This document shows positions 1-64,000 of a stretch of DNA of 64,000 nucleotides, in pieces (the stretch's first letter is position 1; each line of letters opens with the position of its first letter). Under the pieces are notes generated by a model that was not told where the DNA came from, ran no database searches, and worked only from the letters and a program-made list of their open reading frames with translations. The translations under genes were made by a program, and so were the position numbers. The stretch covers positions 71,534 to 135,533 of IMG/VR virus record IMGVR_UViG_2524614847_000004; one strand, 5' to 3'. The DNA is from a virus. Lineage: Duplodnaviria; Caudoviricetes.

Positions 1-2
1 AG

Positions 3-956
3 ATTAGGAAAGAGCGAATTAAATTACAGACCGCAAATATTGAGCGAAGTCGCGTAGACCGAAATGTTTCAAGACAGGAAATGTACTATGAGTTCGTCGG
101 AAATCTATGTAATACTCTTCCACTTCCTGAATTTTATCCTGTGTCGATTCCACGTGATGAAGACAAACGGTATTTAGTTACAATTGCAGATGTTCACTAT
201 GGTGCAAAATTCATAAGTGAGAATAACGAATATTCTCCAGAAATCGCAAGAGAAAGATTCGAAAGCCTTACCGGTGAATTAATTAATTTCGTAAGGCATA
301 ATGCTGTAAGTACTATTTATATTGCAAGTTTGGGCGATCTGATACAGGGATTATTGAGAGTTAGTGATTTAAAACTAAACGATACGTCAGTCGTAAAGGC
401 TACAGTTGAGATTAGCCGTATTATAGCTCTAATGTTGAATGAATTATCCGCATATGTAAATATTGAATATTATCACGTTCCAAATGCAAACCATAGCCAA
501 ACTCGTCCGCTTGGCACTAAGGCGAGTGAAATTGCAGATGAAGACATGGAATATCTGATTGGTAATTACATAAAGGACTTATGTTCTAGCAACGATAGAA
601 TCCATATAAATCTTGCTGAAGAGGGGAAACAATATATTCAGATACCAATATATTCCTATGAAATCATAGCAATGCATGGGCATCAGCTGAAAAATATAGA
701 ATCGTCCATCAAAGATTTAAGTATGTTGAGACGTACTTTTCTTGATTACGTAATCCTCGGACATTATCATGGAGGACGAGAAATACCAAGTTATGAAGGT
801 TGCTGCAATGACACTGAAATTCTGGTGTCTCCATCATTTATTGGTTCCGATCCATATAGCGATTCTATTATGAAAGGTAGTAAGGCCGCTGTAAAGATAT
901 ATGGTTTTGATGATTTGTATGGACACACAGAAACATATAAGATTATTTTAAATTAA
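3..956 (+). CDS. Calcineurin-like metallophosphoesterase, 5' end outside the window
   Basis: DVHYG, GDLIQG, NH, HGH and GHYH motifs; frame is open back to position 3. Confidence 0.8.
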   Translation: MRKERIKLQTANIERSRVDRNVSRQEMYYEFVGNLCNTLPLPEFYPVSIPRDEDKRYLVTIADVHYGAKFISENNEYSPEIARERFESLTGELINFVRHNAVSTIYIASLGDLIQGLLRVSDLKLNDTSVVKATVEISRIIALMLNELSAYVNIEYYHVPNANHSQTRPLGTKASEIADEDMEYLIGNYIKDLCSSNDRIHINLAEEGKQYIQIPIYSYEIIAMHGHQLKNIESSIKDLSMLRRTFLDYVILGHYHGGREIPSYEGCCNDTEILVSPSFIGSDPYSDSIMKGSKAAVKIYGFDDLYGHTETYKIILN

Positions 957-971
957 ACATACATTTTATGT

Positions 972-997
972 TGAATCGCTATAGGCGGTTCTTTTTT
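972..997 (+). terminator. Intrinsic terminator
   Basis: gaatcgc-tatag-gcggttc followed by a T-tract. Confidence 0.6.
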
Positions 998-1020
998 AAT
1001 TCCCAAAAAGAGGTGTATTT

Positions 1021-1215
1021 ATGAATGACTTTAAAACAATTGATACTTTAACAAAATTTCAAGAGATAGCTAGCAAGAATAATGTTTCAGAAGATGATAG
1101 GGATTATGTTAGATATTTCCCATTAAAAATTGCAGAGTCTATTCTTTATGATTTAGGAGATGCCGAAGCGATTAGAATTGCAAATGCTATTATGGCAGTA
1201 GCAGAAAAGTCGTGA
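1021..1215 (+). CDS. Hypothetical phage protein
   Basis: ORF with a GAGGTG Shine-Dalgarno. Confidence 0.6.
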   Translation: MNDFKTIDTLTKFQEIASKNNVSEDDRDYVRYFPLKIAESILYDLGDAEAIRIANAIMAVAEKS

Positions 1216-1287
1216 CTGCTGTGCGGTCAAGTATGGGGTAGCTACTACCCTCTCTCATTATTTTAAAATACAAGGAGATTTTTATAT

Positions 1288-1560
1288 ATGAACAAACCAG
1301 AATTAATTACCGCTATTGTAACTAAGACAAATTTACAGGTAAAAGATACAGAAACATTTTTAAAGGCATTAACAGAAGTTGTAACCGAGGAATTGGTAAA
1401 GGGTGAAAAGGTTCAGTTGGTTGGATTTGGCACATTTGAAGTTGTCGAAAGAGCAGCTAGAGAAGGTCGGAATCCTAAGACTGGCGAAACACTTCACATC
1501 GAAGCGTCAAAAACGCCCAAATTTAAAGCCGGCAAAGCGTTAAAAGAAGCCGTAAAGTAA
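1288..1560 (+). CDS. hup: HU family DNA-binding protein
   Basis: MNKPELI...VQLVGFGTFEV..RAAREGRNPKTGE..PKFKAGKALKEAV signature. Confidence 0.95.
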   Translation: MNKPELITAIVTKTNLQVKDTETFLKALTEVVTEELVKGEKVQLVGFGTFEVVERAAREGRNPKTGETLHIEASKTPKFKAGKALKEAVK

Positions 1561-1572
1561 GGGGTGATATGA

Positions 1573-1716
1573 ATGTTTGACATTATAACGAAGACAATCG
1601 GCCTTACAGATGACGAAGTATCCATCTTGAAAGAAGTTCTTGAAACTCGCCAAGATACATGCGTGTCTATTGGAGAAACGGTGACTATCGAAGGACTTTT
1701 GGAGAAGTTAGATTAA
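1573..1716 (+). CDS. Small hypothetical protein, 47 aa (not in the ORF track)
   Basis: GGGGTGA SD then ATG; MFDIITKTIGLTDDEV...LEKLD. Confidence 0.5.
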   Translation: MFDIITKTIGLTDDEVSILKEVLETRQDTCVSIGETVTIEGLLEKLD

Positions 1717-1770
1717 TTACGAAATACATGTTTTTATGTATAAATATAACACATAAAGGAGTGAATACAC

Positions 1771-1986
1771 ATGATTTATGATTACGAAAAAGAAGTAATT
1801 ACATTTGAAAGCCCGGCAGAGGAAGCCGATTATAAGGCACATATGGCTGAATATGGCCCGGAAGCTGGCCCGGCAGCTGGCAAGTCTCATCCCGATGATT
1901 GCCCGTATTGTGCAGCTCGTGGTTGGAATACCTTCCCTGGTACATCTTTCAAAGAAGAGTGTGCTAGGAGAAAAGCACAGCAGTAA
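1771..1986 (+). CDS. Small hypothetical protein with H-x3-C-x2-C motif (moron-like)
   Basis: AAGGAG SD, AT-rich upstream region, downstream hairpin with T-tract at 1991-2026. Confidence 0.6.
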   Translation: MIYDYEKEVITFESPAEEADYKAHMAEYGPEAGPAAGKSHPDDCPYCAARGWNTFPGTSFKEECARRKAQQ

Positions 1987-2103
1987 TTTAGGAAGTGTAG
2001 ATGTAACAATCTACTCTTCTATTTTTGTATTGAATAGCGATTTGCTTGAGAATTTGGAGCCATTGAAGGCTCTATTTATTTTGTTAAGAATGGAGGTGAG
2101 ACT

Positions 2104-3180
2104 TTGGCTACGGTAGGAAAAACCAAAGAAGATATTGTACGTGAGTCAATGAACTCACCAAAAGAAATTGATACAAGCGTTGAATTTAAGATACCAAGAT
2201 CTCCACAACTGTACGATCCAGAGAAACATAAATATAAATGCTCTTGTTGTGGAAGAGGATATACAACTCAAAATGGCAATTTTCAAAAAACTAATGACGT
2301 GTTGTTTCAAGCAAATGATGGATATTTACCTTGGTGCAAAGACTGTACTGACGCTTATGTGGTGCAAACTACTGCCCTATTTTCAAATAATGAAGAATTA
2401 GCCATGAAAGATTTTTGCCAAAGAGCTGGATGGAACTACGATTTAACCGCATTGGTTGCATCTAGGGAAACATATAGTGGACATCGAAATCGTTCCAGAA
2501 TCTCTCATTATGCGGCCAAGAAGAATTTGAATTGTGAAGGTAGAAAAACATATATAGATTCTCTGAAATTTAATTATAACAATCGAAGTGTTGACACTAT
2601 CAACTCTATCGAAGATGTTAAAGAGTCCAAAACCGTCAAGTTGAAAACCGTAAAATTTTTTGGGGCAGGTTTTCCAGATGATGATTATCCATATCTTCAA
2701 GAGCAATATGATGATTGGACAAGTAGGTGCGAGTGTAAAACAAAAGCTCAAGAAGAGGTTTTTAAAAGAATCTGTTTTAAGCAACTGGAGATTTTAAAGG
2801 CTAACAGGGCAGGAAAAGACACCAAGGACTTAGACAAAACATTTCAAGATTATTTGGATACTGCTAATCTTAAACCAAAGCAGAATAATTTAGACGTACT
2901 TTCAGATGCTCAGACATTTGGTACGCTATTAGCAAAATGGGAAACTGAAAGACCTCTTCCAGATATAGATGAGGAATTACAAGATATTGATAAAATAGGC
3001 TTATATATTGATGTATTTTTTCGTGGGCATCTAGCTAAAATGATGGGACTCAAAAATGGACTGTCAAATCTTTACTCTAAGTTTATTAAAGAATATACTG
3101 TTGAGCGCCCAGAATATCAAGGTGATGAAGATAATGAAGCGTTGTTTGATGCAATTTTCGGAAGCAAGAATGATGAGTAG
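2104..3180 (+). CDS. Zn-finger protein upstream of terminase; probable terminase small subunit
   Basis: CxCC/CxxC motifs; directly precedes terL as in SPbeta-like phages. Confidence 0.55.
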   Translation: MATVGKTKEDIVRESMNSPKEIDTSVEFKIPRSPQLYDPEKHKYKCSCCGRGYTTQNGNFQKTNDVLFQANDGYLPWCKDCTDAYVVQTTALFSNNEELAMKDFCQRAGWNYDLTALVASRETYSGHRNRSRISHYAAKKNLNCEGRKTYIDSLKFNYNNRSVDTINSIEDVKESKTVKLKTVKFFGAGFPDDDYPYLQEQYDDWTSRCECKTKAQEEVFKRICFKQLEILKANRAGKDTKDLDKTFQDYLDTANLKPKQNNLDVLSDAQTFGTLLAKWETERPLPDIDEELQDIDKIGLYIDVFFRGHLAKMMGLKNGLSNLYSKFIKEYTVERPEYQGDEDNEALFDAIFGSKNDE

Positions 3181-3188
3181 GTGATACC

Positions 3189-4958
3189 ATGTCCGAAAAT
3201 CGTAAAATGACAACAAAAGAAGTAGCTAACGAAAAAGCCGAGCGTATGATGAATGGTGTTGCTTATTGGGGCGCATTCTATCGAAAAAACCCTCAGCGAT
3301 TTTGTAAAGATTATTTAAACATACATTTAAAGCTTTTTCAAAAAATATTGCTTTATGCAATGATGGTGAACAACTATTTTATGTTTTGTGCGAGTCGTGG
3401 TCTTGGTAAAACTTGGCTAACGGCTCTTTTTTGTATAGTAAGATGTATTTTATTCCCTGGTACAAAAATATGTGTCGCCAGTTCTACTAGAGTACAGGCG
3501 AACGAGGTGCTTTTAAAAATAACAGATGATTTTTGTAAAAACTATGATTGGGGATCTGACTTATTAAACAATGAAATATCAAATAAATCAGTCGGACAAA
3601 ATAATGCAGTTATAGAGTTCAAAAATGGGTCATGGATTAGAGTTGTTACGGCTTCAGATAACGGACGTGGAGCAAGAGCCAACATCCTTATCGTCGATGA
3701 ATTCCGTATGGTAGATTTAGATGTTATAAATACAGTTCTTCGTAAATTTCTTACCGCGCCTCGTAGCCCTGGGTATCTCAATAAGAAAGAATATGAATTA
3801 CTAACAGAACGTAACAAAGAAATATATATGTCGAGTTGCTGGTATAAGAGTCACTGGTCTTTTGAAAAAGCCAAAGCATATGTTGTGAATTTTCTAGACG
3901 CATCTAAGAAGTATTTTATTTGTGGTCTTCCATATCAAATTGCGATTAAAGAAAATCTTCTATCGAGAGAACAGGTTGAAGATGAGATGTCTGAAACCGA
4001 TTTTGATGAAACCAAGTTTAGTATGGAAATGGGATGCTTTTGGTATGGAGACACTGGAGACGCTTTTTTCTCTTTCGATGATGTTTCGAAACGAAGAAAA
4101 ATTCAAAATGCAATGTATCCTCCATCTGATAAATACAAGGTTCCTGATTTGGCAATTAATGAAAGAAGAATATTATCGGTAGACGTTGCTTTAATGGCTT
4201 CAAAAAAGAACAAGAATAATGACGCTAGTTCTATTATCGTGAACAGTTGTTTACAAACCTCTAATAATAATTATATTTCAAATATTGTATATTCCGAGAA
4301 TCATGAGGGTTTGACAACAGACGAATTAGGAATTATTGTAATGAGGCTCTTCTATTCTATGAAATGTACTGATTTAGTTCTAGACTCTGGTGGAAACGGA
4401 CTTGGGGTATATGATTTCATTATAAAAAATCAGTTTGACCCAGATACAGGAGAGCCGTATCGGGCAATGACATGTTGTAATAATAAAGATATGGAAGATC
4501 GATGTAAAATAAGAGACGCAAACAGGGTGGTGTGGTGTATTAAAGCAACTCAACAGTTCAACAACGAAATGTGTACAATGCTTAGAAGTGGATTTAAAAG
4601 TGGTAAAATAAATCTTCTCGTATCTGAATTTGAAGCCGAAGAAATTCTTCGAGATAAAATTAAAGGTTTTACAAAATTATCTCTGGCTGAACAAACAGAC
4701 AAAAAAATGCCTTACATACAAACAACTTTATTAATTTATGAGTTGATCAAGCTAAACAGTAAAATAAAAGGGTCTGTAGTAAAAATTGAAGAACAATCAG
4801 GCGAAAGAAAAGATAGATATAGTAGCATCGGAATGAATTACTGGGTTACAAGACAAATTGAGATCAACCAAAAACCAGAATTAGATGAGGTTAATACTAA
4901 GAGACTTACTTCTCTTGCTAGAAAACCTAAACTATACTCTTACTCAAAAGGAAGGTGA
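3189..4958 (+). CDS. terL: Terminase large subunit
   Basis: Walker A SRGLGKT, Walker B ILIVDE, nuclease SVDVA...KDRYSS. Confidence 0.92.
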   Translation: MSENRKMTTKEVANEKAERMMNGVAYWGAFYRKNPQRFCKDYLNIHLKLFQKILLYAMMVNNYFMFCASRGLGKTWLTALFCIVRCILFPGTKICVASSTRVQANEVLLKITDDFCKNYDWGSDLLNNEISNKSVGQNNAVIEFKNGSWIRVVTASDNGRGARANILIVDEFRMVDLDVINTVLRKFLTAPRSPGYLNKKEYELLTERNKEIYMSSCWYKSHWSFEKAKAYVVNFLDASKKYFICGLPYQIAIKENLLSREQVEDEMSETDFDETKFSMEMGCFWYGDTGDAFFSFDDVSKRRKIQNAMYPPSDKYKVPDLAINERRILSVDVALMASKKNKNNDASSIIVNSCLQTSNNNYISNIVYSENHEGLTTDELGIIVMRLFYSMKCTDLVLDSGGNGLGVYDFIIKNQFDPDTGEPYRAMTCCNNKDMEDRCKIRDANRVVWCIKATQQFNNEMCTMLRSGFKSGKINLLVSEFEAEEILRDKIKGFTKLSLAEQTDKKMPYIQTTLLIYELIKLNSKIKGSVVKIEEQSGERKDRYSSIGMNYWVTRQIEINQKPELDEVNTKRLTSLARKPKLYSYSKGR

Positions 4959-6502
4959 TTATCATAGAAACAGACAAAAATAAAGTAACTTCAACTAGCA
5001 TTCAAGATCAAAAATTAAAAGACGAAAAAAGTTTGAATGATTTCTATAATGGTAAATCATCTTCTTTTGATTATTCCTCTTTAAAACGACTTGTTCTAGC
5101 TGAGTTGAGTTACAATAACTCAATTAAATATAATCGTATTTGCGGTTTTACAAGGAAGCAAATTCTTAACATGATTCAATCTCCTGAAAGATATGGAGAT
5201 TACATATTACGATTATCTCAATACATGATGTTGAAAAGCGGATACTATAAGAGATTAATTGACTACTTTGCAAATATGGGAATTGTAAATTGGACTGTTG
5301 ACACTGAAGTAGTTGATGCCAAATTTTTCAATGTAAGCGAAAAGACTCTGCGAAATAATTATATAAAATTTTGTAACCAGTGCAGTTTATTCAGATTAGA
5401 GACGAATATAACTTCAATCTTAAAAAAGATGTTCGTAGAAGACGTGTGTTATGGATTTTTAGAGGAATCAGATTTTGACACCTCTATATTTTTTATTGAT
5501 CCTAGATATTGTGAGATTACAAAAAATGTAAATGGCAATGTTTATCAGTTTGCAATAAATAGATCTTTGTTGACTGACAATTACATAAAATCTCTTCCTA
5601 AATCTCTTCAAGTTTTACTAGAAGAATCAACAATTAACCTCAATAATCTGGTACAGGTTCCATACGAAAACTCTATATGTTTGAAGTATAATAATGATGT
5701 TACATATCCTTATCCACCGTTCTTTAATCTGATTTCCGATATTTTATTAATAGATGATTATAAGGATTTGGCAAAAGCTAAAACCGAGTCAGATGCTTAT
5801 AAATTAGTTTATTTTAAAATACCAACTAATGATGATGGTAAAATTTCGATGGGTGATGAAATTGTAGTACCATTCGTTGAAATGACAAAAGATATTATTC
5901 CTGAAACTTGGGGCGTTGTACCATCTCCAATGGACTTGCAATTAGTTGAATCAAAGTCAACGGTGTCAGACGATACGAATAAAGTGCAAGAAGCTGTGGA
6001 TTCGTATTATGGAGAAGCGGGGGTATCAAAATCGTTAATTTCATCTGCGTCTAGTGGGTCTGAACTAAAATTATCAATAAAAGTTGATTCATCTGATATG
6101 TATAGGATTTATCGTATGATCGAAAATTGGATGGACTTACAGTTAAAGTTAAGAGGATTTATTTTTGAGGCATATCGTTTCGTTTATGATATCTTAGATA
6201 TTACCATATATGACTCTCAAGACGCTATAGACAAAGAATTGAAACTTGCTCAGGTATCTGTTCCAAATAAAATGAGACTGCTTGCAACTATGGGGATTAA
6301 TCCCTTAAAACTATTAGGAAATAGTGTGATTGAAAATACAATCTTTAAAGATGTATTTGAGGGTTGGAAGCCGTTACAGTCTTCGTTTACTCAAGGAGGA
6401 AGTGATAAACAAGGTAGGCCTCCCAAAGATGAAACTGAAATATCAGATGTAACGGATACTCAGCGTAACAATGATTCAAATAATACGGACAATCGTATAT
6501 AG
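4955..6502 (+). CDS. Portal protein (true start possibly ATA at 4964)
   Basis: About 515 aa directly after terL; C-terminal GRP motif typical of portals. Confidence 0.75.
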   Translation: MIIIETDKNKVTSTSIQDQKLKDEKSLNDFYNGKSSSFDYSSLKRLVLAELSYNNSIKYNRICGFTRKQILNMIQSPERYGDYILRLSQYMMLKSGYYKRLIDYFANMGIVNWTVDTEVVDAKFFNVSEKTLRNNYIKFCNQCSLFRLETNITSILKKMFVEDVCYGFLEESDFDTSIFFIDPRYCEITKNVNGNVYQFAINRSLLTDNYIKSLPKSLQVLLEESTINLNNLVQVPYENSICLKYNNDVTYPYPPFFNLISDILLIDDYKDLAKAKTESDAYKLVYFKIPTNDDGKISMGDEIVVPFVEMTKDIIPETWGVVPSPMDLQLVESKSTVSDDTNKVQEAVDSYYGEAGVSKSLISSASSGSELKLSIKVDSSDMYRIYRMIENWMDLQLKLRGFIFEAYRFVYDILDITIYDSQDAIDKELKLAQVSVPNKMRLLATMGINPLKLLGNSVIENTIFKDVFEGWKPLQSSFTQGGSDKQGRPPKDETEISDVTDTQRNNDSNNTDNRI

Positions 6503-6519
6503 TGAAGGCTGGTGAAACA

Positions 6520-6708
6520 TTGGGTGTTATTATTGTGGTTAATTATGACGTTGCAGAAGAACTAAGATTGTTAGGGTACAATTATTCAAAAATACATACT
6601 AGTAATTGTATATTATATCAATTCATAGAGTCTGAGAGTTTGCGAAAGGAACTGTTATCAAAATATGATAATGGTTCTTTTTTTGTGTCAAAAAATATTT
6701 GTTATTGA
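6520..6708 (+). CDS. Small hypothetical protein
   Basis: GGTGA SD then TTG; lies between portal and scaffold. Confidence 0.55.
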   Translation: MGVIIVVNYDVAEELRLLGYNYSKIHTSNCILYQFIESESLRKELLSKYDNGSFFVSKNICY

Positions 6709-6726
6709 AAGGGGTGAAAGTTTTTC

Positions 6727-8127
6727 TTGGATAAAAAGATAGTCAGATATGAAACAGAAATTAAGATCTTAGATTCGTCAATAAAAGTATTAAATCCACA
6801 GTTCAGCTTATGTGATGTTCTGGTCTGTTACCATGGAGATAATCGAAATTATACATCTTTACCAAAAAAGATTATTGAAGATAATCTATATTCAATATAC
6901 GGAGTTCCCATCATTGGTGAGTGGATTTATAAACTTGATGGAACAGATGAAAAAACATGGGGTTCTCATGGAGGAAGAATAATTCTTGATGATAATGGGA
7001 TTCACTTTGAGCAGACCACAAGGCCCTTTGGATTTGTAACAAAAGAAGCCGCAGATAATGCAACTTGGGTCACTATTACCGAAAAAGATGGTCATACAAA
7101 ACATGAGTATTTAAAACTATCTGGATGTATCTTATGGACAGATAGATATGAAGAGTCTAAAACAATTTTAGATGATAATTATGGTCAATCAATGGAAATT
7201 GAAATTCCAAAAGGTCATTATAGAAATGACAACTATTTTGAAGCAGAGAAAATCACATTCTCTGCTCTTTGTATTTTAGGAACTAATGTTGAGCCTTGTT
7301 TCGAATCTGCATGCATAGGTAGGCATTATAATTTGGATTCGTTCAAGATGGAGTACTCTCTTATGCTTGATGAATATAAAAAAATTAACGAAGAAAATAA
7401 AAATGAGGAGGTAAATTGTAAGATGAACTTTGACAAAATCAAAGATCTTATTTCAACTTACTCTTATGGAGAGAATGAAAGTCCCAAATATTCATTAATT
7501 GGTAATACAACAGAACATGACTTTACCGTTATTGATATGGAGGACGGATTCAAAATCTATAAGATTGAGTATACAGTTGACAATGAAGAAATTGTTGTCG
7601 ATTGGGAGTCAAAAGTTGAAATGAATTTTTCACTGATTGAAAAGGCTGGTGACATGTCTGATGTAAGCAAAGCTGTTGAGGTTATTGCAGATAAGATGTA
7701 TGAGATGAGAGCAGAAAATTTGACTGCTGATTTAAACTCTAAAATTGACGAAATGGCACAGGAATATTCAAATGTCACAAATGAATTGAACGCCGCTAAT
7801 GAAAAGATTAGGTCATATGAAAGTAAAGAGGCAAAAGTTAAAATGGATAACCATAAAGCAGAAGTTGAGGAAATCATCAAAAATTATTCTGCTAAGTTGG
7901 GCAGATTTCCTAAGTTCTTAATATATAAAGCGAAACTGAATCCTGAAACTATTTCTGTTGACAAATTAACAGAAGATTTAACCTTAATGGCTGGTGAAGC
8001 AATGATGAATGGAAGAAAGGATTTTTCTTATACTCCAAATGAAGTTGATGCCCCCAAAAAGAAATCATATTCAGACAATAGCGCAAATCGCTATGGCAAT
8101 TTACTTGACAAGTACAGAAACATGTAA
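6727..8127 (+). CDS. Prohead protease/scaffold protein
   Basis: QSMEI..FSALCILG..VEPCFESA N-terminal domain plus coiled-coil C-terminus; position before capsid genes. Confidence 0.7.
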   Translation: MDKKIVRYETEIKILDSSIKVLNPQFSLCDVLVCYHGDNRNYTSLPKKIIEDNLYSIYGVPIIGEWIYKLDGTDEKTWGSHGGRIILDDNGIHFEQTTRPFGFVTKEAADNATWVTITEKDGHTKHEYLKLSGCILWTDRYEESKTILDDNYGQSMEIEIPKGHYRNDNYFEAEKITFSALCILGTNVEPCFESACIGRHYNLDSFKMEYSLMLDEYKKINEENKNEEVNCKMNFDKIKDLISTYSYGENESPKYSLIGNTTEHDFTVIDMEDGFKIYKIEYTVDNEEIVVDWESKVEMNFSLIEKAGDMSDVSKAVEVIADKMYEMRAENLTADLNSKIDEMAQEYSNVTNELNAANEKIRSYESKEAKVKMDNHKAEVEEIIKNYSAKLGRFPKFLIYKAKLNPETISVDKLTEDLTLMAGEAMMNGRKDFSYTPNEVDAPKKKSYSDNSANRYGNLLDKYRNM

Positions 8128-8144
8128 AATAGGAGGATTTAAAA

Positions 8145-8711
8145 ATGGCATATAACGTAGTAGAGACAACGAATTTATATGGGAGCAAGGCTCTCTCATT
8201 TCAGGCAACAACCAACATAGAAAATGGTTTTTTAATTGCCAAAGGCGATCTTGTTACGGGAGAAACAGAAGTTTACACAGCGAAAGTACCTACTGCAACA
8301 GATGAAGTGTATCTAGTTGCTAATCCCGCTTGGAGTTATAACGATGATAGAGCAACTGATCAGAATGAGGAGAATTTTATTAATAAGGCGGGAATTGCTT
8401 TTAGAGGTCGCCAGTTAAAGAAAGACAATAAGTTTAAAGTGTATAGCTATGGAATCACCCCTATCGCTGAAGGGACACCGGTTGCAGAGGGACAGTTTAT
8501 TACGATTGACGGAACTACACATAAACCCAAAGCAGTTGCATCTGCTCCCGAAGGTGGCTTTTATGGAAAAGTAACTGCTGTTGATACAATTGGATTCCCT
8601 TATTGCGTTGGTTCTCTTGGAACTTCAACCACGCTTGGCGGAGAAAATATGGGATATACCGTAGACACCACAGTAACAAAAGTAACCATTGAAGTCGTAA
8701 AAAATGTTTAA
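8145..8711 (+). CDS. Head decoration/cement-like structural protein
   Basis: Beta-rich 188 aa protein between scaffold and major capsid. Confidence 0.55.
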   Translation: MAYNVVETTNLYGSKALSFQATTNIENGFLIAKGDLVTGETEVYTAKVPTATDEVYLVANPAWSYNDDRATDQNEENFINKAGIAFRGRQLKKDNKFKVYSYGITPIAEGTPVAEGQFITIDGTTHKPKAVASAPEGGFYGKVTAVDTIGFPYCVGSLGTSTTLGGENMGYTVDTTVTKVTIEVVKNV

Positions 8712-8727
8712 TTTGGAGGAAGCGTAA

Positions 8728-9744
8728 ATGAAGGGATACTTATTAGAATTAACAAACTTAATGAATGATTCTCTGTCTAACAGAGTTGCACTTTTTGATG
8801 TAAACGCAAGCAAATATACCGATCAGGCAATTAGAGAGGCGTTTTTTGAAATTCTAGGTGACGAAAAGCTCACATGGCAGGGTTGGAGAAATCATAAGAA
8901 CGAAATATTTACCGTAATGGAAACCGTTCTTACTACTAATCTCCCACTAGCTTGGGAAAATTCTACGTTTTACGATCAGTTTGTGGAAACAAAAAACGGC
9001 GCACTTGGAGATAAGAATGAATTCGTAGTAGAAGACAATTCTATTCTTGTTGCAAGTAGATTTGCCGGTAATTATTGGTCTACCGATCGCACGAAGTTAC
9101 AGGGTAAAAAGTCTTTTGGACTTGCAACAGAGTGGATTTTCTTGCACATCTATGATGAGCTTGAAAGATTCTTAAAGGGAACTACCACTCTTGCTGATAT
9201 GATTGGCAAGTTACAGAAAGGGTTCCAGAACGAAATTGACACAAGAATTTTTACTGCATTTAACGGCGCAGGAACATACTTACCAGCTAAATTTCAGGAA
9301 TCCGGTGCTTATGATAGATCTACTATGGCGGATCTGATTGAAAGAGTTCAGAAAGCCTCCCAGAAAAATGTTGTATTAGCTGGTACTCGTACTGCGCTTG
9401 CACAGATTGTTGAAGGTATGGATTCTAAGTTAATCTCAGATTCTCAGAAAGAGGAATTTGCAACAAAGGGTTGCATTTTAAGTCTTACAGGTCTTGGCGT
9501 TAGTGCAATCATGATTCCACAGGCGTTAGTTCGTGGCACGTATGATTTTAAGGTCGACAACAATGTAATTTACGTCCTTCCTGATTCTGAGAAACCTATC
9601 AAGTTATATTTTGAGGGAGACACCAGAGCAAGAGAAATTCAGCCGAATGAGTCTGAAGATATGACCATGGATACTCAGGTTCAAACAAAGCTGGGTTGCG
9701 CTACTGTATTCAGTAATCTCATTGGTAGATATCAGTTGGCATAA
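8728..9744 (+). CDS. Major capsid protein
   Basis: 338 aa, strong SD, expected position, followed by a terminator. Confidence 0.75.
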   Translation: MKGYLLELTNLMNDSLSNRVALFDVNASKYTDQAIREAFFEILGDEKLTWQGWRNHKNEIFTVMETVLTTNLPLAWENSTFYDQFVETKNGALGDKNEFVVEDNSILVASRFAGNYWSTDRTKLQGKKSFGLATEWIFLHIYDELERFLKGTTTLADMIGKLQKGFQNEIDTRIFTAFNGAGTYLPAKFQESGAYDRSTMADLIERVQKASQKNVVLAGTRTALAQIVEGMDSKLISDSQKEEFATKGCILSLTGLGVSAIMIPQALVRGTYDFKVDNNVIYVLPDSEKPIKLYFEGDTRAREIQPNESEDMTMDTQVQTKLGCATVFSNLIGRYQLA

Positions 9745-9758
9745 TTATAACACTTTTC

Positions 9759-9786
9759 GCAGCATCTTAATTGGTGCTGCTTTTTA
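9759..9786 (+). terminator. Intrinsic terminator after capsid gene
   Basis: gcagcatc-ttaatt-ggtgctgc followed by T6. Confidence 0.7.
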
Positions 9787-9799
9787 ACGAGGTAATAAT

Positions 9800-10003
9800 A
9801 TGGAAAAAGAAAAAACAAATCCATTTTTCCATTGTTACTCTTTTAAATTATGTTATTTCCTTAAATCACAAGGATTCAGCTATGTTTCCAAAGATAAAAA
9901 TAATAAGAATAATTTGACATTCTACAAATTTATTAAATCGAATGACTTAAACATAGCAATTGGTAAATGGAATGATTTAAAAGACAAATCTAAGGAGGTA
10001 TAA
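9800..10003 (+). CDS. DUF5659-like small protein
   Basis: F.CYS.KL..FL...G pattern. Confidence 0.5.
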   Translation: MEKEKTNPFFHCYSFKLCYFLKSQGFSYVSKDKNNKNNLTFYKFIKSNDLNIAIGKWNDLKDKSKEV

Positions 10004-10006
10004 AAT

Positions 10007-10726
10007 ATGGATTATAATTCAAAAGAATTAGATGAATTAAAAGAGATTGCTAAAACCAGAGGAATTAAGTGTGGAAATATTAGCAAAGATAAATTAATCG
10101 AAAAGCTAAAAGACAACGACGCAGCTAATTTCGCAAATACAACAGATGATGACTTGTCAGAAGAAAAAATAGAGCAGGTAAAAACAGAAAAGAAATCAAG
10201 CGGTTCTCTTCTATCAGCCATTTCAGAAACTATCGATGAATTAGACGAGTCAGTTGATGATGAAGATGATTATGATGACACGCTTGCACTTGATACTTCC
10301 ATTCCGGTTAAGTCCATAACATTTGGAGGATTGACATATAAATCACGTACAAGTGGAGCAGTTTACAGATGGAATCAAATCGGTGCGATTCAGTACATGA
10401 CTGTTACTGAGTTAAATGAAATGAACAATTATAAACCATCGTTCCTCAACAAACCGTTTGTGATTCTTATGGATGAACGAGCTATTAAGAAATTTAGGCT
10501 TACACCTGTATATGAAAATGTCGCTAAAGTGAACAATCTTCGCGCAGTTTTTAATTCTGATATGCAGACTATCGAAAAGGTGATTGATGATGCATTAAGA
10601 GTTAACATGCGAGACATTTTAATCAGCAAGGTTCGTCAGATGTATAAGACTAAAAAATTAGTAGATATAAATATCATTCGCCTTCTTGAAAAAAAGATGC
10701 AGTTCGATTTATCTGATTCAGAATAA
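10007..10726 (+). CDS. Hypothetical protein with N-terminal Rho-N/SAP-like motif
   Basis: ELKEIAKTRGIK...KDKLIEKL. Confidence 0.55.
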   Translation: MDYNSKELDELKEIAKTRGIKCGNISKDKLIEKLKDNDAANFANTTDDDLSEEKIEQVKTEKKSSGSLLSAISETIDELDESVDDEDDYDDTLALDTSIPVKSITFGGLTYKSRTSGAVYRWNQIGAIQYMTVTELNEMNNYKPSFLNKPFVILMDERAIKKFRLTPVYENVAKVNNLRAVFNSDMQTIEKVIDDALRVNMRDILISKVRQMYKTKKLVDINIIRLLEKKMQFDLSDSE

Positions 10727-10740
10727 TTTGAGGTGGACGA

Positions 10741-11184
10741 ATGGGGACTGCATATAAAGAATTAGCTGATTCCGTCTTTGACAAAATTAAGGATCTTGAT
10801 TTTATGGATATGGACGAAAATGTGGCTTATGATGTTGTAATAAGGTATATTCGTCCAGCGATAGTGAAATTTGAGAATTGTAAGCAAGACCTATCAGATA
10901 GAAATGATACACTAGAAGAATTTAATTTTTCACTAGACGACAATACTTTTGAACTTCTTGCTAATTATATGACAATTGAGTGGCTGACTTCTAATTATAT
11001 TCTTACATATCAGGCTTTAAAGGGAAGAATGAGTACATCGGATTTTCACAAAATAGATACAAAAGATATTCTTGGCAAAACCACTGAATTACGTAATTCT
11101 TTAAAAGCAGAAAACGATCAGTTGGCCATTAATAAATCATATCCAAATTCCAAACTATTTTCGATTGTAACGAAAAGAAAGTAG
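10741..11184 (+). CDS. Putative head-tail adaptor
   Basis: Size and position after capsid genes. Confidence 0.5.
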   Translation: MGTAYKELADSVFDKIKDLDFMDMDENVAYDVVIRYIRPAIVKFENCKQDLSDRNDTLEEFNFSLDDNTFELLANYMTIEWLTSNYILTYQALKGRMSTSDFHKIDTKDILGKTTELRNSLKAENDQLAINKSYPNSKLFSIVTKRK

Positions 11185-11192
11185 GTGGAATT

Positions 11193-12284
11193 ATGGGATT
11201 GGAATTAATGAAGGAACGAATTAAAAAGAGTGGGTTATCTGTCAGAGAAGAATTGATAAAAGACGCAAGACAATTATTGGAGAGTGAGAATCAAAACGAC
11301 TCATCTTATTGCCCCACTATGTATAAACTTGTGTTTGACAAAGACGCTACTATTGAAGAAAAAATTAATCCAAGGCTATATTATAAGAAGTATAGCTCAA
11401 GTGCAGGAAAAACTCAAAAAATACAAACCGTATATTCAGAGAAATTTGAAGTAGGCGATTGTTTTTACGATTCAAAGGATTCATCTTATTGGATATGCAC
11501 TGAGGCGTTTGATAATGATGATATATCATGGAACGGTAAACTTGCTTATTGTAACTACAAGCTTCATTGGCAAAATGAGTCTGGTGAAATAATATCTCGC
11601 TATGCTCGTATTCTTAATGCCTCAGCTTATAACAATGGAGAAAAGGAAAATAAAACTCTTACTCTTCAATCTAATCAGTTTATGGTTTATCTACCATATG
11701 ACAATGAAACCATGTTATTGGACGATAATAAGAGAATACATATGTCAAAAAACATTCGGAAGTGTAAGCCATATGAGATTACGAGGATTGATGACATATC
11801 CTATGATTTTACAGATAAGGGGCTGATTAATCTAATTTTTACTCAAGTTCAAGCCAGCCCAACTACTGATAAACTCGTTGATGATGGTACTGGCAATAAA
11901 GTATGGATATGTGACTACAATACCCCATCCTCTCCCACTGATCCAGGTGATGAAAATGGCAATCAAAGTCCAATTTTATTGCAAGCAACATTCACTTGCA
12001 AGGGAGATAAGATAATAAAGGCTGGCGGTAGTGCTAAAACTTTTTCTGTTAGTTTTTCAGGTGAAAACCAAGTGCCGGTTACTGATGTTGATTATATATG
12101 GTCAGTTTCTATCACCAAAGAGTTTAATAACCTATTGACCGTAGAAACACTGTCAAATGGGCAATGTAAGGTAAAACTTGGATATGATGACTTGGTTGTT
12201 GGCAATTATGTAAGATTATCCGTTGTAAACAGTGAAGGTACTGAGATTGGCTACGAATTAATTGAGATTGGAGGGAATCTGTAA
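11193..12284 (+). CDS. Putative head closure/neck protein with Ig-like C-terminus
   Basis: Position; beta-rich C-terminal domain. Confidence 0.45.
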   Translation: MGLELMKERIKKSGLSVREELIKDARQLLESENQNDSSYCPTMYKLVFDKDATIEEKINPRLYYKKYSSSAGKTQKIQTVYSEKFEVGDCFYDSKDSSYWICTEAFDNDDISWNGKLAYCNYKLHWQNESGEIISRYARILNASAYNNGEKENKTLTLQSNQFMVYLPYDNETMLLDDNKRIHMSKNIRKCKPYEITRIDDISYDFTDKGLINLIFTQVQASPTTDKLVDDGTGNKVWICDYNTPSSPTDPGDENGNQSPILLQATFTCKGDKIIKAGGSAKTFSVSFSGENQVPVTDVDYIWSVSITKEFNNLLTVETLSNGQCKVKLGYDDLVVGNYVRLSVVNSEGTEIGYELIEIGGNL

Positions 12285-12820
12285 TGGCAAATAGTGACAT
12301 TATCTCTCTAATCAAGAGAAAAGTAAAGAGTGAAATTATGAATGACCCGATAATTGTAAAAGCTTTTGGGAGTCCCGACTACGATTCTGCCGATGATGGT
12401 TGGTCTGGAGAAGACATTGGAGATAATTATTTATTTACTTGGAACCAGAACCCAGAGACTATTCAAACGGAAATTACTTTTGTGACATTACAAGTACATA
12501 CCGATGCTTATAGGGGAAAATGGATAAAACCGACATTGGAGATATGGATTTATAGCCACAATAGACATATGAAGTTAAACCCAAAAGATTTCCCTGGAAT
12601 TGACGAGAACAGGAATGATCATTTGTCAAAATTACTTGATCTAAAATTTAACGGAAGAACAAGCCTTGGAACAGACGATGATAAGACAAAACTCAATTTA
12701 ATCGGAGAACTGAAACTTACATCTAATAGAGAAGGTGTGTTTAATGCTGATTTTGTATATAGAAGAATGTTGTTTGAAACAAGAGATATAAACAATTCAC
12801 TCTGTTATGATTCGAGGTGA
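12284..12820 (+). CDS. Putative tail terminator/completion protein
   Basis: Size and position before tail tube. Confidence 0.45.
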   Translation: MANSDIISLIKRKVKSEIMNDPIIVKAFGSPDYDSADDGWSGEDIGDNYLFTWNQNPETIQTEITFVTLQVHTDAYRGKWIKPTLEIWIYSHNRHMKLNPKDFPGIDENRNDHLSKLLDLKFNGRTSLGTDDDKTKLNLIGELKLTSNREGVFNADFVYRRMLFETRDINNSLCYDSR

Positions 12821-12824
12821 CAAA

Positions 12825-13568
12825 TTGGAGAATCAATTAATTGATGAATTGAAGATTTATCGTGGAAAAGATATTCTTATAACAGATAAAATATCAATAA
12901 GGCAGCCGACCCTAGGTGAAATCTGTGATTACGGAGAAAAAGAATATTGGTTTATGGTTCATACTCTGGCTTCCGTTGGTGCAGATATGAAATTTCAACT
13001 TTACGATCTCGGATTTGACTATACCAAGATTGATGACTACACTTTATTCTCAAATTTCTTATGTAAGGGGTTCTCTGTGGAAAGAACATCGATATTATTT
13101 GGTGACTTGGATTTTTCAAAATTCCAGTTATTTCAAAAGAGAGACAACGATGATATCGTAATGTACAATTCAACTGATGATATTTTATTTGACGAATATA
13201 CATATTTGGTATTTGTAGAAGCACTTAGAAAAATCCATATGATAAAACGTAATTCACAGTTGCCAGCAAACGAATCAACAAAACAGATCCTAATCGATGA
13301 TGATCGTGAGGCATACGAAATGAGTAAAAATAAACAATATTCTTCTCAATTAAAAAATGTTATTTCATCAATGATTAATCGAGAGGGTTTCAAATGTAAT
13401 CACGACAATGTTTGGGATATGAAAATTAACGCATTTTTAGATTCTGTTAAAAGAATACAGAGAATTAAAGATGCAGATTTATTGCTTCAGAGTGGTTACT
13501 CTGGATATGGACTGGATCTTACAAAGATATCAAATAAGAAACTTGATTGGTTGGGAGAACTTGATTAG
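12825..13568 (+). CDS. Conserved phage tail-region protein
   Basis: GAGGTGA SD then TTG; I.IRQPTLGEI motif. Confidence 0.5.
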   Translation: MENQLIDELKIYRGKDILITDKISIRQPTLGEICDYGEKEYWFMVHTLASVGADMKFQLYDLGFDYTKIDDYTLFSNFLCKGFSVERTSILFGDLDFSKFQLFQKRDNDDIVMYNSTDDILFDEYTYLVFVEALRKIHMIKRNSQLPANESTKQILIDDDREAYEMSKNKQYSSQLKNVISSMINREGFKCNHDNVWDMKINAFLDSVKRIQRIKDADLLLQSGYSGYGLDLTKISNKKLDWLGELD

Positions 13569-13615
13569 TCAGGTTCTTTTTTTAATTAATATAAAAATAT
13601 TGGAGGTAATAATAT

Positions 13616-14410
13616 ATGTTTAATCCTAATGAACTAGTTCTTGAAAAGATTAGGGCAGTTGAGGAATATGATCCAGCAACAAATGAGCTGACTGGACGTT
13701 ATACCCAGATTGAGAGTCCGAGTTTGAAAACATCTGCTGATGGCACTCCGGTAACAGATGCTATGGGGTCAGAGATTACAACGTTTTATAATGCACAGAC
13801 CGGCACATTTGATTTTACAAACAGTCTATTTTCTCTTGATTTGGCTGCTTCGCAGTTTGGAACCCAAAAAGAAGTTGCAAGTTCTACAAACAAAATTATA
13901 ATGCCGGTGTCAGAAACTATTCCCATTGCATCTGACGGAACAGTTGTTTTAAAATATGCACCAATTGGAACTGCTGGAGCGGAAGTAAAATATGTAAAAG
14001 TAATTAACGAAAATAATACCTTTGGTAAGACATACGAAGTTTCTGCAACTGCTGGTGATGGAAAATTCACATTGGACGTAGCCACAAAAACAATCACTCT
14101 TCCATCTGGAGTCACAGGTAGAGCATTTGTTCGTTATGATAAAGAAACTGAAAATGCTGTAAAAGTGTCTAAGAATACGGATGGAGTACCTGCCGTTAAG
14201 TCTCTGCTTATTCATGGAATCTTCCATGATCCATGCAATACAAATCTTGTGTATGCTGGTGTTATTTCTGTTGCTAGAGCACAGATTGATCCCTCTTCTG
14301 TTGAAATCAATTTAACTGCTGATGGAAAACACGCTGCTAGTTATAAGCTTCAGAAGCCATACTGCGATGAAAAAGCTAGACTATTTGACATCATCATTTC
14401 CGAAGATTAA
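13616..14410 (+). CDS. Major tail tube protein
   Basis: Thr/Ser-rich beta protein, strong SD, flanked by terminators. Confidence 0.65.
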   Translation: MFNPNELVLEKIRAVEEYDPATNELTGRYTQIESPSLKTSADGTPVTDAMGSEITTFYNAQTGTFDFTNSLFSLDLAASQFGTQKEVASSTNKIIMPVSETIPIASDGTVVLKYAPIGTAGAEVKYVKVINENNTFGKTYEVSATAGDGKFTLDVATKTITLPSGVTGRAFVRYDKETENAVKVSKNTDGVPAVKSLLIHGIFHDPCNTNLVYAGVISVARAQIDPSSVEINLTADGKHAASYKLQKPYCDEKARLFDIIISED

Positions 14411-14416
14411 TTAACT

Positions 14417-14440
14417 GAGGCGGTGTTCCGCCTCTTTTAT
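14417..14440 (+). terminator. Intrinsic terminator
   Basis: gaggcgg-tgtt-ccgcctc followed by tttt. Confidence 0.7.
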
Positions 14441-14452
14441 TGAGAGGTATTA

Positions 14453-14788
14453 ATGGGAGAACTTAATGCAAAATGCAGTATATGTGGTAAAAAATATCAT
14501 GTATGTCACACTTGCTCAAACACAATATCTTTCACTCCATGGAGAAAGATAACTGATACAACCAACTGTTATAAAATATTTCTAATACTTAGGGATTATA
14601 CCAATGGGTATGTAGATAAAGAGTCTACTAGAGATTTATTAAATGGTTGCGATTTAAAAGAACTTGATACTTATGAAGATAATATTAAAAAGACAATTAA
14701 CGAAATTTTAAAATCAGAGACTGTTGCTAAAAGTAAGAGAAAAAGCAAACTTAAAGAAAGTGAAACCGTCAATGAAAATGATGAATAG
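14453..14788 (+). CDS. Zn-finger hypothetical protein
   Basis: CSICGKKYHVCHTC motif. Confidence 0.6.
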   Translation: MGELNAKCSICGKKYHVCHTCSNTISFTPWRKITDTTNCYKIFLILRDYTNGYVDKESTRDLLNGCDLKELDTYEDNIKKTINEILKSETVAKSKRKSKLKESETVNENDE

Positions 14789-14879
14789 TGATTATTAGAT
14801 TTGGGGATAACCATTATTCATCAGAATTTTGATTATCCCTATTTTTTACGCCAATAAATATATGAAAGTGGTGAATACA

Positions 14880-15086
14880 ATTAGAGAATACAGTGAACAG
14901 TTTAATCGCGAATACGAAATTGAAGATACCGTAAGAATTGTTAATACAAAACAGGCAGGACTTTATATTAAAAATAATGTTCCGCTTATTGATATCTTCT
15001 GGTCTAAAGATAATTTGGTATTTGTATTTAATAAAAATGAAAGTAAAAGAGCCTATCAAAAATGGCTTAATCATGAATTACTATAA
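14880..15086 (+). CDS. DUF5659-like protein (probable ATT start)
   Basis: IVN.KQA..Y...V...DI...LVFVF pattern; GGTGA SD 5 nt before ATT. Confidence 0.5.
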   Translation: MREYSEQFNREYEIEDTVRIVNTKQAGLYIKNNVPLIDIFWSKDNLVFVFNKNESKRAYQKWLNHELL

Positions 15087-15121
15087 AATTCAACTTTGCT
15101 TCAAAAACGAAAGGAGAAACT

Positions 15122-15433
15122 ATGACGGAAATTATTAATCTCATGCCATTACTTGGCATTACAATGGCAATAAATATTTCTCTTGGAATGTATTACAACA
15201 TCGGAGTTAAGTCATTTAATTTCGATTACAAGGTGTTTATCAATGGATTAGTTAAAGCCATTATCATTGGCTCCGCATTTATTGGGCTTGCTTATTGCTT
15301 TGATAAGACAGACCTCTCTTCCATTGGAATTACGCCTACATTAATTATGTATTCAGCAATCGTGCTGTATGCAAGTAAAGATTTAAAAACTCTTGCAAAA
15401 ATTATCGGAGTTGAAACAAAAACGGAGGAATAA
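15122..15433 (+). CDS. Holin
   Basis: Three hydrophobic segments; directly upstream of the endolysin. Confidence 0.7.
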   Translation: MTEIINLMPLLGITMAINISLGMYYNIGVKSFNFDYKVFINGLVKAIIIGSAFIGLAYCFDKTDLSSIGITPTLIMYSAIVLYASKDLKTLAKIIGVETKTEE

Positions 15434-16380
15434 TGATGGGAAAAACCTTATCGGATTTAATTGTTCTCGCCAAAGCACAAGAAGGATATATTGAAAAGGC
15501 TTCTAATTTTAATCTCGATTCCAAAACGGCCAATAAAGGTAGCAATAACTATCAGAAGTTTTCCAGAGATATTAATAATGTTAGCTTGAATGGTTGTCAG
15601 GCACAGGCGTGGTGCTGCACGTTCCAATTCTGGCTTGATCTTCAGACCTTCGGGGTGGAAATTGCTCTTTATCTTTGGAATATGACCAGAGCAACATATG
15701 TTGGTTACAACTGTTTCGCCACATATAACGCCTTTGCTAATAAAGGTAAAGTTGGTAAAACTCCAAAACTGGGGGCAATTGTTATATTTGATTTTTCACA
15801 TGCTGGACGAGTTATTGATATTTATAAGAGAAATGGCCTGACATACATATCATGCATAGAAGGAAATACTTCTTCCAATCTAAATGATAGAAATGGTGGA
15901 CAAGTAAAGACCAAAGAAAGACTTGCAAATGATTCCACAATCAAAGGATATTGCTATATCGACTATGACCAGTTCGAGCAAAAGAAATCCGATTGGCAAG
16001 ATGAGGACAATCATTGGAGATTTTATCTTGGTGACACTGGTAACTGTGTAAAGAATAATTGGTATAGATGGACTTCTAAAACAGACAGAAATGATTATTG
16101 GAGTTTCTTCCTGGGCGACAACGGATTTGCCGTTCAAGGCAATTGGTATCAGCATAATTATAAATGGTATTACTTTGATAACAATTGCGCCATGCTTGCG
16201 AACCAGTGGTTGGAATACGAAGGTAAGTGGTATTACTTTTGTAATTCCGGAGAAATGGTAACTAATGCCTATGTGAAATCTAAGAGTAAGAAAGATGTAT
16301 ATTATTTTATAAATAAAGATGGAATTTGGGAAGGCAAGGAGGAAATCAATCCAGATACTAGCCATTTCAAAGTTTTCTAA
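15433..16380 (+). CDS. Endolysin: CHAP domain plus cell-wall-binding repeats
   Basis: AWCCTF, SHAGRV and IEGNTS CHAP motifs; WYYF repeats. Confidence 0.88.
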   Translation: MMGKTLSDLIVLAKAQEGYIEKASNFNLDSKTANKGSNNYQKFSRDINNVSLNGCQAQAWCCTFQFWLDLQTFGVEIALYLWNMTRATYVGYNCFATYNAFANKGKVGKTPKLGAIVIFDFSHAGRVIDIYKRNGLTYISCIEGNTSSNLNDRNGGQVKTKERLANDSTIKGYCYIDYDQFEQKKSDWQDEDNHWRFYLGDTGNCVKNNWYRWTSKTDRNDYWSFFLGDNGFAVQGNWYQHNYKWYYFDNNCAMLANQWLEYEGKWYYFCNSGEMVTNAYVKSKSKKDVYYFINKDGIWEGKEEINPDTSHFKVF

Positions 16381-16395
16381 AGAAGGGGTTGGAGT

Positions 16396-16764
16396 ATGGA
16401 TGAAAGATATCCCGAACTTGCCGTGAAGGTTGAAAATGCCAGTGTAAAAATCGGAGAACAAGATAGACGCATAAAAACTTGTGAGGATGATATTAAAGAC
16501 CTTAAAGAAGAACAAAAGGTAATTTATCGTTTGGTTAATTCTGTGGAAAATTTAGCAGGTTCTATGACACAATTACGAGCAGATATAGGCGATGTTAAAT
16601 CTGGGCAAGACGCATTGACTGTTAAGGTGGCAGAGATAGAAAATCGACCAGCTAAAGAAACCAAGAAATTCACTGATAACATTAAGGAAAAATTATGGTA
16701 TCTCGTTATCGGCGGAATAGCTGTAACAATATTGTATCAAATCTTACCAAATTTCAGATGGTAG
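16396..16764 (+). CDS. XhlA/hemolysin-like lysis accessory protein
   Basis: Coiled coil plus a C-terminal transmembrane helix, after the endolysin. Confidence 0.55.
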   Translation: MDERYPELAVKVENASVKIGEQDRRIKTCEDDIKDLKEEQKVIYRLVNSVENLAGSMTQLRADIGDVKSGQDALTVKVAEIENRPAKETKKFTDNIKEKLWYLVIGGIAVTILYQILPNFRW

Positions 16765-16771
16765 CCTAATA

Positions 16772-16811
16772 AGGGACAGTTGAGTAATTACTACTCTTCT
16801 GTCCTATTTTG
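16772..16811 (+). terminator. Terminator hairpin with a UU/UU internal loop
   Basis: gggacag-tt-gagta-attac-tactc-tt-ctgtcct followed by atttt. Confidence 0.6.
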
Positions 16812-16905
16812 ATAAATAAGAACGTCTATCTATACGCCAATAGGTTTAGATAGGCGCTTTTGTTGTGCCTAAATGCGGAGTTTATTGAACCGCATTGTTT
16901 GTTTT

Positions 16906-16980
16906 GAGTAGAAGAATATCATGAGGTCGCTCCCATGAAAAGTGGTCATCTCCTTCCACGATCTTCTACTTTTTTGTTTT
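16906..16980 (+). ncRNA. Three-way-junction leader RNA with anti-SD loops before the BRO gene
   Basis: Outer stem gagtagaaga/tcttctactt, two inner hairpins carrying CTCC, followed by a T-tract. Confidence 0.5.
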
Positions 16981-17018
16981 ATTAAGGAGAAAATAAAAGT
17001 TTAAGGGAGAAATATTAT

Positions 17019-17798
17019 ATGAATGAAATAATGATTTTTGAAAATAAGGAATTTGGAAATGTTAGAGCTGTTGAAGTTGACGGAGAACCGTATTTTATAG
17101 GTAAAGATGTAGCAGAAATTCTCGGATACTCTAATCCACGCAAAGCTATTATTGATCACGTTGATGAAGAGGATAAAATGGATGGGGTAACAATTCGTGA
17201 CTCCATCGGAAGAGAACAAAAACCAGTTTGTATTAACGAGTCCGGACTCTATGGACTTATACTTTCTAGTAAAATGCCAAATGCGAAAAGATTTAAGCGC
17301 TGGGCAACAAGTGAAGTATTGCCGTCGATTCGCAAACATGGAATGTATGCTACAGAAGAAACCATTGATAAAATTTTAAGCGACCCAGACTTCGGAATTA
17401 AACTTTTAACACAACTTAAAGAGGAAAGAAATAAAAACACTTTATTGAATAAAGAAAACGATGCATTAGCAGAGAAGAATCTTAAATGGGCAGGTAGAAA
17501 ATTTACTAACGCCTGTGTGCGACGATATGCGGGATTCGCTTGTGAAGGAAATTTTGGTAACGCTTGGATTGAATTTAAGAAAGAAATTTTATATAAGCAC
17601 AGCATCAATCTTAATTCAAGAATTACGCATTATCTGAATAGCACTGGAAAGAAAACAAAACCCAAAACACTGGATATGTTAGATGATTTAGAAGTGCCAA
17701 AAGCAGTATCTACAATTGTTTCTATGTGTAGAGAAAAGGCAGTAGATATATCTGATTTATTGGAGAATGTAGATGATAAGGAAATGTCCAATGAATAG
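17019..17798 (+). CDS. BRO-N/antirepressor family protein
   Basis: FENKEFGNVR..GEPYFIGKDVA.ILGY..INESGLY.LILSS..AKRFK.W.TSEVLPSIRKHGMY. Confidence 0.9.
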   Translation: MNEIMIFENKEFGNVRAVEVDGEPYFIGKDVAEILGYSNPRKAIIDHVDEEDKMDGVTIRDSIGREQKPVCINESGLYGLILSSKMPNAKRFKRWATSEVLPSIRKHGMYATEETIDKILSDPDFGIKLLTQLKEERNKNTLLNKENDALAEKNLKWAGRKFTNACVRRYAGFACEGNFGNAWIEFKKEILYKHSINLNSRITHYLNSTGKKTKPKTLDMLDDLEVPKAVSTIVSMCREKAVDISDLLENVDDKEMSNE

Positions 17799-18324
17799 CG
17801 GTAAGATCTTCGAGAATGCTTTTAAAAAGTCAATCCCAGAATATGTACTATATCATAGGCTAAACGATTCCACGGGAACTTTTTCAGGCGGAAGTAATCT
17901 TAGATTTTCACCTAAACAGCCATGCGATGCATTCCTCTGGAATGGTCACACGAATACCTTTTATGCATTGGAATTGAAAACAAGTAAATCAGGCTCATTC
18001 TCTTATGAAGACGTGAATTGTGATGAAAAGCAACCACCTAAAATGATACATAAACATCAGATATTATCCCTTGATAAACTGTCAAATTATAACGGCGTTG
18101 TTGGTGGCTTCATTTTTAATTTTAGATGCGAATCAGAATCAATTGAACGCACTTATTTTCAAAAAATATGTGATTTTTTATTGATGACAAGTGAACTAAA
18201 TAAGAAATCATTTAATGAAAAGGATTTACTAAAGTATAACCCTGTTGAAATTGCCGGACGTAAGAAAATTAAGAATTGGACTTGGAACGTTGAAAAGTTC
18301 CTTAATGACACCAGATTGAACTAA
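17791..18324 (+). CDS. recU: RecU-like Holliday junction resolvase
   Basis: GKIFE, PCD, ELKT and HQI motifs of the PD-(D/E)xK RecU family. Confidence 0.7.
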   Translation: MNSGKIFENAFKKSIPEYVLYHRLNDSTGTFSGGSNLRFSPKQPCDAFLWNGHTNTFYALELKTSKSGSFSYEDVNCDEKQPPKMIHKHQILSLDKLSNYNGVVGGFIFNFRCESESIERTYFQKICDFLLMTSELNKKSFNEKDLLKYNPVEIAGRKKIKNWTWNVEKFLNDTRLN

Positions 18325-18353
18325 TTAAAATAAAAATATTGGAGGACTAATAT

Positions 18354-18671
18354 ATGAACATTTTTAATAAAATCAAGAATTACTTTGAAAGTAGAAAACA
18401 GGAAAAGATTAAGGAAAACGATTTTAGAGAGACATTTATGGCAATCTCCCTGTATGTATTAAACCAGCATAGTGATTTACTGGAATTGCAAACTGAACTT
18501 GTAAAAAAACAGATGGAAGCAACTGAATCCATTAATAAATTAAACGAATCGGTCAGTGTAGATGATATGAAAAATCTTATGCAGAATATTGATAAGATTT
18601 CAAAGAACCCTGATTTAACATCTACATACTACTCTCATATTGCCGATATTACTCAGGCCGAAAAAGGCTGA
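18354..18671 (+). CDS. Hypothetical protein
   Basis: ORF with GGAGG SD. Confidence 0.55.
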   Translation: MNIFNKIKNYFESRKQEKIKENDFRETFMAISLYVLNQHSDLLELQTELVKKQMEATESINKLNESVSVDDMKNLMQNIDKISKNPDLTSTYYSHIADITQAEKG

Positions 18672-18679
18672 TAAATAAT

Positions 18680-19168
18680 ATGGCTACTATTAGACCGGAA
18701 GACTTAAACTCTTTTTTTCTAAAACAAATCATTAACAAATACAAGGAGTTGCAATTAAAACTACCGGAATATCTAAAGGGGTTTATTTATAGCGAGTTTT
18801 ACAATAAGTATACCCCATCAGACTTATATGACCGTCAGTATCGTATTATTGATGCCATTATGACAAGTAGTATCAAAGTATCTGGCGATACCGTCTCTAT
18901 GGAAATATATCTTGATCCAGATAAGGCATCATACGACCCTTCTATTTGGTATTATCCAAACGGCGCATTTACATATATAAAAGGTGATGATTCGGCCACC
19001 GTATTTGAGAACATGAGAAATGGTATTCACGGATCTCCTGATTTTGGCGTAACAGATGGTGATTTCTGGCAAGCATTTGTCGATTCCGTAAGTCGTGGAG
19101 GAATATACGATTTGTTTCAGGATTTCAAAAAGTATCTAAGTGACACTGTTGAAATAAAGGTTATATAA
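18680..19168 (+). CDS. Hypothetical (neck/tail-completion-like) protein
   Basis: Y..YTP..Y.R motif; position. Confidence 0.4.
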   Translation: MATIRPEDLNSFFLKQIINKYKELQLKLPEYLKGFIYSEFYNKYTPSDLYDRQYRIIDAIMTSSIKVSGDTVSMEIYLDPDKASYDPSIWYYPNGAFTYIKGDDSATVFENMRNGIHGSPDFGVTDGDFWQAFVDSVSRGGIYDLFQDFKKYLSDTVEIKVI

Positions 19169-19180
19169 GGAAGTGATAAA

Positions 19181-19357
19181 TTGGTAAGATATGAATCTGA
19201 ATGCGTTGATTGCAGAAAGCCATGTTTATATAAAAACTGCCCATATTACAGGGTAGTACGACACTATTGTAATGAGTGCGGAGAAGAAATTAGTCACAAT
19301 GAAGATGAAGAGACAGGACTATGCGTGTATTGTTACAGCAAAAATAACTTGTGCTAA
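19181..19357 (+). CDS. Small Cys-rich Zn-finger protein, 58 aa (not in the ORF track)
   Basis: TTG start after AGGAAGTGA; CVDC..PC....CPY..YCNECG..LCVYC. Confidence 0.6.
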   Translation: MVRYESECVDCRKPCLYKNCPYYRVVRHYCNECGEEISHNEDEETGLCVYCYSKNNLC

Positions 19358-19501
19358 TATTTGAGTTTTATATATTAATTTTTGTAATTAATGGTTGCTT
19401 TCTAACAACCGACTTTTGGCAAATTATGTGATATTATGTCATTAATAAATTTATTGCTCATGCAAATACTAGATGTACGACTAAATTGTAGAGGTGTTTG
19501 C

Positions 19502-19720
19502 ATGTTTATAAAATTACGTGACGTAAGAATAGAAAAAGGTATATCAATAAGAGAACTAGAGCAGAAATCGGGGGTTGATAGGTCGACAATCAGTAGGATT
19601 GAGAATGAACAAGCCATTCCTAGCGTATTAACGTTGTGTAAATTGGCATATGCTTTAAATGTGACATTAGATGACTTAGTAGAATATACGGAATATTGTG
19701 AAAAAGAAAAGGGGGAGTAA
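19502..19720 (+). CDS. XRE-family HTH regulator
   Basis: LRDVRIEKGISIRELEQKSGV.RSTISRIEN..PS..TL.KLA.AL; GAGGTG SD before ATG 19502. Confidence 0.85.
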   Translation: MFIKLRDVRIEKGISIRELEQKSGVDRSTISRIENEQAIPSVLTLCKLAYALNVTLDDLVEYTEYCEKEKGE

Positions 19721-19994
19721 TATGTCTGAGAAGATGTATTATAATGTGATTTGTGAGGAGATTGGAGTTACTGGCGGTAAAATTATTCATGTTGATGAGA
19801 ATAAAGGTACGATTCAAGAAGTTCATGATCTTGTAGATGAGAATATTGAAAAGTGGCCAAATGGGAAGTTTATCCAAGATTTTTTAAAGCTTTATTTTCT
19901 ATTTAAATACCGATTTGTTTTAGATTTTAGGCGCTTATGCTGTAACAGGTATGGGCGCTTTTTGTATGTAAAAATGAAAGGAAGTGATTTTCGT

Positions 19995-21014
19995 ATGAAG
20001 AAAATACCAGAAGTAACAAGCGAAGAATGGGGTAAAGTTAATGTATTTAACAGGTTTATTTATGACGATTTCTTTGCCAACAACATTGAACTATCAGACA
20101 AATCTATTAAGGCATATCGTAGTTCATTAAAAATTTGGTTCAGATGGGTTATGGAGAATTTAAGCAACAAACAACAGACAGAAATTAAGGGGTTGGACTT
20201 TAAGAGGTATCAGAACTGGCTAATAAGTCTTGGACACTCTTCTTCTGACATTTCAAATAAACGTGCTGCTGTTAGCAGTTTAAATAATTACATAATGGTA
20301 TATTACGAAAGCGATTTTCCTACATTTCGCAACTTCATCAATTCCTCAATAAAGAAACCAGAAAAGTCTTTTGTTAGAGAAAAGATTCCTCCAACAAAAG
20401 CTGAAATGGAAAAACTTATTTCTACATTAAAAGAAGGTAAGGTTAAAGACAAATATCAGAAAATTGCTTATTTAAAGTTCACATGGGAAACTGGTTGTCG
20501 CAGAGCCGAAACAATGCAAATTATGAAAGACATTATTAACTCTGAACCGATTATAAAAAAGAAATTGGTTAAGTTGGAAGATGGGGCTGAAGAAGAAAAA
20601 GAAATCAAATACTATCTTACCCCGAAAATCAGATGTAAGGGGCGTGGGAAAACCGGAAAAATTCGACGCTTGAAATTCTCTGATTATTCCTTGGAAGCAT
20701 TTAAAAAATGGTTGGAAGAACGAGGAGATGATGATTGCCCATATATGTTTATCACAAAATATAACGGTGGAATTAATCAGGTAAGCGAAACCACATTTAA
20801 TAATTGGTGTACTGATGTATTCTCTCCTATTATTGGTAGACGATTTCATCCGCATATTCTTAGGGAAGGACGAGCGACAAGTATAGTCGTTGAAGAAGGC
20901 AAGAATATCGAAGCAGCTCAAGCCTTGCTTGGACATGAATCGAGCCAAACCACACAGATCTACGTAATTAGAGATGATGAAGATGAGGATTCCGATGAGC
21001 TATTTATGGATTAA
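19995..21014 (+). CDS. Tyrosine recombinase (XerC/D-like) inside the structural module
   Basis: TGCRRAE, KGRG, HILR, LGH..TTQIY catalytic set; SD GAAAGGAAGTGA before ATG 19995. Confidence 0.9.
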   Translation: MKKIPEVTSEEWGKVNVFNRFIYDDFFANNIELSDKSIKAYRSSLKIWFRWVMENLSNKQQTEIKGLDFKRYQNWLISLGHSSSDISNKRAAVSSLNNYIMVYYESDFPTFRNFINSSIKKPEKSFVREKIPPTKAEMEKLISTLKEGKVKDKYQKIAYLKFTWETGCRRAETMQIMKDIINSEPIIKKKLVKLEDGAEEEKEIKYYLTPKIRCKGRGKTGKIRRLKFSDYSLEAFKKWLEERGDDDCPYMFITKYNGGINQVSETTFNNWCTDVFSPIIGRRFHPHILREGRATSIVVEEGKNIEAAQALLGHESSQTTQIYVIRDDEDEDSDELFMD

Positions 21015-21128
21015 TTCATTATAAAATCCCACTTTGCTTGTAAATCAAAAACAGAATAATTAAACCATTACTGCCGCCCTCTCATATGGCGGTTATTTTT
21101 ATGCCCAAAAATATGAAAGGAGTGTTAC

Positions 21129-23216
21129 ATGGATAATTTAATTCTCCAGCTTGTCACTAGGTTGGATTCTAGCAAAACGGCTGATGATGTAAAGAAAATA
21201 CAGGAACAGTTAAATGCTAAAGGTATAACCTTAAAACCCGTTCTTGACACTGCAACAAGTAAAAAGGAAATTCAGAACCTAGCCAAGCAATTACAATCGA
21301 TAATGTCGTCAGTTGACCCGAAGTTTGGTGAGATAGGTGTTAAAGAATATACGTCTGCCATTAATGCTACTATTTCTGCCTCAAAGAAGGCTACTGCTGA
21401 ACAGGACAGATTTGTCAATTCAATGGCACGAGGACGGGAACAATCAGAATTATTACGTTCTGCAGAAGAAAAACGTCAGCAACTGGCGCAAAGTAATGCG
21501 ATAAACAAGAATCTTGAAGCCGAATACATTGAACGTCAGAAAATCTCACAGAAAATTGATGAGCAAGCTAATAAAATAAGAAATTTGCAATCAAGTGGGA
21601 ACGTAGATTTAAATTTTGATAAAGTTAAAACATCAATAAATAATCTTGATAAGATTGGATTGGCAACAGAATCATTAAAAAATGATTTTAAGCAGCTAAG
21701 TGTTCTATATAAAGGTATTGATAGTTCAACTCCGACAAAGCTTATAACCACATACTCTGCCTTTGATTCTCAGTTAAAGAAGGTTAATAATTCAATTGCT
21801 ACACAGAAATTAGGATTATCAGAAGTAAAACAGCAAGTTTCACAAGTAGATAAAATTACTTTTGCTAATCAGATACAAGCGTGGCGTAGAGTTAACTCAG
21901 CAGCCGAGAAAGAATTTGGTGGTACGCTTGATGAATTACTCATCAAACTGAAAGAAATCGATAATAAATCAGATTTCAGTAATCTACAAAAGAAATTTCG
22001 AGGTGTAAAGGCTGAAGCTGACGCTTTAGGGGTTACTGGTAAAAGTATAGGTGACACATTCGCATCAAGTGCACGTAAATTTTCAGAATGGATTGTTTCT
22101 GCTGGCGCTGTAATGACTGTGGTTCAGTCTGTGAAACAGATGGTTTCTAACGTTATAATATTAGACTCAGCAATGACCAATCTTTATAAGGTTACAGATG
22201 AGACAGATAGCAAGTACAATCAGTTTCTGATAAGCGCTAATAAAAACGCACAGGAGTTAGGCAGGTCTGTATCTAGTCTCGTTGAACAAACTGCAACATG
22301 GGCCAAGCTTGGATTTAATATTGACCAAGCAGAACAATTAGCAAAAATTTCTTCTATTTACGCTAACGTGGGCGAAGTTGATGATAAGACTGCAATATCC
22401 GACCTTGTTACGGCAATGAAAAGTTTTAACATCGAAAGTTCAAAAAGTATCACAATTGTAGACTCGCTTAACAAACTTGGAAACGAGTTTGCGACAGATG
22501 CAGGTTCGCTCGGTGAAGGATTAAAAAATGCTGCCTCTGCACTCGCTCTTGGTGGAATGGATATTAACAAATCACTAGCACTTTTAACTGGTGGATCTGA
22601 AATCACTCAAAATGCTGGAGAATTAGGCAACGCTTTAAAGGTCGGTCAAATGCGTGTAATGGGCATGAAAGGCGCTTTAGAAGAACTTGGCGAAGAAGCA
22701 GAAGGTCTTGAATCAGTTAGTAAAATACAAACTCATATTCTTAATCTGACAAAAGGCCAGGTTAATATTATGAACGACGCAGATCCATCGAAATTCAAAG
22801 ATTATTACGAAATTCTTGAAGGTGTTTCTAAGGTATTTGATTCATTAGATCAGACGAAACGTGCCGATCTTTTAGAAACACTTTTCGGGAAACAGCGCGG
22901 CAATCAAGGTGCGGCTGTAATTCAGGCATTTCAGTCTGGACAAGTACAAAAAGCTCTCGATGCATCGATCAATTCGGCAGGTAGCGCATATGCTGAACAG
23001 GAAAAATGGCTTGAATCAATAGAGGCGAAGACGCAGCAGTTTATTGCATCGTTTCAGTCTTTATCGAGTGCCATAGTGGATTCTGATGGGCTAAAACTGC
23101 TTGTAGATTCTGGAACATCTTTAAATAACATTTTAACTGAATTAATTCGAAACTTTGGCATTTTGCCAACGCTTGTATCTGGTGCAGGTATTGCATCATT
23201 CGTAAAAAACTTCGCT
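21129..23216 (+). CDS. Tape measure protein, exon 1 (TP901-type core)
   Basis: Helical Ala/Ser/Gln-rich sequence with LDSAMTNLYKVTDET core; TAG at 23217 is the first three intron bases. Confidence 0.88.
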
Positions 23217-23709
23217 TAGCTCTGAAATAAGAGTTACACTTAAATCTTTCCGAGGGATTTAGTTGGGCTATCTAGGGGGAGGAAATACCATAATGGCGGT
23301 ATATACAATTCCTAGAGACGAAAGTTTTAAAATAAAAAGAGGATTAATTGCTTGAAAGTGTAACGCTCACTACTCTTCTATTTTAGAAGAAGCCGAGAAA
23401 TAAGGCAAATAAGTCAAACGGTTTATACACCGGAGTGAGATTTCTAGGGATAAAAAATAATTCCCGACAGAAGTACAATCACCAACGAAGCAGCTAACCC
23501 TATCTACGCTAAGTCGTGGCATATAATCCGATGGTAGCAATTGCGAAAGCAGTGTCGGGATAAAGTCATAAAAGATAGGGAATGTTCAACGAGCACCATT
23601 CCTCACAGTATGCAAAAGCCTGATTTTGTGTGCTGTTAATGCATGTTCTAAAGTATACGAAGTATCAAACTTCAATGTTATTCAATGTAAGATATCAAAA
23701 CATTTACAC

Positions 23710-23743
23710 TTGTCTGGAAATTTCTTCCTCTCTATGATATAAT
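23710..23743 (+). promoter_or_regulatory. Sigma-A-like promoter for cargo gene 1
   Basis: TTGTCT-N17-TATGAT with an overlapping TGnTATAAT. Confidence 0.55.
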
Positions 23744-23774
23744 AATTTTAAAAAGAGATACAGGAGGGAATTGT

Positions 23775-24404
23775 ATGAAAAGGTTATTAGTTTTATTAAT
23801 GACAGCTACTATTGCTATTTGCAGCACATTTGTTTCTTTTGCAGGAGAATGGAAACAGAACGATAAAGGTTGGTGGTATCAGAACGACGACGGAAGTTAT
23901 GTAACATCTTCATGGAAGGAAATTGATGGGAAACAATATTATTTTGGATGGCATGGTTATATGTTGCATGATACGACTACACCAGATGGGTACTATGTTG
24001 GATCAGATGGGGCGTGGATCCCAGACGGAGAAATCTTGAATTCTGAGGCGGTGAATCCTTTGGGTGATAAGGATTTAGCAATTCAGACATTAGCAAATTT
24101 AATGATTACATTAAAAGACCCCAATTCCCTAGAGGTAAACAAAATATATTGTCAAACAATCGTTGGTGGAGCGGGTGCGATATTGAGGCAGGTTGTTATT
24201 AGATACTCGGCTACAAATACTTATGGTGGAAGAGTTGCAGATTATTATTCTGCATGGGCAAGTCCAAAAGATGGAAGTTTGGTATTAGATAGTGGTTTTA
24301 GGAAGGTTACACAGGAAATCTTAAATTCTGCGTTTGATAAAACCGAGTTAAACATTGATGAAATCTTACCTGCGGCACAACAGTTGGCTAACAGTTGGTA
24401 TTAA
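23775..24404 (+). CDS. Intron cargo 1: secreted cell-wall-binding-repeat protein
   Basis: Signal peptide ..VSFA|GEW, WWYQNDDGSY and TPDGYYVGSDGAW repeats, C-terminal LKDPxS..Y.ATN.YGG domain. Confidence 0.85.
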   Translation: MKRLLVLLMTATIAICSTFVSFAGEWKQNDKGWWYQNDDGSYVTSSWKEIDGKQYYFGWHGYMLHDTTTPDGYYVGSDGAWIPDGEILNSEAVNPLGDKDLAIQTLANLMITLKDPNSLEVNKIYCQTIVGGAGAILRQVVIRYSATNTYGGRVADYYSAWASPKDGSLVLDSGFRKVTQEILNSAFDKTELNIDEILPAAQQLANSWY

Positions 24405-24418
24405 TATTAAGTGCAGTT

Positions 24419-24449
24419 TAAAGAGTCTGAACATATCAGACTCTTTTTA
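24419..24449. terminator. Probably bidirectional intrinsic terminator inside the intron
   Basis: aaagagtctga-acata-tcagactcttttt between two convergent genes. Confidence 0.75.
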
Positions 24450-24575
24450 TGTGTGATAATTTTTGTTCATTATATATATCACAGCCATACACTGATATCC
24501 ACGCTTGTTATAATACGAAAAAGATACCAGTAATCCTCCAAGTTGGCTTGAATTACTTCATAATGCTTAATTATT

Positions 24576-25037
24576 TCACCATTTTGCTCCACAATTCTTA
24601 CAGTGCATTGTGTTCCTAATATTACTACTAAATAATCCGAATGCCAATCCACCAACGGCCTTCTTGGGAAGAGATATTTTCTCTATGTTCGGGCTTCCAC
24701 ATGTGGGACACTTGGGGATATTTTGCTGTATTGCCTCGCTATTGCTGTTAAATGTTGGAGGAACCTGTTTTGTCTCGCGCATTATTTTATATAATTGGTG
24801 TGCTCCATTGAAGTCTAAAGCACATCTTTCTTTTAGTTTTTTAATTAACACAACAGGGGTTTCAGTTGATGTAGCCTCTAATAATTCCTTCGTTAAATCA
24901 AATCTTGTTCCGTTGATTTCACTTATATTTTTGTCAGTTAAATCGATATTTAGTGGATAACCACAAAAAATGCACTTCTCGGCTTCACTAGATATATCTT
25001 TATTACATTCAGGACATTTTATTAACATATTATCCAA
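24576..25037 (-). CDS. Intron cargo 2: double zinc-ribbon protein (likely start ATG 25028)
   Basis: CPEC..CIFCG and CPTCG..CKNCG motifs, hydrophobic GGLAFGLF segment, SD AAGGGG. Confidence 0.8.
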   Translation of the reverse strand: MDNMLIKCPECNKDISSEAEKCIFCGYPLNIDLTDKNISEINGTRFDLTKELLEATSTETPVVLIKKLKERCALDFNGAHQLYKIMRETKQVPPTFNSNSEAIQQNIPKCPTCGSPNIEKISLPKKAVGGLAFGLFSSNIRNTMHCKNCGAKW

Positions 25038-25089
25038 TCCCCTTTTTTGTTTATATTATCATACATATAATCTCATATCAATAGTATCG

Positions 25090-28000
25090 CAACTTAAAGA
25101 CCTCGGAAATCTTTATGCTTTTTTTGATGAGATAAATAAATTGGGCAGTATAGATAATATGTCAAACGTAATGCTTGACAAATTATCAGATTCATTTGTG
25201 GGGTTAAGTGACGCTCAAAAACTAGCAAGAATATCTTCATCAAATCTTTCAAATGAAATGAAACAACAAGTGGCTGGTATGGTTGTAGCGAAGTCTTCCA
25301 CCACCGCCCTCTCCGCTTCTCAAGCCACTGCAACCGCAACCACAACAGGATTTGGCACTGCATTAAAGGGTCTCTGGGCAACCATGCTTGCAAATCCATT
25401 AATTCTGGTGGGTGCCGCTATTACCGCTGGACTGACTGCATGGAATATGTACAAACATTCAGTAGATGAAATGAGGAAATCCACATCTGAAGCCGCATCC
25501 GTATTCAGTGATACTTCCTCTTCTATTGAAGAATATTCAGATAAATACAAAGTATTACATGATGAACTAACTAATGCAAACACCACAGAAGAACGTCAAC
25601 ATGAAATAAAGAGCGATCTTCTCTCTTTACAGAAAGAATTAAATGATAAATATGGAGAAGAATATGGCAAGCTAAATCTCGTTACCGATGCATATAAAGA
25701 TCAGACAGAAGCTATTCTGGCTATGAACAAAGCAGCGGCACAGAAGTTTTTGAATGAGAATAGAGAAGGAATTGAAGATGCCAAGACCCAAATGACTTCT
25801 AAGAAGACATATATGGCTGCAATGGACATTAGTATGTATTCTGAATCTGGTAGCAGCATTCTTGATTTAGCTAAACAGATGGGACTTGATGTTGATGCAA
25901 ATGAATCAACTGGTACTTTTACCGTTAGAATCAAAGCGAATCCTACAGAAGCATACGATTCCATAACAGACTTCATGAATCAAGTGACAGCATTACAAGA
26001 AGACTTTGGGAACGACGACTATGATATTGGGTCGGTGCTTGGGATATCAAGTACCTCGCTAAATCATGCAAAAGATAAAATTGACGAATTTGGTGTTAAG
26101 TACAATTCTGCATTAGAAGCTGAAATAACTATAAATGATAAACTCTCGCGGAGTTTTGAAGAAGTCAAAGGTGCAGTACAAAAGTATAATGACGCATTAG
26201 CTTCCGGTGATGAGACTAAAATTCTATCGGCAAGAGATAATTTAAATAAAGTTAAAAATTCAATTGACCTTACCAGTACAGATTGGAAAGATTATGCGTC
26301 TGTTGTTACAGATGTGTTTGATCAGGCTGATACCGACTTATACGATTTTGAAGGTTCATTAAAGTCAAATAAAGATGGATTAATGAATTTTGCAAAAACA
26401 TTACGTGGAATATCTAAAGAAGATATTCTTGCTATAAGCGATGCCGGGGATAATGAAAACTTCGAGAAACTAAGAGAGGCGGCCGATGAATATGAATTAA
26501 GTGCAGAAGATGTCATTGCAGTTCTTGAAAGATTGAAAATTGTTCAAGGTGATGTTGGCAAATTTGGCGAAGCGGCATTCACTCCTCTTTCCAAACAAGA
26601 AGTAATCTCAAACATCAACTCTCTCTCCGAAGGTTTTGAATCCATTGATAAAATCATGAAGAGTGTATCCGACAAAAACAATCCGTTTGACTATGCTCTG
26701 CTTGATGATGGTAAGTTTACAAAGATATTCAGCACCCTAAATGATGGTGGTGAAGCTTACACAAACTTCATCGAAAAGGTTTCGTCATCACCCAAGGATC
26801 TAAATGCTACTCAAAGTGCATTTGACGAATTGGTTACTACATGGATTGATGGTTCTGGTGTATTAAACGGACTCACTGAGGATAATGCTATTCTCGCTAC
26901 TACTATGCTCCAAAATATGGGTATTGCTAATGCAGAAGAAGTAGTAATGTCACGACTTTCGGCAGCACAGGAACACCTTGCAGCGCAAAAAGCTTATACA
27001 GCAGAAGTAAGTAATGACCTTGCTAATGCTACAGCAAGTGCAATCCCAGGAATTATAGAAGAGGCAACTCAAAGTGACATAGCCAAAGTAGCACTGGCCG
27101 GACTGGTATTAGAAAAAGAGTTTTTTAATGGGAATGCACTGGATACTAGTGGCGATATTGAAAATATCCTCTCTCTTGTTGGAGTAATTGGTACCGCGAG
27201 TAAGGCGTTACAAGCTTTAAATGCGGTAAAATCCGGTAAAGTTGGGGCTGGAGGTAAAGCTAATTATGATTTTATTGTAAGTGCCGCAGAAAAAGAATAT
27301 GAAGATGCAATAAAGGCTGCTTCCGAATATAAAGGCAAGGGTTCAAGTACCAACGTATCGTATACAGGTGGTCCAAAAACAAATAAACCATCTGGCTCTA
27401 AAAAAGATAAAAAAGAAACAAAAAAACCTATTGACTGGATTGCTCGCGGCACTAAAGTACTACAAGATGAGTATGCAAAATTAGAAGAATTAGCCAATAA
27501 AGACACAATTGCATACCTTGGACTGACACAAGAAGAATTTGATAAGGCTAAATCAATTTTCGATAATGGTCTTGGCAATACAGCGAAGGGTTTATCTCAG
27601 CTACAAAGTTATGCGGATAAAGCGGGATTGAGTTTAGGTGAATTATACACAATGATTCAATCTGGTGCTCCTAGTGCTTCAAAAGAAAATGCGCTGCAAA
27701 GTATGCTAGAAATGCAAACTGAAACATTGCTTCCGCAATACCAACGAGAAGTCGAGGCATATTCAAAAGCATATGCAGACGCTTTAAAGGATATTCCATC
27801 TGAATATAAGGCCAAAATTGAGAATGGTGGAGTAGATATTGAATCTTTACCTAGTGATTTAGCTGAAAAAGTTCAAACAGCAATTGATGCCAATGAAAAG
27901 TTGAAAAAATCGGAAGGACAGCTAGAAGAAGGAAGAGAAAAACAGATTCAAACGATTCAAGATTTACATGAGAATAGAATTGCCGCAACCGATATAGAAA

Positions 28001-28584
28001 ATGAAAAATTGGAACAGTCCAATAAGATAATAAAGTCTCAAATAGAATTGATGGAAGCACGTGGAGAGATTGTCGATGCAGATTTCTACAAACGGCAAAT
28101 AAGAAATAATAAGGGTTTGATTTCTGGAAACCAAAAAAATATTGCTGAATGGGAATCTGAAATGGCTGATCTTCGGAAGGCGAACGTTTCCACTAGCTCA
28201 AAAGAATATAAAGAATTACAAGCAAAAGTAAGGGCTGCAAAGAATGAAATACAGGGGATGAAACTTGAACAGGAAGAATACAATAACAAGTTACTTCAAA
28301 TGCCAATTGAAAATGCCTCTATTCTTGTTTCAATGTATCAGGATATTGGGACTGCTATTCGGGGCTGGGGTGATGAGGTTGTAGCTTCTGGAGGGAAATT
28401 AGATGCCGATTATTATCAGAGTTTGATTTTCAATGGAGCATCTGTGATTGGACAGCTTCAGAAACAAAGTTCTCTGATAAAAGATGTTATGGATAATTAC
28501 GAAGTTGGCTCGAATAACTGGAATGAATTATACAAGCAACTACAAAAACTCCGAGATGTCAAGTGCAATTCAGAACATGCGTAA
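25090..28584 (+). CDS. Tape measure protein, exon 2 (frameshifted near 28545)
   Basis: GFGTALKGLWATMLANPLILVGAAI plus long coiled coils; no SD or start of its own; joins exon 1 in frame. Confidence 0.85.
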   Translation, partial: QLKDLGNLYAFFDEINKLGSIDNMSNVMLDKLSDSFVGLSDAQKLARISSSNLSNEMKQQVAGMVVAKSSTTALSASQATATATTTGFGTALKGLWATMLANPLILVGAAITAGLTAWNMYKHSVDEMRKSTSEAASVFSDTSSSIEEYSDKYKVLHDELTNANTTEERQHEIKSDLLSLQKELNDKYGEEYGKLNLVTDAYKDQTEAILAMNKAAAQKFLNENREGIEDAKTQMTSKKTYMAAMDISMYSESGSSILDLAKQMGLDVDANESTGTFTVRIKANPTEAYDSITDFMNQVTALQEDFGNDDYDIGSVLGISSTSLNHAKDKIDEFGVKYNSALEAEITINDKLSRSFEEVKGAVQKYNDALASGDETKILSARDNLNKVKNSIDLTSTDWKDYASVVTDVFDQADTDLYDFEGSLKSNKDGLMNFAKTLRGISKEDILAISDAGDNENFEKLREAADEYELSAEDVIAVLERLKIVQGDVGKFGEAAFTPLSKQEVISNINSLSEGFESIDKIMKSVSDKNNPFDYALLDDGKFTKIFSTLNDGGEAYTNFIEKVSSSPKDLNATQSAFDELVTTWIDGSGVLNGLTEDNAILATTMLQNMGIANAEEVVMSRLSAAQEHLAAQKAYTAEVSNDLANATASAIPGIIEEATQSDIAKVALAGLVLEKEFFNGNALDTSGDIENILSLVGVIGTASKALQALNAVKSGKVGAGGKANYDFIVSAAEKEYEDAIKAASEYKGKGSSTNVSYTGGPKTNKPSGSKKDKKETKKPIDWIARGTKVLQDEYAKLEELANKDTIAYLGLTQEEFDKAKSIFDNGLGNTAKGLSQLQSYADKAGLSLGELYTMIQSGAPSASKENALQSMLEMQTETLLPQYQREVEAYSKAYADALKDIPSEYKAKIENGGVDIESLPSDLAEKVQTAIDANEKLKKSEGQLEEGREKQIQTIQDLHENRIAATDIENEKLEQSNKIIKSQIELMEARGEIVDADFYKRQIRNNKGLISGNQKNIAEWESEMADLRKANVSTSSKEYKELQAKVRAAKNEIQGMKLEQEEYNNKLLQMPIENASILVSMYQDIGTAIRGWGDEVVASGGKLDADYYQSLIFNGASVIGQLQKQSSLIKDVMDNYEVGSNNWNELYKQLQKLRDVKCNSEHA

Positions 28585-30136
28585 ATTCAATGAAGAATTA
28601 CTGAAAATGCCTCTTGATAAAATTGGCAACTTCTCTTCTGAATTACAAAAAGTTGCTGATGGACTAAGCAAAGTTCAGAGTGAACAAGATCAGGTTATAT
28701 CTGCCGTAACAAACGCAATTCAGAAACAGATTGATGCTATAAATGACCAGAAGAACGCATACCAGGAAGCCAATGAAGCACAAAAGAAGGGTTTAAAGGA
28801 TAAACTTGACTTACTTCAAAAGCAGAACATCCAGTTAAAGCGACAGACTGACTATGAACAGGCATTATATGACTTACAGAAAACAAACCAACAAGCAACC
28901 GAAGCTGTAATTCGTGATGGGGAAAAAGTTTATGAGGTGAATGCAGATAAGCAAAGAGAGGCTCTTGAAAAAGTTCAAGATGCAAAATTCGCTCTTGAAA
29001 CAGGAAAAATTCAGGATGAAATTGATGCACTCGATGAAGCACTTGAAAAACAGAACGAATTATATGATTCACAGATTAAGAACCTTGAAACTATAGCAGA
29101 TCGATGGAAGCAAATTGCAGAGAACATCAAGATTGCACAGGACGAAGCCATTGCAACAGATAGCCTCGGTAATGGTTGGAAAGACAAAGTTCTCTCTGGC
29201 AACGATGAAGCTCTATTCAATACATTCTCTGGAATGTACGCCAACACCGCCGAACAGCTAAAAAAATATCAAGATCAGATAGACTCCACTAACAACATTC
29301 AGTCCTTATTAGAGGATTATATAGCTTCCTATAAGGCAGGTGAAATCACCTATACTGAAGCTGTAAATGGTATTAACGGTCTTCTATCTCAGCTTAATCA
29401 GAAAATGTCTGCCACAGATAATTTAAAGAATATCTTTGATTATCTTGGAACTGTAAATGACACAGCAGCTAACGCAGACGCGATTCTGACGGGTATCCAG
29501 AGTGGATTGAAAGATACTGCCACTGAGTTGTTAAAGTCCCTAGAACAGTACAATAAGAACTCTGGAATGATATCTGAATATACGTCTAGTTGGCAACAAC
29601 TTACTAATAACGTTAAGGACATGCTCGATGTGCTAAAACAAGTCAGGGACAATCAAAAAGATAGTTATGACCGCGATGATGACGACGATGATGAACCGTA
29701 TGATAAATCCAGAGGTAAAGGTTGGGGAACTGGTGATGTAAACAATGGCCCTGGTGTATATGCTGATGGCATCAAAAATGGGCTTGTTGGAAAATCTACA
29801 GATTCTGAGCGAGAAAAGATGCTCAAACATCTTGCTACAAATAATTTGAAGCCGGGAGAAGTTCCAATACTTGCTCATGAAGGAGAGGCTATCTTTAATG
29901 ATGAACAACAGAATAATCTTTTAAAGAACTTAGCGTCTGCTAATGGTTTTAAGCCTAATATTCCTGATTATAGCAGTTTTCTAAATCAAATTACAGTAAG
30001 AGAATCGACTCCAAAGCAAGAATTCAAGTTTGGTAATATCAATATTCAAGAATGTAATAATGCCAATGATTTGGCTAAAGAAATACTAAACGGCGGACTG
30101 ACACGAGCAGTTATCCAAGGTTTAGGAAAAAGATGA
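28547..30136 (+). CDS. Tape measure C-terminal part (+1 frame)
   Basis: FNEELLKMP echoes upstream YNNKLLQMP; C-terminal AHEGEAIFN..FGNINI typical of tape measure ends. Confidence 0.75.
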   Translation, partial: NSEMSSAIQNMRKFNEELLKMPLDKIGNFSSELQKVADGLSKVQSEQDQVISAVTNAIQKQIDAINDQKNAYQEANEAQKKGLKDKLDLLQKQNIQLKRQTDYEQALYDLQKTNQQATEAVIRDGEKVYEVNADKQREALEKVQDAKFALETGKIQDEIDALDEALEKQNELYDSQIKNLETIADRWKQIAENIKIAQDEAIATDSLGNGWKDKVLSGNDEALFNTFSGMYANTAEQLKKYQDQIDSTNNIQSLLEDYIASYKAGEITYTEAVNGINGLLSQLNQKMSATDNLKNIFDYLGTVNDTAANADAILTGIQSGLKDTATELLKSLEQYNKNSGMISEYTSSWQQLTNNVKDMLDVLKQVRDNQKDSYDRDDDDDDEPYDKSRGKGWGTGDVNNGPGVYADGIKNGLVGKSTDSEREKMLKHLATNNLKPGEVPILAHEGEAIFNDEQQNNLLKNLASANGFKPNIPDYSSFLNQITVRESTPKQEFKFGNINIQECNNANDLAKEILNGGLTRAVIQGLGKR

Positions 30137-30139
30137 TTT

Positions 30140-30167
30140 AGAGGAGGCTCTTCGGAGCCTTCTTTTT
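30140..30167 (+). terminator. Intrinsic terminator
   Basis: agaggaggctc-ttcg-gagccttct followed by a T-tract. Confidence 0.75.
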
Positions 30168-30184
30168 CGATTTGGAGGTAAAAG

Positions 30185-30931
30185 ATGAATGCAATAGATG
30201 CTTGTTATCAGATGTATAAAGACATTGAAAAGATGATAACAGAGAAAATTAAAACTATTAGATATGACAGAACCTTTCGTGCCAAGATAACAAGTCAGAT
30301 ATCTGCAAACAAGTATAAAATCCTATACAAAAATAAGGAATATCCAGCATCATGCGATATTAAAGCAAAAATAGGCGATATCGTTTGGGTGTGTGCACCA
30401 AGAAATAATTGGGATGAATTATATGTACAAATATGTAGCAGCTTCAGTTTAGATAATTATTTCCCACTCTCTGGAGGAACAATTAATGGTTCATCACAAT
30501 TTAACGACGAAGTAATAACAAAGAGGGGACATCGTGTACATAGTGTAGGAGCGACATCTTCTGGGTTAAGTGGATACGTAGGTATTTGCAGAATTACCAT
30601 TAAAAATGCTTATGCTAATCAGGCTATTAGGTTTAAAGTGATACAAAGAGGAAAAGACGGGGGAGAAATCACAATACGTTTTAATAATTTAAACGGCAAT
30701 GATCCTACTCTTGCCACTTTTAAAGTTTATCAGGACTTGACCCAGGTGCAGATCGTAAAGACTTCTACAAGTACCTGGGATTTATACATACAAAAATCAG
30801 AAGCTTATGACTCTATTGATGTTGTAGATGTGCAAATTGGTTCATATATGACTAATAAATTAGTCATTGATTGGACTGATAATTTTAACTCAATAAACCC
30901 AGGTGGAACAATTGCCACAGTGGTGAGTTAA
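30185..30931 (+). CDS. Tail/baseplate protein
   Basis: N-terminal YDRTF.A.I..GDIVWV..P.NN; YFPLSGGTING fibre-like motif. Confidence 0.5.
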   Translation: MNAIDACYQMYKDIEKMITEKIKTIRYDRTFRAKITSQISANKYKILYKNKEYPASCDIKAKIGDIVWVCAPRNNWDELYVQICSSFSLDNYFPLSGGTINGSSQFNDEVITKRGHRVHSVGATSSGLSGYVGICRITIKNAYANQAIRFKVIQRGKDGGEITIRFNNLNGNDPTLATFKVYQDLTQVQIVKTSTSTWDLYIQKSEAYDSIDVVDVQIGSYMTNKLVIDWTDNFNSINPGGTIATVVS

Positions 30932-30972
30932 GTCAAGATACAATAGTTGTATTTAAACAAAGGAGGTGACGC

Positions 30973-32670
30973 ATGTACCCAATTATACATCCCATAGAAC
31001 CATTTGATAGTTCTGTTGGGACAGAAATAAAGTTTACTTGGCAAGGCAATCAGATATATAAAGTACGATGTATTGTTAAAAATAATGAGACCGGTGCAAC
31101 TGTATACGACCATACTCAAAATACAATGAAGCAATCTTACGTAGTGCTACCGAATTCTGGTTTAATTAATGGAACTTATTATGTATCCTATATAACGGTC
31201 TTTGACATAAACAATAACGAATCTAATTTGCAGGATATTGGTACTCCGTTTTATTGTTTTTCAAAACCTAAATTTAATTTATCCGTTTCTGATGGTGAAA
31301 TTATTCAGACATCAGCATATAAGGTTGGACTCAACTACTCACAGGCGCAAGGTGAATCACTAGACTCCTACTCTTTTACATTATATACATATCAAAAAAC
31401 AGTAATCTCCTCTTCTGGTGATATCTATAACACATCAGATATGTCATATGTTATTTCAGGTCTGGAAAACGGAAGGCAGTATTACCTAAGAGCTACTGGA
31501 AAAACATTGCATGGTATAACATTAGACACTGGTTTTATTTTGATTACTGTTTCATATACTATCGCACAAGTCTTTAATACACTTGAATTGAATAACAAAG
31601 CAGAATCTGGGGCTATAGAAATAAAGAGTAATATTGTGTCTGCCATTGGTTTGTCAGAAAAAGATGTAGTTTATATTGGTGACGAATATGCTGACCTGCG
31701 TGATAACTCGGTAACATTTGATGAGGGCTTTGAGGTCAAAGGAGATTTCACAAAGATATTCGTGTTTTACGAGCCTGAAAGAAATAAATCCATTATTCCA
31801 TTTGGTGATGGAGATAGGTTAAAAGTAGATATTTATTATCGTAAAGGCAAATATGCTGATTCAAACGGTGAAAAGGCTTATTTCGAACTAGTTGCCAACT
31901 CTTGCGGAACTAATTATGTTAGGAATAGCGGCTATGTAAATATACCAAATTCAAATTATCAACAGTTTGCATTACTAGTTAATAGACAGGGTGGCTATTA
32001 TGATTTAGAAGTTGTTGTCATAAGTACGGTTGTCAGATACTCTGCTAGTGCAGATGGTTCCAATATGACTGAAACAAAACAGGCGAATAGTAGGTATATT
32101 GGCATAGGCTATATGCCCGGGAAAATACTTGAGCATGAAAACTTATTACTAAATTCCAATTTTTCAAAAGGAACAAGTAATTGGAGTGCAACAAATAATG
32201 CCTTAATAAGTTTATTAAATGAAACACCGAATGATTTGCCTCCTGTTCCGGAGGTAGGAACAAATTTGATAGCAAATACAAATACTACCAACAATGGGCA
32301 TACCATCCAACACATTTATGACTTAGATCCAGGAACGTATACTCTTAGCTCTTACGTAATGATACCACCAGAATATCCTAATTCTGTTGGTATAACAAAA
32401 TGGAGACACACGCCTAGCGCATATGTAGAAGCAGAAAATAAATCGATAAGTACAAAAGGACAATGGATTAAGGTTACATTATCAGTTATATTAACTTTAA
32501 AGGATAGATATATTTTTGGTATTGGTGGTGGATCTAGACCAGAAGCGAATCCATTGAGTGTATACTCATGGCATCCAAAATTGGAAAAGGGTACAGTGGC
32601 GACAGAGTGGACTATTGCCCCTTCGGATTGGGTTGCTGACCAAACTAATTACACCTGGAAGCCATTATAA
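30973..32670 (+). CDS. Tail protein with Fn3-like and carbohydrate-binding-like modules
   Basis: ISGLENGRQYYLRA; NLLLNS..PKLEKG..ATEW..AP.D module. Confidence 0.6.
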   Translation: MYPIIHPIEPFDSSVGTEIKFTWQGNQIYKVRCIVKNNETGATVYDHTQNTMKQSYVVLPNSGLINGTYYVSYITVFDINNNESNLQDIGTPFYCFSKPKFNLSVSDGEIIQTSAYKVGLNYSQAQGESLDSYSFTLYTYQKTVISSSGDIYNTSDMSYVISGLENGRQYYLRATGKTLHGITLDTGFILITVSYTIAQVFNTLELNNKAESGAIEIKSNIVSAIGLSEKDVVYIGDEYADLRDNSVTFDEGFEVKGDFTKIFVFYEPERNKSIIPFGDGDRLKVDIYYRKGKYADSNGEKAYFELVANSCGTNYVRNSGYVNIPNSNYQQFALLVNRQGGYYDLEVVVISTVVRYSASADGSNMTETKQANSRYIGIGYMPGKILEHENLLLNSNFSKGTSNWSATNNALISLLNETPNDLPPVPEVGTNLIANTNTTNNGHTIQHIYDLDPGTYTLSSYVMIPPEYPNSVGITKWRHTPSAYVEAENKSISTKGQWIKVTLSVILTLKDRYIFGIGGGSRPEANPLSVYSWHPKLEKGTVATEWTIAPSDWVADQTNYTWKPL

Positions 32671-32688
32671 AGAAAGGAGATAAATTAA

Positions 32689-33579
32689 ATGTTTTTAGGA
32701 AACAGCTTCGCTTCATCAGATAAAACATTGGTTTCATCTCCTGTTGAAGCAAAGAATATTGAGTTTTTAACTGTAAGGTATGCAATCTTCGGAGAAGTAT
32801 ATGTAAGTAATGGTTTGATTGAAATAACAAACTTCAATGGTACTGTACCACAGAAGTGGGATTTTAACACCAGACTGCACGCTCTATTCAAAGATAGTTT
32901 ACACGGTGGCAATGTAAACTTCTCCACAGATATTGTTGAATTAATAAGGATAAAGCGCAGAGTCAAAGGTGAACTAACATTCAAAACGATTTATGAGAAA
33001 CCAATAATCGTAAATGATGATTTCAAAATTAATCTGTTGGATTATTTGGAGCCAGTTGGCAATATAGAATATGCTTATGTGCCTATAATTTCTGGTGGTG
33101 AGGGTGATTATATCGTAAGTAGAGTGGAGTCAAAATTTGACTCTTATTTTATTTGCGAAAAAGATGTTTCTTATCCAATGATTTTAGATACGAAATTTAC
33201 GAAGCAGCTAAATCATCTTATAGGTGTAGTAGAGCTGCCAAATCGCTTAAAACCGGTTGTAATTAAAGGAGGGATCACAAACTACATCTCAGGTGATATA
33301 GAATGCACATTCATAGAAAACCAAGACTGCAAATGGTTGATAGATTCTTCTTGGGAATATCGAAATCAGTTATATCAATTTTTGACAAATGGTAAGCCAA
33401 AGATCTTAAAAGACTTTGAGGGTAACACTTGGATGATTGCTGTTACAAGTGGAATATCTGAAGATTCAGATCATTACCAGCATGTAAAAAGTAAGTTCTC
33501 AGTTACCGAGTGTGGAGAAGCTTCATCTATAGGTGATTTATATGACAATGGATTTATTGATACAGATGTTGATCGGTAG
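32689..33579 (+). CDS. Distal tail-like protein
   Basis: FLTNGKPKILKD..G..WM motif; position. Confidence 0.5.
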   Translation: MFLGNSFASSDKTLVSSPVEAKNIEFLTVRYAIFGEVYVSNGLIEITNFNGTVPQKWDFNTRLHALFKDSLHGGNVNFSTDIVELIRIKRRVKGELTFKTIYEKPIIVNDDFKINLLDYLEPVGNIEYAYVPIISGGEGDYIVSRVESKFDSYFICEKDVSYPMILDTKFTKQLNHLIGVVELPNRLKPVVIKGGITNYISGDIECTFIENQDCKWLIDSSWEYRNQLYQFLTNGKPKILKDFEGNTWMIAVTSGISEDSDHYQHVKSKFSVTECGEASSIGDLYDNGFIDTDVDR

Positions 33580-33589
33580 GTGATAAATT

Positions 33590-35077
33590 ATGGCTTATGA
33601 AGTAACACAAACAGACTTAAGTGTCTTGCGCCAAGGAGAACAAGAAATTCGTTTAAAGGTTGAATTACTCAACAGCAATTTTAAGGTTCTAGATTCGTTA
33701 GAGGGAAATATCGTTAATGACAGCTTTTCGCAAGATTCTGAATCCATACAAAGACGGAGCTATAGTTGTGATTTAAAAGTTTTAAACTCTACTTTTATTA
33801 TTGGAAAAGACAAAAAGATATGGCTAGATAAAAGGATTCGTGTGTTTTATGGTTTAAATTCAGTCAGAGAAAATCGTGTTATCTGGTATCAATTAGGAAT
33901 ATTTTGCTATATAAACATGAAATATAGTAGCACAGGAACAGACAAAACTCTCTCACTTACTTGTGGTGACTTAATGGCATTGTATGATGGTACGCTCAAT
34001 GGGCAATTACATGGTAAGGGATCATCTCCTAACGCTCCGGATTATGCGGTCAAAAATCTGATTATCCCTGCTGGTGAAGATATTCGTTTATCAATTATTG
34101 CCACACTAAAAGAGGCCGGTATTACTAAATACATTGTAGAGGACATTGGTAAGCCTATACCCTATGATTTAACTTTTGCTACTGGTACTACTTATGCAGA
34201 TGTGTGGACAAAAATTAGAGATCTCTATGACTCATGGGAATTTTACTTTGATGCTGATGGGACGTTCATTTGGCGACAAACTCCTACCGGCTTAAATGAA
34301 CCAGTTGTGTTAGATAATGTGATTATGCAAACTCTTGTAAAAGATGAAGATGCAGATTCAAAATTTACCGATATATATAATGTCACAGAGGTTTGGGGTA
34401 AAGTATTAGAACTTGATAAATCGGATAGGTATGCTGATACTTCTACATATTCGAATAATACATACAATATCAATCTTGATATTTTTACATCGTGGCAAGA
34501 CGTAGATAACCTTACGCAGATATCTTTTAAGGTTCTAAATGATAATTTGGTCGCGCCTAAATTCTCTATAAATAACCTATCTCCTATCCCAATTTATGAT
34601 GGTGACGGAAACCCGTTGTCAGAAGGAACTTTAAAGGCAAATAATATTTATGTATTTAGATATAGGCGATTGACCCCAGAGCAGAATGCTCTTTTTTTAT
34701 TGGGGCAATTCCAGTGCTATGGAAGGTATGTTGAGGAATCACAGGATTGTCCGTTCTCGGTGCCTAATCTCGGCTATGAGATAGTAAATTCAGTTGATTA
34801 TGACAACCTTTCAGACGATGCAGCATGTTATAATCAGGCGGAATATTTGACCTATAAGTCAACCGCTATGATGGACACGATTAGTTTAACTATGTTGGTT
34901 GTGCCTTGGCTAGAGGTGAACACTAAAATTGAATATACACCTAGATACAATAATACTAAGAATCAATATATTATTAAAAATTTAAGCTGGTCTACTGGCG
35001 AAGGCGTAATGAATGCAACTCTCTATAAATTTATGGAGAGTTTTTCTTATGTCTATAATCGCAACAAAAGTAAGTAA
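33590..35077 (+). CDS. Baseplate hub/tail tip protein (DUF5048-like)
   Basis: WEFYFDADGTF, IYNVTEVWG and VPWLEVN motifs. Confidence 0.6.
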   Translation: MAYEVTQTDLSVLRQGEQEIRLKVELLNSNFKVLDSLEGNIVNDSFSQDSESIQRRSYSCDLKVLNSTFIIGKDKKIWLDKRIRVFYGLNSVRENRVIWYQLGIFCYINMKYSSTGTDKTLSLTCGDLMALYDGTLNGQLHGKGSSPNAPDYAVKNLIIPAGEDIRLSIIATLKEAGITKYIVEDIGKPIPYDLTFATGTTYADVWTKIRDLYDSWEFYFDADGTFIWRQTPTGLNEPVVLDNVIMQTLVKDEDADSKFTDIYNVTEVWGKVLELDKSDRYADTSTYSNNTYNINLDIFTSWQDVDNLTQISFKVLNDNLVAPKFSINNLSPIPIYDGDGNPLSEGTLKANNIYVFRYRRLTPEQNALFLLGQFQCYGRYVEESQDCPFSVPNLGYEIVNSVDYDNLSDDAACYNQAEYLTYKSTAMMDTISLTMLVVPWLEVNTKIEYTPRYNNTKNQYIIKNLSWSTGEGVMNATLYKFMESFSYVYNRNKSK

Positions 35078-35094
35078 AGAAAGGAGCTGATAAG

Positions 35095-35721
35095 ATGAGT
35101 TATCCGGAATATCCTTGGAGCAACTTCCCAGAAGAAATTTGTGACTTGCCTAATATGCAAGATGTTTCTCCGAGTCTCAGACCGATTGTTGAACAATATG
35201 ATAACGCATGGATAAACAACGATACTGATAAAATGGCACAATTAACATTGCAGTATCCAAATTTAGACAAGTCATTATTTAATGCTAAAAAGTTTAATGT
35301 AGTACTTGACCATATTAAGTCATTAGAGAAATTCTTCTTAGAAAAGGTTGCTGTAATGATCGATACTGTAGTACAACACACAATTGGTATAAAAGATAAC
35401 GCTACGGGAGCCGAAAAGAAAACGAATACATACTCAGCGGAAAAAATCGACTACATGACAGGTACGATTATAGCTTCCAATATTACGGTCAATATAGCCG
35501 ATTGGGATTCGAACTTAGAATACAAATATACGTCAAATACAATTTTGACCGATGACAGGATTAATATTTACTTCGCTGATGCCAGTAAAATTAATGCATC
35601 AAAAGCCTTTGTTTATGTCAAAAGCAATACTGGAGCAGGTAATTTCATACTTAAGGCAAATAAGATACCCAAAAGCGCATTGGTGATTGACAACGTGGAG
35701 GTGGTAAGGAAAAATGGCTAA
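35095..35721 (+). CDS. Tail-associated protein
   Basis: Strong SD; TYSAEKID motif. Confidence 0.5.
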   Translation: MSYPEYPWSNFPEEICDLPNMQDVSPSLRPIVEQYDNAWINNDTDKMAQLTLQYPNLDKSLFNAKKFNVVLDHIKSLEKFFLEKVAVMIDTVVQHTIGIKDNATGAEKKTNTYSAEKIDYMTGTIIASNITVNIADWDSNLEYKYTSNTILTDDRINIYFADASKINASKAFVYVKSNTGAGNFILKANKIPKSALVIDNVEVVRKNG

Positions 35722-37093
35722 ATGTGGAATAGTAAATATTAGTGGTGGCGGAGGGATTGGTTCCGATGAACTCTCTGCTACTAAAGATTATGTGTTAAGT
35801 GGAAAGACTTATGTTGGAGCTGATACCAATGATGAAATAGGAATCGGTACAATGGTTGATAACAAGACCACTAGCGATCAGAATTTAAACGCTGGTGGTT
35901 CTTTTATTGTAAAAAAAGGATATCATCCGCAGGATTTTAAGGTAAACGCAAATGGTTTGGCGAGTCAAACTTCGGCAACAGCAGTTCCTACTCGTGTTAT
36001 GAGTGGAGATACATATTGGGCAAACGGAGTAAAAAATACTGGAACAATGACAGTAAATAGTATACTGTCTTTTAGTGCTGCCGCATACAGTACAACGCAA
36101 ATTTTATTACAATGGCAAAATCCGTATGCGGCTACCGGAAGACCTTTTAGCGGAGTATTTATTAATTATTCTACTGGTGGATATCCAGGAACTGGGGGAA
36201 CAAGAATTTATACTGGATATGGGAATAATGCAACACCGGGCGGATGGTCACAAGCCATTGTTACCATGCCAGCAATAGGAACAACTTATTATTTTAGTGC
36301 TACACCTTATGCATCCGCCTCCCCCTCGGATTTATGGGGGGGTACATTAAATGCAGTTGCTGCTACTACTTCAAGAGGACAGCAGACGTTTACTGCTTCA
36401 GGAACTTTTACAGTACCAGCCGGGGTGCGTGAAATAGATGCATTTGTTGTTGGTGGTGGAGCATCTGGTGGTTCAGGATCTTCTAGCAGTGATATAGCTG
36501 GTAATGGTGGTAACAGTGGTAAAACGGCTACAATTAAAAAATATGCAGTTACACCTGGGCAACAGTTCGCAGTTAATATAGGAGCCGGAGGTGCAAGTAG
36601 TAGATCTACTGAAAATGCAGGAGGAACAACAACTTTTGGTTCTATATTAAGTGCTGCCGGTGGAGAAAAAAGAGGAGTTAGTGTTGGTGGAAATGGTGGA
36701 TCTGGTGGAGGAACTAGTCGTAATACTAGCTATTCTGCAAACAAGCAAAACTTCCTTGCAACCTCTGGCGGTGCTGATGGAGCTGATGGTGGAACAGCAT
36801 GGAGAGATGGTTATGAACCTGTATATGGAGGCACCGGACAACACACCTCTACAAGAGCTTTTGGAGAATCTGGTAATACATTGTACGCAGGCGGCGGATC
36901 CGGAGGTGGTGAAAATCTTGCAGGTGCTGCTGGTGGCGGTGGTAAAGGTGGAGGTTGGAGATCCGAAATGGCAGGTGCTGGTGCAGCAAACACTGGTGGT
37001 GGCGGTGGCGGTGGCCCCAGAGATGCTGACTACTCTTGGATATCCAGCGGAGGCGGCGGTTCCGGTATCTGTATTGTTCGATGGGGATATTAA
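35714..37093 (+). CDS. Glycine-rich tail fibre-like protein
   Basis: FTASGTFTVPAGV..VVGGG..GGGGSGICIVRW glycine-rich domain. Confidence 0.7.
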   Translation: MAKCGIVNISGGGGIGSDELSATKDYVLSGKTYVGADTNDEIGIGTMVDNKTTSDQNLNAGGSFIVKKGYHPQDFKVNANGLASQTSATAVPTRVMSGDTYWANGVKNTGTMTVNSILSFSAAAYSTTQILLQWQNPYAATGRPFSGVFINYSTGGYPGTGGTRIYTGYGNNATPGGWSQAIVTMPAIGTTYYFSATPYASASPSDLWGGTLNAVAATTSRGQQTFTASGTFTVPAGVREIDAFVVGGGASGGSGSSSSDIAGNGGNSGKTATIKKYAVTPGQQFAVNIGAGGASSRSTENAGGTTTFGSILSAAGGEKRGVSVGGNGGSGGGTSRNTSYSANKQNFLATSGGADGADGGTAWRDGYEPVYGGTGQHTSTRAFGESGNTLYAGGGSGGGENLAGAAGGGGKGGGWRSEMAGAGAANTGGGGGGGPRDADYSWISSGGGGSGICIVRWGY

Positions 37094-37109
37094 GAAAGGA
37101 GGATATTAA

Positions 37110-37448
37110 ATGATTGTGCATCAGGTATTTGCTCAAATATTTAATGGAGAGGTAAAGAACGTAACTGTAAATAATAATTATGAAGAAGCCAATATGTTAG
37201 CAAGAGGAGCTTATGGCGACTCAGCTTTTGCAGTTGATATCTCACAATATCCATGCAGCCCTGGGGATCATTATCATGATGGGAAGTTTTGGAGAGTAGA
37301 TGAAAATGGGAATGAGGTAGAAGAAATAGCCTATGTTCCTACACAAGAACAACAGGTTTCTAATCTTACTGGTTTGCACGATGAAACAATGGAAACCTTG
37401 GTAGATTTAGACTATAGGCAAACAGCTTTAGAACTTGGATTAACATAA
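37110..37448 (+). CDS. Tail fibre assembly-like protein
   Basis: Follows the fibre gene; C-terminal DLDYR..LELG. Confidence 0.5.
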   Translation: MIVHQVFAQIFNGEVKNVTVNNNYEEANMLARGAYGDSAFAVDISQYPCSPGDHYHDGKFWRVDENGNEVEEIAYVPTQEQQVSNLTGLHDETMETLVDLDYRQTALELGLT

Positions 37449-37464
37449 TAGAGAGGAGATAAAC

Positions 37465-37638
37465 ATGGCAAGTATATTAACTTATAACAATTGTAAGAAA
37501 CTGTATACCACAAAGAAGACTAAAGATGAGCTAACTCCGGAATTTGTTGAAATGCAGAACGGAGTTGTTGATGTATTTTTAATGGCTGGAAGAATTACTG
37601 AAGAACAATATACCGAGTTAATGGCAATATTGAACTGA
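37465..37638 (+). CDS. Small fibre-associated protein, 57 aa (not in the ORF track)
   Basis: GAGGAG SD; DVFL.AGRITEEQY.EL motif. Confidence 0.6.
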   Translation: MASILTYNNCKKLYTTKKTKDELTPEFVEMQNGVVDVFLMAGRITEEQYTELMAILN

Positions 37639-37655
37639 AGTAGAAAGGAAGAATC

Positions 37656-38141
37656 ATGCCAAATATAATATTTGACGGAGATAGGAAAATTCGTTTTACT
37701 GATATGGATTTATCAAAACAATATGATTTAAATGATTTACGATTTTATCTCCCTAAAGATAAGAACGTAAAAGTTTTGTATTGTCTCTTTAAAGATTATC
37801 AGAAATCGCATGAATCAATTGAACTATCAGAAATCCCTTATGATTCTAATACATATACTTGCTATAAATCAATTATAGAAAAGTCATTTTTATTGGACTC
37901 TGGTGATTTGACACTAACACTATTTGGAATTTGTGAATCCTCTGAAACTATTGTTTCTGAGGATTTTTCTATTAATGTAAACGTAGATAATTATAACCAT
38001 GCCACCAGACTATATTGGGCAGATAAAGTAAGTGTCTCAGTTGCTGATTATTACAACAAAATTGTACAGCTTACAAACATGAACATTGAAATACTATCAA
38101 AAATAAAAGATGAATATGGAGGTGAAGTTTTTGACAAGTGA
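37656..38141 (+). CDS. Hypothetical tail-region protein
   Basis: ORF with AAAGGA SD. Confidence 0.5.
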   Translation: MPNIIFDGDRKIRFTDMDLSKQYDLNDLRFYLPKDKNVKVLYCLFKDYQKSHESIELSEIPYDSNTYTCYKSIIEKSFLLDSGDLTLTLFGICESSETIVSEDFSINVNVDNYNHATRLYWADKVSVSVADYYNKIVQLTNMNIEILSKIKDEYGGEVFDK

Positions 38142-39858
38142 TGCCGAAAGTTACTTAAAAAAGTTAGAAGAAATACAAAACGGTACTACCACTCAGGCTA
38201 CTATTTTCAATCAAACTCCTGATGAAGAAAAATTTATTATAAATGCAGACACTAGAGAAATTTCTGTCCCATCTTCATTTTCTAATATAGGTGTTATTTA
38301 CGATCATAATGCCGAAACAATCTTTTTCAAAATCCCAAGATATTTTGATAATGTCGACTTAAATGATCATACGTGTATTATTCAATATATTAATGCTGGT
38401 AAAGAAGAAGATATCTATACCGTTACTCAAAAAGATTTATCTAGCGACGGTGAAATAATATTTGGTTGGAAAATCACTAATTCGGTAACAAAGTACTCTG
38501 GCTCTGTGTCTTTTGCTGTCAGGTTTTATTCAATCACAAACGGGATTTTTGATTATAATTTTAATACCAAAGTTGCTCAATTTAATGTGCTGAGTGGGCT
38601 TAATATAACTGCCAATGATATTTCCATAAACCCTGACCTGTTATCTCAATGGATAGAAAAGATAAATGCTTTAGATAATATTGAATTACCAATGCGAACT
38701 TCTGACCTGATAAATGATAGTAACTTTTTATCAAGTGAAACTGATCCCACCGTACCAAAATGGGCGAAACAATCAGAAAAGCCAATATATACCGCACAAG
38801 AAGTTGGCGCCATATCTATATCTTCAGAAATAACCAATGATGAAATCGATGGTCTTGATGAACTATTCTACATACCGAAATTCAAAAACAGTGACGTGCT
38901 TGTAGGAGGAGATAATAATACACACCCTGCATTCATCGTAAACGGTAAAGAAATCCCTGGTTTTTACTATTCGAAATACCAGAATGTCGTAAAGACTGTA
39001 GATGGCGCAAGCATGGCGTATAGCCTGTACGGAAAAGATCCTGCGGTAAATATTGATTTTGACAATGCGCGAGCCAGATGTGAAGCCAAGGGAAAAGGAT
39101 ATCATCTTAGCACTATGGCTGAATGGGCTGCTATTGCATTATGGTGTAAGAAAAATGGATTTATGCCATACGGAAATAATAACTATGGCAAGGACACTCT
39201 TGAAACAGATTATGTAGCTATACCTACATCACAAGATACTGCTGACCCTAATAAAACCGGACATGTTGCCACCGGAACTGGCCCTCTGACATGGAGCCAT
39301 GATGAAACGCCTAGCGGTATCTGGGATCTTAACGGTAATGTATGGGAATGGCAGGGCGGCTACCGCACAGTTTCGGGTGAAGTGCAGATTCTTGCCAATA
39401 ATGACGCAGCCGACTCAAACAACCTACAGAATAATACTAGCCAGTGCTGGAAAGCGATCAACGCTACTACCGGAGAACTTGTAACTCCGGGAACGTCCGG
39501 GACGGTCAAACTGGACTATGTGAGCAGTAAGTGGACATATAGCGCCAGCATTACGGACTTGAAGAACGAGATCCGAGGGTGCGCTTTCGCCAACGTCACA
39601 TTTACGTCCGACGTAAAGCAGCCAGCTCAGGACTTGCTCCGCGCTCTGGCTATGCTGCCGGTTGCTGGTGATACCAGTTATAACAACGCCTATTTCTGGG
39701 TCAACAACGGCGTAGCCGAACGGCTCGCCTTTCGCGGGGGCAACTGGGACAGCGGCACGCGCGCAGGCGTTTTCAGCGTGCACGGCGGCCATCCCCGATC
39801 CAGCGCCTACACGTACATTGGCTTCCGTTTCACTTATATCCAAGAACTTGAACCATAA
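38131..39858 (+). CDS. BppU-like N-terminus fused to a CLec/FGE-sulfatase-fold (DGR target-type) C-terminus
   Basis: DHNAETIFFKIPRYFD..FGWKI; DLNGNVWEW; RGGNW..IGFR end motif. Confidence 0.8.
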   Translation: MTSDAESYLKKLEEIQNGTTTQATIFNQTPDEEKFIINADTREISVPSSFSNIGVIYDHNAETIFFKIPRYFDNVDLNDHTCIIQYINAGKEEDIYTVTQKDLSSDGEIIFGWKITNSVTKYSGSVSFAVRFYSITNGIFDYNFNTKVAQFNVLSGLNITANDISINPDLLSQWIEKINALDNIELPMRTSDLINDSNFLSSETDPTVPKWAKQSEKPIYTAQEVGAISISSEITNDEIDGLDELFYIPKFKNSDVLVGGDNNTHPAFIVNGKEIPGFYYSKYQNVVKTVDGASMAYSLYGKDPAVNIDFDNARARCEAKGKGYHLSTMAEWAAIALWCKKNGFMPYGNNNYGKDTLETDYVAIPTSQDTADPNKTGHVATGTGPLTWSHDETPSGIWDLNGNVWEWQGGYRTVSGEVQILANNDAADSNNLQNNTSQCWKAINATTGELVTPGTSGTVKLDYVSSKWTYSASITDLKNEIRGCAFANVTFTSDVKQPAQDLLRALAMLPVAGDTSYNNAYFWVNNGVAERLAFRGGNWDSGTRAGVFSVHGGHPRSSAYTYIGFRFTYIQELEP

Positions 39859-39869
39859 AGGAGGTATCT

Positions 39870-42410
39870 ATGGATCATAAATATCTAAGCTATACAGGCT
39901 TAAAACGCTTCTTTTATACAAAGATATTGAAACAGATCAATCTAAAGATTGACAAAACCAACGGAGATATATCAAATACAAAGATTAGAAGTGTTGAAAC
40001 TTTTGATACAAAGTTTCCTATACCCGCTGCTGGTGAGACAGCAAAACAGTTTCTAGGAAAAGTATTGACGTTTTTAAAAAACATAAAGCCTCTTGAATCC
40101 GATGCGACCTACTACGTTTCAACCGCATCTGGCAATGATATTACAGGTGATGGTTCACAGGAAAAACCATTCAATACAATCACAAAAGCATTGAACTCGA
40201 TACCGAAGAACCTCGGTGGGTGTATTGCTACTGTAAATATTGCAGATGGGACTTATGGCACAACTGGTTTCTCGCTCAACAAATATTATAATGGAACAAT
40301 TCGCATGGTGGGAAATGAGACGTCTCCCGGAAATGTTGTTATTCCATCAACTATGACTAGTTTCACAATTGGTGACACCTATGCTGTGAAATTTGTTATT
40401 TCTGGTATAAATTTTAAAGTTACCGGCAACAACAGTTGTATTCACCTGTATAACACGTATTCTGTATCATTCAATAATTGTATTATAGAAGGAAATAAAA
40501 CTGCTGGCATAAACTGGAACACTGCGTCACTTAAAGTTACTGATACTGTATTCAATAAATGTAATTTCTGTATATGGTCGCCAAACACCTCAACTGCATG
40601 GCAGACAAATACTGATTCAAACTTGGTTGCACGTATTGGTTCATGCAATGGTACTGAGAATGGAAGTATTGCGCTTATTGAAAAAGGTATACTACAATTT
40701 ATTGACAATATATTGCCTGAGACAACCTCTGCACCTACAATAAAAACTGGAGCAATGCTTGTAAAGGGTTCCGGAGCTGTAATTGGTACATTACAAAGTA
40801 ACACAACTTACTATGTGTCTACATCAGGTTCTGATTCCAACGATGGAACATCAGCAAAACCATTCAAGACTATTAAACATACTCTTGATGTGATACCTAA
40901 AGACTTGGGTGGATTTACTGCGACCATTCAAATTGCTGATGGGATATATGATGAGGAAGTGAAAGTGACGGGGTATTATAATGGCGTACTAGATGTAAAG
41001 AGCCAGAGTAATCCAGATACACTGAATACACTATGCCGAATTATGAAGATAAATATATCAAATTGCGCAGCGAAGGTACAATTCTATGGATTGTACCTAA
41101 CACAAAAAGATGCTGTTGCATTCACTGCTGGAAGTTGCGATATGATATATATCAAAGCTTGTCAGGCGATTGAATCAGCAACATTATCATATGGTTTTGA
41201 TTTTACATACGCAACGGCTAGATTGTATGGGTGTAAATGTCAGAATCATCGTAATTGCATTAGGTCATATCTGTCCAATATAAGTTCCGAGAGTTGGGCG
41301 GATAGTTCGGCTGCTGAATGGGGCATATCTGTTTCAGGTGGTAAGTTGTCGAAGGTTGGTAACCAACCATCGGGTACATATGGTCCCGAATCAATACAGG
41401 ACGGCGGAATTATTGTCAGCAAATATGGTGGCAGCATTGGGGCACTGATAAACAGTGTTACACTGTATGTAGCAACCACCGGTTCCGATATCACTGGTTC
41501 AGGGAGTAGTTCAAGTCCTTATAGGACCATACAGTATGCACTCAATACAATACCAAAAGATTTAGGTGGACATCTTGTAGAAATAATAGCTTCCAATGGA
41601 ATTTATGATGAAGCTTTACTGATTAGAGGCTTTCATTCGGGACGATTGAAAATATCATCAACAAGTCCTGAAATAGTAAACACAGATTTAAATGTTAACT
41701 CTATTACTATTTCACATTGCAATGCTTTAATTTGGATTGCTGGTCTGTGTGTTACCAGTAACGAAAACGCAATAGCCGTTCAATTTAGTGATAAAGCGAT
41801 GATATCTTATACGTTAATAAATGCTTCCGGTGGGTACGGTGTAGTATTTGAAGTATGCAGTAATGGACGAGTAATTTCAAGTACAGTATCGAATCGAACT
41901 ACTGCTATAAGGTTTGTTGATAGTTCGGGTTATGTCTATAGTGTTACAGGTTCGAATAACAACATTGGAGTTTCAGCGAATGGAAATGCTGTAGTACACT
42001 TGATTAATACTATTCCTGGAGCAACAACACCAAAAACGCAAGGAAGTGGTGGAGCCTTTATAAACGAAAACGGTACACAGATATCAGAACTAATCAATTC
42101 TGGATTAGCATGTACATGGGGGACGATCAGCGGTGGAATTGTACGGAATGGGATTACTGGTGGCACTGGTATGATCACTATTGTTGTACAGATAACAACC
42201 ACAGTACAATTAACAAGTGGGCAACAATATAACATAAGTGGATTCCCAATACCGAGCACAGGCGTGCCTGTTGCTGTTGCGAGTAATGCGTCTACCACTA
42301 TAATTAGTTGGTTGGGATATACTAATGGAACTATTGGGGTAATCCCAACGGTAAATGTAGCATCAAATACTATATTACAATTCAACGTAACTTATCCAAC
42401 AAAATCATAA
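39870..42410 (+). CDS. Tail fibre/spike with three beta-helix-like repeats
   Basis: Three copies of YV(S/A)T.G.D..G...P(F/Y).TI..L..IPK.LGG. Confidence 0.7.
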   Translation: MDHKYLSYTGLKRFFYTKILKQINLKIDKTNGDISNTKIRSVETFDTKFPIPAAGETAKQFLGKVLTFLKNIKPLESDATYYVSTASGNDITGDGSQEKPFNTITKALNSIPKNLGGCIATVNIADGTYGTTGFSLNKYYNGTIRMVGNETSPGNVVIPSTMTSFTIGDTYAVKFVISGINFKVTGNNSCIHLYNTYSVSFNNCIIEGNKTAGINWNTASLKVTDTVFNKCNFCIWSPNTSTAWQTNTDSNLVARIGSCNGTENGSIALIEKGILQFIDNILPETTSAPTIKTGAMLVKGSGAVIGTLQSNTTYYVSTSGSDSNDGTSAKPFKTIKHTLDVIPKDLGGFTATIQIADGIYDEEVKVTGYYNGVLDVKSQSNPDTLNTLCRIMKINISNCAAKVQFYGLYLTQKDAVAFTAGSCDMIYIKACQAIESATLSYGFDFTYATARLYGCKCQNHRNCIRSYLSNISSESWADSSAAEWGISVSGGKLSKVGNQPSGTYGPESIQDGGIIVSKYGGSIGALINSVTLYVATTGSDITGSGSSSSPYRTIQYALNTIPKDLGGHLVEIIASNGIYDEALLIRGFHSGRLKISSTSPEIVNTDLNVNSITISHCNALIWIAGLCVTSNENAIAVQFSDKAMISYTLINASGGYGVVFEVCSNGRVISSTVSNRTTAIRFVDSSGYVYSVTGSNNNIGVSANGNAVVHLINTIPGATTPKTQGSGGAFINENGTQISELINSGLACTWGTISGGIVRNGITGGTGMITIVVQITTTVQLTSGQQYNISGFPIPSTGVPVAVASNASTTIISWLGYTNGTIGVIPTVNVASNTILQFNVTYPTKS

Positions 42411-42423
42411 CTGGAGGAATAAA

Positions 42424-42861
42424 ATGAAATATGAAAAGATCAAAATAGGTGATACAACTCTGGACATTGCTGCTGGAAGTTGTGGCTTAGATCCAGATCG
42501 CCAAGGTGACATAGCTACGGTTGCAATCATCATTGGTGACAATACTATCGATGATATCCACACGGTATTATCATCTAGTGAGACAGTCACAAAGTATGGT
42601 ACAGATAGTAATAAACAATGGGAAAGATATAATCTGATATATACCAGAAGAATGTCAATAAACCCAAGCTTCCCGATCGGTATTGAGCATGTAGAGGACG
42701 GTACTGATGATGGCAAGAATATCGAGGTTATGGGCAAGGTATTCATTGCGGAGTATAAACTACCAACGATGCAGGATGAACTACAGGCAAAGAATGCACA
42801 GATTGATCGGCTAAATGCGGAGAATGCATACCTGTCAATGATGTCTGGCATTACGGTATAG
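42424..42861 (+). CDS. Fibre chaperone-like protein
   Basis: C-terminal coiled coil ..YLSMMSGI, upstream of XkdX. Confidence 0.5.
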   Translation: MKYEKIKIGDTTLDIAAGSCGLDPDRQGDIATVAIIIGDNTIDDIHTVLSSSETVTKYGTDSNKQWERYNLIYTRRMSINPSFPIGIEHVEDGTDDGKNIEVMGKVFIAEYKLPTMQDELQAKNAQIDRLNAENAYLSMMSGITV

Positions 42862-42872
42862 GAGGTGACGTT

Positions 42873-43022
42873 ATGGATACACACAGCCCGAACTACGTTC
42901 TTGTAAAAGGTTTCTACAATGCAGAATTATGGAAAATATCGTGGGTGCACGATGCCGTAGGTAAGTGGATTACCGAAAAAGAATACCTGGATATCACCGG
43001 GAAAGAGTATGAGAAAGCATAA
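42873..43022 (+). CDS. XkdX family protein, 49 aa (not in the ORF track)
   Basis: VK.FY...LW...V.DAV.KWITEKEY..ITG.EY. Confidence 0.8.
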   Translation: MDTHSPNYVLVKGFYNAELWKISWVHDAVGKWITEKEYLDITGKEYEKA

Positions 43023-43039
43023 AATACATAAATAAAATT

Positions 43040-43082
43040 TAGGGAATAGTTGAGATAAACACTCTTCTATTCCCTATTTTTT
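43040..43082 (+). terminator. End-of-module terminator with a UU/UU internal loop
   Basis: tagggaatag-tt-gag-ataaaca-ctc-tt-ctattcccta followed by T6. Confidence 0.7.
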
Positions 43083-43471
43083 ACTATATAAAAGTACTCT
43101 TTTATCGGGTTATGGTATGTAATTATAGTAGCAAGACGAGTAATAGCGATTGACAAAGATTCGGATAGCTTACAGTTGTAACAATCTTGCATGTTTCCTA
43201 TCCATGATCCAATTACAGTTAAAAAATTGACATTAAAAATACCGTACACAAAATATTTATAACGATGTCCAGGAGAGGCTGATTTGGCCTCCATCCTGTA
43301 ATAATGTGATAAAACAGGATATAAAAAACTAAAAAATTTTTAGGTATACTAAAATTAATTGTGCACAGTGCCGAATTTTCATATGGAAATTAAGTAACAA
43401 TGTCCATTGTAGGTGTGAATCCTTAGTGATAAGATTATTGAATAAAAAATATTTAGAAAAATAAGGGGAGT

Positions 43472-44152
43472 TTGCTTATGAAAAATTCAGACATGTTTAA
43501 ACGTTATGGACTGTTTATTGCAGGAGTTATATTCAGTGCATTGGGAATCAGCCTTATAACAAAAGCAGGGCTTGGTACATCACCGATTACGAGCCTTGCT
43601 TTTGTGTTGACCTTTATCTTTCCTAAGAGCCTGGGCGTATTTACAATGATGGTTAATTTTGCTATGTTTCTGCTACAGGCTATTCTTTTGGGAAAAACCT
43701 TTAAGAAGATCCAGCTTTTGCAGCTTCCTGCCGCACTTCTGTTTTCCTTGTGCATTGACGTATGGATGTATCTGCTCTCCTTCTGGCAGGTGGGTAATTA
43801 TCTGGGTGAAGCTCTGATGCTGCTCTCAGGCTGTGTATTCTTAGGCTTTGGAATATCACTTGAAGTGATTCCCAATGTGCTTATCCTGCCTGGAGAAGGT
43901 CTGGTAAGGGTGATAGCAGGACTTACAGGCTGGAGGTTCGGCAGGGTTAAGACCGGATTTGACCTGAGTATTGTTATCAGTGCTGTGATTGTGTCTGTAC
44001 TTGTGACAGGCAGCGTGCTGGGAATCAGGGAGGGAACAGTGATCGCTGCTCTTATTGTAGGAAGTATTTCTCACTTTTTTATAGACAAGGTATCTGGCCT
44101 GCTTGCAAGGTGGCTTCCCGCTTATACCAATACAGGGGATGTCTGTCTGTAG
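43472..44152 (+). CDS. YczE/YyaS/YitT family membrane protein
   Basis: KAGLGTSPITS, PGEGLV and GIREGT..AAL..G motifs; multiple transmembrane segments. Confidence 0.85.
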   Translation: MLMKNSDMFKRYGLFIAGVIFSALGISLITKAGLGTSPITSLAFVLTFIFPKSLGVFTMMVNFAMFLLQAILLGKTFKKIQLLQLPAALLFSLCIDVWMYLLSFWQVGNYLGEALMLLSGCVFLGFGISLEVIPNVLILPGEGLVRVIAGLTGWRFGRVKTGFDLSIVISAVIVSVLVTGSVLGIREGTVIAALIVGSISHFFIDKVSGLLARWLPAYTNTGDVCL

Positions 44153-44292
44153 GCGTTGTTTCTGTTGGCCCGCCTTTTATCAATAGCACATATTTTCTTT
44201 TTATTGTTAAAAAATATAGAAGCATTTCAGCTCCCATATTTTAAGCAAATATGAGTTTTATTGTAATTTCTATATATAATAAATTGTCAAGT

Positions 44293-45213
44293 TTATATCC
44301 TACATTCTTCAGGCAATTTGTCGTCTCGCACACTTTTGAACGTCGGTTGTCGTATGCCCTCTTTCTCAGAAGGCATATATTCAATAGTACATACCATTGG
44401 CTCAATCCATGTTGCATCGGCATATCCGGTTAAACTATCTATGGGGCAATCGGAAATTTTCATGCCATGTTGTTTAAGCTTAGCGATACTTACTCCGAGA
44501 GAAACATGGTTCGTAATAATTAGTTTATTCTTGTCATCATACTTCGCTAATATCAGGGTAGTCATGCTGTTTTTATTGAACATATAACCTATGCATATAA
44601 AATCTTCTTCTTTGAGTACTTTAATTTTCTTCCATTCTTTTGACTTTTTCCCAAACCAATATAGGCTTGATTTCTTTTTTCCAACGACACCCTCCAAGTT
44701 GAAATCTTCCGCGAATTTGTACATTGCTATTCCATCAGTTTCAATGTATCGAGATTTTGACAAAATATCGCTTTCTGATATTACTTCGTCCAACAACTTT
44801 TTGCGCTCCATCAGCGGCAAATCAGTTACGGGTTTGTCTTTATAGTAAAGTATATCATAAGCCACAAAATTGGCCGGGTGTTTTTTATACGCTAGTTCTA
44901 TCTTAAAGAGGTCAGTTAAAACCGTCCTTCTTTGGACTTCGTAAAAATCCGGCTTCCCATTAACCAATACGTTTAGTTCTCCGTCAAGTATGCATTTGTG
45001 TCGACAACCCTCATGTAATAGCTCTAATTCCGGGAATCTCGGCAATAACATCATATTTCGTTTATTTCTCAGATCAGTAGATTGATTATCAATATATGCA
45101 ATGCATCTGATTCCGTCAAACTTTAGTTCAAAAATAGAATCCACATCATCATACGGGCCAACTCTTTCTGAAATAAGCATAGGACTTATATTCTTGCTAT
45201 CAAATATATCCAT
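44293..45213 (-). CDS. ATP-dependent DNA ligase (LigD ligase-domain type)
   Basis: ELKFDGIR, LDGEL, YDIL, EGVVGK, WKKIK and RDDK motifs. Confidence 0.92.
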   Translation of the reverse strand: MDIFDSKNISPMLISERVGPYDDVDSIFELKFDGIRCIAYIDNQSTDLRNKRNMMLLPRFPELELLHEGCRHKCILDGELNVLVNGKPDFYEVQRRTVLTDLFKIELAYKKHPANFVAYDILYYKDKPVTDLPLMERKKLLDEVISESDILSKSRYIETDGIAMYKFAEDFNLEGVVGKKKSSLYWFGKKSKEWKKIKVLKEEDFICIGYMFNKNSMTTLILAKYDDKNKLIITNHVSLGVSIAKLKQHGMKISDCPIDSLTGYADATWIEPMVCTIEYMPSEKEGIRQPTFKSVRDDKLPEECRI

Positions 45214-45989
45214 TATGCCAGACCTTTGTTTCCTTTTGCCATTTCAACGGTCTTCTTCATTGCTTCCATCAAGTCGATAATATTATTTGGACTCTCATTA
45301 TCAATATTAACAATCTCTTTTCCAGCAATTTTTGTCTCGATAGCTTGCCGCAATTTCACCTGATATTCGTCATGATAAATAGCTGGATCAAAAGTTGATG
45401 TCATTGAATCGATCATAATTTTTGCCATATCTACTTCTGGCTTTGAAACATCTGGTTTGGTTATTGCTACTGGCACAGCTTGTATTTCAGATTGGTAAAA
45501 AAGTATTTTAGCGATAATACCATCTTTAGTCGGATATAATACCATTAGATTTTCTGTTGTACCTATTACGGTCTTTGCAATTCCTACTTTCTCCTGTGAT
45601 AGCATTGCCTGACGTAGTAACTCATAGGCTTTTTCGGCTCCTGGTTCAGGTACTACATAATAATTCTTTTCATAATAAATTTGATCCACATCAGACATTT
45701 TTGCAAAATGTTCTATATGAATTGTTTTATCTTTCTTTGTTTTTATTATATCAAGTTCATCTTCAGTGAAAGTTACATATTTTCCCTTTTCATACTCATA
45801 GCCTTTTATAATATCATCATTTGTTACTTCCTTATTACATGAGGGGCAAATTTTTTTATATTTTACCCGCTCGTGCGTATCCTTACAAAGCTGATTAAAA
45901 CTGACTGATATTTCCTTTGTTGATTTATATAATCCGACTGGTATATATAATAGACCTACGCTTATTGCACTCTTATGTGCTACGGCCAT
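45213..45989 (-). CDS. ku: Ku NHEJ protein
   Basis: ISVGLLYIPV.LY, SFNQL, IIKGYEYEKG.YV, YHDEY, DLMEAM. Confidence 0.92.
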   Translation of the reverse strand: MAVAHKSAISVGLLYIPVGLYKSTKEISVSFNQLCKDTHERVKYKKICPSCNKEVTNDDIIKGYEYEKGKYVTFTEDELDIIKTKKDKTIHIEHFAKMSDVDQIYYEKNYYVVPEPGAEKAYELLRQAMLSQEKVGIAKTVIGTTENLMVLYPTKDGIIAKILFYQSEIQAVPVAITKPDVSKPEVDMAKIMIDSMTSTFDPAIYHDEYQVKLRQAIETKIAGKEIVNIDNESPNNIIDLMEAMKKTVEMAKGNKGLA

Positions 45990-46046
45990 AAAATCACCAC
46001 CTTTAGCAATATTATGTTATAAGCCGATGATCTCTATACACGCACA

Positions 46047-46358
46047 TTATATTACCATGACCCATTTGCATGATTCCATATAAAAAACCAGTTTAAATTC
46101 ATGACGTATGCCGCCAATGATTGCATCACATTGAAATTCTTTTGATGGAATTCCGTTATAATTTTTATCTTCAGTGCATTTTATGATTATATCAGATATT
46201 GTTTGTATGATACCGTCGTCGCCTTCAAACTTAAAGCTCAGAGGTCTTGGACTACAATTGGCGGTAAACCAAGCCTTGCAAGCAATAGGATACGTCTTAC
46301 CGTGTAGCTCTCCGCTATCAATCTCTTTTACATTTGTTCCAATCCCAAATGCACCCAT
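46047..46358 (-). CDS. Hypothetical protein directly downstream of dinB
   Basis: Operon position, SD present. Confidence 0.6.
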   Translation of the reverse strand: MGAFGIGTNVKEIDSGELHGKTYPIACKAWFTANCSPRPLSFKFEGDDGIIQTISDIIIKCTEDKNYNGIPSKEFQCDAIIGGIRHEFKLVFYMESCKWVMVI

Positions 46359-46371
46359 GTTACCTTACCAC

Positions 46372-47634
46372 CTATAATATATTTTGAGTTTCATAATTCA
46401 CGGTTCTCTTTTCACGACTGATCCCGCCGCTCATATGGTCAACCTTGTCGGCCTTAATAAAACTTGCTCTCACAATAGAGTCTGCTCCAAATCTCTTTCT
46501 AATATCATCTACTGCCCTATCCAATCGTTCTAATTTTTCGTAATCCAGGTCATCAAATAGGTTTAGCTGTCTTATTTCTTCGGTTACTACTTGGCTGGTG
46601 TGGATACCCAGATGTCGGATTGGAACCTTATCCCACATTTCATCAAATACTTGGCAAGCCGATTCATAGATTTCTCTTGTTATGTTGGTGGCAGTTTTCA
46701 GTTTCTTTTGGTGGCTGTAGTATCCAAGATTGAAATCCCTTATCCCCACGGATATTACTTTGATTTTTACGTTATCATCACGCAGCCTGGCTGAAACTGT
46801 CTCTGCAAGTGATAATAGCACTAACTTGGCTGTACCGGCATCTGTAACGTCAAACGAAATTGTGGTGCTGTTACCATAACCCTTGTTAGGCGGTGGTACA
46901 GGTTCAACAGCCGAGAAATCAATGCCATTAGCAAATGACCAGATTACTTCTCCATGCTTACCAAGATGGGATTTAATTATTGACAGATCGGTTTGCGCCA
47001 ACTCTCCTATTGTTTTAATGCCAAGATTATTTAATTTTCTTGTTGTTGCTCTGCCAACAAAAAATAGGTCAGATGCAGGAAGTGTCCACATTTTATCTTT
47101 TATTTCACTTAACCACAGAGTATGCACCTTATCAGGCTTTTTAAAGTCTGATGCCATCTTAGCCAGGACTTTATTTTTTGAGATTCCAATGTTTACGGTA
47201 AAACCAAGTTCCCTATAAATGCGCTCCCTAATCTCATTTGCAATATCTTCTGGCCTTCCAAATAATGATTCAGTACCAGTCATGTCGACAAACGCCTCGT
47301 CGATGGAGTATTGTTCTACAACAGGGCCATATTCCTTTAATATATTTATGAAAGCCTTTGATGATTTTTGATACAAATTATAATTAGGCGGCACAAGTAC
47401 AAGGTCAGGACATTTTCTTAGCGCTTCTGGCACGGATTCACCTGTTTTAATATTGTACTTTTTTGCTGGTATACTTTTCGCAAGTATAATACCATGCCTT
47501 TTTGTAACGTCACCACCAACCGCCGATGGTATATCGCGTAAATCTAAATTCCCACCCAAATGATGGATTCGATAAACCGCTTCCCAGCTCAGAAAAGCAG
47601 AGTTTACATCGATGTGAAAAATCACATTTCTCAT
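46372..47634 (-). CDS. dinB: Y-family DNA polymerase (DinB/UvrX-like)
   Basis: HIDVNSAF, SIDEAF, LAKMASDFKKP, QLNLF clamp-binding motif. Confidence 0.92.
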   Translation of the reverse strand: MRNVIFHIDVNSAFLSWEAVYRIHHLGGNLDLRDIPSAVGGDVTKRHGIILAKSIPAKKYNIKTGESVPEALRKCPDLVLVPPNYNLYQKSSKAFINILKEYGPVVEQYSIDEAFVDMTGTESLFGRPEDIANEIRERIYRELGFTVNIGISKNKVLAKMASDFKKPDKVHTLWLSEIKDKMWTLPASDLFFVGRATTRKLNNLGIKTIGELAQTDLSIIKSHLGKHGEVIWSFANGIDFSAVEPVPPPNKGYGNSTTISFDVTDAGTAKLVLLSLAETVSARLRDDNVKIKVISVGIRDFNLGYYSHQKKLKTATNITREIYESACQVFDEMWDKVPIRHLGIHTSQVVTEEIRQLNLFDDLDYEKLERLDRAVDDIRKRFGADSIVRASFIKADKVDHMSGGISREKRTVNYETQNIL

Positions 47635-47662
47635 AATAGAATCACCTCTATTACATTATATT

Positions 47663-47676
47663 CGAACATACATTCG
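47663..47676. promoter_or_regulatory. SOS (LexA) box upstream of dinB
   Basis: cGAACatacATTCg, one mismatch to Firmicute GAAC-N4-GTTC. Confidence 0.75.
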
Positions 47677-47810
47677 AATAGTAGTGGAAATTACTGGTAG
47701 AGGTTAAATAAAGAGGTAACTTCTAGTTTCAAGGGGTAACTTCCATCCATATCGAAGTTAGTGCTATACCGGAAAACATCTTACTTGAAGACTCGTTCCC
47801 TCTTTCGAAA

Positions 47811-47858
47811 AAAATAAACCTCCAAACTGATTAATATCCCACACAGTTTGGAGGTTTG
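47811..47858 (-). terminator. Terminator for minus-strand genes
   Basis: aaacctccaaactg...cagtttggaggttt preceded by an A-tract. Confidence 0.6.
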
Positions 47859-47912
47859 CATGAATTTTAGAATACTTGTCCATTAAACCGCGTAATGCGG
47901 TATAGTTATTTT

Positions 47913-48377
47913 TTATTCTTGTTTGGATAATTCTTTATATACATAATGATTGTTTTCATCATAACTGTATTCACCTATTATTTCGGTTATTATTCCAAGA
48001 TCTGAATCCCAAACACCATATTTGCCATGTATAAAAGAATTAGTAAAAACAATCGCTGTATTGTCTTCAAATGCAATGATAACATCATCTCTCATTTGAC
48101 TGCTTATTCTTACATAATCTACAAAGTCGGAATTAGGTATATTAGCAAAATCGTCTTTCGTTACATCTATCAGCACTGTATCTTTTCCATATACGTCAGT
48201 ATAAAGAGGACTATATTTATTTAGCTTGTTATCTAATGGCATAGGCTCAATCTCAATATTAGTTTCGTATGCATTGCTATTTGATACATTTTTGCAACCT
48301 GATAGACATAATGCAATAGCTAATACTAAAAAAAACTTGTTTTTCAAAATCATTTTACCTTTCATATTCGTTTTCAT
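47913..48377 (-). CDS. Putative lipoprotein
   Basis: Lipobox LSGC after a hydrophobic stretch. Confidence 0.7.
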   Translation of the reverse strand: MKTNMKGKMILKNKFFLVLAIALCLSGCKNVSNSNAYETNIEIEPMPLDNKLNKYSPLYTDVYGKDTVLIDVTKDDFANIPNSDFVDYVRISSQMRDDVIIAFEDNTAIVFTNSFIHGKYGVWDSDLGIITEIIGEYSYDENNHYVYKELSKQE

Positions 48378-48380
48378 TTT

Positions 48381-48977
48381 TTACTTAAAGGTAGTAGCAC
48401 CAGTTCCCTTTAAATATGTATCATTATTGGGCAGTTTAGTCTCATTCTTTACTTGTATGGCTAAATTTTTACCTTTTGGCACATTTGTAAATTTAATACC
48501 CCCTTTTACATCATCTGCTTTACCTTTATATGAAAAAAGTGGTGTATTTATATCTTCCATTATAGATACAATGTAATAATGCTCACTAGATGTATAAGAA
48601 ACCCCTGTTTTTATGTTCAATAGATGCGCTTTTGTGGTAACCGTCCAATTAGAAAAAGGGTTATATTCAAATATTGTGGTTTGTTTATCTCTTGTTTCAA
48701 AACTAAATGATTCAACTGCTGATCTTTCTAATAATCTTTCTGATGATTGCTCAGTATTTTCTGGATCAGTATAGACGATTTCTCCATTAATCCATTCACC
48801 ATTTGAAAAATCGCAATCATATAAAGGGTTAGTAATATCAACCACTTCTACGTCACCAATCGTCTCAACTTGTACAGTTTGACCATCAATTTCTATTTCA
48901 TATGTTGCAGCAAAAGCGTTGGTTGAAAACATTAAAACCATTGTAATACTTGATACTAATAGATGTAGCTTTTTCAT
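48381..48977 (-). CDS. Secreted protein
   Basis: Signal peptide ending AFA; GGAGGG SD. Confidence 0.7.
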   Translation of the reverse strand: MKKLHLLVSSITMVLMFSTNAFAATYEIEIDGQTVQVETIGDVEVVDITNPLYDCDFSNGEWINGEIVYTDPENTEQSSERLLERSAVESFSFETRDKQTTIFEYNPFSNWTVTTKAHLLNIKTGVSYTSSEHYYIVSIMEDINTPLFSYKGKADDVKGGIKFTNVPKGKNLAIQVKNETKLPNNDTYLKGTGATTFK

Positions 48978-49197
48978 ATTAATTCCCTCCTTGTAAAACT
49001 AAAACTTATGGTTACGGGATTAATATATCAGACATTTTTTACCAAATCAATGACAAACCTTAAATTTACTAATTATTCAATAAATGTTTAAGAATTAAAT
49101 AATAATCCGTAATGTATTCGTAATGTATATATACAAAACCGTTGCATGAGCAGATGAGTAATCTGCTGAGCAACGACCTTTTAGCATTCCTTATTTT

Positions 49198-49539
49198 TTA
49201 CCTATATGACGGTTTGTAAGCTGGTTCAAATCCGTGCTGCTCATTATAAGCATATTGCAATAGGTCATATAATTCATTTGTGATAGTGTCTGGCTTAATA
49301 TATCCGTCGAGCATGTTAATTACTTTTGATGCATATTCAGACGGTATAGGCTTTCTGTCAATTTGTTTGTGTAAATCTTCTTTCATCTCTTCTAGAGTTT
49401 CAAATTTTGTTGGCATAGGAAGGCCATATATTTTTGCCAGAATTCCAATTGCGCAACAGCATTCATTTGTTGAGGTCAGTAAAACCCCATCAAATTGCGA
49501 TTTTATCTCAATAGCTTGCTTGTTGATGTAAAATACCAT
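49198..49539 (-). CDS. Hypothetical protein downstream of lexA
   Basis: ORF with AAGGA SD, co-oriented with lexA. Confidence 0.55.
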   Translation of the reverse strand: MVFYINKQAIEIKSQFDGVLLTSTNECCCAIGILAKIYGLPMPTKFETLEEMKEDLHKQIDRKPIPSEYASKVINMLDGYIKPDTITNELYDLLQYAYNEQHGFEPAYKPSYR

Positions 49540-49560
49540 GATGATTTTCCTTTGTTTTAT

Positions 49561-50154
49561 TTACATGAATCTAAACGTTCCAACTACTTTGCCTAATATT
49601 TCAGCATTATATACGATAATGGGCGGCATTAAATCATTCTCTGGCTGTAAGCGATAATATCCATCTTCTTTATAAAAGCGTTTCACTGTTGCTTCATTGT
49701 TTACTAATACCACTGCTATTTCTCCATTATCTACATAGGACTGCCTATTCACTAAAATAAGATCACCGTTATAAATAGCAACCTTAATCATACTGTCACC
49801 TTTTACTTTAAGCATGAAATAGTCATTGCCTCTAGACATATCGGCTGGTATTGGAAAATATTCTCTTATATTTTGTTCTGCATATAACGGTAATCCAGCG
49901 GCAACAGTGCCAAGTACGGGTATGTCAACAGTCTTATTATTTAACTCTTTAAGTTCATATGCTCTAGGTTTAGCAGGATCTCGGACAATATATCCTAGCT
50001 CTTCAAGTTTCTGCATATGAAATTGTGCGGTTGAAGGCGATTTGCAACCTAACGCTTCAGCCACCTCTCTCACTGTAGGTGGATATCCATTTTGCGTGAC
50101 ATATTGCTTGATATAGTCGTATACTAATTGCTGTTTATCGGACAGTTTTTTCAT
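49561..50154 (-). CDS. lexA: LexA repressor
   Basis: GYPPTVREV..STA..H..LE..GYI winged HTH; VAAG cleavage site; GDSM and TVKR catalytic dyad. Confidence 0.95.
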   Translation of the reverse strand: MKKLSDKQQLVYDYIKQYVTQNGYPPTVREVAEALGCKSPSTAQFHMQKLEELGYIVRDPAKPRAYELKELNNKTVDIPVLGTVAAGLPLYAEQNIREYFPIPADMSRGNDYFMLKVKGDSMIKVAIYNGDLILVNRQSYVDNGEIAVVLVNNEATVKRFYKEDGYYRLQPENDLMPPIIVYNAEILGKVVGTFRFM

Positions 50155-50193
50155 TAGGCATTCCACCCTTCATCATTGATTATATCAAATTAT

Positions 50194-50228
50194 AGCACAT
50201 GCGTTCTATAAAAGCAAACATTTGTGCT
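50194..50228. promoter_or_regulatory. Tandem SOS-like boxes upstream of lexA
   Basis: aGCACatgcGTTCt and cAAACatttGTGCt. Confidence 0.6.
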
Positions 50229-50278
50229 ATAAATTTCATAAAAAATAAGCCAGTCATTTTGACCAGCCTATTGTATTA

Positions 50279-50515
50279 TTATTTAGTTTTATCACTGTTA
50301 GCAATTAAATCCTTTAATTCAGAAATTGACATATTATTATCTTCAAGTACGGTAGACAATTCCTTAAGTTGTTCTAATTTAATTTCTTCTTGTATTTGTT
50401 TCTCTCTTTCCTGAAGCGTTTTGATTGCTACTTTATATTGCTCTATCGAATCTTGTGTATTTTTTAGTTCTTCCTGTAATTTTTCAAGTGATGATTTACG
50501 AACTCCTCTAGGCAT
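50279..50515 (-). CDS. Small coiled-coil protein
   Basis: Heptad-rich 78 aa, GAGG SD. Confidence 0.65.
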   Translation of the reverse strand: MPRGVRKSSLEKLQEELKNTQDSIEQYKVAIKTLQEREKQIQEEIKLEQLKELSTVLEDNNMSISELKDLIANSDKTK

Positions 50516-50645
50516 AAGATTACCTCACTATTAATATATTATATAACAGTTTGATTATGTACTAAAATAAAAAATATGTCAACCCCATACTTCTTATTTC
50601 AATACATAATCTTTACGATGTGCGAAACTCTCCTTTCCTAATAAG

Positions 50646-50669
50646 TGATTACCTTTTTGATTACCTTTT
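50646..50669. repeat. Tandem 12-bp repeat, putative integrase arm site
   Basis: TGATTACCTTTT twice, about 50 bp left of the att core. Confidence 0.55.
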
Positions 50670-50717
50670 GAATATTGTCATTAAAACCCCTTATTTTATA
50701 AGCCTTTTACAACCTCG

Positions 50718-50758
50718 TGGGGGCCGAGAGGTCGCAGGTTCAAATCCTGTTACTCCGA
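50718..50758 (+). other. 3' half of tRNA-Pro, attachment-site core
   Basis: Anticodon 3' side ccgag, aggtc, T-arm gcagg-ttcaaat-cctgt, acceptor end ..ctccga; no D-arm; next to an integrase. Confidence 0.8.
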
Positions 50759-50789
50759 TTGGTTAAAGAATGCTGAAAGCCCTATATTA

Positions 50790-52147
50790 TCAGGCTTCCA
50801 GCGTTTTTTTATTTCCATATTTATTGCTATTTTTTGAAGACAGTTGAAGACAGTTATCATTTGTGTGTAAAATAGATGATTTTTTAACCTTTTCTTTGGT
50901 TTCGCTTTCTCGGAATGGATTGTAAATATACTTTAATGTAGTCTCTTTAGTGGTATGTCCCAGCCATCTACGGATTTCTTCAAGTCCCCATCCCATTGCA
51001 TCCATCCTACTTGCTACAGTGCGCCTAATACAGTGAGAACGTTTCATATTTTCTTTTTCTTGCCAGCCTAGTGCTATTTCAGCCTTCTCTAGCCGATGGA
51101 CAAAAACCATTTTGTCCGCTCTAGACCCATCTTCTTTAACGAAGATAAATTCAGAAAGCAACTTGCAATCTCTCTTAATTCTTTTGAAGACTTCTATTAG
51201 TTCATCACTTAGATCCAGTTCTCTATACCCCGCTTCAGAATCTGATTTTACATAATCAACCACATTACCAGAACTATCTTCCATTCTTTGAATAAAAATG
51301 GTTTCATTCTTCCAATTTATATCAGTCCATTTCAAGCCAATTCAAAGTTGCCTTTAAGTCCAAGGTTTGCTATATTACCGTTTACGCAATATCCTCTTTC
51401 AAACTCACTAACGAGATCGTCAATCTTATCTGGATAAAAAACCATATCGGCTGATGGCTTGATTCGCTCTGATTTAAAAAGGTGAGTATATTCCAATTCT
51501 TCCTTGTTCCATGGGTTTTCAGTTATCCACCCTCGTCTCTTGGCATATTTCAATGAACCTGTAATTACGATCTTGTTAGTGTTGAAAGATTTAGCAGTCA
51601 TTTTATGTTCTAATAAAATATCTATAGCCCAATTTTCTAGATCAATTGTCTTAATTGAAGCTAAAGGCATTAGGTCTATTTTTGTACCACTGACATATTT
51701 ATTGTAACTGGCTATATTTTGCTTTCTGGTTTGCTCTGAGTTGTTTTTCTTTTTGCACTTATAGTCAAGCCATTCGTTAAAGATATCTTTCAAACACAAC
51801 TTTTTTTTATCCGAACTATTAAAATAAAAATCATAAAGTTTGGAGATCATGCTATCGTAGTTTTGTGCCTTAACATTTCTCCTATTATTTACCTTTGTTT
51901 CATCTGGAACCCAAGTTCCAACCCTCCCATCAGTCAAAGTTGTAATAGCATATTTGTGGACAGATTTTACTTTTTGTTCTTTTATCATTTTAGCTTGTAA
52001 TAGCATCGTGTACGGATCAATTATACCACACTCAACTAGCTCAAGCCATCTATTTTCTTCTAATGCGGTAAGGTTATATTGAATAAGGATTTTATAAATT
52101 TGAACTAATTCTTCTTCATCATGTACTTTATTATTTGTTTCTGCTAT
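50790..52147 (-). pseudogene. int: Tyrosine integrase, frameshifted at about 51335 and lacking the catalytic R-x-x-E segment
   Basis: Two ORFs (NFELA* then LKWTDI); HCIRR, LGH and TTLKY retained; frame open upstream to ATA 52147 after a GGTGA SD. Confidence 0.85.
50834..50853. repeat. Tandem 10-bp repeat, putative arm site of element B
   Basis: TTGAAGACAG twice, within the integrase 3' end. Confidence 0.45.
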
Positions 52148-52167
52148 ATCAAATCACCTACCGCCCC

Positions 52168-52713
52168 TTAATACCAATAACAATGATACTTTGTTTTTAA
52201 ATACAATGTTTTTCCTTTTGGCACCGATTGAGATTGCCCGATCACATAATCAGGTAACATACTACCATTTTCTAAGATATATCTTGCATTATCCCAGTTA
52301 CTCTGCTGTATATCTCTATTTACATTTCCATCATACCAAGACAAATACTGTATACCCCATCGCTTATCCTTCGCAACCTCAATGGCTGTATTGGGATAAT
52401 CTTTATGATTAATCCTATTCTTTAAAACCGACAATACATATCTCTGCTCCTGATCGTCGCATGATTGCGCTTCTCCACAAGCAGTCTTAGCAAACACCAG
52501 TAAATCTTCCTGTGAATAAGTAACTTCTACGTCAGACAAGTATTCCGACATTATGTATGCATATTCGTCTTGAGTAGTAATCATGCTCCAGCCACTCTTC
52601 TCCAGAATGACTTCAAACTCCGTATTCAACAAAGTTTGACCCAATACTTTGCTTCCGGTGTTAGGCTGCGCACGAATATTTACTCTAGGAGTATTAGCAT
52701 ATTTAATCGCCAT
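52168..52713 (-). CDS. SH3b plus SleB/Hydrolase_2 cell wall hydrolase (possibly N-terminally truncated)
   Basis: VNIRAQPNT.S..W..I..AYI..EYL; GEA..V..V.KNR..YPNT..QY. Confidence 0.75.
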   Translation of the reverse strand: MAIKYANTPRVNIRAQPNTGSKVLGQTLLNTEFEVILEKSGWSMITTQDEYAYIMSEYLSDVEVTYSQEDLLVFAKTACGEAQSCDDQEQRYVLSVLKNRINHKDYPNTAIEVAKDKRWGIQYLSWYDGNVNRDIQQSNWDNARYILENGSMLPDYVIGQSQSVPKGKTLYLKTKYHCYWY

Positions 52714-52996
52714 CAGATACAGAAATAACTATCTGTCTCTCTTTTCTTCCATAACAATTAGTGTCGCAAATTAAAATTCTCCAACCATACTCGTTTGGAT
52801 CTGACACAGACGTTTAGTTAATCATTTACTTCTAACACTTTAATGTTGGAAGCTCCCCAAGCTGTGCCATCTAACATATCAGATAATTGTTCTTCAATTT
52901 CTTCGTTTGAATAAACTTCATCACTATCAAGCCAAAAGTCTAATTTTACCGTGTAAGTCATTTTTCCTCCCTAAATGAATCGTTACTTTCATATGT

Positions 52997-53206
52997 CTAC
53001 TTATTCAACGCCTCATATATAATATCTTCATATTTACCCAATAAAGCATCACGTTTTCTACAAATTGGAGGTAGACCCTGATACTGATCGCAGCCTCCTA
53101 TATTTGAAACCCTGAACAATGAGAAGTCTCTTTTCTTGGACTTCTCAGTAATTTCTTCAATAAACAAATATAAGTCTTTTATACACTGTTGCTCGGTTTT
53201 GTTCAT
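52997..53206 (-). CDS. Hypothetical protein
   Basis: AAGGAG SD, overlaps the upstream gene's stop. Confidence 0.55.
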   Translation of the reverse strand: MNKTEQQCIKDLYLFIEEITEKSKKRDFSLFRVSNIGGCDQYQGLPPICRKRDALLGKYEDIIYEALNK

Positions 53207-53487
53207 TCGACATTCTCCTTCTTGACTGGATAAATATCAGGTCTACTTCTCCTGGCTTCTCTTGCCATTAACACATATTGACATTTATGTATTCCGTCAC
53301 AAAAGTCTCCTAATTCCATTGGGTGAGTAGCCGGAAGTTTTACAAATGCATTCCAAGCTGCCACAAGATTATCTAAGATTTCTTTTTCTACTTTTAAGTC
53401 ATGATCTATTGGAGCATAAAATTTCCCTGTCATACGTGCAACATCTATTGGTTTTAAGATTCTTTCTTTACCTGAACTGATAAACAT
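53203..53487 (-). CDS. Hypothetical phage protein
   Basis: AWN.F..L...HP....DF..GIH..Q..L..R motif. Confidence 0.6.
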   Translation of the reverse strand: MFISSGKERILKPIDVARMTGKFYAPIDHDLKVEKEILDNLVAAWNAFVKLPATHPMELGDFCDGIHKCQYVLMAREARRSRPDIYPVKKENVE

Positions 53488-53593
53488 AAATATTCTCCCT
53501 TCTCAATAAATCCTCTCTTTCATGCAGTTAGTAGTTGCCTTTTCATAAGCTCCATTTGATTTTTTTATTTCTGCCTCCGAGTAAATTTTTACT

Positions 53594-54010
53594 ATGTGTA
53601 ATAAAAAACAATATATTATCATATATACTATTAATCCAAATTATAATAAGGAACATTTTAAAATGAATGGCCTATCACAGAACAATTTAAAAGATGAACT
53701 AATTTTATCTTTACTAGATTCTTATATAACCTCTGCGATTAACCAATACTATAATGAGTATTTCAATACTGAATTAGAGGTTTACAATTATGAAAATGAA
53801 GTTCTTGATATCACAAGTTTAAATTACCTGACTGTAAGAATCGGAGTGTTTCCTCAAATAGGTGCTCATAATCCTGTTGGATATGATAGACTCACCTATA
53901 CAGTTGATGCAAATGGAACCGTCATATTGCAAAAATATGAGCATCTAGCATCTTATGAAATACCACCTCATTTAAAAGACAGTATTATTAAACCACTACC
54001 TAGAAATTGA
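53594..54010 (+). CDS. DUF3888-like protein (moron)
   Basis: I..AI..YY..V.P.IGAHNPVG.D..TY pattern; opposite strand to its neighbours. Confidence 0.55.
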   Translation: MCNKKQYIIIYTINPNYNKEHFKMNGLSQNNLKDELILSLLDSYITSAINQYYNEYFNTELEVYNYENEVLDITSLNYLTVRIGVFPQIGAHNPVGYDRLTYTVDANGTVILQKYEHLASYEIPPHLKDSIIKPLPRN

Positions 54011-54048
54011 ATGCCATACTTTGCTATTTATAACTTCCTTTGAAATCG

Positions 54049-54237
54049 TCATTCTATGCCTTCTCTAATAAACATTTCCTCATTCTCTTCTTGAAGTTCG
54101 CATTCACCACGTTCAAATACAGGACAATCAGGTTTGCACCCCCATGTCATCCCAAATCTTTCACATTCGTTTTCAAAATGCGTAGCGTGACTCCCTATAT
54201 CCGCAAGCGTATTAGCAAGTAATGCTCTATTGCTCAT
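54049..54237 (-). CDS. Small Cys-rich hypothetical protein
   Basis: AAAGGA SD; C..FG..WGC..DCPV..GEC. Confidence 0.55.
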   Translation of the reverse strand: MSNRALLANTLADIGSHATHFENECERFGMTWGCKPDCPVFERGECELQEENEEMFIREGIE

Positions 54238-54271
54238 TAATTTTCCTTTCTATGTTAAAATCATTCTTCTA

Positions 54272-54508
54272 TTAAGATTTTCCTTTGTACAGTGTTTCTA
54301 TTTCACATACGATTTCTGTATTTATTTGCTCTTGTGATTCTGGCATTGTAGAATACCAATTTTCTCCTAAGAAATATTTACACAATTCATTTAGTGCAAC
54401 TTGAGCCTTCATCGGCGGAGAACATAATCCATAGTCTTTCCCATCTGTTAATTGTAAAATTCTCCTTATCTTTTCATTATCTGTTTCCTTATTTTTAAGC
54501 TTAAACAT
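54272..54508 (-). CDS. Hypothetical phage protein
   Basis: PP..AQ.A..EL..YFLGE.WY..Q.NTE.V motif. Confidence 0.6.
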   Translation of the reverse strand: MFKLKNKETDNEKIRRILQLTDGKDYGLCSPPMKAQVALNELCKYFLGENWYSTMPESQEQINTEIVCEIETLYKGKS

Positions 54509-54653
54509 TTCTATATCACTTCTTTCCGGTTTATCTCCATCGAGAGGATAGAATCTCTAATTTACATAAAATTCCATTATATAATTTACACTAATTGTAA
54601 CGTAACACTGTTTATAATATTATTATAGAAAAATACAGGGAGGTAATTTTACT

Positions 54654-55199
54654 ATGAATCTAGATCCAAATGTTATTGAATTGAGTGGTGTTCTAGTAGC
54701 TCTATTAGTTGGTACTGTATCAATTTTAATATCTGTTTTCTCCTTAATTCAAAATTCAAAAATGATAGAAGAATCAACCAGGCCAGTTATTTCTATTTAT
54801 GGAGCAATGACAAATTTGGGTACACCTCAGCATTATATTGTAGTTAAAAACTTTGGACAAACTACTGCAACTATAACAAAGTTTGATTATGATATTAAAT
54901 TTAATATAGAGAAAGCATATGCTGGGAGAAGTAATGATCATGATTGGTTAAAAGATTTAGTTACCGCCAATCTTGCTCCGGGTCAATCACAAATATGCGC
55001 TTTAAATTACGATAGAATAAACAAGCCGGTTACATTTACTTATGAATACAAAACATCTACGAAAACCTATAAAGAAAAGGTAACGATTAATTTAAAAGCC
55101 GGGATTGCAATGATAAAGGAAAAAAGCGATGGCATAAATAACGATTCACTCAAGGCAATATCCTATACATTACAAGGAATGTATCAAAAAAATCTATAA
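54654..55199 (+). CDS. Single-TM membrane protein (moron)
   Basis: TATAAT and GGGAGG SD upstream, N-terminal TM, RP.I..VKNFG...A motif, terminator at 55211-55237. Confidence 0.75.
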   Translation: MNLDPNVIELSGVLVALLVGTVSILISVFSLIQNSKMIEESTRPVISIYGAMTNLGTPQHYIVVKNFGQTTATITKFDYDIKFNIEKAYAGRSNDHDWLKDLVTANLAPGQSQICALNYDRINKPVTFTYEYKTSTKTYKEKVTINLKAGIAMIKEKSDGINNDSLKAISYTLQGMYQKNL

Positions 55200-55780
55200 T
55201 GTATCTTTCTGACCAGCAAGCATTAGCTGGTCTTTTTAGTTTAAATTTTAATTTTATGTACGCTAATTGCAGGTGATGTAATCACCAGATAAAAGCGGAG
55301 TTTGCTTTCATATTACATATTCATAGATGGATAACCGGCTTGAAATAAGCCTACAGAAATGTTATATTAGACATAACATTCATGCTATCCGCTAGGCGTT
55401 GCTTACTGACAGGTAGAGTCGGCGTCTAAACTTCCTCTATCTGTCTTTTTAATTATGGGTTTTAATATGTAAATTCCGTTATCTATATTCATCTGATAAT
55501 TCTACCTCTGAATGTAAATATTTTTTGAGTTATTCCTTTCAGCAAGTGCTTCTATGATTCCGTTTCTATAATCTCTTCCTATATGAATCTACCAAGGTGA
55601 CCGTGACAACTGGGTATGGCAACCCTGATGTAATAACATAAGGTGAAAATCTTAATACAAATAAATTTTAAGACTTTGTCGTTTCTTGTAAAGTATTGCG
55701 ATGTAAATTTTCTAATAATTCAAGTAAATATGATATAATAGCATTAGTGTTAGCAACAATTTTAAAAAAGGAGGAAAACA

Positions 55781-56386
55781 ATGAATAAAAAATTGCATAA
55801 AATTAGCACAATTCTTTTATCTGTAATGTTATCTTTTTCACTTTTTAATTTAGCTTTTGCCGAAGAAGGATCAAAGTTTGAAGCACGATCAATTACTGCT
55901 GAACCAGAAGGGATAGTATTTAAAACAGGTAGCCAAGATGAGTTTGAAGCACTAGTACAGGAGATCGAGGAAGGTAATGCTCGTGCCAAACAAATGTGGG
56001 AAGCATCTAAAGCTAGAGCGGTGTCTCCAAATAATGAATCATTTTTAGAAAATCCTTTAATTGCACCAAGGTCTTATGGATCTACAAACTATACATACAA
56101 GTTTGATAGTAACCATAAGATTGGGTTAATCCTTCGTTATGATACATCTACTAGTGGAGGAGTAAAACATTTTACAGATGTAATTGGTTTCTTGGTTAAG
56201 CCACATAATGACACTACTGGTGTTGATGATGTATATTGGGAGTATGAATACTTAGACAGTAAACGTACTGTTGCTGTAAATACCTCCTTCATTGTATCGA
56301 TTCTAAAAAATGATGGTATATATTATAATTACGATGTTACGAAGTATGTAGAATATTATGCTTCTGGCGGTGCTAATGGATATTAA
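55781..56386 (+). CDS. Secreted protein (moron)
   Basis: TGnTATAAT upstream, AGGAGG SD, signal peptide ending AFA. Confidence 0.75.
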   Translation: MNKKLHKISTILLSVMLSFSLFNLAFAEEGSKFEARSITAEPEGIVFKTGSQDEFEALVQEIEEGNARAKQMWEASKARAVSPNNESFLENPLIAPRSYGSTNYTYKFDSNHKIGLILRYDTSTSGGVKHFTDVIGFLVKPHNDTTGVDDVYWEYEYLDSKRTVAVNTSFIVSILKNDGIYYNYDVTKYVEYYASGGANGY

Positions 56387-56558
56387 AAAATACTTACTGC
56401 CTACACTTTTATCATTATTTTCGGTACCTCTCAGTTATATAGCAACAAGTTTTATGATGTTGGCACCATTTTCAGTTAACTATAATACTACAGTGTGTCT
56501 GTTTACTTTATCATTTAATGTAACTTCTATCATTTTAATAATTACTCAGAAAAAATAA
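56376..56558 (+). CDS. Small two-TM protein coupled to the upstream gene
   Basis: MDIKKYLL.. with two hydrophobic segments; overlaps the upstream stop. Confidence 0.5.
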   Translation: MDIKKYLLPTLLSLFSVPLSYIATSFMMLAPFSVNYNTTVCLFTLSFNVTSIILIITQKK

Positions 56559-57368
56559 TTGCTAACACTATTGAGCATCGGACTATCCGTTGCTCTTTTA
56601 ATTGGGGACTGAAATTATTCGATATTGACCTGTATCTTAAATTTAAGACGCAGATATTTTTAACCAATGGATTTTTCCGTCCGTTTAATCACTCAGACCC
56701 AAATTGGGCATCTGTCGGAAATTTTCGATTGTTCAATCACTTAGGCGAAAATCCTCTTTAGTCCAATTGTTTCTAATTAGAGACGGTTCATGCTCCCAAA
56801 TCTAGGAACGTCACTTAAATAATCAGCTTCGACAAATCAGTCCCCAAATCAGAGGACATTGATTTTACTGGCTTAAAGCGAGGACTTCGCCAGATAATGA
56901 CGTTGGATTCGCTCCCCAGTTTTGGGGCATCAATATTTCACTCACCCATTTTTCGTGATAATCATATGCTTAATTTCTTCTGTAGTAACATTAATTGTAA
57001 TACTTCTTTTTTTGTTAAGCATTTCATTTTTAGCAAAATTCAATTATGTACACCTAATACGTCAACGTTAAAATCATCAAGCATATAACAGTATCCATAG
57101 TAATAACCATCTCTTTCGTCAACCGAAGCTACCATTTTATTATCAATAAATAGCATAGACCCATAATCCTCAGTACCATCAGAATCAATCCATGTATAAT
57201 TTCCCACCTCACGCCTCCTATTCAAACAATCGAAGTCCAAAAAACAAATCATTACAACCACTACATATACCAACTATTCCATCGATTACTCTCCATGACT
57301 TAATCAACCCATCGCAATCAATATCATTTTTCTTACTCATGTTCATTTTTCCTCCTTAAATTACTCGT

Positions 57369-57650
57369 TTATAAAATTGCTAACTTCTCTTCATAATCCG
57401 CAAGTTGTCTCGTCAACTCATTAACAACTACCTCCATAAGTGCGGCATTTCCATCGTATCTTGCAAGATTTCCACGTTTTCCAGATCCGTCTCTATGTTC
57501 ACATATATAGAGGTTATACAGTTTATCATCGTGAATTCTTTCCTTATCTCTTTCCTCTGGTTTTAACTCAGATAAATTATTCAAAGCATTCTTTGTTACT
57601 TTTATAAGTTCTAATAATTCTTGTCCTTCTTTTAACTGTTCTGTTGTCAT
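57369..57650 (-). CDS. Hypothetical protein
   Basis: GGAG SD, helical sequence. Confidence 0.55.
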   Translation of the reverse strand: MTTEQLKEGQELLELIKVTKNALNNLSELKPEERDKERIHDDKLYNLYICEHRDGSGKRGNLARYDGNAALMEVVVNELTRQLADYEEKLAIL

Positions 57651-57954
57651 TTATATATTCTCCATTCTCCCGAAGAAATCGAGCTTTTATTATACTTATG
57701 TATAGTTGATAGCAAAGTAAATTACATATATCCAGCTTAAGCAACCATGTAAAATCGCCCACCATATGCTGTGCCAAGATGTCCACGATATAACAATTGC
57801 TAATGCACATCCAAAACTAATTCCGGAACTAACTGTTATATTTCTTTCTCCGTTCATTTATATCCTCCTGTTAAAACCACTGTTTCAAATGAATTTGCTT
57901 TTCTCTAATAATTTGATATAATACTGATAGTATAGATATGGAGGATATGATATT

Positions 57955-58425
57955 ATGAAGCCCAAAAATAACGATATAAAAATAAACGCCATACCCAAAT
58001 CAGTTTTTACTCCATTTAAAAATAGCAAAGCTATATCTGTTTTTTTCTCTCTTATATGTACACTTTTTTCTTTAATTATCTTAGTTAACGTACTATTAGG
58101 AAAAATATCTTTTTCTGTTGAACAGTTACGTGAAGTCTGTAATTTTACAATTTCATTTATATTTGCCATATCCGCTCTCGGATTCACCATTTTTAGTATT
58201 CATTTAAAGCAGGAACATCCAAAAAAAGAAGATATAATATTTAGTTATATTGGAGAAATTATATTACTGGCATCTATGAATATTTTTGCGTATATAATAT
58301 CTTTTTTGAATTTTTTACCTTCATTTACACTTGGTATAATGTCTTGTTCTTTATTATTTTTATTATCCAGGTGTATAAGCGGATTGCTTAGTACAATTGT
58401 TGCATATTTTAACATTAGAGACTGA
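57955..58425 (+). CDS. Four-TM membrane protein (moron)
   Basis: TGnTATAAT and GGAGG SD upstream; very AT-rich and hydrophobic. Confidence 0.65.
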   Translation: MKPKNNDIKINAIPKSVFTPFKNSKAISVFFSLICTLFSLIILVNVLLGKISFSVEQLREVCNFTISFIFAISALGFTIFSIHLKQEHPKKEDIIFSYIGEIILLASMNIFAYIISFLNFLPSFTLGIMSCSLLFLLSRCISGLLSTIVAYFNIRD

Positions 58426-58597
58426 TGAAAGGTTTCATTCAACTACATACTAATAAGGAAGACAAGTTATTGAGGAACCTCTTTTAATTCAATCCTCGTC
58501 CTTCTCACCTCGCTTTTCCAATGAAAAATATGTTTTATTGGCTTATAACTGTGCCAATAAACTCTTGGCCGGTTCCTTGATCACTATTTCATTCTCC

Positions 58598-59230
58598 TTA
58601 CCTCAAGTAATTCTTTAAATAATATTCAAAATACTTCTTTATAAACAAAGCCGAGTACTTGTTATCTGGCATAAACGTAATTGGTACATCATATTTAAAC
58701 CAAAAACTATGTAGTGAAGCTAAAAATGACTTCTTATTATATTGAGTGTTGTAATTTCCGGTTGCAACATCAGAATAATTCGCATTTTCAATAAGCAACA
58801 CCTTTGTCTTAGGAGCAAGACACAGTTCTTTTTCAAACCGATCTCGCTCCTTTGTCAAATTACCACTAATTTCTTCAAGACTGGCTTTTCTTTCAATACA
58901 AACCTTCTTATTAAAATACATATCTCTTGGTATCGAAAGTTCTTCGTTCTTTGGTAGTGCAAAGCTATAATCTCCGTATTCCAAAGCTTTTTTCTTATGT
59001 GTGATACCATTTTTATCAAAACTATCTGTAATATGGGTGTTTATTTTTTCACGTGTATCTACCAAAATTACAATTGAAGAAACCAGCTCATCTATTTCTT
59101 TGTCTGTATACCTGTAGCAACTAAGCAATCCTTGTCTTAGAGGAAGTCCTTGGCTCGATTCCTCGAAAAAAGTCTTCATACATCTGAGTTTCTTTATATT
59201 CTGGATATCATTCTGTTCATGAAATGTCAT
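58598..59230 (-). CDS. ERCC4-domain nuclease
   Basis: VDTREK, GDYS, IERK..LEE and RFEKE motifs. Confidence 0.85.
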   Translation of the reverse strand: MTFHEQNDIQNIKKLRCMKTFFEESSQGLPLRQGLLSCYRYTDKEIDELVSSIVILVDTREKINTHITDSFDKNGITHKKKALEYGDYSFALPKNEELSIPRDMYFNKKVCIERKASLEEISGNLTKERDRFEKELCLAPKTKVLLIENANYSDVATGNYNTQYNKKSFLASLHSFWFKYDVPITFMPDNKYSALFIKKYFEYYLKNYLR

Positions 59231-59537
59231 GATTTCACCTCCGTTTTAATTCCGACTTGTGACAGTTCAGCACCTGCTAAGTGCATTAAAACGACAATAT
59301 ATCAGCCGTTCTGCTCCTTTTAGATAACTGCTTTGCCGTCCAATTTATATTAGCTCTTTTCAACATATTATTATCCTCCTTTAGATAGTTCTTTTATTTA
59401 CGTACAATTTATTTGCTAATACTCCATGTCTACAAGAAAATAGCCAGCAACATTTGACTGCTGCTGACCTTGTAATTATTCTATTTCTTCCACTAAATGT
59501 AATGTGGAGTCTTATTATTTTCTTCTTGTTAGAATTT

Positions 59538-59744
59538 TTATTTATCACTAAATAGTATAACCGTTTCTCCATCATCTTCCATTGATAATAACACTTGCTC
59601 ATCATCGTTATTCCACATGTAGCTATGAATATGTTTACTTAAAGTAAAATCTCCATATATACTTGTTAGTGCTGTTTTTAGTATTCCAAACCTTTCTTCA
59701 TCTTCTGTTTTGGTCGAATATTTATCAGTGAAATTTATCAGCAT
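59538..59744 (-). CDS. Hypothetical protein (possible remnant)
   Basis: ORF with a weak SD. Confidence 0.35.
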   Translation of the reverse strand: MLINFTDKYSTKTEDEERFGILKTALTSIYGDFTLSKHIHSYMWNNDDEQVLLSMEDDGETVILFSDK

Positions 59745-60520
59745 ACCTTCAAGTTTTCCATCATCATTGTGTGGGATTAATTTACTTTACTAATTAAAGA
59801 TATCAAACACTTATTTTATTCCCATGAGTCATACAAAAAAGACCACCAACTTGTAGTTAGTGGCGTATTCAGAAAGGGGCGTTGCGTATCAACACCCCTT
59901 TTATAGATAATAAATAATATTTTATTATATTTCACTCTGACTCATTCTTTTTGTTAGGCTCCCCTCTTACTACTCGGTAAATTGGTATTGATATTAAAAA
60001 TAGCGGGAACAGCCATATAGTACCATTATAATATGCAATTGACGAATTACCTCTTAGTTCACATATTATTAAACTTTCGAAAGTAGCCATTGAAATATAA
60101 ATGCTATTAGATATTCTTACATCATTCATTTTAAACCTCATGTTTTCTGATAAACTGGATCAATATAATTTGATGTTCTAATATATACTTACATCTCTCC
60201 AGTGCTTACTTATTATGGTGTCAGTTTATTATATAACTTTACTTAATAAAACTAAATACCTATCTGTCGCATTCTTCGACAATATAAATTCTTTATAACT
60301 TTCAAATCCTGATTTTATATACATTTATTAAAGTTCCATTCAAATATTTCAACGGCTCTTTCTAATGTTACAACGCCAAGATCCTTAATTTCCTCTTTAT
60401 ATTTCCACGCAAATCCATTTTCGTGTCTAAATAAAACTGCTGGTCTTCCGTATAAAATTGCCATTCCCATAATGATATCGTTTATATTAATCAACTCCTT
60501 TTCAATTTAAAATTGTGGTT

Positions 60521-60709
60521 CTATTGGTTAACAGACTTCCAACTATCAAAGCTATCTTTTCGACAACAAGTCAGGTATTTCCCTGTTAGGCTATACACAT
60601 ATACTGATCCAGTCATTGGATTTTCAATTATGTATTTAGTACCTTTTATCAATCCGAATTCATTTGTATTTGCCACAGCTCTATATTTATCCATAACCAG
60701 CACCTCCAT
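60521..60709 (-). CDS. Hypothetical protein
   Basis: GGAGGTG SD before an internal ATG. Confidence 0.45.
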   Translation of the reverse strand: MEVLVMDKYRAVANTNEFGLIKGTKYIIENPMTGSVYVYSLTGKYLTCCRKDSFDSWKSVNQ

Positions 60710-60928
60710 TTGTCAATTGAATCTTGTTTTTATGTTAATAAAAAACCACCGGGAATCCAGTGGTAAATTTGTATCAATTATTCTTTTTTTCTTTTCTAAC
60801 ATGCTTCGGATATTATATACACTCGGAAGCACCCTCGTATACATTAAAATGCTCCTCTACTTCATTAAATAAAATTAATCATTCATTTCCTATTTTCTGC
60901 GCGTTCTTATTATTCCAACAGAAATATT

Positions 60929-61807
60929 ATGAGTTTGAGGTGGGTGACACATATATACGATAGCAACGAAACGTATTTGTACGAAATAATTGAAGATTAT
61001 AAAGAGGCAGTATCAGCAGAGGAAAAGGACAAAATATTTAAATCGTTCTGCTCTTCTATCTGGTCTTCCAATAATAAAAGACGCATTTACACAAAATCAA
61101 TAAAGTTTAGTATAAGAAAAGACTTATTGGAAACAGATTTGCGACAAGCATTCAACACATGGTCAAGCGTAGATTATAAATATTATAAGTCAATGACGAA
61201 AGACGAGAATTGGTACTCTATTATTAGGCAGAAAATAAATAATTTCTATACCAGATATTTTGACAAGGAAATTATTCTATCAAAAGACTATATGGAATTG
61301 CTTAAAACACCAAAACACTTATACTTCCAGTGGATTGATGGCATAAATGGTATAGATGCTGAATCTGTTACATCAACTATAGATAATACTATACAAGAAG
61401 CCATAGACCTAAAAGAAAAACTACAAAAGCAAAAGATGGAATTGTCATGGAAAAACTATAAGGAATTAATAGAGGGGTTCTTACGAAGATGTTTTAATAA
61501 TTGTAAGCTTATAGGCGAATACGAAAACAAGACAAAATTATTAAGTAGGTTTGATTTTATAACGGAAGATAATTTTTATGTCAGATACATAAATAGATCA
61601 TTGGATAGTTATATAAAAAATTATCAGAAAGACTATTATGGTGTTAGGCGAGGTCACGGTAATAAATATAAACGTTGTAAAATATGTGGCAGTCTTATCG
61701 AGAAAACAAACAATAGGACATTATATTGTGATCAGTGCAAAATAGTGAAGCAAAAGGAATGGGATTTAAAATATAAACGTAAAATACGTTCAAAATTTAT
61801 TGTCTAG
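60929..61807 (+). CDS. Conserved phage protein with C-terminal Zn ribbon (sigma-like regulator candidate; start possibly ATA 60953)
   Basis: CKICG..YCDQC; position at the early/late strand switch. Confidence 0.55.
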   Translation: MSLRWVTHIYDSNETYLYEIIEDYKEAVSAEEKDKIFKSFCSSIWSSNNKRRIYTKSIKFSIRKDLLETDLRQAFNTWSSVDYKYYKSMTKDENWYSIIRQKINNFYTRYFDKEIILSKDYMELLKTPKHLYFQWIDGINGIDAESVTSTIDNTIQEAIDLKEKLQKQKMELSWKNYKELIEGFLRRCFNNCKLIGEYENKTKLLSRFDFITEDNFYVRYINRSLDSYIKNYQKDYYGVRRGHGNKYKRCKICGSLIEKTNNRTLYCDQCKIVKQKEWDLKYKRKIRSKFIV

Positions 61808-62114
61808 TTTTAGAAAAGCTCTACTTTCCATTGTAGTTAAGCCATTTATTGGTATTTTTCAGGTGTTATATATAAGGTATGGAAAACCAAGATATCACTT
61901 CGGTAACTACTTCGATAAAAATAGTAAAAAGACTTATTTAACTGGTTTTACCTTATGAGTAATATCATGAAACTTATATCTTTAGTTTATTTCATGTCAT
62001 ATTTTTGGAGATGTTTCTTTGGTATCAATATTTCTTCGAAATCAGTTTTCATACTTTTCTCTTCAAGCCAATAGCGGCGTTACAAATTCTAGTAGCGTTG
62101 CCATTGGTATCTTC

Positions 62115-62188
62115 TGGCTAATAGCTCAGTCGGTTAGAGCGCCTGTCTGTTAAACAGGATGTCGTAGGTTCAATTCCTACTTAGCCAG
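62115..62188 (+). tRNA. tRNA-Asn (GTT), CCA not encoded
   Basis: Acceptor tggctaa/ttagcca, D-arm gctc/gagc, anticodon cctgt-ctGTTaa-acagg, T-arm gtagg-ttcaatt-cctac. Confidence 0.93.
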
Positions 62189-62234
62189 TTACCGTATTTT
62201 ACGGAAATACATATTAAGAAAGAAGGTTTTTACA

Positions 62235-62408
62235 ATCGTAGAAATTACGAAGACAGAAAGTATTGAGCTACATCGATTAGGACATTCATTTGGTAGTGAA
62301 GGCGACCTACATCACACTTACAGCCGGTACAAGAAATATTACGTAACTGAATCCAGAAAGGCAATTGCAGATTTAAATAGGATTAGAAGATCTAAAATCA
62401 TTAGATAG
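62235..62408 (+). CDS. Small basic protein, 57 aa, apparent ATC start (not in the ORF track)
   Basis: AAAGAAGG SD; IVEITKTE..KKYYVTES..R. Confidence 0.45.
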   Translation: MVEITKTESIELHRLGHSFGSEGDLHHTYSRYKKYYVTESRKAIADLNRIRRSKIIR

Positions 62409-62486
62409 GTAAACTAATTGGGAAGAGTAAATTTACTCTTCTATTTTATTGCAAAAATATAAGAATGAAAGGAAGATTTTAATCAA

Positions 62487-62720
62487 ATGAGTAAATCAAA
62501 ATTAGTTTTCAAGAGAAATATTGTTGATAAATTAACAGTGAAAGGCATTCTGTCGGAGGACGGAACTTTTATTACATATGCTGATGAGAATGAAATTGAG
62601 CAGGAAGTCAGAGTTTCCGATTTGCTTAATGCATTTAAAAATCAGTCAATTGAATTTGGAGTTCAGCTTAAATCGGATGAGGATTTGGAACTGATTGAGT
62701 CTGAAGACGCTGAAGAATAA
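62487..62720 (+). CDS. YonK-like protein
   Basis: L.VKG.L..I..LL..F....IE..V pattern; precedes a metallophosphoesterase as in SPbeta. Confidence 0.55.
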   Translation: MSKSKLVFKRNIVDKLTVKGILSEDGTFITYADENEIEQEVRVSDLLNAFKNQSIEFGVQLKSDEDLELIESEDAEE

Positions 62721-62725
62721 AGGCG

Positions 62726-64000
62726 GTGAACATACTGTTTAATTTCGAAGAAGAACTAGTCAAGTATGGACTTAGTTCTGAAAGTTATGAATTATGTCTA
62801 AACGATATATCAAATAAAGTTACAGGAAAAAATGATATGGACTGGGAAGAAATTATTGATAAATATAATTTACCTATAGTAAAAGATACCCTTAGAAAAG
62901 CTTCGTCTCAATCCATATTTGGAAATGTCTTCGTATCAGAGTACTTTAAAAATAAGTCATTGTCTGAAAATGTTACTGATATTGAAAAGGCTCAAAATAC
63001 ATATAGATCTGAATCTTCAATTAATAAAGATGGAACATATACTAGCGATAAGCTTATTGCAATCAAAGAAGATGATTTAAAAAATCCCATTAGTTTGCTA
63101 AAAGCACATGGATTTGATATGAAAGATTGGGAGCTTGTTTCTGCTAGGAATAATATCTGGAATGTATATAGTAAACAAGACGGAATTCAGGAACTATATT
63201 CCAGTAAAATTGTAGTAAAACCAAGAAGTAATATTTCTCTAGAGGAAATACATGACTTTTACGAATGCTTGATAAAAGAGTATACCTCTCCTATTATTAA
63301 GAAGCATGAAAAAAGAGACGGATTTTTAGCAGAGATTCCTATCATGGATTTACATTTAGGAAAATTTTCGACTTCAGATATCGTAGCCGATGAATATAAT
63401 ACGAATATTGCTAGGAATTGCTTTAATAAAGTGATAGACGAATGTATTTACAGATTAAGAAACGTGTCTGTTGAAAAAATTATATTTCCAGTCGGACAAG
63501 ACTTTTTCCATTATGATACGGTTGGCACTACTACCACAGGTGGTACTCCGCAAGACTCAGATAGAAAACATCAAACTCTATTTAAAGATGGTGTAACTTT
63601 ATTAATAGATGGCATATCAAAGTTATCATCTGAATTAAAGGCTCCTATTGAAGTGTTTTGTGTTCCAGGCAATCATGATTTCATGACAAGCTACCATGCT
63701 GTAATGTCTCTTTGGTGTTATTTTCACAATAATGAGAATGTAACGGTAGATTTGTCAACATTTCCTCGTAAATATGTTGAATTTAACGGAGCTGGTATCA
63801 TGGTCACAAATACATGGTATCTGTATAACCAGGCATGGTATTATCTAGGGCCTGATGGAGCTATGTGTACATCTCAGTTAATAGCAAACTCCGTAAAGAT
63901 TTATGCTGTCAATGCTGATGGTAAAATGGTTACGGGTGAAATATTACTCTCAACGCTGAGTGACGGAGCATTAGTATATAAAGGACTTGTAAATCAGTAA
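62726..64000 (+). pseudogene. Metallophosphoesterase truncated and fused in frame to an endolysin-type cell-wall-binding C-terminus
   Basis: DLHLG, GQDFFH and PGNHD present; HG/GHxH motifs missing; switch at KYVEF|NGAGIMV..WYYLGPDGAM. Confidence 0.7.

Follow-up and report, generated by a model that had tools for sequence, protein, structure and literature searches.

In the window, by which we mean the whole stretch of 64,000 nucleotides of viral DNA analysed here, the tape measure gene of a prophage is split by an insert (23217-25089) that carries two genes of its own. What is this insert, and could the gene around it still produce a single protein? We judge, with good confidence, that it is a group I intron whose ribozyme is 5'-terminal and whose cargo fills the space from there to a distant 3' splice site. 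It seems to act as a slot into which extra genes are swapped.

Exon 1 (21129-23216, plus strand) is an ORF of 696 codons with matches to the Pfam family PhageMin_Tail (2.3e-21) and to the PHROG tape measure profile phrog_4211 (6.7e-74, profile positions 554-949 of 2625). It ends ...AAAAACTTCGCT (KNFA), with U23216 as its last base. Exon 2 (25090-28584, plus strand) begins QLKDLGN..., its first 26 nt being the target of an extended guide within the insert. The open reading frame is broken precisely between KNFA and QLKD, in phase 0; joining GCT to CAA gives the in-frame product KNFA-QLKDLG, with a predicted spliced junction of ...AACTTCGCT joined to CAACTTAAA.... A sequence-only reading of this DNA had proposed exactly this in-frame joining, and the observation is confirmed both by the ORFs and by two intron-less relatives that run uninterrupted through the junction (KNFE-QLKN in L002 and KNFD-NLKN in L003). 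Among relatives with the intron, the exon 2 ORF of L010 (1604 aa) is 64% identical to that of the window. Annotated phages contain no match to the core or to exon 2, and match exon 1, in tape measure genes, only at less than 60% identity. A search of sequencing runs found the whole stretch in one isolate only, three metagenome runs having exon 1 and the core followed by divergent sequence.

The group I core occupies 23217-23649 on the plus strand and contains helices P1 to P8, including a P3/P7 pseudoknot, with covariation over 16 homologues. P1 (23211-23216/23266-23271) pairs the end of exon 1 with the guide and is accompanied by P1a (23218-23223/23230-23235) and the hairpin P1b (23241-23246/23256-23261). 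There follow, on the same strand, P2 (23272-23278/23309-23315), P3 (23339-23343/23600-23604, GAGGA/UCCUC), P4 (23348-23353/23488-23493), the helices of the P5 domain (23366-23474), P6 (23498-23505/23573-23580), P7 (23591-23595/23644-23648, GAGCA/UGUUC) and P8 (23605-23617/23624-23636). The canonical order of helices from P3 to P8, the pseudoknot and the guanosine-binding G-C pair of P7 (G23591-C23648) are thereby all present in the window, where P7 and the 3' strand of P3 are separated by 4 nt, with no P7.1/P7.2. The U23216-G23266 pair, P3, P7 and P8 had been drawn before the homologues were compared, and these are retained in the 16 homologues.

The covariation model built on these homologues holds 101 pairs in 17 helices. 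Its cells are paired in 76.4% of cases, against 39.0-45.2% in partner-slid controls, and two-sided changes are seen at 52 pairs, against 13-24 in the slid controls. For four of five measures the observed value was matched by none of 500 shuffles, and the minimum free energy (z-score -3.63) likewise indicates folding beyond chance. Covarying pairs are found in P2 (7 of 7), P6 (6 of 8), P8 (7 of 13), P7 (2 of 5) and P4 (2 of 6), while P3 is invariant and 100% paired. In P4, P6, P7 and P8 the proportion of paired cells is 89.6%, 95.3%, 90.0% and 89.0%, respectively, each with compensatory changes. Several peripheral helices are paired in just 33-52% of cells across families, and the D family (eight of the 16 sequences, the window belonging elsewhere) has no standard pair at the column of the P7 G-C. 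RNAalifold independently recovers P1a, P2, P3 and P8, but for the 5' strand of P4 it chooses a different GCA-containing segment as partner.

Core identity among relatives ranges from 65 to 99% over the 5' ~440-505 nt. Similarity to L010, L011 and metagenome contigs ends at about 23658-23668 and returns at 25089/25090. BLAST with the window core fails to reach the D family, a degenerate-pattern scan of genome contigs fitted the D family only and missed families A-C, and the exact R-P3 pattern occurs in two of 401 genomes sampled from the family of G006, G006 itself counted. The sequence-only reading had named beforehand the lack of a covariance-model match as a ground for giving up the intron, and the Infernal search with the Rfam model Intron_gpI was indeed negative: at the gathering threshold neither the window nor any of six related loci was matched, and a search of 22900-25400 relaxed to E<=10 also stayed empty. 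We presume that this miss reflects insensitivity of the model.

The internal guide (23240-23268, plus strand) has two parts. The first to be considered, GGC at 23266-23268, pairs with the GCU of exon 1 in P1, a short helix which would define the 5' splice site. The U.G pair at that site (U23216.G23266 in the window) is found in all 16 sequences, and P1 position -2 covaries, with A-U in nine sequences and C-G in seven. The remaining part, 23240-23265, is complementary to exon 2 at 25090-25115, forming an extended P10 of 21 bp (RNAduplex -22.3 kcal/mol). Since this duplex and P1b use identical bases, the two are mutually exclusive. The 3' splice site lies directly after the terminal G of the intron (omega-G, 25089, plus strand); exon 2 follows a G in every one of the 11 loci where the 3' junction is known. 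A guide/exon 2 duplex, of 17-25 bp, is likewise present in 11 of 11 loci and covaries with the exon (CAACUU/AGUUG, CAUCUU/AAGGUG, CAAAUU/AAUUUG and UCGCUU/AAGCGG are examples of the paired changes). Cognate duplexes reach -18.1 to -28.9 kcal/mol in ten of the 11 loci, L025 standing at -9.2, as compared with -3.9 to -10.7 kcal/mol for the window guide on exons of other families. No conserved sequence or structure at the 3' end of the intron was found among the relatives compared.

A dead copy of the 3' splice site, proximal to the core, was also considered and rejected. Within the window, local alignment gave a top score of 15, which 279 of 300 shuffles equal, and in nine other loci between 11 and 256 of 300 shuffles scored equally, as expected by chance.

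The variable cargo interval (23659-25088) runs from the end of the conserved core to the G before the 3' splice site. Cargo gene 1 (23775-24404, plus strand) encodes a 209-aa predicted secreted protein with a signal peptide and a choline-binding (cell-wall-binding) repeat, matched by Choline_bind_2 (4.6e-10) and, over residues 11-90, by phrog_7854; its C-terminal half lies outside known families. Its neighbours in the Atlas are choline-binding proteins with scores of at most 0.85, which we take as a lead only. Cargo gene 2 (24576-25028, minus strand), antisense to the tape measure gene, encodes 150 aa with N- and C-terminal zinc ribbons (Zn_Ribbon_1, 2.4e-6); it starts at the ATG at 25028, with an in-frame TTG at 25037. 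A terminator-like hairpin (24420-24446, plus strand) of 11 bp followed by a T run separates the two convergent genes; it is in sense orientation relative to the tape measure pre-mRNA. The convergent arrangement and the terminator were thus read correctly from the outset. The claim that the genes have promoters of their own fared less well: a promoter scan does find promoter-like sites ahead of gene 1 (23710-23743, plus strand) and gene 2 (25081-25053, minus strand), but their count is that of shuffled sequence (9 vs 9.0). As had been stated, neither cargo protein matches a homing endonuclease or transposase family in Pfam, PHROG, NCBIfam or PADLOC, and PADLOC gives no match of any kind for the window cargo.

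The expectation that homologous tape measure loci would combine a conserved core with changing cargo is borne out in the relatives. The stretch from core to 3' splice site measures only 165 nt and lacks an ORF in L025, whereas elsewhere it can reach about 5 kb and contain as many as six genes; the whole L025 intron is 673 nt long, and those of other relatives are 1.2-5.7 kb. Between one and six genes, on either strand, are present in 11 of the 12 loci with both junctions known. Even near-identical phages (L071 and L094-L097, n=5) differ in content, with 2770-4965 nt between the start of the zinc-ribbon match and the core. Constant flanks enclosing gene content that differs among related phages, the mark of an accessory-gene hotspot, are therefore seen here. 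Some of the relatives' cargo may be related to defence, with an NsnA-like match (1.3e-28) in L005 and a dGTPase-like motif (8.1e-7) in L007, and PemK-type toxins are found in L011 (1.1e-15) and L094 (1.9e-7). Locus L004, where an AbiD gene (9.9e-51) and a zinc-ribbon gene lie between tape measure fragments, is without this core and was excluded from the cargo counts. Across 37 cargo proteins, two from the window and 35 from relatives, Pfam (E<=0.01) detects no homing endonuclease or IS transposase family; in particular the LAGLIDADG, GIY-YIG, HNH, His-Cys and PD-(D/E)XK domains by which a mobile intron is known are found in none of the 37.

The earlier interpretation as an intron with variable cargo is supported by these comparisons, and its 'safe harbour' role is something we infer from the pattern of variation. 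The complete ribozyme (P1-P8) would be confined to the first ~435 nt of the intron, with a 3' splice site 1.44 kb beyond the core that would be set by G25089 together with the unusually long P10. Because there is no conserved 3'-terminal intron sequence, the space between the core and the terminal G is free to vary. Late transcription would pass through the cargo and the terminator, the guide would be released from P1b and then pair with exon 2, and splicing would yield a single tape measure mRNA of upwards of 1860 codons. Expression of the cargo would be separate from this, most likely taking place in the lysogen, and cassettes would be exchanged by recombination in the conserved sequence on either side, the core and exon 2. 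The comparisons show the anatomy, its covariation and the variation of the cargo; splicing itself, the timing of expression and any benefit to the phage are put forward here as what such an anatomy would allow.

Could the intron be a relic, functional once and now splicing inefficiently under the burden of cargo, terminator and antisense transcription, in a dead tape measure gene of a cryptic prophage? The position of the terminator within the intron would fit, as would a break in the tape measure frame near 28541-28547, after which the gene resumes in another frame (28484-30136) that in L010 and L011 is part of a single ORF; this break may mean a defective prophage or simply an erroneous base call. 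The record is 78% complete according to CheckV, and the sole RNA run matched gave two contigs, both within exon 2 and neither crossing the junction. Yet the window keeps every core helix intact, as well as the U.G pair, the terminal G and the full 21-bp guide. L010 and L011 bear cargo and keep a 1600-aa exon 2 ORF whole. Covariation of guide and exon persists among relatives with cargo even at about 65% identity, a sign that splicing has been under selection with the cargo in place. We consider a relic unlikely.

The zinc-ribbon gene invites a second alternative, that its product serves to move or maintain the intron, as a homing protein of a new type, and that the element is a conventional mobile intron with extra passengers. 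Twelve aligned genes have the C-terminal CPxC...CxxC module in common, 11 of them antisense beside the 3' splice site of this intron (the other is that of L004), the gene also accompanies eight more diverged cores found by nhmmer, and there are weak matches to the transposase zinc-ribbon domain PF12760 (5.6e-5, in L011). On the other hand, the candidate function as a nuclease was rejected, no nuclease domain being matched in Pfam, PHROG, NCBIfam or PADLOC and no PDB fold at E<=0.001 (model pLDDT 74.5), and an Atlas search returned zinc-ribbon clusters only. The protein has 448 homologues, named only 'zinc-ribbon domain-containing protein', and the core of this intron is missing from 72 of the 80 viral loci in which a homologue occurs, so that the family is not tied to it; the gene is also absent from L025 and from the L009 record. 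A role in mobility is accordingly very unlikely in our estimation.

The terminator, the 17-25 bp guide and the lack of conserved 3'-terminal structure could also be read as signs of trans-splicing, in which transcription ends at the cargo terminators and a separately transcribed exon 2 is joined by means of the guide. Against this, no promoter for exon 2 was found, the sole promoter-like site near the 3' end faces the opposite way, and late transcription that reads through the intron would explain matters more simply; we rate trans-splicing as highly improbable. Scarcely credible is the notion of a split gene that makes two tape measure proteins without splicing, its 440 nt being some other non-coding element and its genes ordinary morons: the silence of Rfam and an ATG ahead of exon 2 in L010, L025, L027, L028 and L033 speak for it, but no Shine-Dalgarno or other ribosome-binding site precedes exon 2 in any locus read and no start is conserved (the window has TCG at the junction). 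Alleles that lack the intron run on without a break, both exons show covariation with the intron through P1 and P10, and the pseudoknot topology fits a group I intron.

Returning to the intron, we tentatively propose a broader reading, to which, taken as a whole, we give somewhat less than an even chance. Group I introns without an endonuclease, in the tape measure genes of Lachnospiraceae-type phages, would provide a place, removed by splicing, where accessory and defence cassettes can dock and be exchanged, with an exon-pairing guide of ~20 bp standing in for the usual 3'-terminal intron structure. With the guide in that place, any amount of DNA, complete with promoters, terminators and antisense genes, would be tolerated inside an essential structural gene. 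On this proposal reverse splicing by means of the long guide could also enable the intron to spread, or the guide could join exons of separate transcripts.

Accessory and defence genes of prophages are thought to sit between genes, at few permissive sites. If the element splices, the coding sequence of an essential virion gene is a further possible site, the harm being undone in the RNA. The intron would then also be a natural case in which a long guide selects the 3' splice site across kilobases, of interest for how group I ribozymes cope with large inserts and for designing trans-splicing ribozymes. As gene callers annotate such tape measure genes as broken and Rfam is silent, phages that carry the intron may be misjudged as defective.

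Among known systems, the T4 nrdD (sunY) intron has a complete core at its 5' end and a 3' splice site beyond its ORF. The T4 ORF encodes a homing endonuclease, and the splice site is located with the help of a conserved domain at the 3' end of the intron, a role that in the present intron appears to fall to the long exon-pairing guide. Our literature search, which covered openly accessible papers and used terms other than long P10, turned up no report of moron or defence genes carried in a group I intron of a phage, and none of such an intron with a long P10.

Tape measure genes interrupted by group I introns have been described before; what is new here is the variable cargo, together with the long guide. 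In Bacillus cereus-group prophages, according to the portions of Tourasse and Kolsto 2008 (PMC2504315) available to us, such introns have IA1/IA2 ribozymes, several insertion sites per gene and, in some copies, no complete homing endonuclease gene. The window intron resembles them in its host gene and in having P1 and P10 fitted to the site. It differs in its core, with 4 nt between P7 and P3' and no P7.1/P7.2, in its ~20-bp P10, and in belonging to a family with kilobases of unrelated genes, multi-gene cargo not being reported in those portions of the paper. The IStrons CdISt1 and BcISt1, as described in the part of Tourasse et al. 2014 (PMC4227781) accessible to us, combine an IA2 ribozyme with P7.1/P7.2 and P9.0-P9.2 with an IS200/605-type passenger that moves the whole unit. 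They share with the window intron a 5' ribozyme, foreign DNA before the 3' splice site and the lack of a homing endonuclease. IStrons are recognised by an IA2 ribozyme with P7.1/P7.2 and by an IS200/605 or IS607 element, whereas here the P7-P3' gap is 4 nt and no transposase family is matched: the ribozyme is of another class, the site in a single gene is fixed and the passengers change.

A further parallel is with prophage hotspots such as those of P2-like phages, where, in the sections of Rousset et al. 2022 (PMC9122126) to which we had access, accessory and defence genes occur in variable sets at conserved flanks. The loci described here likewise have conserved flanks and variable gene sets, which may include defence-like genes. 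Those hotspots are intergenic, however, whereas the present slot interrupts a structural gene within its coding sequence, and its harmlessness would depend on RNA splicing.

The tape measure gene of this 135.5-kb provirus record begins, in the window, with a plus-strand ORF of 696 codons (21129-23219; Pfam PhageMin_Tail, 2.3e-21; phrog_4211, 6.7e-74, positions 554-949 of 2625 in the profile) that ends at a TAG 3 nt past GCT(23216). The protein is picked up again at CAA(25090), after 1873 nt (23217-25089) comprising a non-coding stretch of about 440 nt and two convergent genes. Protein-guided IMG/VR searches yielded ten related loci. That the gene is split by an insert, as the sequence-only reading had claimed, is borne out by two intron-less relatives, L002 and L003, whose frames run uninterrupted through the insertion site (...FVKNFE-QLKN... 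and ...FIKNFD-NLKN..., respectively). In the relatives L010 and L011 exon 1 terminates at the same codon as in the window; the next 438 nt are 98.6% and 95.4% identical, respectively, to 23220-23657 and are followed by unrelated DNA, exon 2 restarting exactly at CAACTTAAAG. A core with 69% identity lies at the same position in L005/L006 and L008/L009, and in metagenome contigs likeness to the window stops at 23658-23668, returning in one run at 25089. These sequence comparisons show the junction to be real. The tape measure start is immediately preceded (19436-21014) by genes for an HTH regulator and a tyrosine-type integrase (phrog_1, 1.8e-37), and no tail chaperone genes intervene; a tRNA gene is present at 62115-62188 (Rfam, 74.7 bits).

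Pattern scans added three viral loci and nine from Lachnospiraceae, Clostridium and Eubacterium genome bins, also re-fetching, as L034, the record already containing L007. The resulting alignment comprised 16 different sequences, which fall into four sub-families (A-D). Helices were mapped on the window and then counted over the alignment (101 pairs, 17 helices), with the partner slid by 1-3 columns as control. The proposed structure had 76.4% of cells paired (slid partner, 39.0-45.2%), 52 pairs changed on both sides (13-24) and a covariation score of 0.296 (0.051-0.115). In four of five measures no shuffle out of 500 did as well as the proposed structure; in the fifth, 'further pair types', 303 did. 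The best-supported helices are those of the core: P2 (7/7 pairs covary, 93.8% paired), P4 (2 pairs, 89.6%), P6 (6/8 pairs, 95.3% in eight sequences), P7 (2 pairs, 90.0%), P8 (7/13 pairs, 89.0%) and the invariant P3 (100%). The pairings originally drawn from the window are kept in the alignment. P3 and P7 cross in the group I pseudoknot arrangement, and the invariant GTTCAACGA upstream of P7 is presumably a match to the classical R element. Pairing of R with S forms P7 (PMC3984707). RNAalifold, blind to the proposed structure, found P1a, P2, P3 and P8 and gave the P4 5' strand a different partner, while the single-sequence fold of the window had a z-score of -3.63. P7 and P3' lie just 4 nt apart, so P7.1/P7.2 are absent and the ribozyme does not belong to the IA2 type of IStrons (PMC4227781). 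Folding of the 5' part of the insert as a group I intron core is supported by the aligned sequences.

The last exon base, U, is paired with G in all 16 sequences, and the adjacent pair, C-G in seven and A-U in nine, changes jointly with the exon codon (GCT or GAT), in agreement with the P1 proposed for the window (U23216-G23266). G stands directly before exon 2 in 11/11 loci with a readable 3' junction. Bases 5' of the guide G are complementary to the start of exon 2, and both sides change jointly across loci: CAACU with AGUUG in the window, CAUCUU with AAGGUG in L005, CAAAUU with AAUUUG in L007, CAAUUA with UAAUUG in L025 and UCGCUU with AAGCGG in L033, with one mismatch in L024. Both predicted splice sites are linked in this way to the guide. 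The putative P10 of the window is long (23240-23265 with 25090-25115; 21 bp, -22.3 kcal/mol). Of the 11 cognate duplexes, 10 lie between -18.1 and -28.9 kcal/mol; that of the AU-rich L025 is weaker (-9.2 kcal/mol), and that of L005 has 20 contiguous pairs. The window guide gives -3.9 to -10.7 kcal/mol with exons of other sub-families; exons of B, C, L027 and L028 are similar to one another and cross-pair. Since the guide bases double as the loop and 3' strand of the P1b hairpin, P1b and the guide/exon 2 duplex are mutually exclusive. No conserved 3'-terminal intron sequence was found among the loci compared: near the 3' end the window, L010 and L011 have in common only an AT-rich stretch with an antisense promoter, and the ORF-less L025 matches cargo-bearing relatives over its first 505-509 nt, with no similarity past that point. 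In L028 (reverse strand; 2641-6813 as oriented) the order of the tape measure pieces around the intron is permuted: 98-aa exon 1, exon 2 (profile positions 913-1170) and an ORF for positions 597-948.

The cargo of the window consists of a plus-strand gene (23775-24404; 209 aa, signal peptide, Choline_bind_2 4.6e-10) and a minus-strand gene (24576-25028; 150 aa, zinc ribbons at the N- and C-terminal ends), neither matched by PADLOC, with an 11-bp terminator hairpin at 24420-24446. The convergent genes and terminator thus stand as first described; promoters of their own are less secure, a promoter-like site lying ahead of each gene but such sites being no commoner than in shuffles (9 vs 9.0). 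In 12 loci both junctions are known or could be placed with the help of another locus on that record; the introns measure between 673 nt (L025, ORF-less) and about 5.7 kb, the 11 others containing ORFs. Their cargo includes a PBECR3 nuclease domain, an HTH protein, a Bro-N/KilAC antirepressor and two skipping-rope RNAs (L010; the RNAs in tandem at 2835-2913 and 2942-3021, Rfam RF02924, 77.2 and 59.8 bits), a PemK-type toxin (L011; 1.1e-15), a LexA-like repressor and a 582-aa GmrSD_N protein (L005; PADLOC NsnA, 1.3e-28), a 696-aa HD protein with a weak dGTPase motif (L007) and a lipoprotein-like ORF (L027). The homologous loci accordingly display the conserved core and variable cargo that had been envisaged. 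In Pfam (E<=0.01) none of 37 cargo proteins, the window's two included, matched homing endonuclease or IS transposase families, as originally noted for the window; the nearest were weak matches to transposase-type zinc-ribbon domains. Three copies of the intron occur on three contigs of one Lachnospiraceae genome bin (L026, L029, L032).

One cargo gene recurs. Twelve zinc-ribbon genes were aligned, 11 antisense beside the intron 3' splice site and one from the core-less L004, and all have a C-terminal CPxC...CxxC module of about 45 aa and variable N-termini. The family has 448 proteins at E<=0.001, its sole name being 'zinc-ribbon domain-containing protein', and a PDB fold search with the protein model (mean pLDDT 74.5) gave no match at E<=0.001. 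A core-profile nhmmer search of 80 viral loci, selected because they carry a zinc-ribbon homologue, detected eight further, diverged cores; the intron is absent from the other 72. Five of the eight are near-identical phages in which the zinc-ribbon match starts 2770, 3299, 4113, 4188 and 4965 nt from the core and the cargo includes Bro-N, Rha, PemK, DUF2513 and DUF3800; a sixth locus, L081, has DUF3800 and Spo0A_C. We tentatively treat the zinc-ribbon gene as a frequent passenger, not a mobility gene. In L004 the interval between tape measure residues ~663 and ~777 (6918-11967) contains a zinc-ribbon gene and an AbiD gene (PADLOC, 9.9e-51); the core of the window-type intron is absent from it.

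Additional insertions of 1.3-1.8 kb occur at other exon 1 codons (L011:1719-3311, L008:6459-7747, L007:6669-8453), each with one ORF of 345-432 aa. Those of L008 and L007 have DUF4379, DUF2726 or DUF723 domains, that of L011 a weak DUF5889 match only. Each is probably an intron of its own with an endonuclease-like gene; like the window intron, these insertions drew no Rfam hit.

Several points count against the intron reading. The covariance-model check was negative, Rfam recognising no group I intron at the gathering threshold in the window or in six related loci, nor at E<=10 in 22900-25400. Transcription would need read-through of the terminator inside the intron. The peripheral helices are poorly kept among sub-families, with 33-52% of cells paired, and in all eight D-family introns the bases in the columns of the P7 G-C pair of the window's family form a non-standard pair (alignment A3, columns 443/500); P7 may be drawn differently in these introns, or they may be impaired. 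Finally, the reading frame of the tape measure gene is lost within a run of A near 28541-28547 (28536-28584) and is taken up in a different frame by 28484-30136 (550 aa, phrog_4211 positions 2437-2610), where L010 and L011 have one 1600-aa ORF. Mutation, programmed frameshifting or an error of sequencing could account for the break; one possibility is a defective prophage, another a miscalled base. Overall, the observation made in the sequence-only reading is confirmed, and its interpretation has comparative support, splicing itself being predicted from sequence.

Group I introns in tape measure genes are already known: they are described at three tape measure gene sites in Bacillus cereus-group prophages, some without a complete endonuclease gene (PMC2504315). 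Our literature search, which covered few subscription journals, returned no report of a phage intron with a variable moron or defence-like passenger set, nor of a natural P10 of ~20 bp. According to a 2014 survey, group I introns may be as long as about 20 kb and may contain genes for proteins and RNAs (PMC4227781). The window intron resembles IStrons (PMC4227781, PMC3984707) in having its ribozyme at the 5' end and a passenger on the 3' side, but differs from them in that IStrons have IA2 ribozymes and IS elements.

Follow-up and report, generated by a model that had tools for sequence, protein, structure and literature searches.

The window, which is the whole 64,000 nt stretch of DNA analysed here, contains a prophage tape measure gene that is interrupted on the + strand by an intron of 1873 nt (23217–25089). 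Exon 1 was identified from the list of open reading frames, a Pfam match to PhageMin_Tail (E = 2.3e-21) and uninterrupted homologues, and exon 2 from the reading-frame list and the homologues. The features of the locus were assigned as follows.

21129–23216, + strand, exon 1 of the tape measure protein (696 codons)
23217–25089, + strand, predicted group I intron (5' catalytic core, 3' tail with cargo genes, G as last base)
23217–23236, + strand, first intron hairpin (7 bp stem; 91.8% of cells paired, three compensatory pairs)
23217–23221 with 23261–23265, + strand, alternative P1 extension, in place of the first intron hairpin
23241–23265, + strand, guide, the predicted intron strand of the extended P10 (conserved pairing part 23247–23265)
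23266–23268, + strand, internal guide sequence proper, pairing with exon 1 bases 23214–23216
23272–23315, + strand, P2 stem-loop (compensatory changes in 5/5 outer and 3/5 inner pairs)
23317–23327, + strand, second segment pairing with exon 1 (bases −10 to −3, and a G–U with −1; proposed by RNAalifold)
23339–23653, + strand, catalytic core, P3–P8 (from covariation counts)
23339–23343 with 23600–23604, + strand, P3 (100% paired, two compensatory pairs)
23348–23353 with 23488–23493, + strand, P4 (100% paired)
Between the P4 strands, + strand, extended P5 (core assignment)
23498–23580, + strand, P6 with extensions (core assignment)
23589–23595 with 23644–23649, + strand, P7 with one bulged base (100% paired, two compensatory pairs)
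23605–23636, + strand, P8 (core assignment)
23710–24446, + strand, cargo gene 1 (promoter-like sites, reading frame and intrinsic terminator)
23710–23743, + strand, promoter-like sites of cargo gene 1 (promoter scan)
23775–24404, + strand, reading frame of cargo gene 1 (209 amino acids, choline-binding repeat)
24420–24446, + strand, intrinsic terminator (11 bp stem, T-rich tail)
24576–25081, − strand, cargo gene 2, antisense to the host gene
24576–25037, − strand, zinc-ribbon reading frame of cargo gene 2 (Pfam Zn_Ribbon_1; probable ATG at 25028)
25081–25053, − strand, promoter-like site of cargo gene 2, within the final 40 intron nt
25090–25115, + strand, predicted exon strand of the extended P10 (conserved part 25090–25109), in coding sequence
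25090–28584, + strand, exon 2 of the tape measure protein (1164 codons plus stop)

Both junctions were set by two uninterrupted homologues (L003 and L004), in which exon 1 and exon 2 were matched in one frame; by the same homologues, removal of the intron gives a continuous host reading frame. The stop codon that closes exon 1 (23217–23219) consists of the first three intron bases. At least 12 loci, of four sequence types (A, B, C and D), have the same intron at this site. Its last base is G in all 11 introns at the site, and the last 70 nt are otherwise unconserved (mean top-letter frequency 0.43). In three metagenome runs the contigs retain the core to ∼23658 and then restart at 25089/25090. 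Part of the stretch is carried by 23 sequencing runs and most of it by two, X1 and X2, which come from one sample; the only RNA run contains 5% of the sequence words, and the contigs of that run span 25284–25584 only, outside the junction.

The core structure was obtained with RNAalifold and assignment by hand, and the pairs were counted afterwards. Over the whole core 88.5% of cells are paired, compared with 38–48% in slid controls, and 34 pairs are changed on both sides, compared with 5–9 when slid. The P3/P7 pseudoknot of the P1–P8 core is backed by covariation, and the ribozyme core is confined to the first ∼440 nt of the intron. A first placement of P4/P5 at 23526–23560 was abandoned; RNAalifold together with type C gave the P4 and P3/P7 pairings, and this segment was reassigned as a P6 extension. 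Searches with the Rfam group I and group II models gave no match at the gathering score and none at E up to 1 (10 kb), and with 561 nt as query the group I model still misses the core at E up to 10; a match to an Rfam covariance model is a detection aid and not a defining feature of group I introns. [quoted passage not shown] Judged by this comparison, the prophage tape measure gene is split by a group I intron, 23217–25089, with splicing predicted, and the boundaries and core structure of the intron may be counted as demonstrated.

The internal guide pairs with exon 1 in 100% of 33 cells, with a G–U pair at the splice site, where the terminal U of exon 1 stands opposite the guide G in 11 of 11 sequences. 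The pair beside this G–U covaries in the same number of sequences (A–U in five, C–G in four and G–C in two), so that the long guide is contiguous with a covarying P1. P1 with its extension is 89.8% paired, against 12–57% in slid controls. The segment at 23317–23327 pairs with exon 1 in 97% of cells, with one compensatory change; this pairing is longer than that of the three-base guide, and there are two candidates for the catalytic P1. The segment is possibly a 5' exon tether or an alternative P1.

The guide (23241–23265) lies directly 5' of the three-base internal guide. Complementary arms at 23241–23261 and 25095–25115 (21 nt, 81% complementary, ungapped) were returned by an inverted-repeat search; read as RNA, the pairing takes in 21 of 26 positions if exon base 25095 is bulged. 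The complementarity of the guide to the start of exon 2 that had been seen from the sequence was thus recovered together with its perfect core of 9 bp (23247–23255 with 25101–25109). The helix begins with the first base of exon 2 (+1) and lies next to the guide G that is paired with the last base of exon 1. Its duplex energy is −21.7 kcal/mol, compared with a mean of −6.8 (s.d. 2.3) for the shuffled exon, and none of 2000 mononucleotide shuffles of the exon stretch attained it. Near-equal partners of the guide occur elsewhere, at ∼24049 (−22.0 kcal/mol) and ∼20679 (−20.1 kcal/mol), both unrelated and found among 12,794 scanning windows of the 64 kb, and other inverted repeats of comparable quality lie nearby (I1 and I3). 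The energy alone is not unique; the pairing stands above chance because of its position and conservation.

Nine unique rows from the 12 loci were used for the guide/exon comparison, with the register set by hand and a one-base gap for type A. With the strands in register, 19–22 of the 24 positions pair, whereas no slid register gives more than 16. All nine rows are paired from exon base +1 onwards, to ∼+20; 167 of the 180 cells from +1 to +20 are paired, which represent fewer independent events than cells as the rows are related and five of them are type B. Ten of these 20 positions are compensatory, with two Watson–Crick types that differ on both sides, and the covariation of guide and exon 2 across homologues that had been named as a check on the very long P10-type guide was thereby found in all four intron types. 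The cells include 13 G–U and no A–C, which argues for a helix in the sense RNA and against a repeat at the DNA level. The duplex energy of a guide with its own exon is −17 to −29 kcal/mol, and between types A and B it is −5 to −13 kcal/mol; cross-type pair counts fail to separate the types, because the exon starts are alike and AT-rich, whereas the duplex energies separate them. Counted from +1, the helix is perfect over 18 pairs in type D and has 18 of 19 positions paired in type C; that of the window is the least regular of all rows (19/24 paired, with a bulge and two mismatches). A guide of about 25 nt had been proposed: the long pairing holds, but its conserved extent is ∼20 bp (25090–25109 with 23247–23265) and not the full 25 bp. 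On the evidence of these alignments the pairing is an extended P10, an RNA helix of ∼20 bp under selection, and the compensatory changes demonstrate RNA-level selection for it. Loose pattern scans returned 31 viral stretches and at least 120 genome stretches, and six met the motif filter among the matches listed; two of these were new (L058 and L132), one lay in the L009 record and three (L043, L057 and L068) belong to another intron. A blastn search against the phage collection gave no match.

A local hairpin with arms 23241–23246 and 23256–23261 lies within the guide. The minimum-energy fold of the guide extends it to a 3 nt loop (−6.0 kcal/mol, z −1.2), and the hairpin of the window is not significant alone, as 25 of 200 shuffles fold as well. 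Its 5' arm is dispensable for pairing with the exon, yet in types A, B and C it is complementary to the 3' arm, and the type B hairpin is strong (−7 kcal/mol, z about −3.3). The suggestion that the guide is masked in a hairpin is supported in part: the hairpin is present in types A, B and C, but is weak in the window and missing from type D. Where a ttccga loop had been proposed as toehold, the minimum-energy fold leaves just three loop bases. Where the hairpin occurs, it may act as a mask. A kissing-loop contact of the guide hairpin with a second hairpin, at the beginning of exon 2, was considered because short stems there seemed compensatory in five lineages; it was rejected, as those exon hairpins are no more stable than shuffled sequences (z about 0).

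Varied accessory genes occupy the 3' tail, and variation of the tail sets the intron length, which is 881–5702 nt across the relatives. The cargo reaches about 5 kb of unrelated genes and includes, in the relatives, a restriction-type nuclease domain, repressor-like and antirepressor proteins and a nuclease-toxin-like domain. A homologue of cargo gene 2 is found at the same place in 8/8 introns of types A–C. The smallest intron (881 nt, with one antisense gene) still has the long guide, which argues against the guide being a response to large cargo. No transposase family and no homing-endonuclease family was detected by Pfam in the cargo reading frames scanned, which were the two of the window and 10 of 12 selected from the relatives. 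The product of cargo gene 1 has an N-terminal signal-like segment, as judged by eye. The strong + strand terminator that had been noted between the core and the 3' splice site is present at 24420–24446 (−14.5 kcal/mol, z −4.3) and is expected to end part of the window transcripts. It belongs to a cargo gene that is carried with its terminator at that place by the window only, and terminator-like sites on the + strand of the relatives' tails number one in L011 and none in L008; a terminator as part of the intron's design finds no support here. Between the terminator and the 3' splice site (24447–25089) there is no + strand promoter-like site of the sigma-70 consensus, the one type sought.

We favour, with a probability of about 0.75, a reading of the whole that is supported by the core and the boundaries and in which the extended P10 would locate and position the remote exon 2. 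A long distance separates the core from the 3' splice site, before which only the final G is conserved, so that a long guide would be needed. A helix of ∼20 bp between 23247–23265 and the first 20 bases of exon 2 (25090–25109) would align exon 2 end to end with exon 1 on a continuous guide strand for ligation. Before exon 2 is transcribed the guide would fold on itself as a hairpin, the 5' arm of which mimics exon 2 and which may prevent mispairing of the guide; exon 2 would then displace this arm. We infer that the helix serves in choice of the 3' splice site and in tethering in cis, and the long helix would permit cargo to accumulate. In the window, full-length protein would require transcription through the cargo terminator, for which partial read-through may suffice.

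The same helices might be kept mainly for reverse splicing or for matching the intron to its own tape measure allele. This is unlikely, even though the guide is allele-specific and the scanned cargo reading frames hold no homing-endonuclease family: forward and reverse splicing share their helices, so comparative data cannot separate them, and an unspliced intron in an essential tail gene would be lost, so that forward splicing would be selected regardless. In the gating scheme of the sequence-only reading, the terminator stops the pre-mRNA, and antitermination or the capture in trans of a separately made exon 2 RNA controls tail assembly. The terminator is real and strong-looking, a 20 bp guide would suit a two-molecule reaction, and engineered trans-splicing ribozymes benefit from extended guides (PMC6155759). 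We nevertheless regard gating as quite improbable and, as no result here supports it, as speculation: all 12 of 12 loci have exon 1, core and exon 2 in colinear order on a single strand, which speaks against trans-splicing; the lack of a promoter-like site downstream of the terminator speaks against a separate exon 2 transcript; and the terminator is unconserved, while the guide is also present in the 881 nt intron, where no + strand cargo gene was seen. A decidedly improbable elaboration has long helices for both exons bridging a transcriptional break. The 20 bp guide would hold exon 2, and the three-base guide with a 6–9 bp tether (23317–23327) would hold exon 1; after a stop at the cargo terminator, exon 1 and the ribozyme would capture, through the loop of the guide hairpin, an exon 2 RNA made or processed independently. 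Were it true, tape measure synthesis and tail assembly would depend on natural bacterial trans-splicing or on the guide switching between a masked and an open state.

It is scarcely credible that the arms are a DNA-level inverted repeat marking the ends of a mobile or invertible cargo segment for a recombinase, for example the tyrosine recombinase at 19698–21014. The arms do flank the cargo and this gene does lie just upstream of the tape measure gene, but the right arm is conserved exon 2 coding sequence, the left arm abuts the internal guide and the G–U and A–C counts fit only sense-RNA pairing; the recombinase part was matched in two of nine related loci searched, compared with the intron in eight of those nine records, and the inverted form was seen in no locus. 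Functionless chance complementarity in AT-rich sequence has a negligible probability, since the comparable repeats and duplex energies elsewhere in the window that favour it are outweighed by the exact register from exon base +1, the compensatory changes in four types and the failure of slid registers.

Group I introns are usually described with only a few base pairs to the 3' exon. The 3' splice junction of the phage T4 sunY (nrdD) intron, from work reportedly by Michel and colleagues in the early 1990s, is said to be remote from a 5' core, with a long 3' part that bears a reading frame and with pairings that bring back the distant splice site; that intron reportedly has a structured 3'-terminal domain (P9.0 and its neighbours) and a short P10. 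The present intron, in contrast, shows no conservation over its last 70 nt apart from the final G, and a long pairing with the exon stands in place of such a domain. In the naturally trans-spliced group I introns of organelles, with exons or intron halves encoded in separate transcription units, the intron is split, its halves pair and base pairing brings the 3' exon across a discontinuity; here the gene is colinear at every locus. Self-splicing group I introns are known from tape measure genes of Bacillus cereus group prophages (Tourasse & Kolsto, 2008; PMC2504315), where by the paper's description there are several insertion sites per gene and P1/P10 are fitted to the insertion site, as is the case here. 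The short P10 motifs boxed in that description contrast with the ∼20 bp found here, as does the 3' tail with up to ∼5 kb of unrelated genes (PMC2504315). IStrons, which combine a group I intron with an IS element, share a 5' ribozyme and cargo between the core and the 3' splice site, and in that account a helix of 6–34 bp bridges the cargo (PMC4227781). The IStron stem is intron-internal and encloses transposase genes, whereas the present helix runs from intron to exon and the scanned cargo reading frames held no IS200/IS605 or IS607 transposase genes (PMC4227781). Engineered trans-splicing ribozymes likewise have a guide lengthened 5' of the internal guide G, with more partner RNA bound and higher specificity; in the work as described the extended guide binds the 5' substrate and P10 is best at about 6 bp, whereas the present helix is natural, acts in cis and lies on the 3' exon side (PMC6155759). 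The literature searched gave no natural long P10, the one match to 'long P10' being a helix of 4 bp (PMC3428280); beside this and the ∼6 bp optimum, as far as these sources go, the helix is indeed far longer than a usual P10, as had been claimed.

Group I introns in tape measure genes are thus known, and what appears to be different here is a P10-type pairing of ∼20 bp. The intron would represent a natural lineage in which the contact with the 3' exon has been stretched to this length and co-evolves with coding sequence, the natural equivalent of guide extensions engineered into splicing ribozymes. The long contact would offer a simple account of the tolerance for kilobases of genes between ribozyme and 3' splice site, and the intron would serve as a cargo site within an essential tail gene.

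The window derives from a provirus record of 135.5 kb in which the open frame running to 28584 and the ORF at 21129–23219 are two parts of a single tape measure gene. The end of exon 1 retrieved nine related viral loci, which were compared at the junction (handles beginning with L denote related viral, metagenome or genome loci). Two of the nine (L003 and L004) carry exon 1 and exon 2 homology in a single frame with nothing between, and the insertion was therefore placed at 23217–25089 (1873 nt). The base preceding it is T and its final base is G, both as expected of a group I intron. Such introns are already described in prophage tape measure genes in PMC2504315. The features concerned are as follows.

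19698–21014, + strand: tyrosine recombinase ORF directly 5′ of the tape measure gene (Pfam Phage_integrase, PHROG integrase)
21129–23219, + strand: tape measure exon 1 ORF (696 amino acids, Pfam PhageMin_Tail)
23317–23327 with 23207–23216: second exon 1 pairing, longer than classical P1
24576–25037, − strand: antisense zinc-ribbon ORF beside the 3′ splice site, inside the intron
62115–62188, + strand: tRNA gene (Rfam, 74.7 bits)

The first ~58 residues of the recombinase ORF correspond to a short conserved region found in L003 too, where the recombinase part is lacking; that part is matched at 92% in L005 and at 27% in L011. The stop codon of the exon 1 frame is formed by intron bases 1–3 (23217–23219); by eye, two type A relatives have another stop codon at this position and type D another again, and the frame stays open into the guide region in types B and C. 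Further inserts were seen in tape measure genes near residue 510 (~1.3 kb; L008, 4713–6001, and L010, 6330–7618), near residue 582 (~1.8 kb; L009, 6531–8315) and, as an interruption after 6789 in L005, near residue 663; by eye these appear unrelated to the 23217–25089 intron.

Rfam gave no match to the intron, even at E values up to 10 on the 561 nt core alone, and relatives were therefore gathered and the structure tested. The element interrupts the tape measure gene at this same codon in 11 other viral records, 14 metagenome stretches and at least one genome contig, annotated as a Lachnospiraceae MAG. The relatives split into four sequence types.

Sequence types of the intron
Type A: window, L011, L019, variant L058
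Type B: L006, L008, L010, L017, L018, L020, most metagenome stretches
Type C: L030
Type D: L009, L132

The core structure was derived from an alignment of 14 distinct cores, started with RNAalifold and finished by hand. Of 1299 cells, 88.5% were paired, compared with 38–48% when partners were slid by 1–3 columns; 34 of 94 pairs were altered on both sides (5–9 in the slid controls) and not one of 500 shuffles equalled the real alignment in pairing or in covariation score. P3 (23339–23343 with 23600–23604) and P7 (23589–23595 with 23644–23649, one bulged base) were each 100% paired with two compensatory pairs and make the pseudoknot expected of group I. P4 was 100% paired, and covariation was found in P6 and its extensions and in P8. 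[quoted passage not shown] On this modelled structure membership of group I is regarded as established, with catalysis putative. Short core motifs of this family also occur in a second group I-like element, which lies in another gene (L043, L057 and L068).

In P10, by definition, both exons lie end to end on a single guide strand. The sequence-only reading had proposed an unusually long P10 here, and complementarity between the guide and exon 2 was recovered by an inverted-repeat search (21 nt at 81%); as RNA, with one exon base bulged, 21 of 26 positions were paired, including a perfect 9 bp core (23247–23255 with 25101–25109). The strand 23241–23265 runs right up to the G paired to the final exon 1 base, and 23265 pairs with exon 2 +1, so that the two exons would adjoin on a continuous guide strand. 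The guide and the exon 2 start were readable in 12 loci, which gave nine distinct rows. In-register pairs per row, of 24, numbered 19, 22, 21, 19, 19, 21, 20, 22 and 20, against 16 at most when the registers were slid by 1–3, and over exon 2 +1 to +20 pairing was found in 167 of 180 cells, counts that overstate the independent events because the rows, which come from four types, are related to one another and the register was set by the analyst. Two Watson–Crick types differ on both sides at 10 of 20 positions, the covariation expected of the proposed helix. Counted from +1, type D pairs at 18 of 18 positions, type C at 18 of 19 and one type B row at 21 of 21. A long covarying pairing thus stands, but the full length of ~25 nt does not, as pairing past +20 is not kept. 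The guide tracks exon 2 changes even where, for some of them, the protein is altered. By eye, and outside these counts, variant L058 (exon 2 taken from L190) keeps the 9 bp core, and its changes near the splice site are uncompensated.

The cells that depart from Watson–Crick pairing comprise 13 G–U and no A–C, which fits pairing in the sense RNA; neither a repeat at the DNA level nor an antisense transcript is consistent with these figures. The duplex energy of each guide with its own exon was −17 to −29 kcal mol−1, compared with −5 to −13 kcal mol−1 for A/B and −14 to −17 kcal mol−1 for A/C combinations, although pairing energy by itself is not unique within the window. Within the cargo ORF, a site at ~24049–24085 (+) would be able to bind the guide at −22.0 kcal mol−1, matching exon 2; it may be due to chance or may be a decoy for 3′ splice-site choice.

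The guide had also been read as masked by a local hairpin. In types B and C the 5′ arm complements the 3′ arm yet is unpaired with exon 2, which suggests that the hairpin itself is kept. The mask is strong in type B (−7 kcal mol−1, z about −3.3) but weak in the window (−6.0 kcal mol−1, z −1.2, 25 of 200 shuffles equally good), and folding of the guide region found no hairpin in type D. A mask is plausible, though not a general feature.

Classical P1 consists of three exon pairs and five intron pairs with 23261–23265 and was 89.8% paired, against 12–57% when slid. RNAalifold also paired exon 1 bases −10 to −3 with 23317–23327, 3′ of P2 (97% paired, one compensatory change, 11 sequences). The two helices could be alternatives, or the distal part of the 23317–23327 pairing could act as a tether for the 5′ exon after cleavage, when just three pairs would otherwise hold it.

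A + strand terminator between the core and the 3′ splice site, earlier proposed to gate the tape measure protein, was confirmed at 24420–24446, and in the window exon 2 synthesis must read through it. It does not appear to be part of a conserved design, however, because it goes with the cargo gene of the window itself and the tails of L011 and L008 contain one + strand terminator-like site and none, respectively. Capture in trans of a separate exon 2 RNA, the other route suggested, finds no support: all 12 loci are colinear, and a scan with the σ70 consensus found no + strand promoter-like site between 24447 and 25089.

Intron lengths at the site are 881, 1124, 1712, 1796, 1873, ~3670, 4238, 5453 and 5702 nt. 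The core ends near 23658 and all sequence beyond differs among relatives; contigs from three metagenome runs match as far as ~23658, then carry unrelated sequence and resume the match at 25089/25090. The last 70 nt of the intron are unconserved but for the final G, and thus no conserved 3′-terminal intron structure is apparent to present the splice site. The cargo changes from intron to intron. In the window it is a choline-binding-repeat protein that looks secreted and whose gene has a promoter-like site and a terminator of its own, and the tails of L006, L008 and L011 encode a PBECR3 nuclease domain, helix–turn–helix proteins, a Bro-N/ANT antirepressor, an S24 LexA-like protein and a GmrSD-type N-terminal domain (GmrSD_N). 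In these three loci the tail acts like a hotspot for accessory genes. The antisense zinc-ribbon ORF (95–219 amino acids) occurs in eight of eight introns of types A–C, at the same place in L006, L008, L011, L019, L020, L023 and L030 as in the window, and a C-terminal module of ~45 residues is common to all eight; it matches generic zinc ribbons only in Pfam and mostly phage hypothetical proteins in the Atlas. By eye, type D has a different ORF in this position.

A remote 3′ splice site is known from the T4 sunY intron. In IStrons, according to PMC4227781, cargo is bridged by a long intron-internal stem. P10 is given as a few base pairs, with 4 bp in PMC3428280 and an optimum of ~6 bp for engineered ribozymes in PMC6155759; a full-text literature search found no natural long P10. 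The 881 nt intron already has the guide, which is therefore older than the large cargo and no response to it. The long P10 would take over from local 3′ structure in finding and holding the correct 3′ splice site, and in that role it would free the intron tail to acquire genes.
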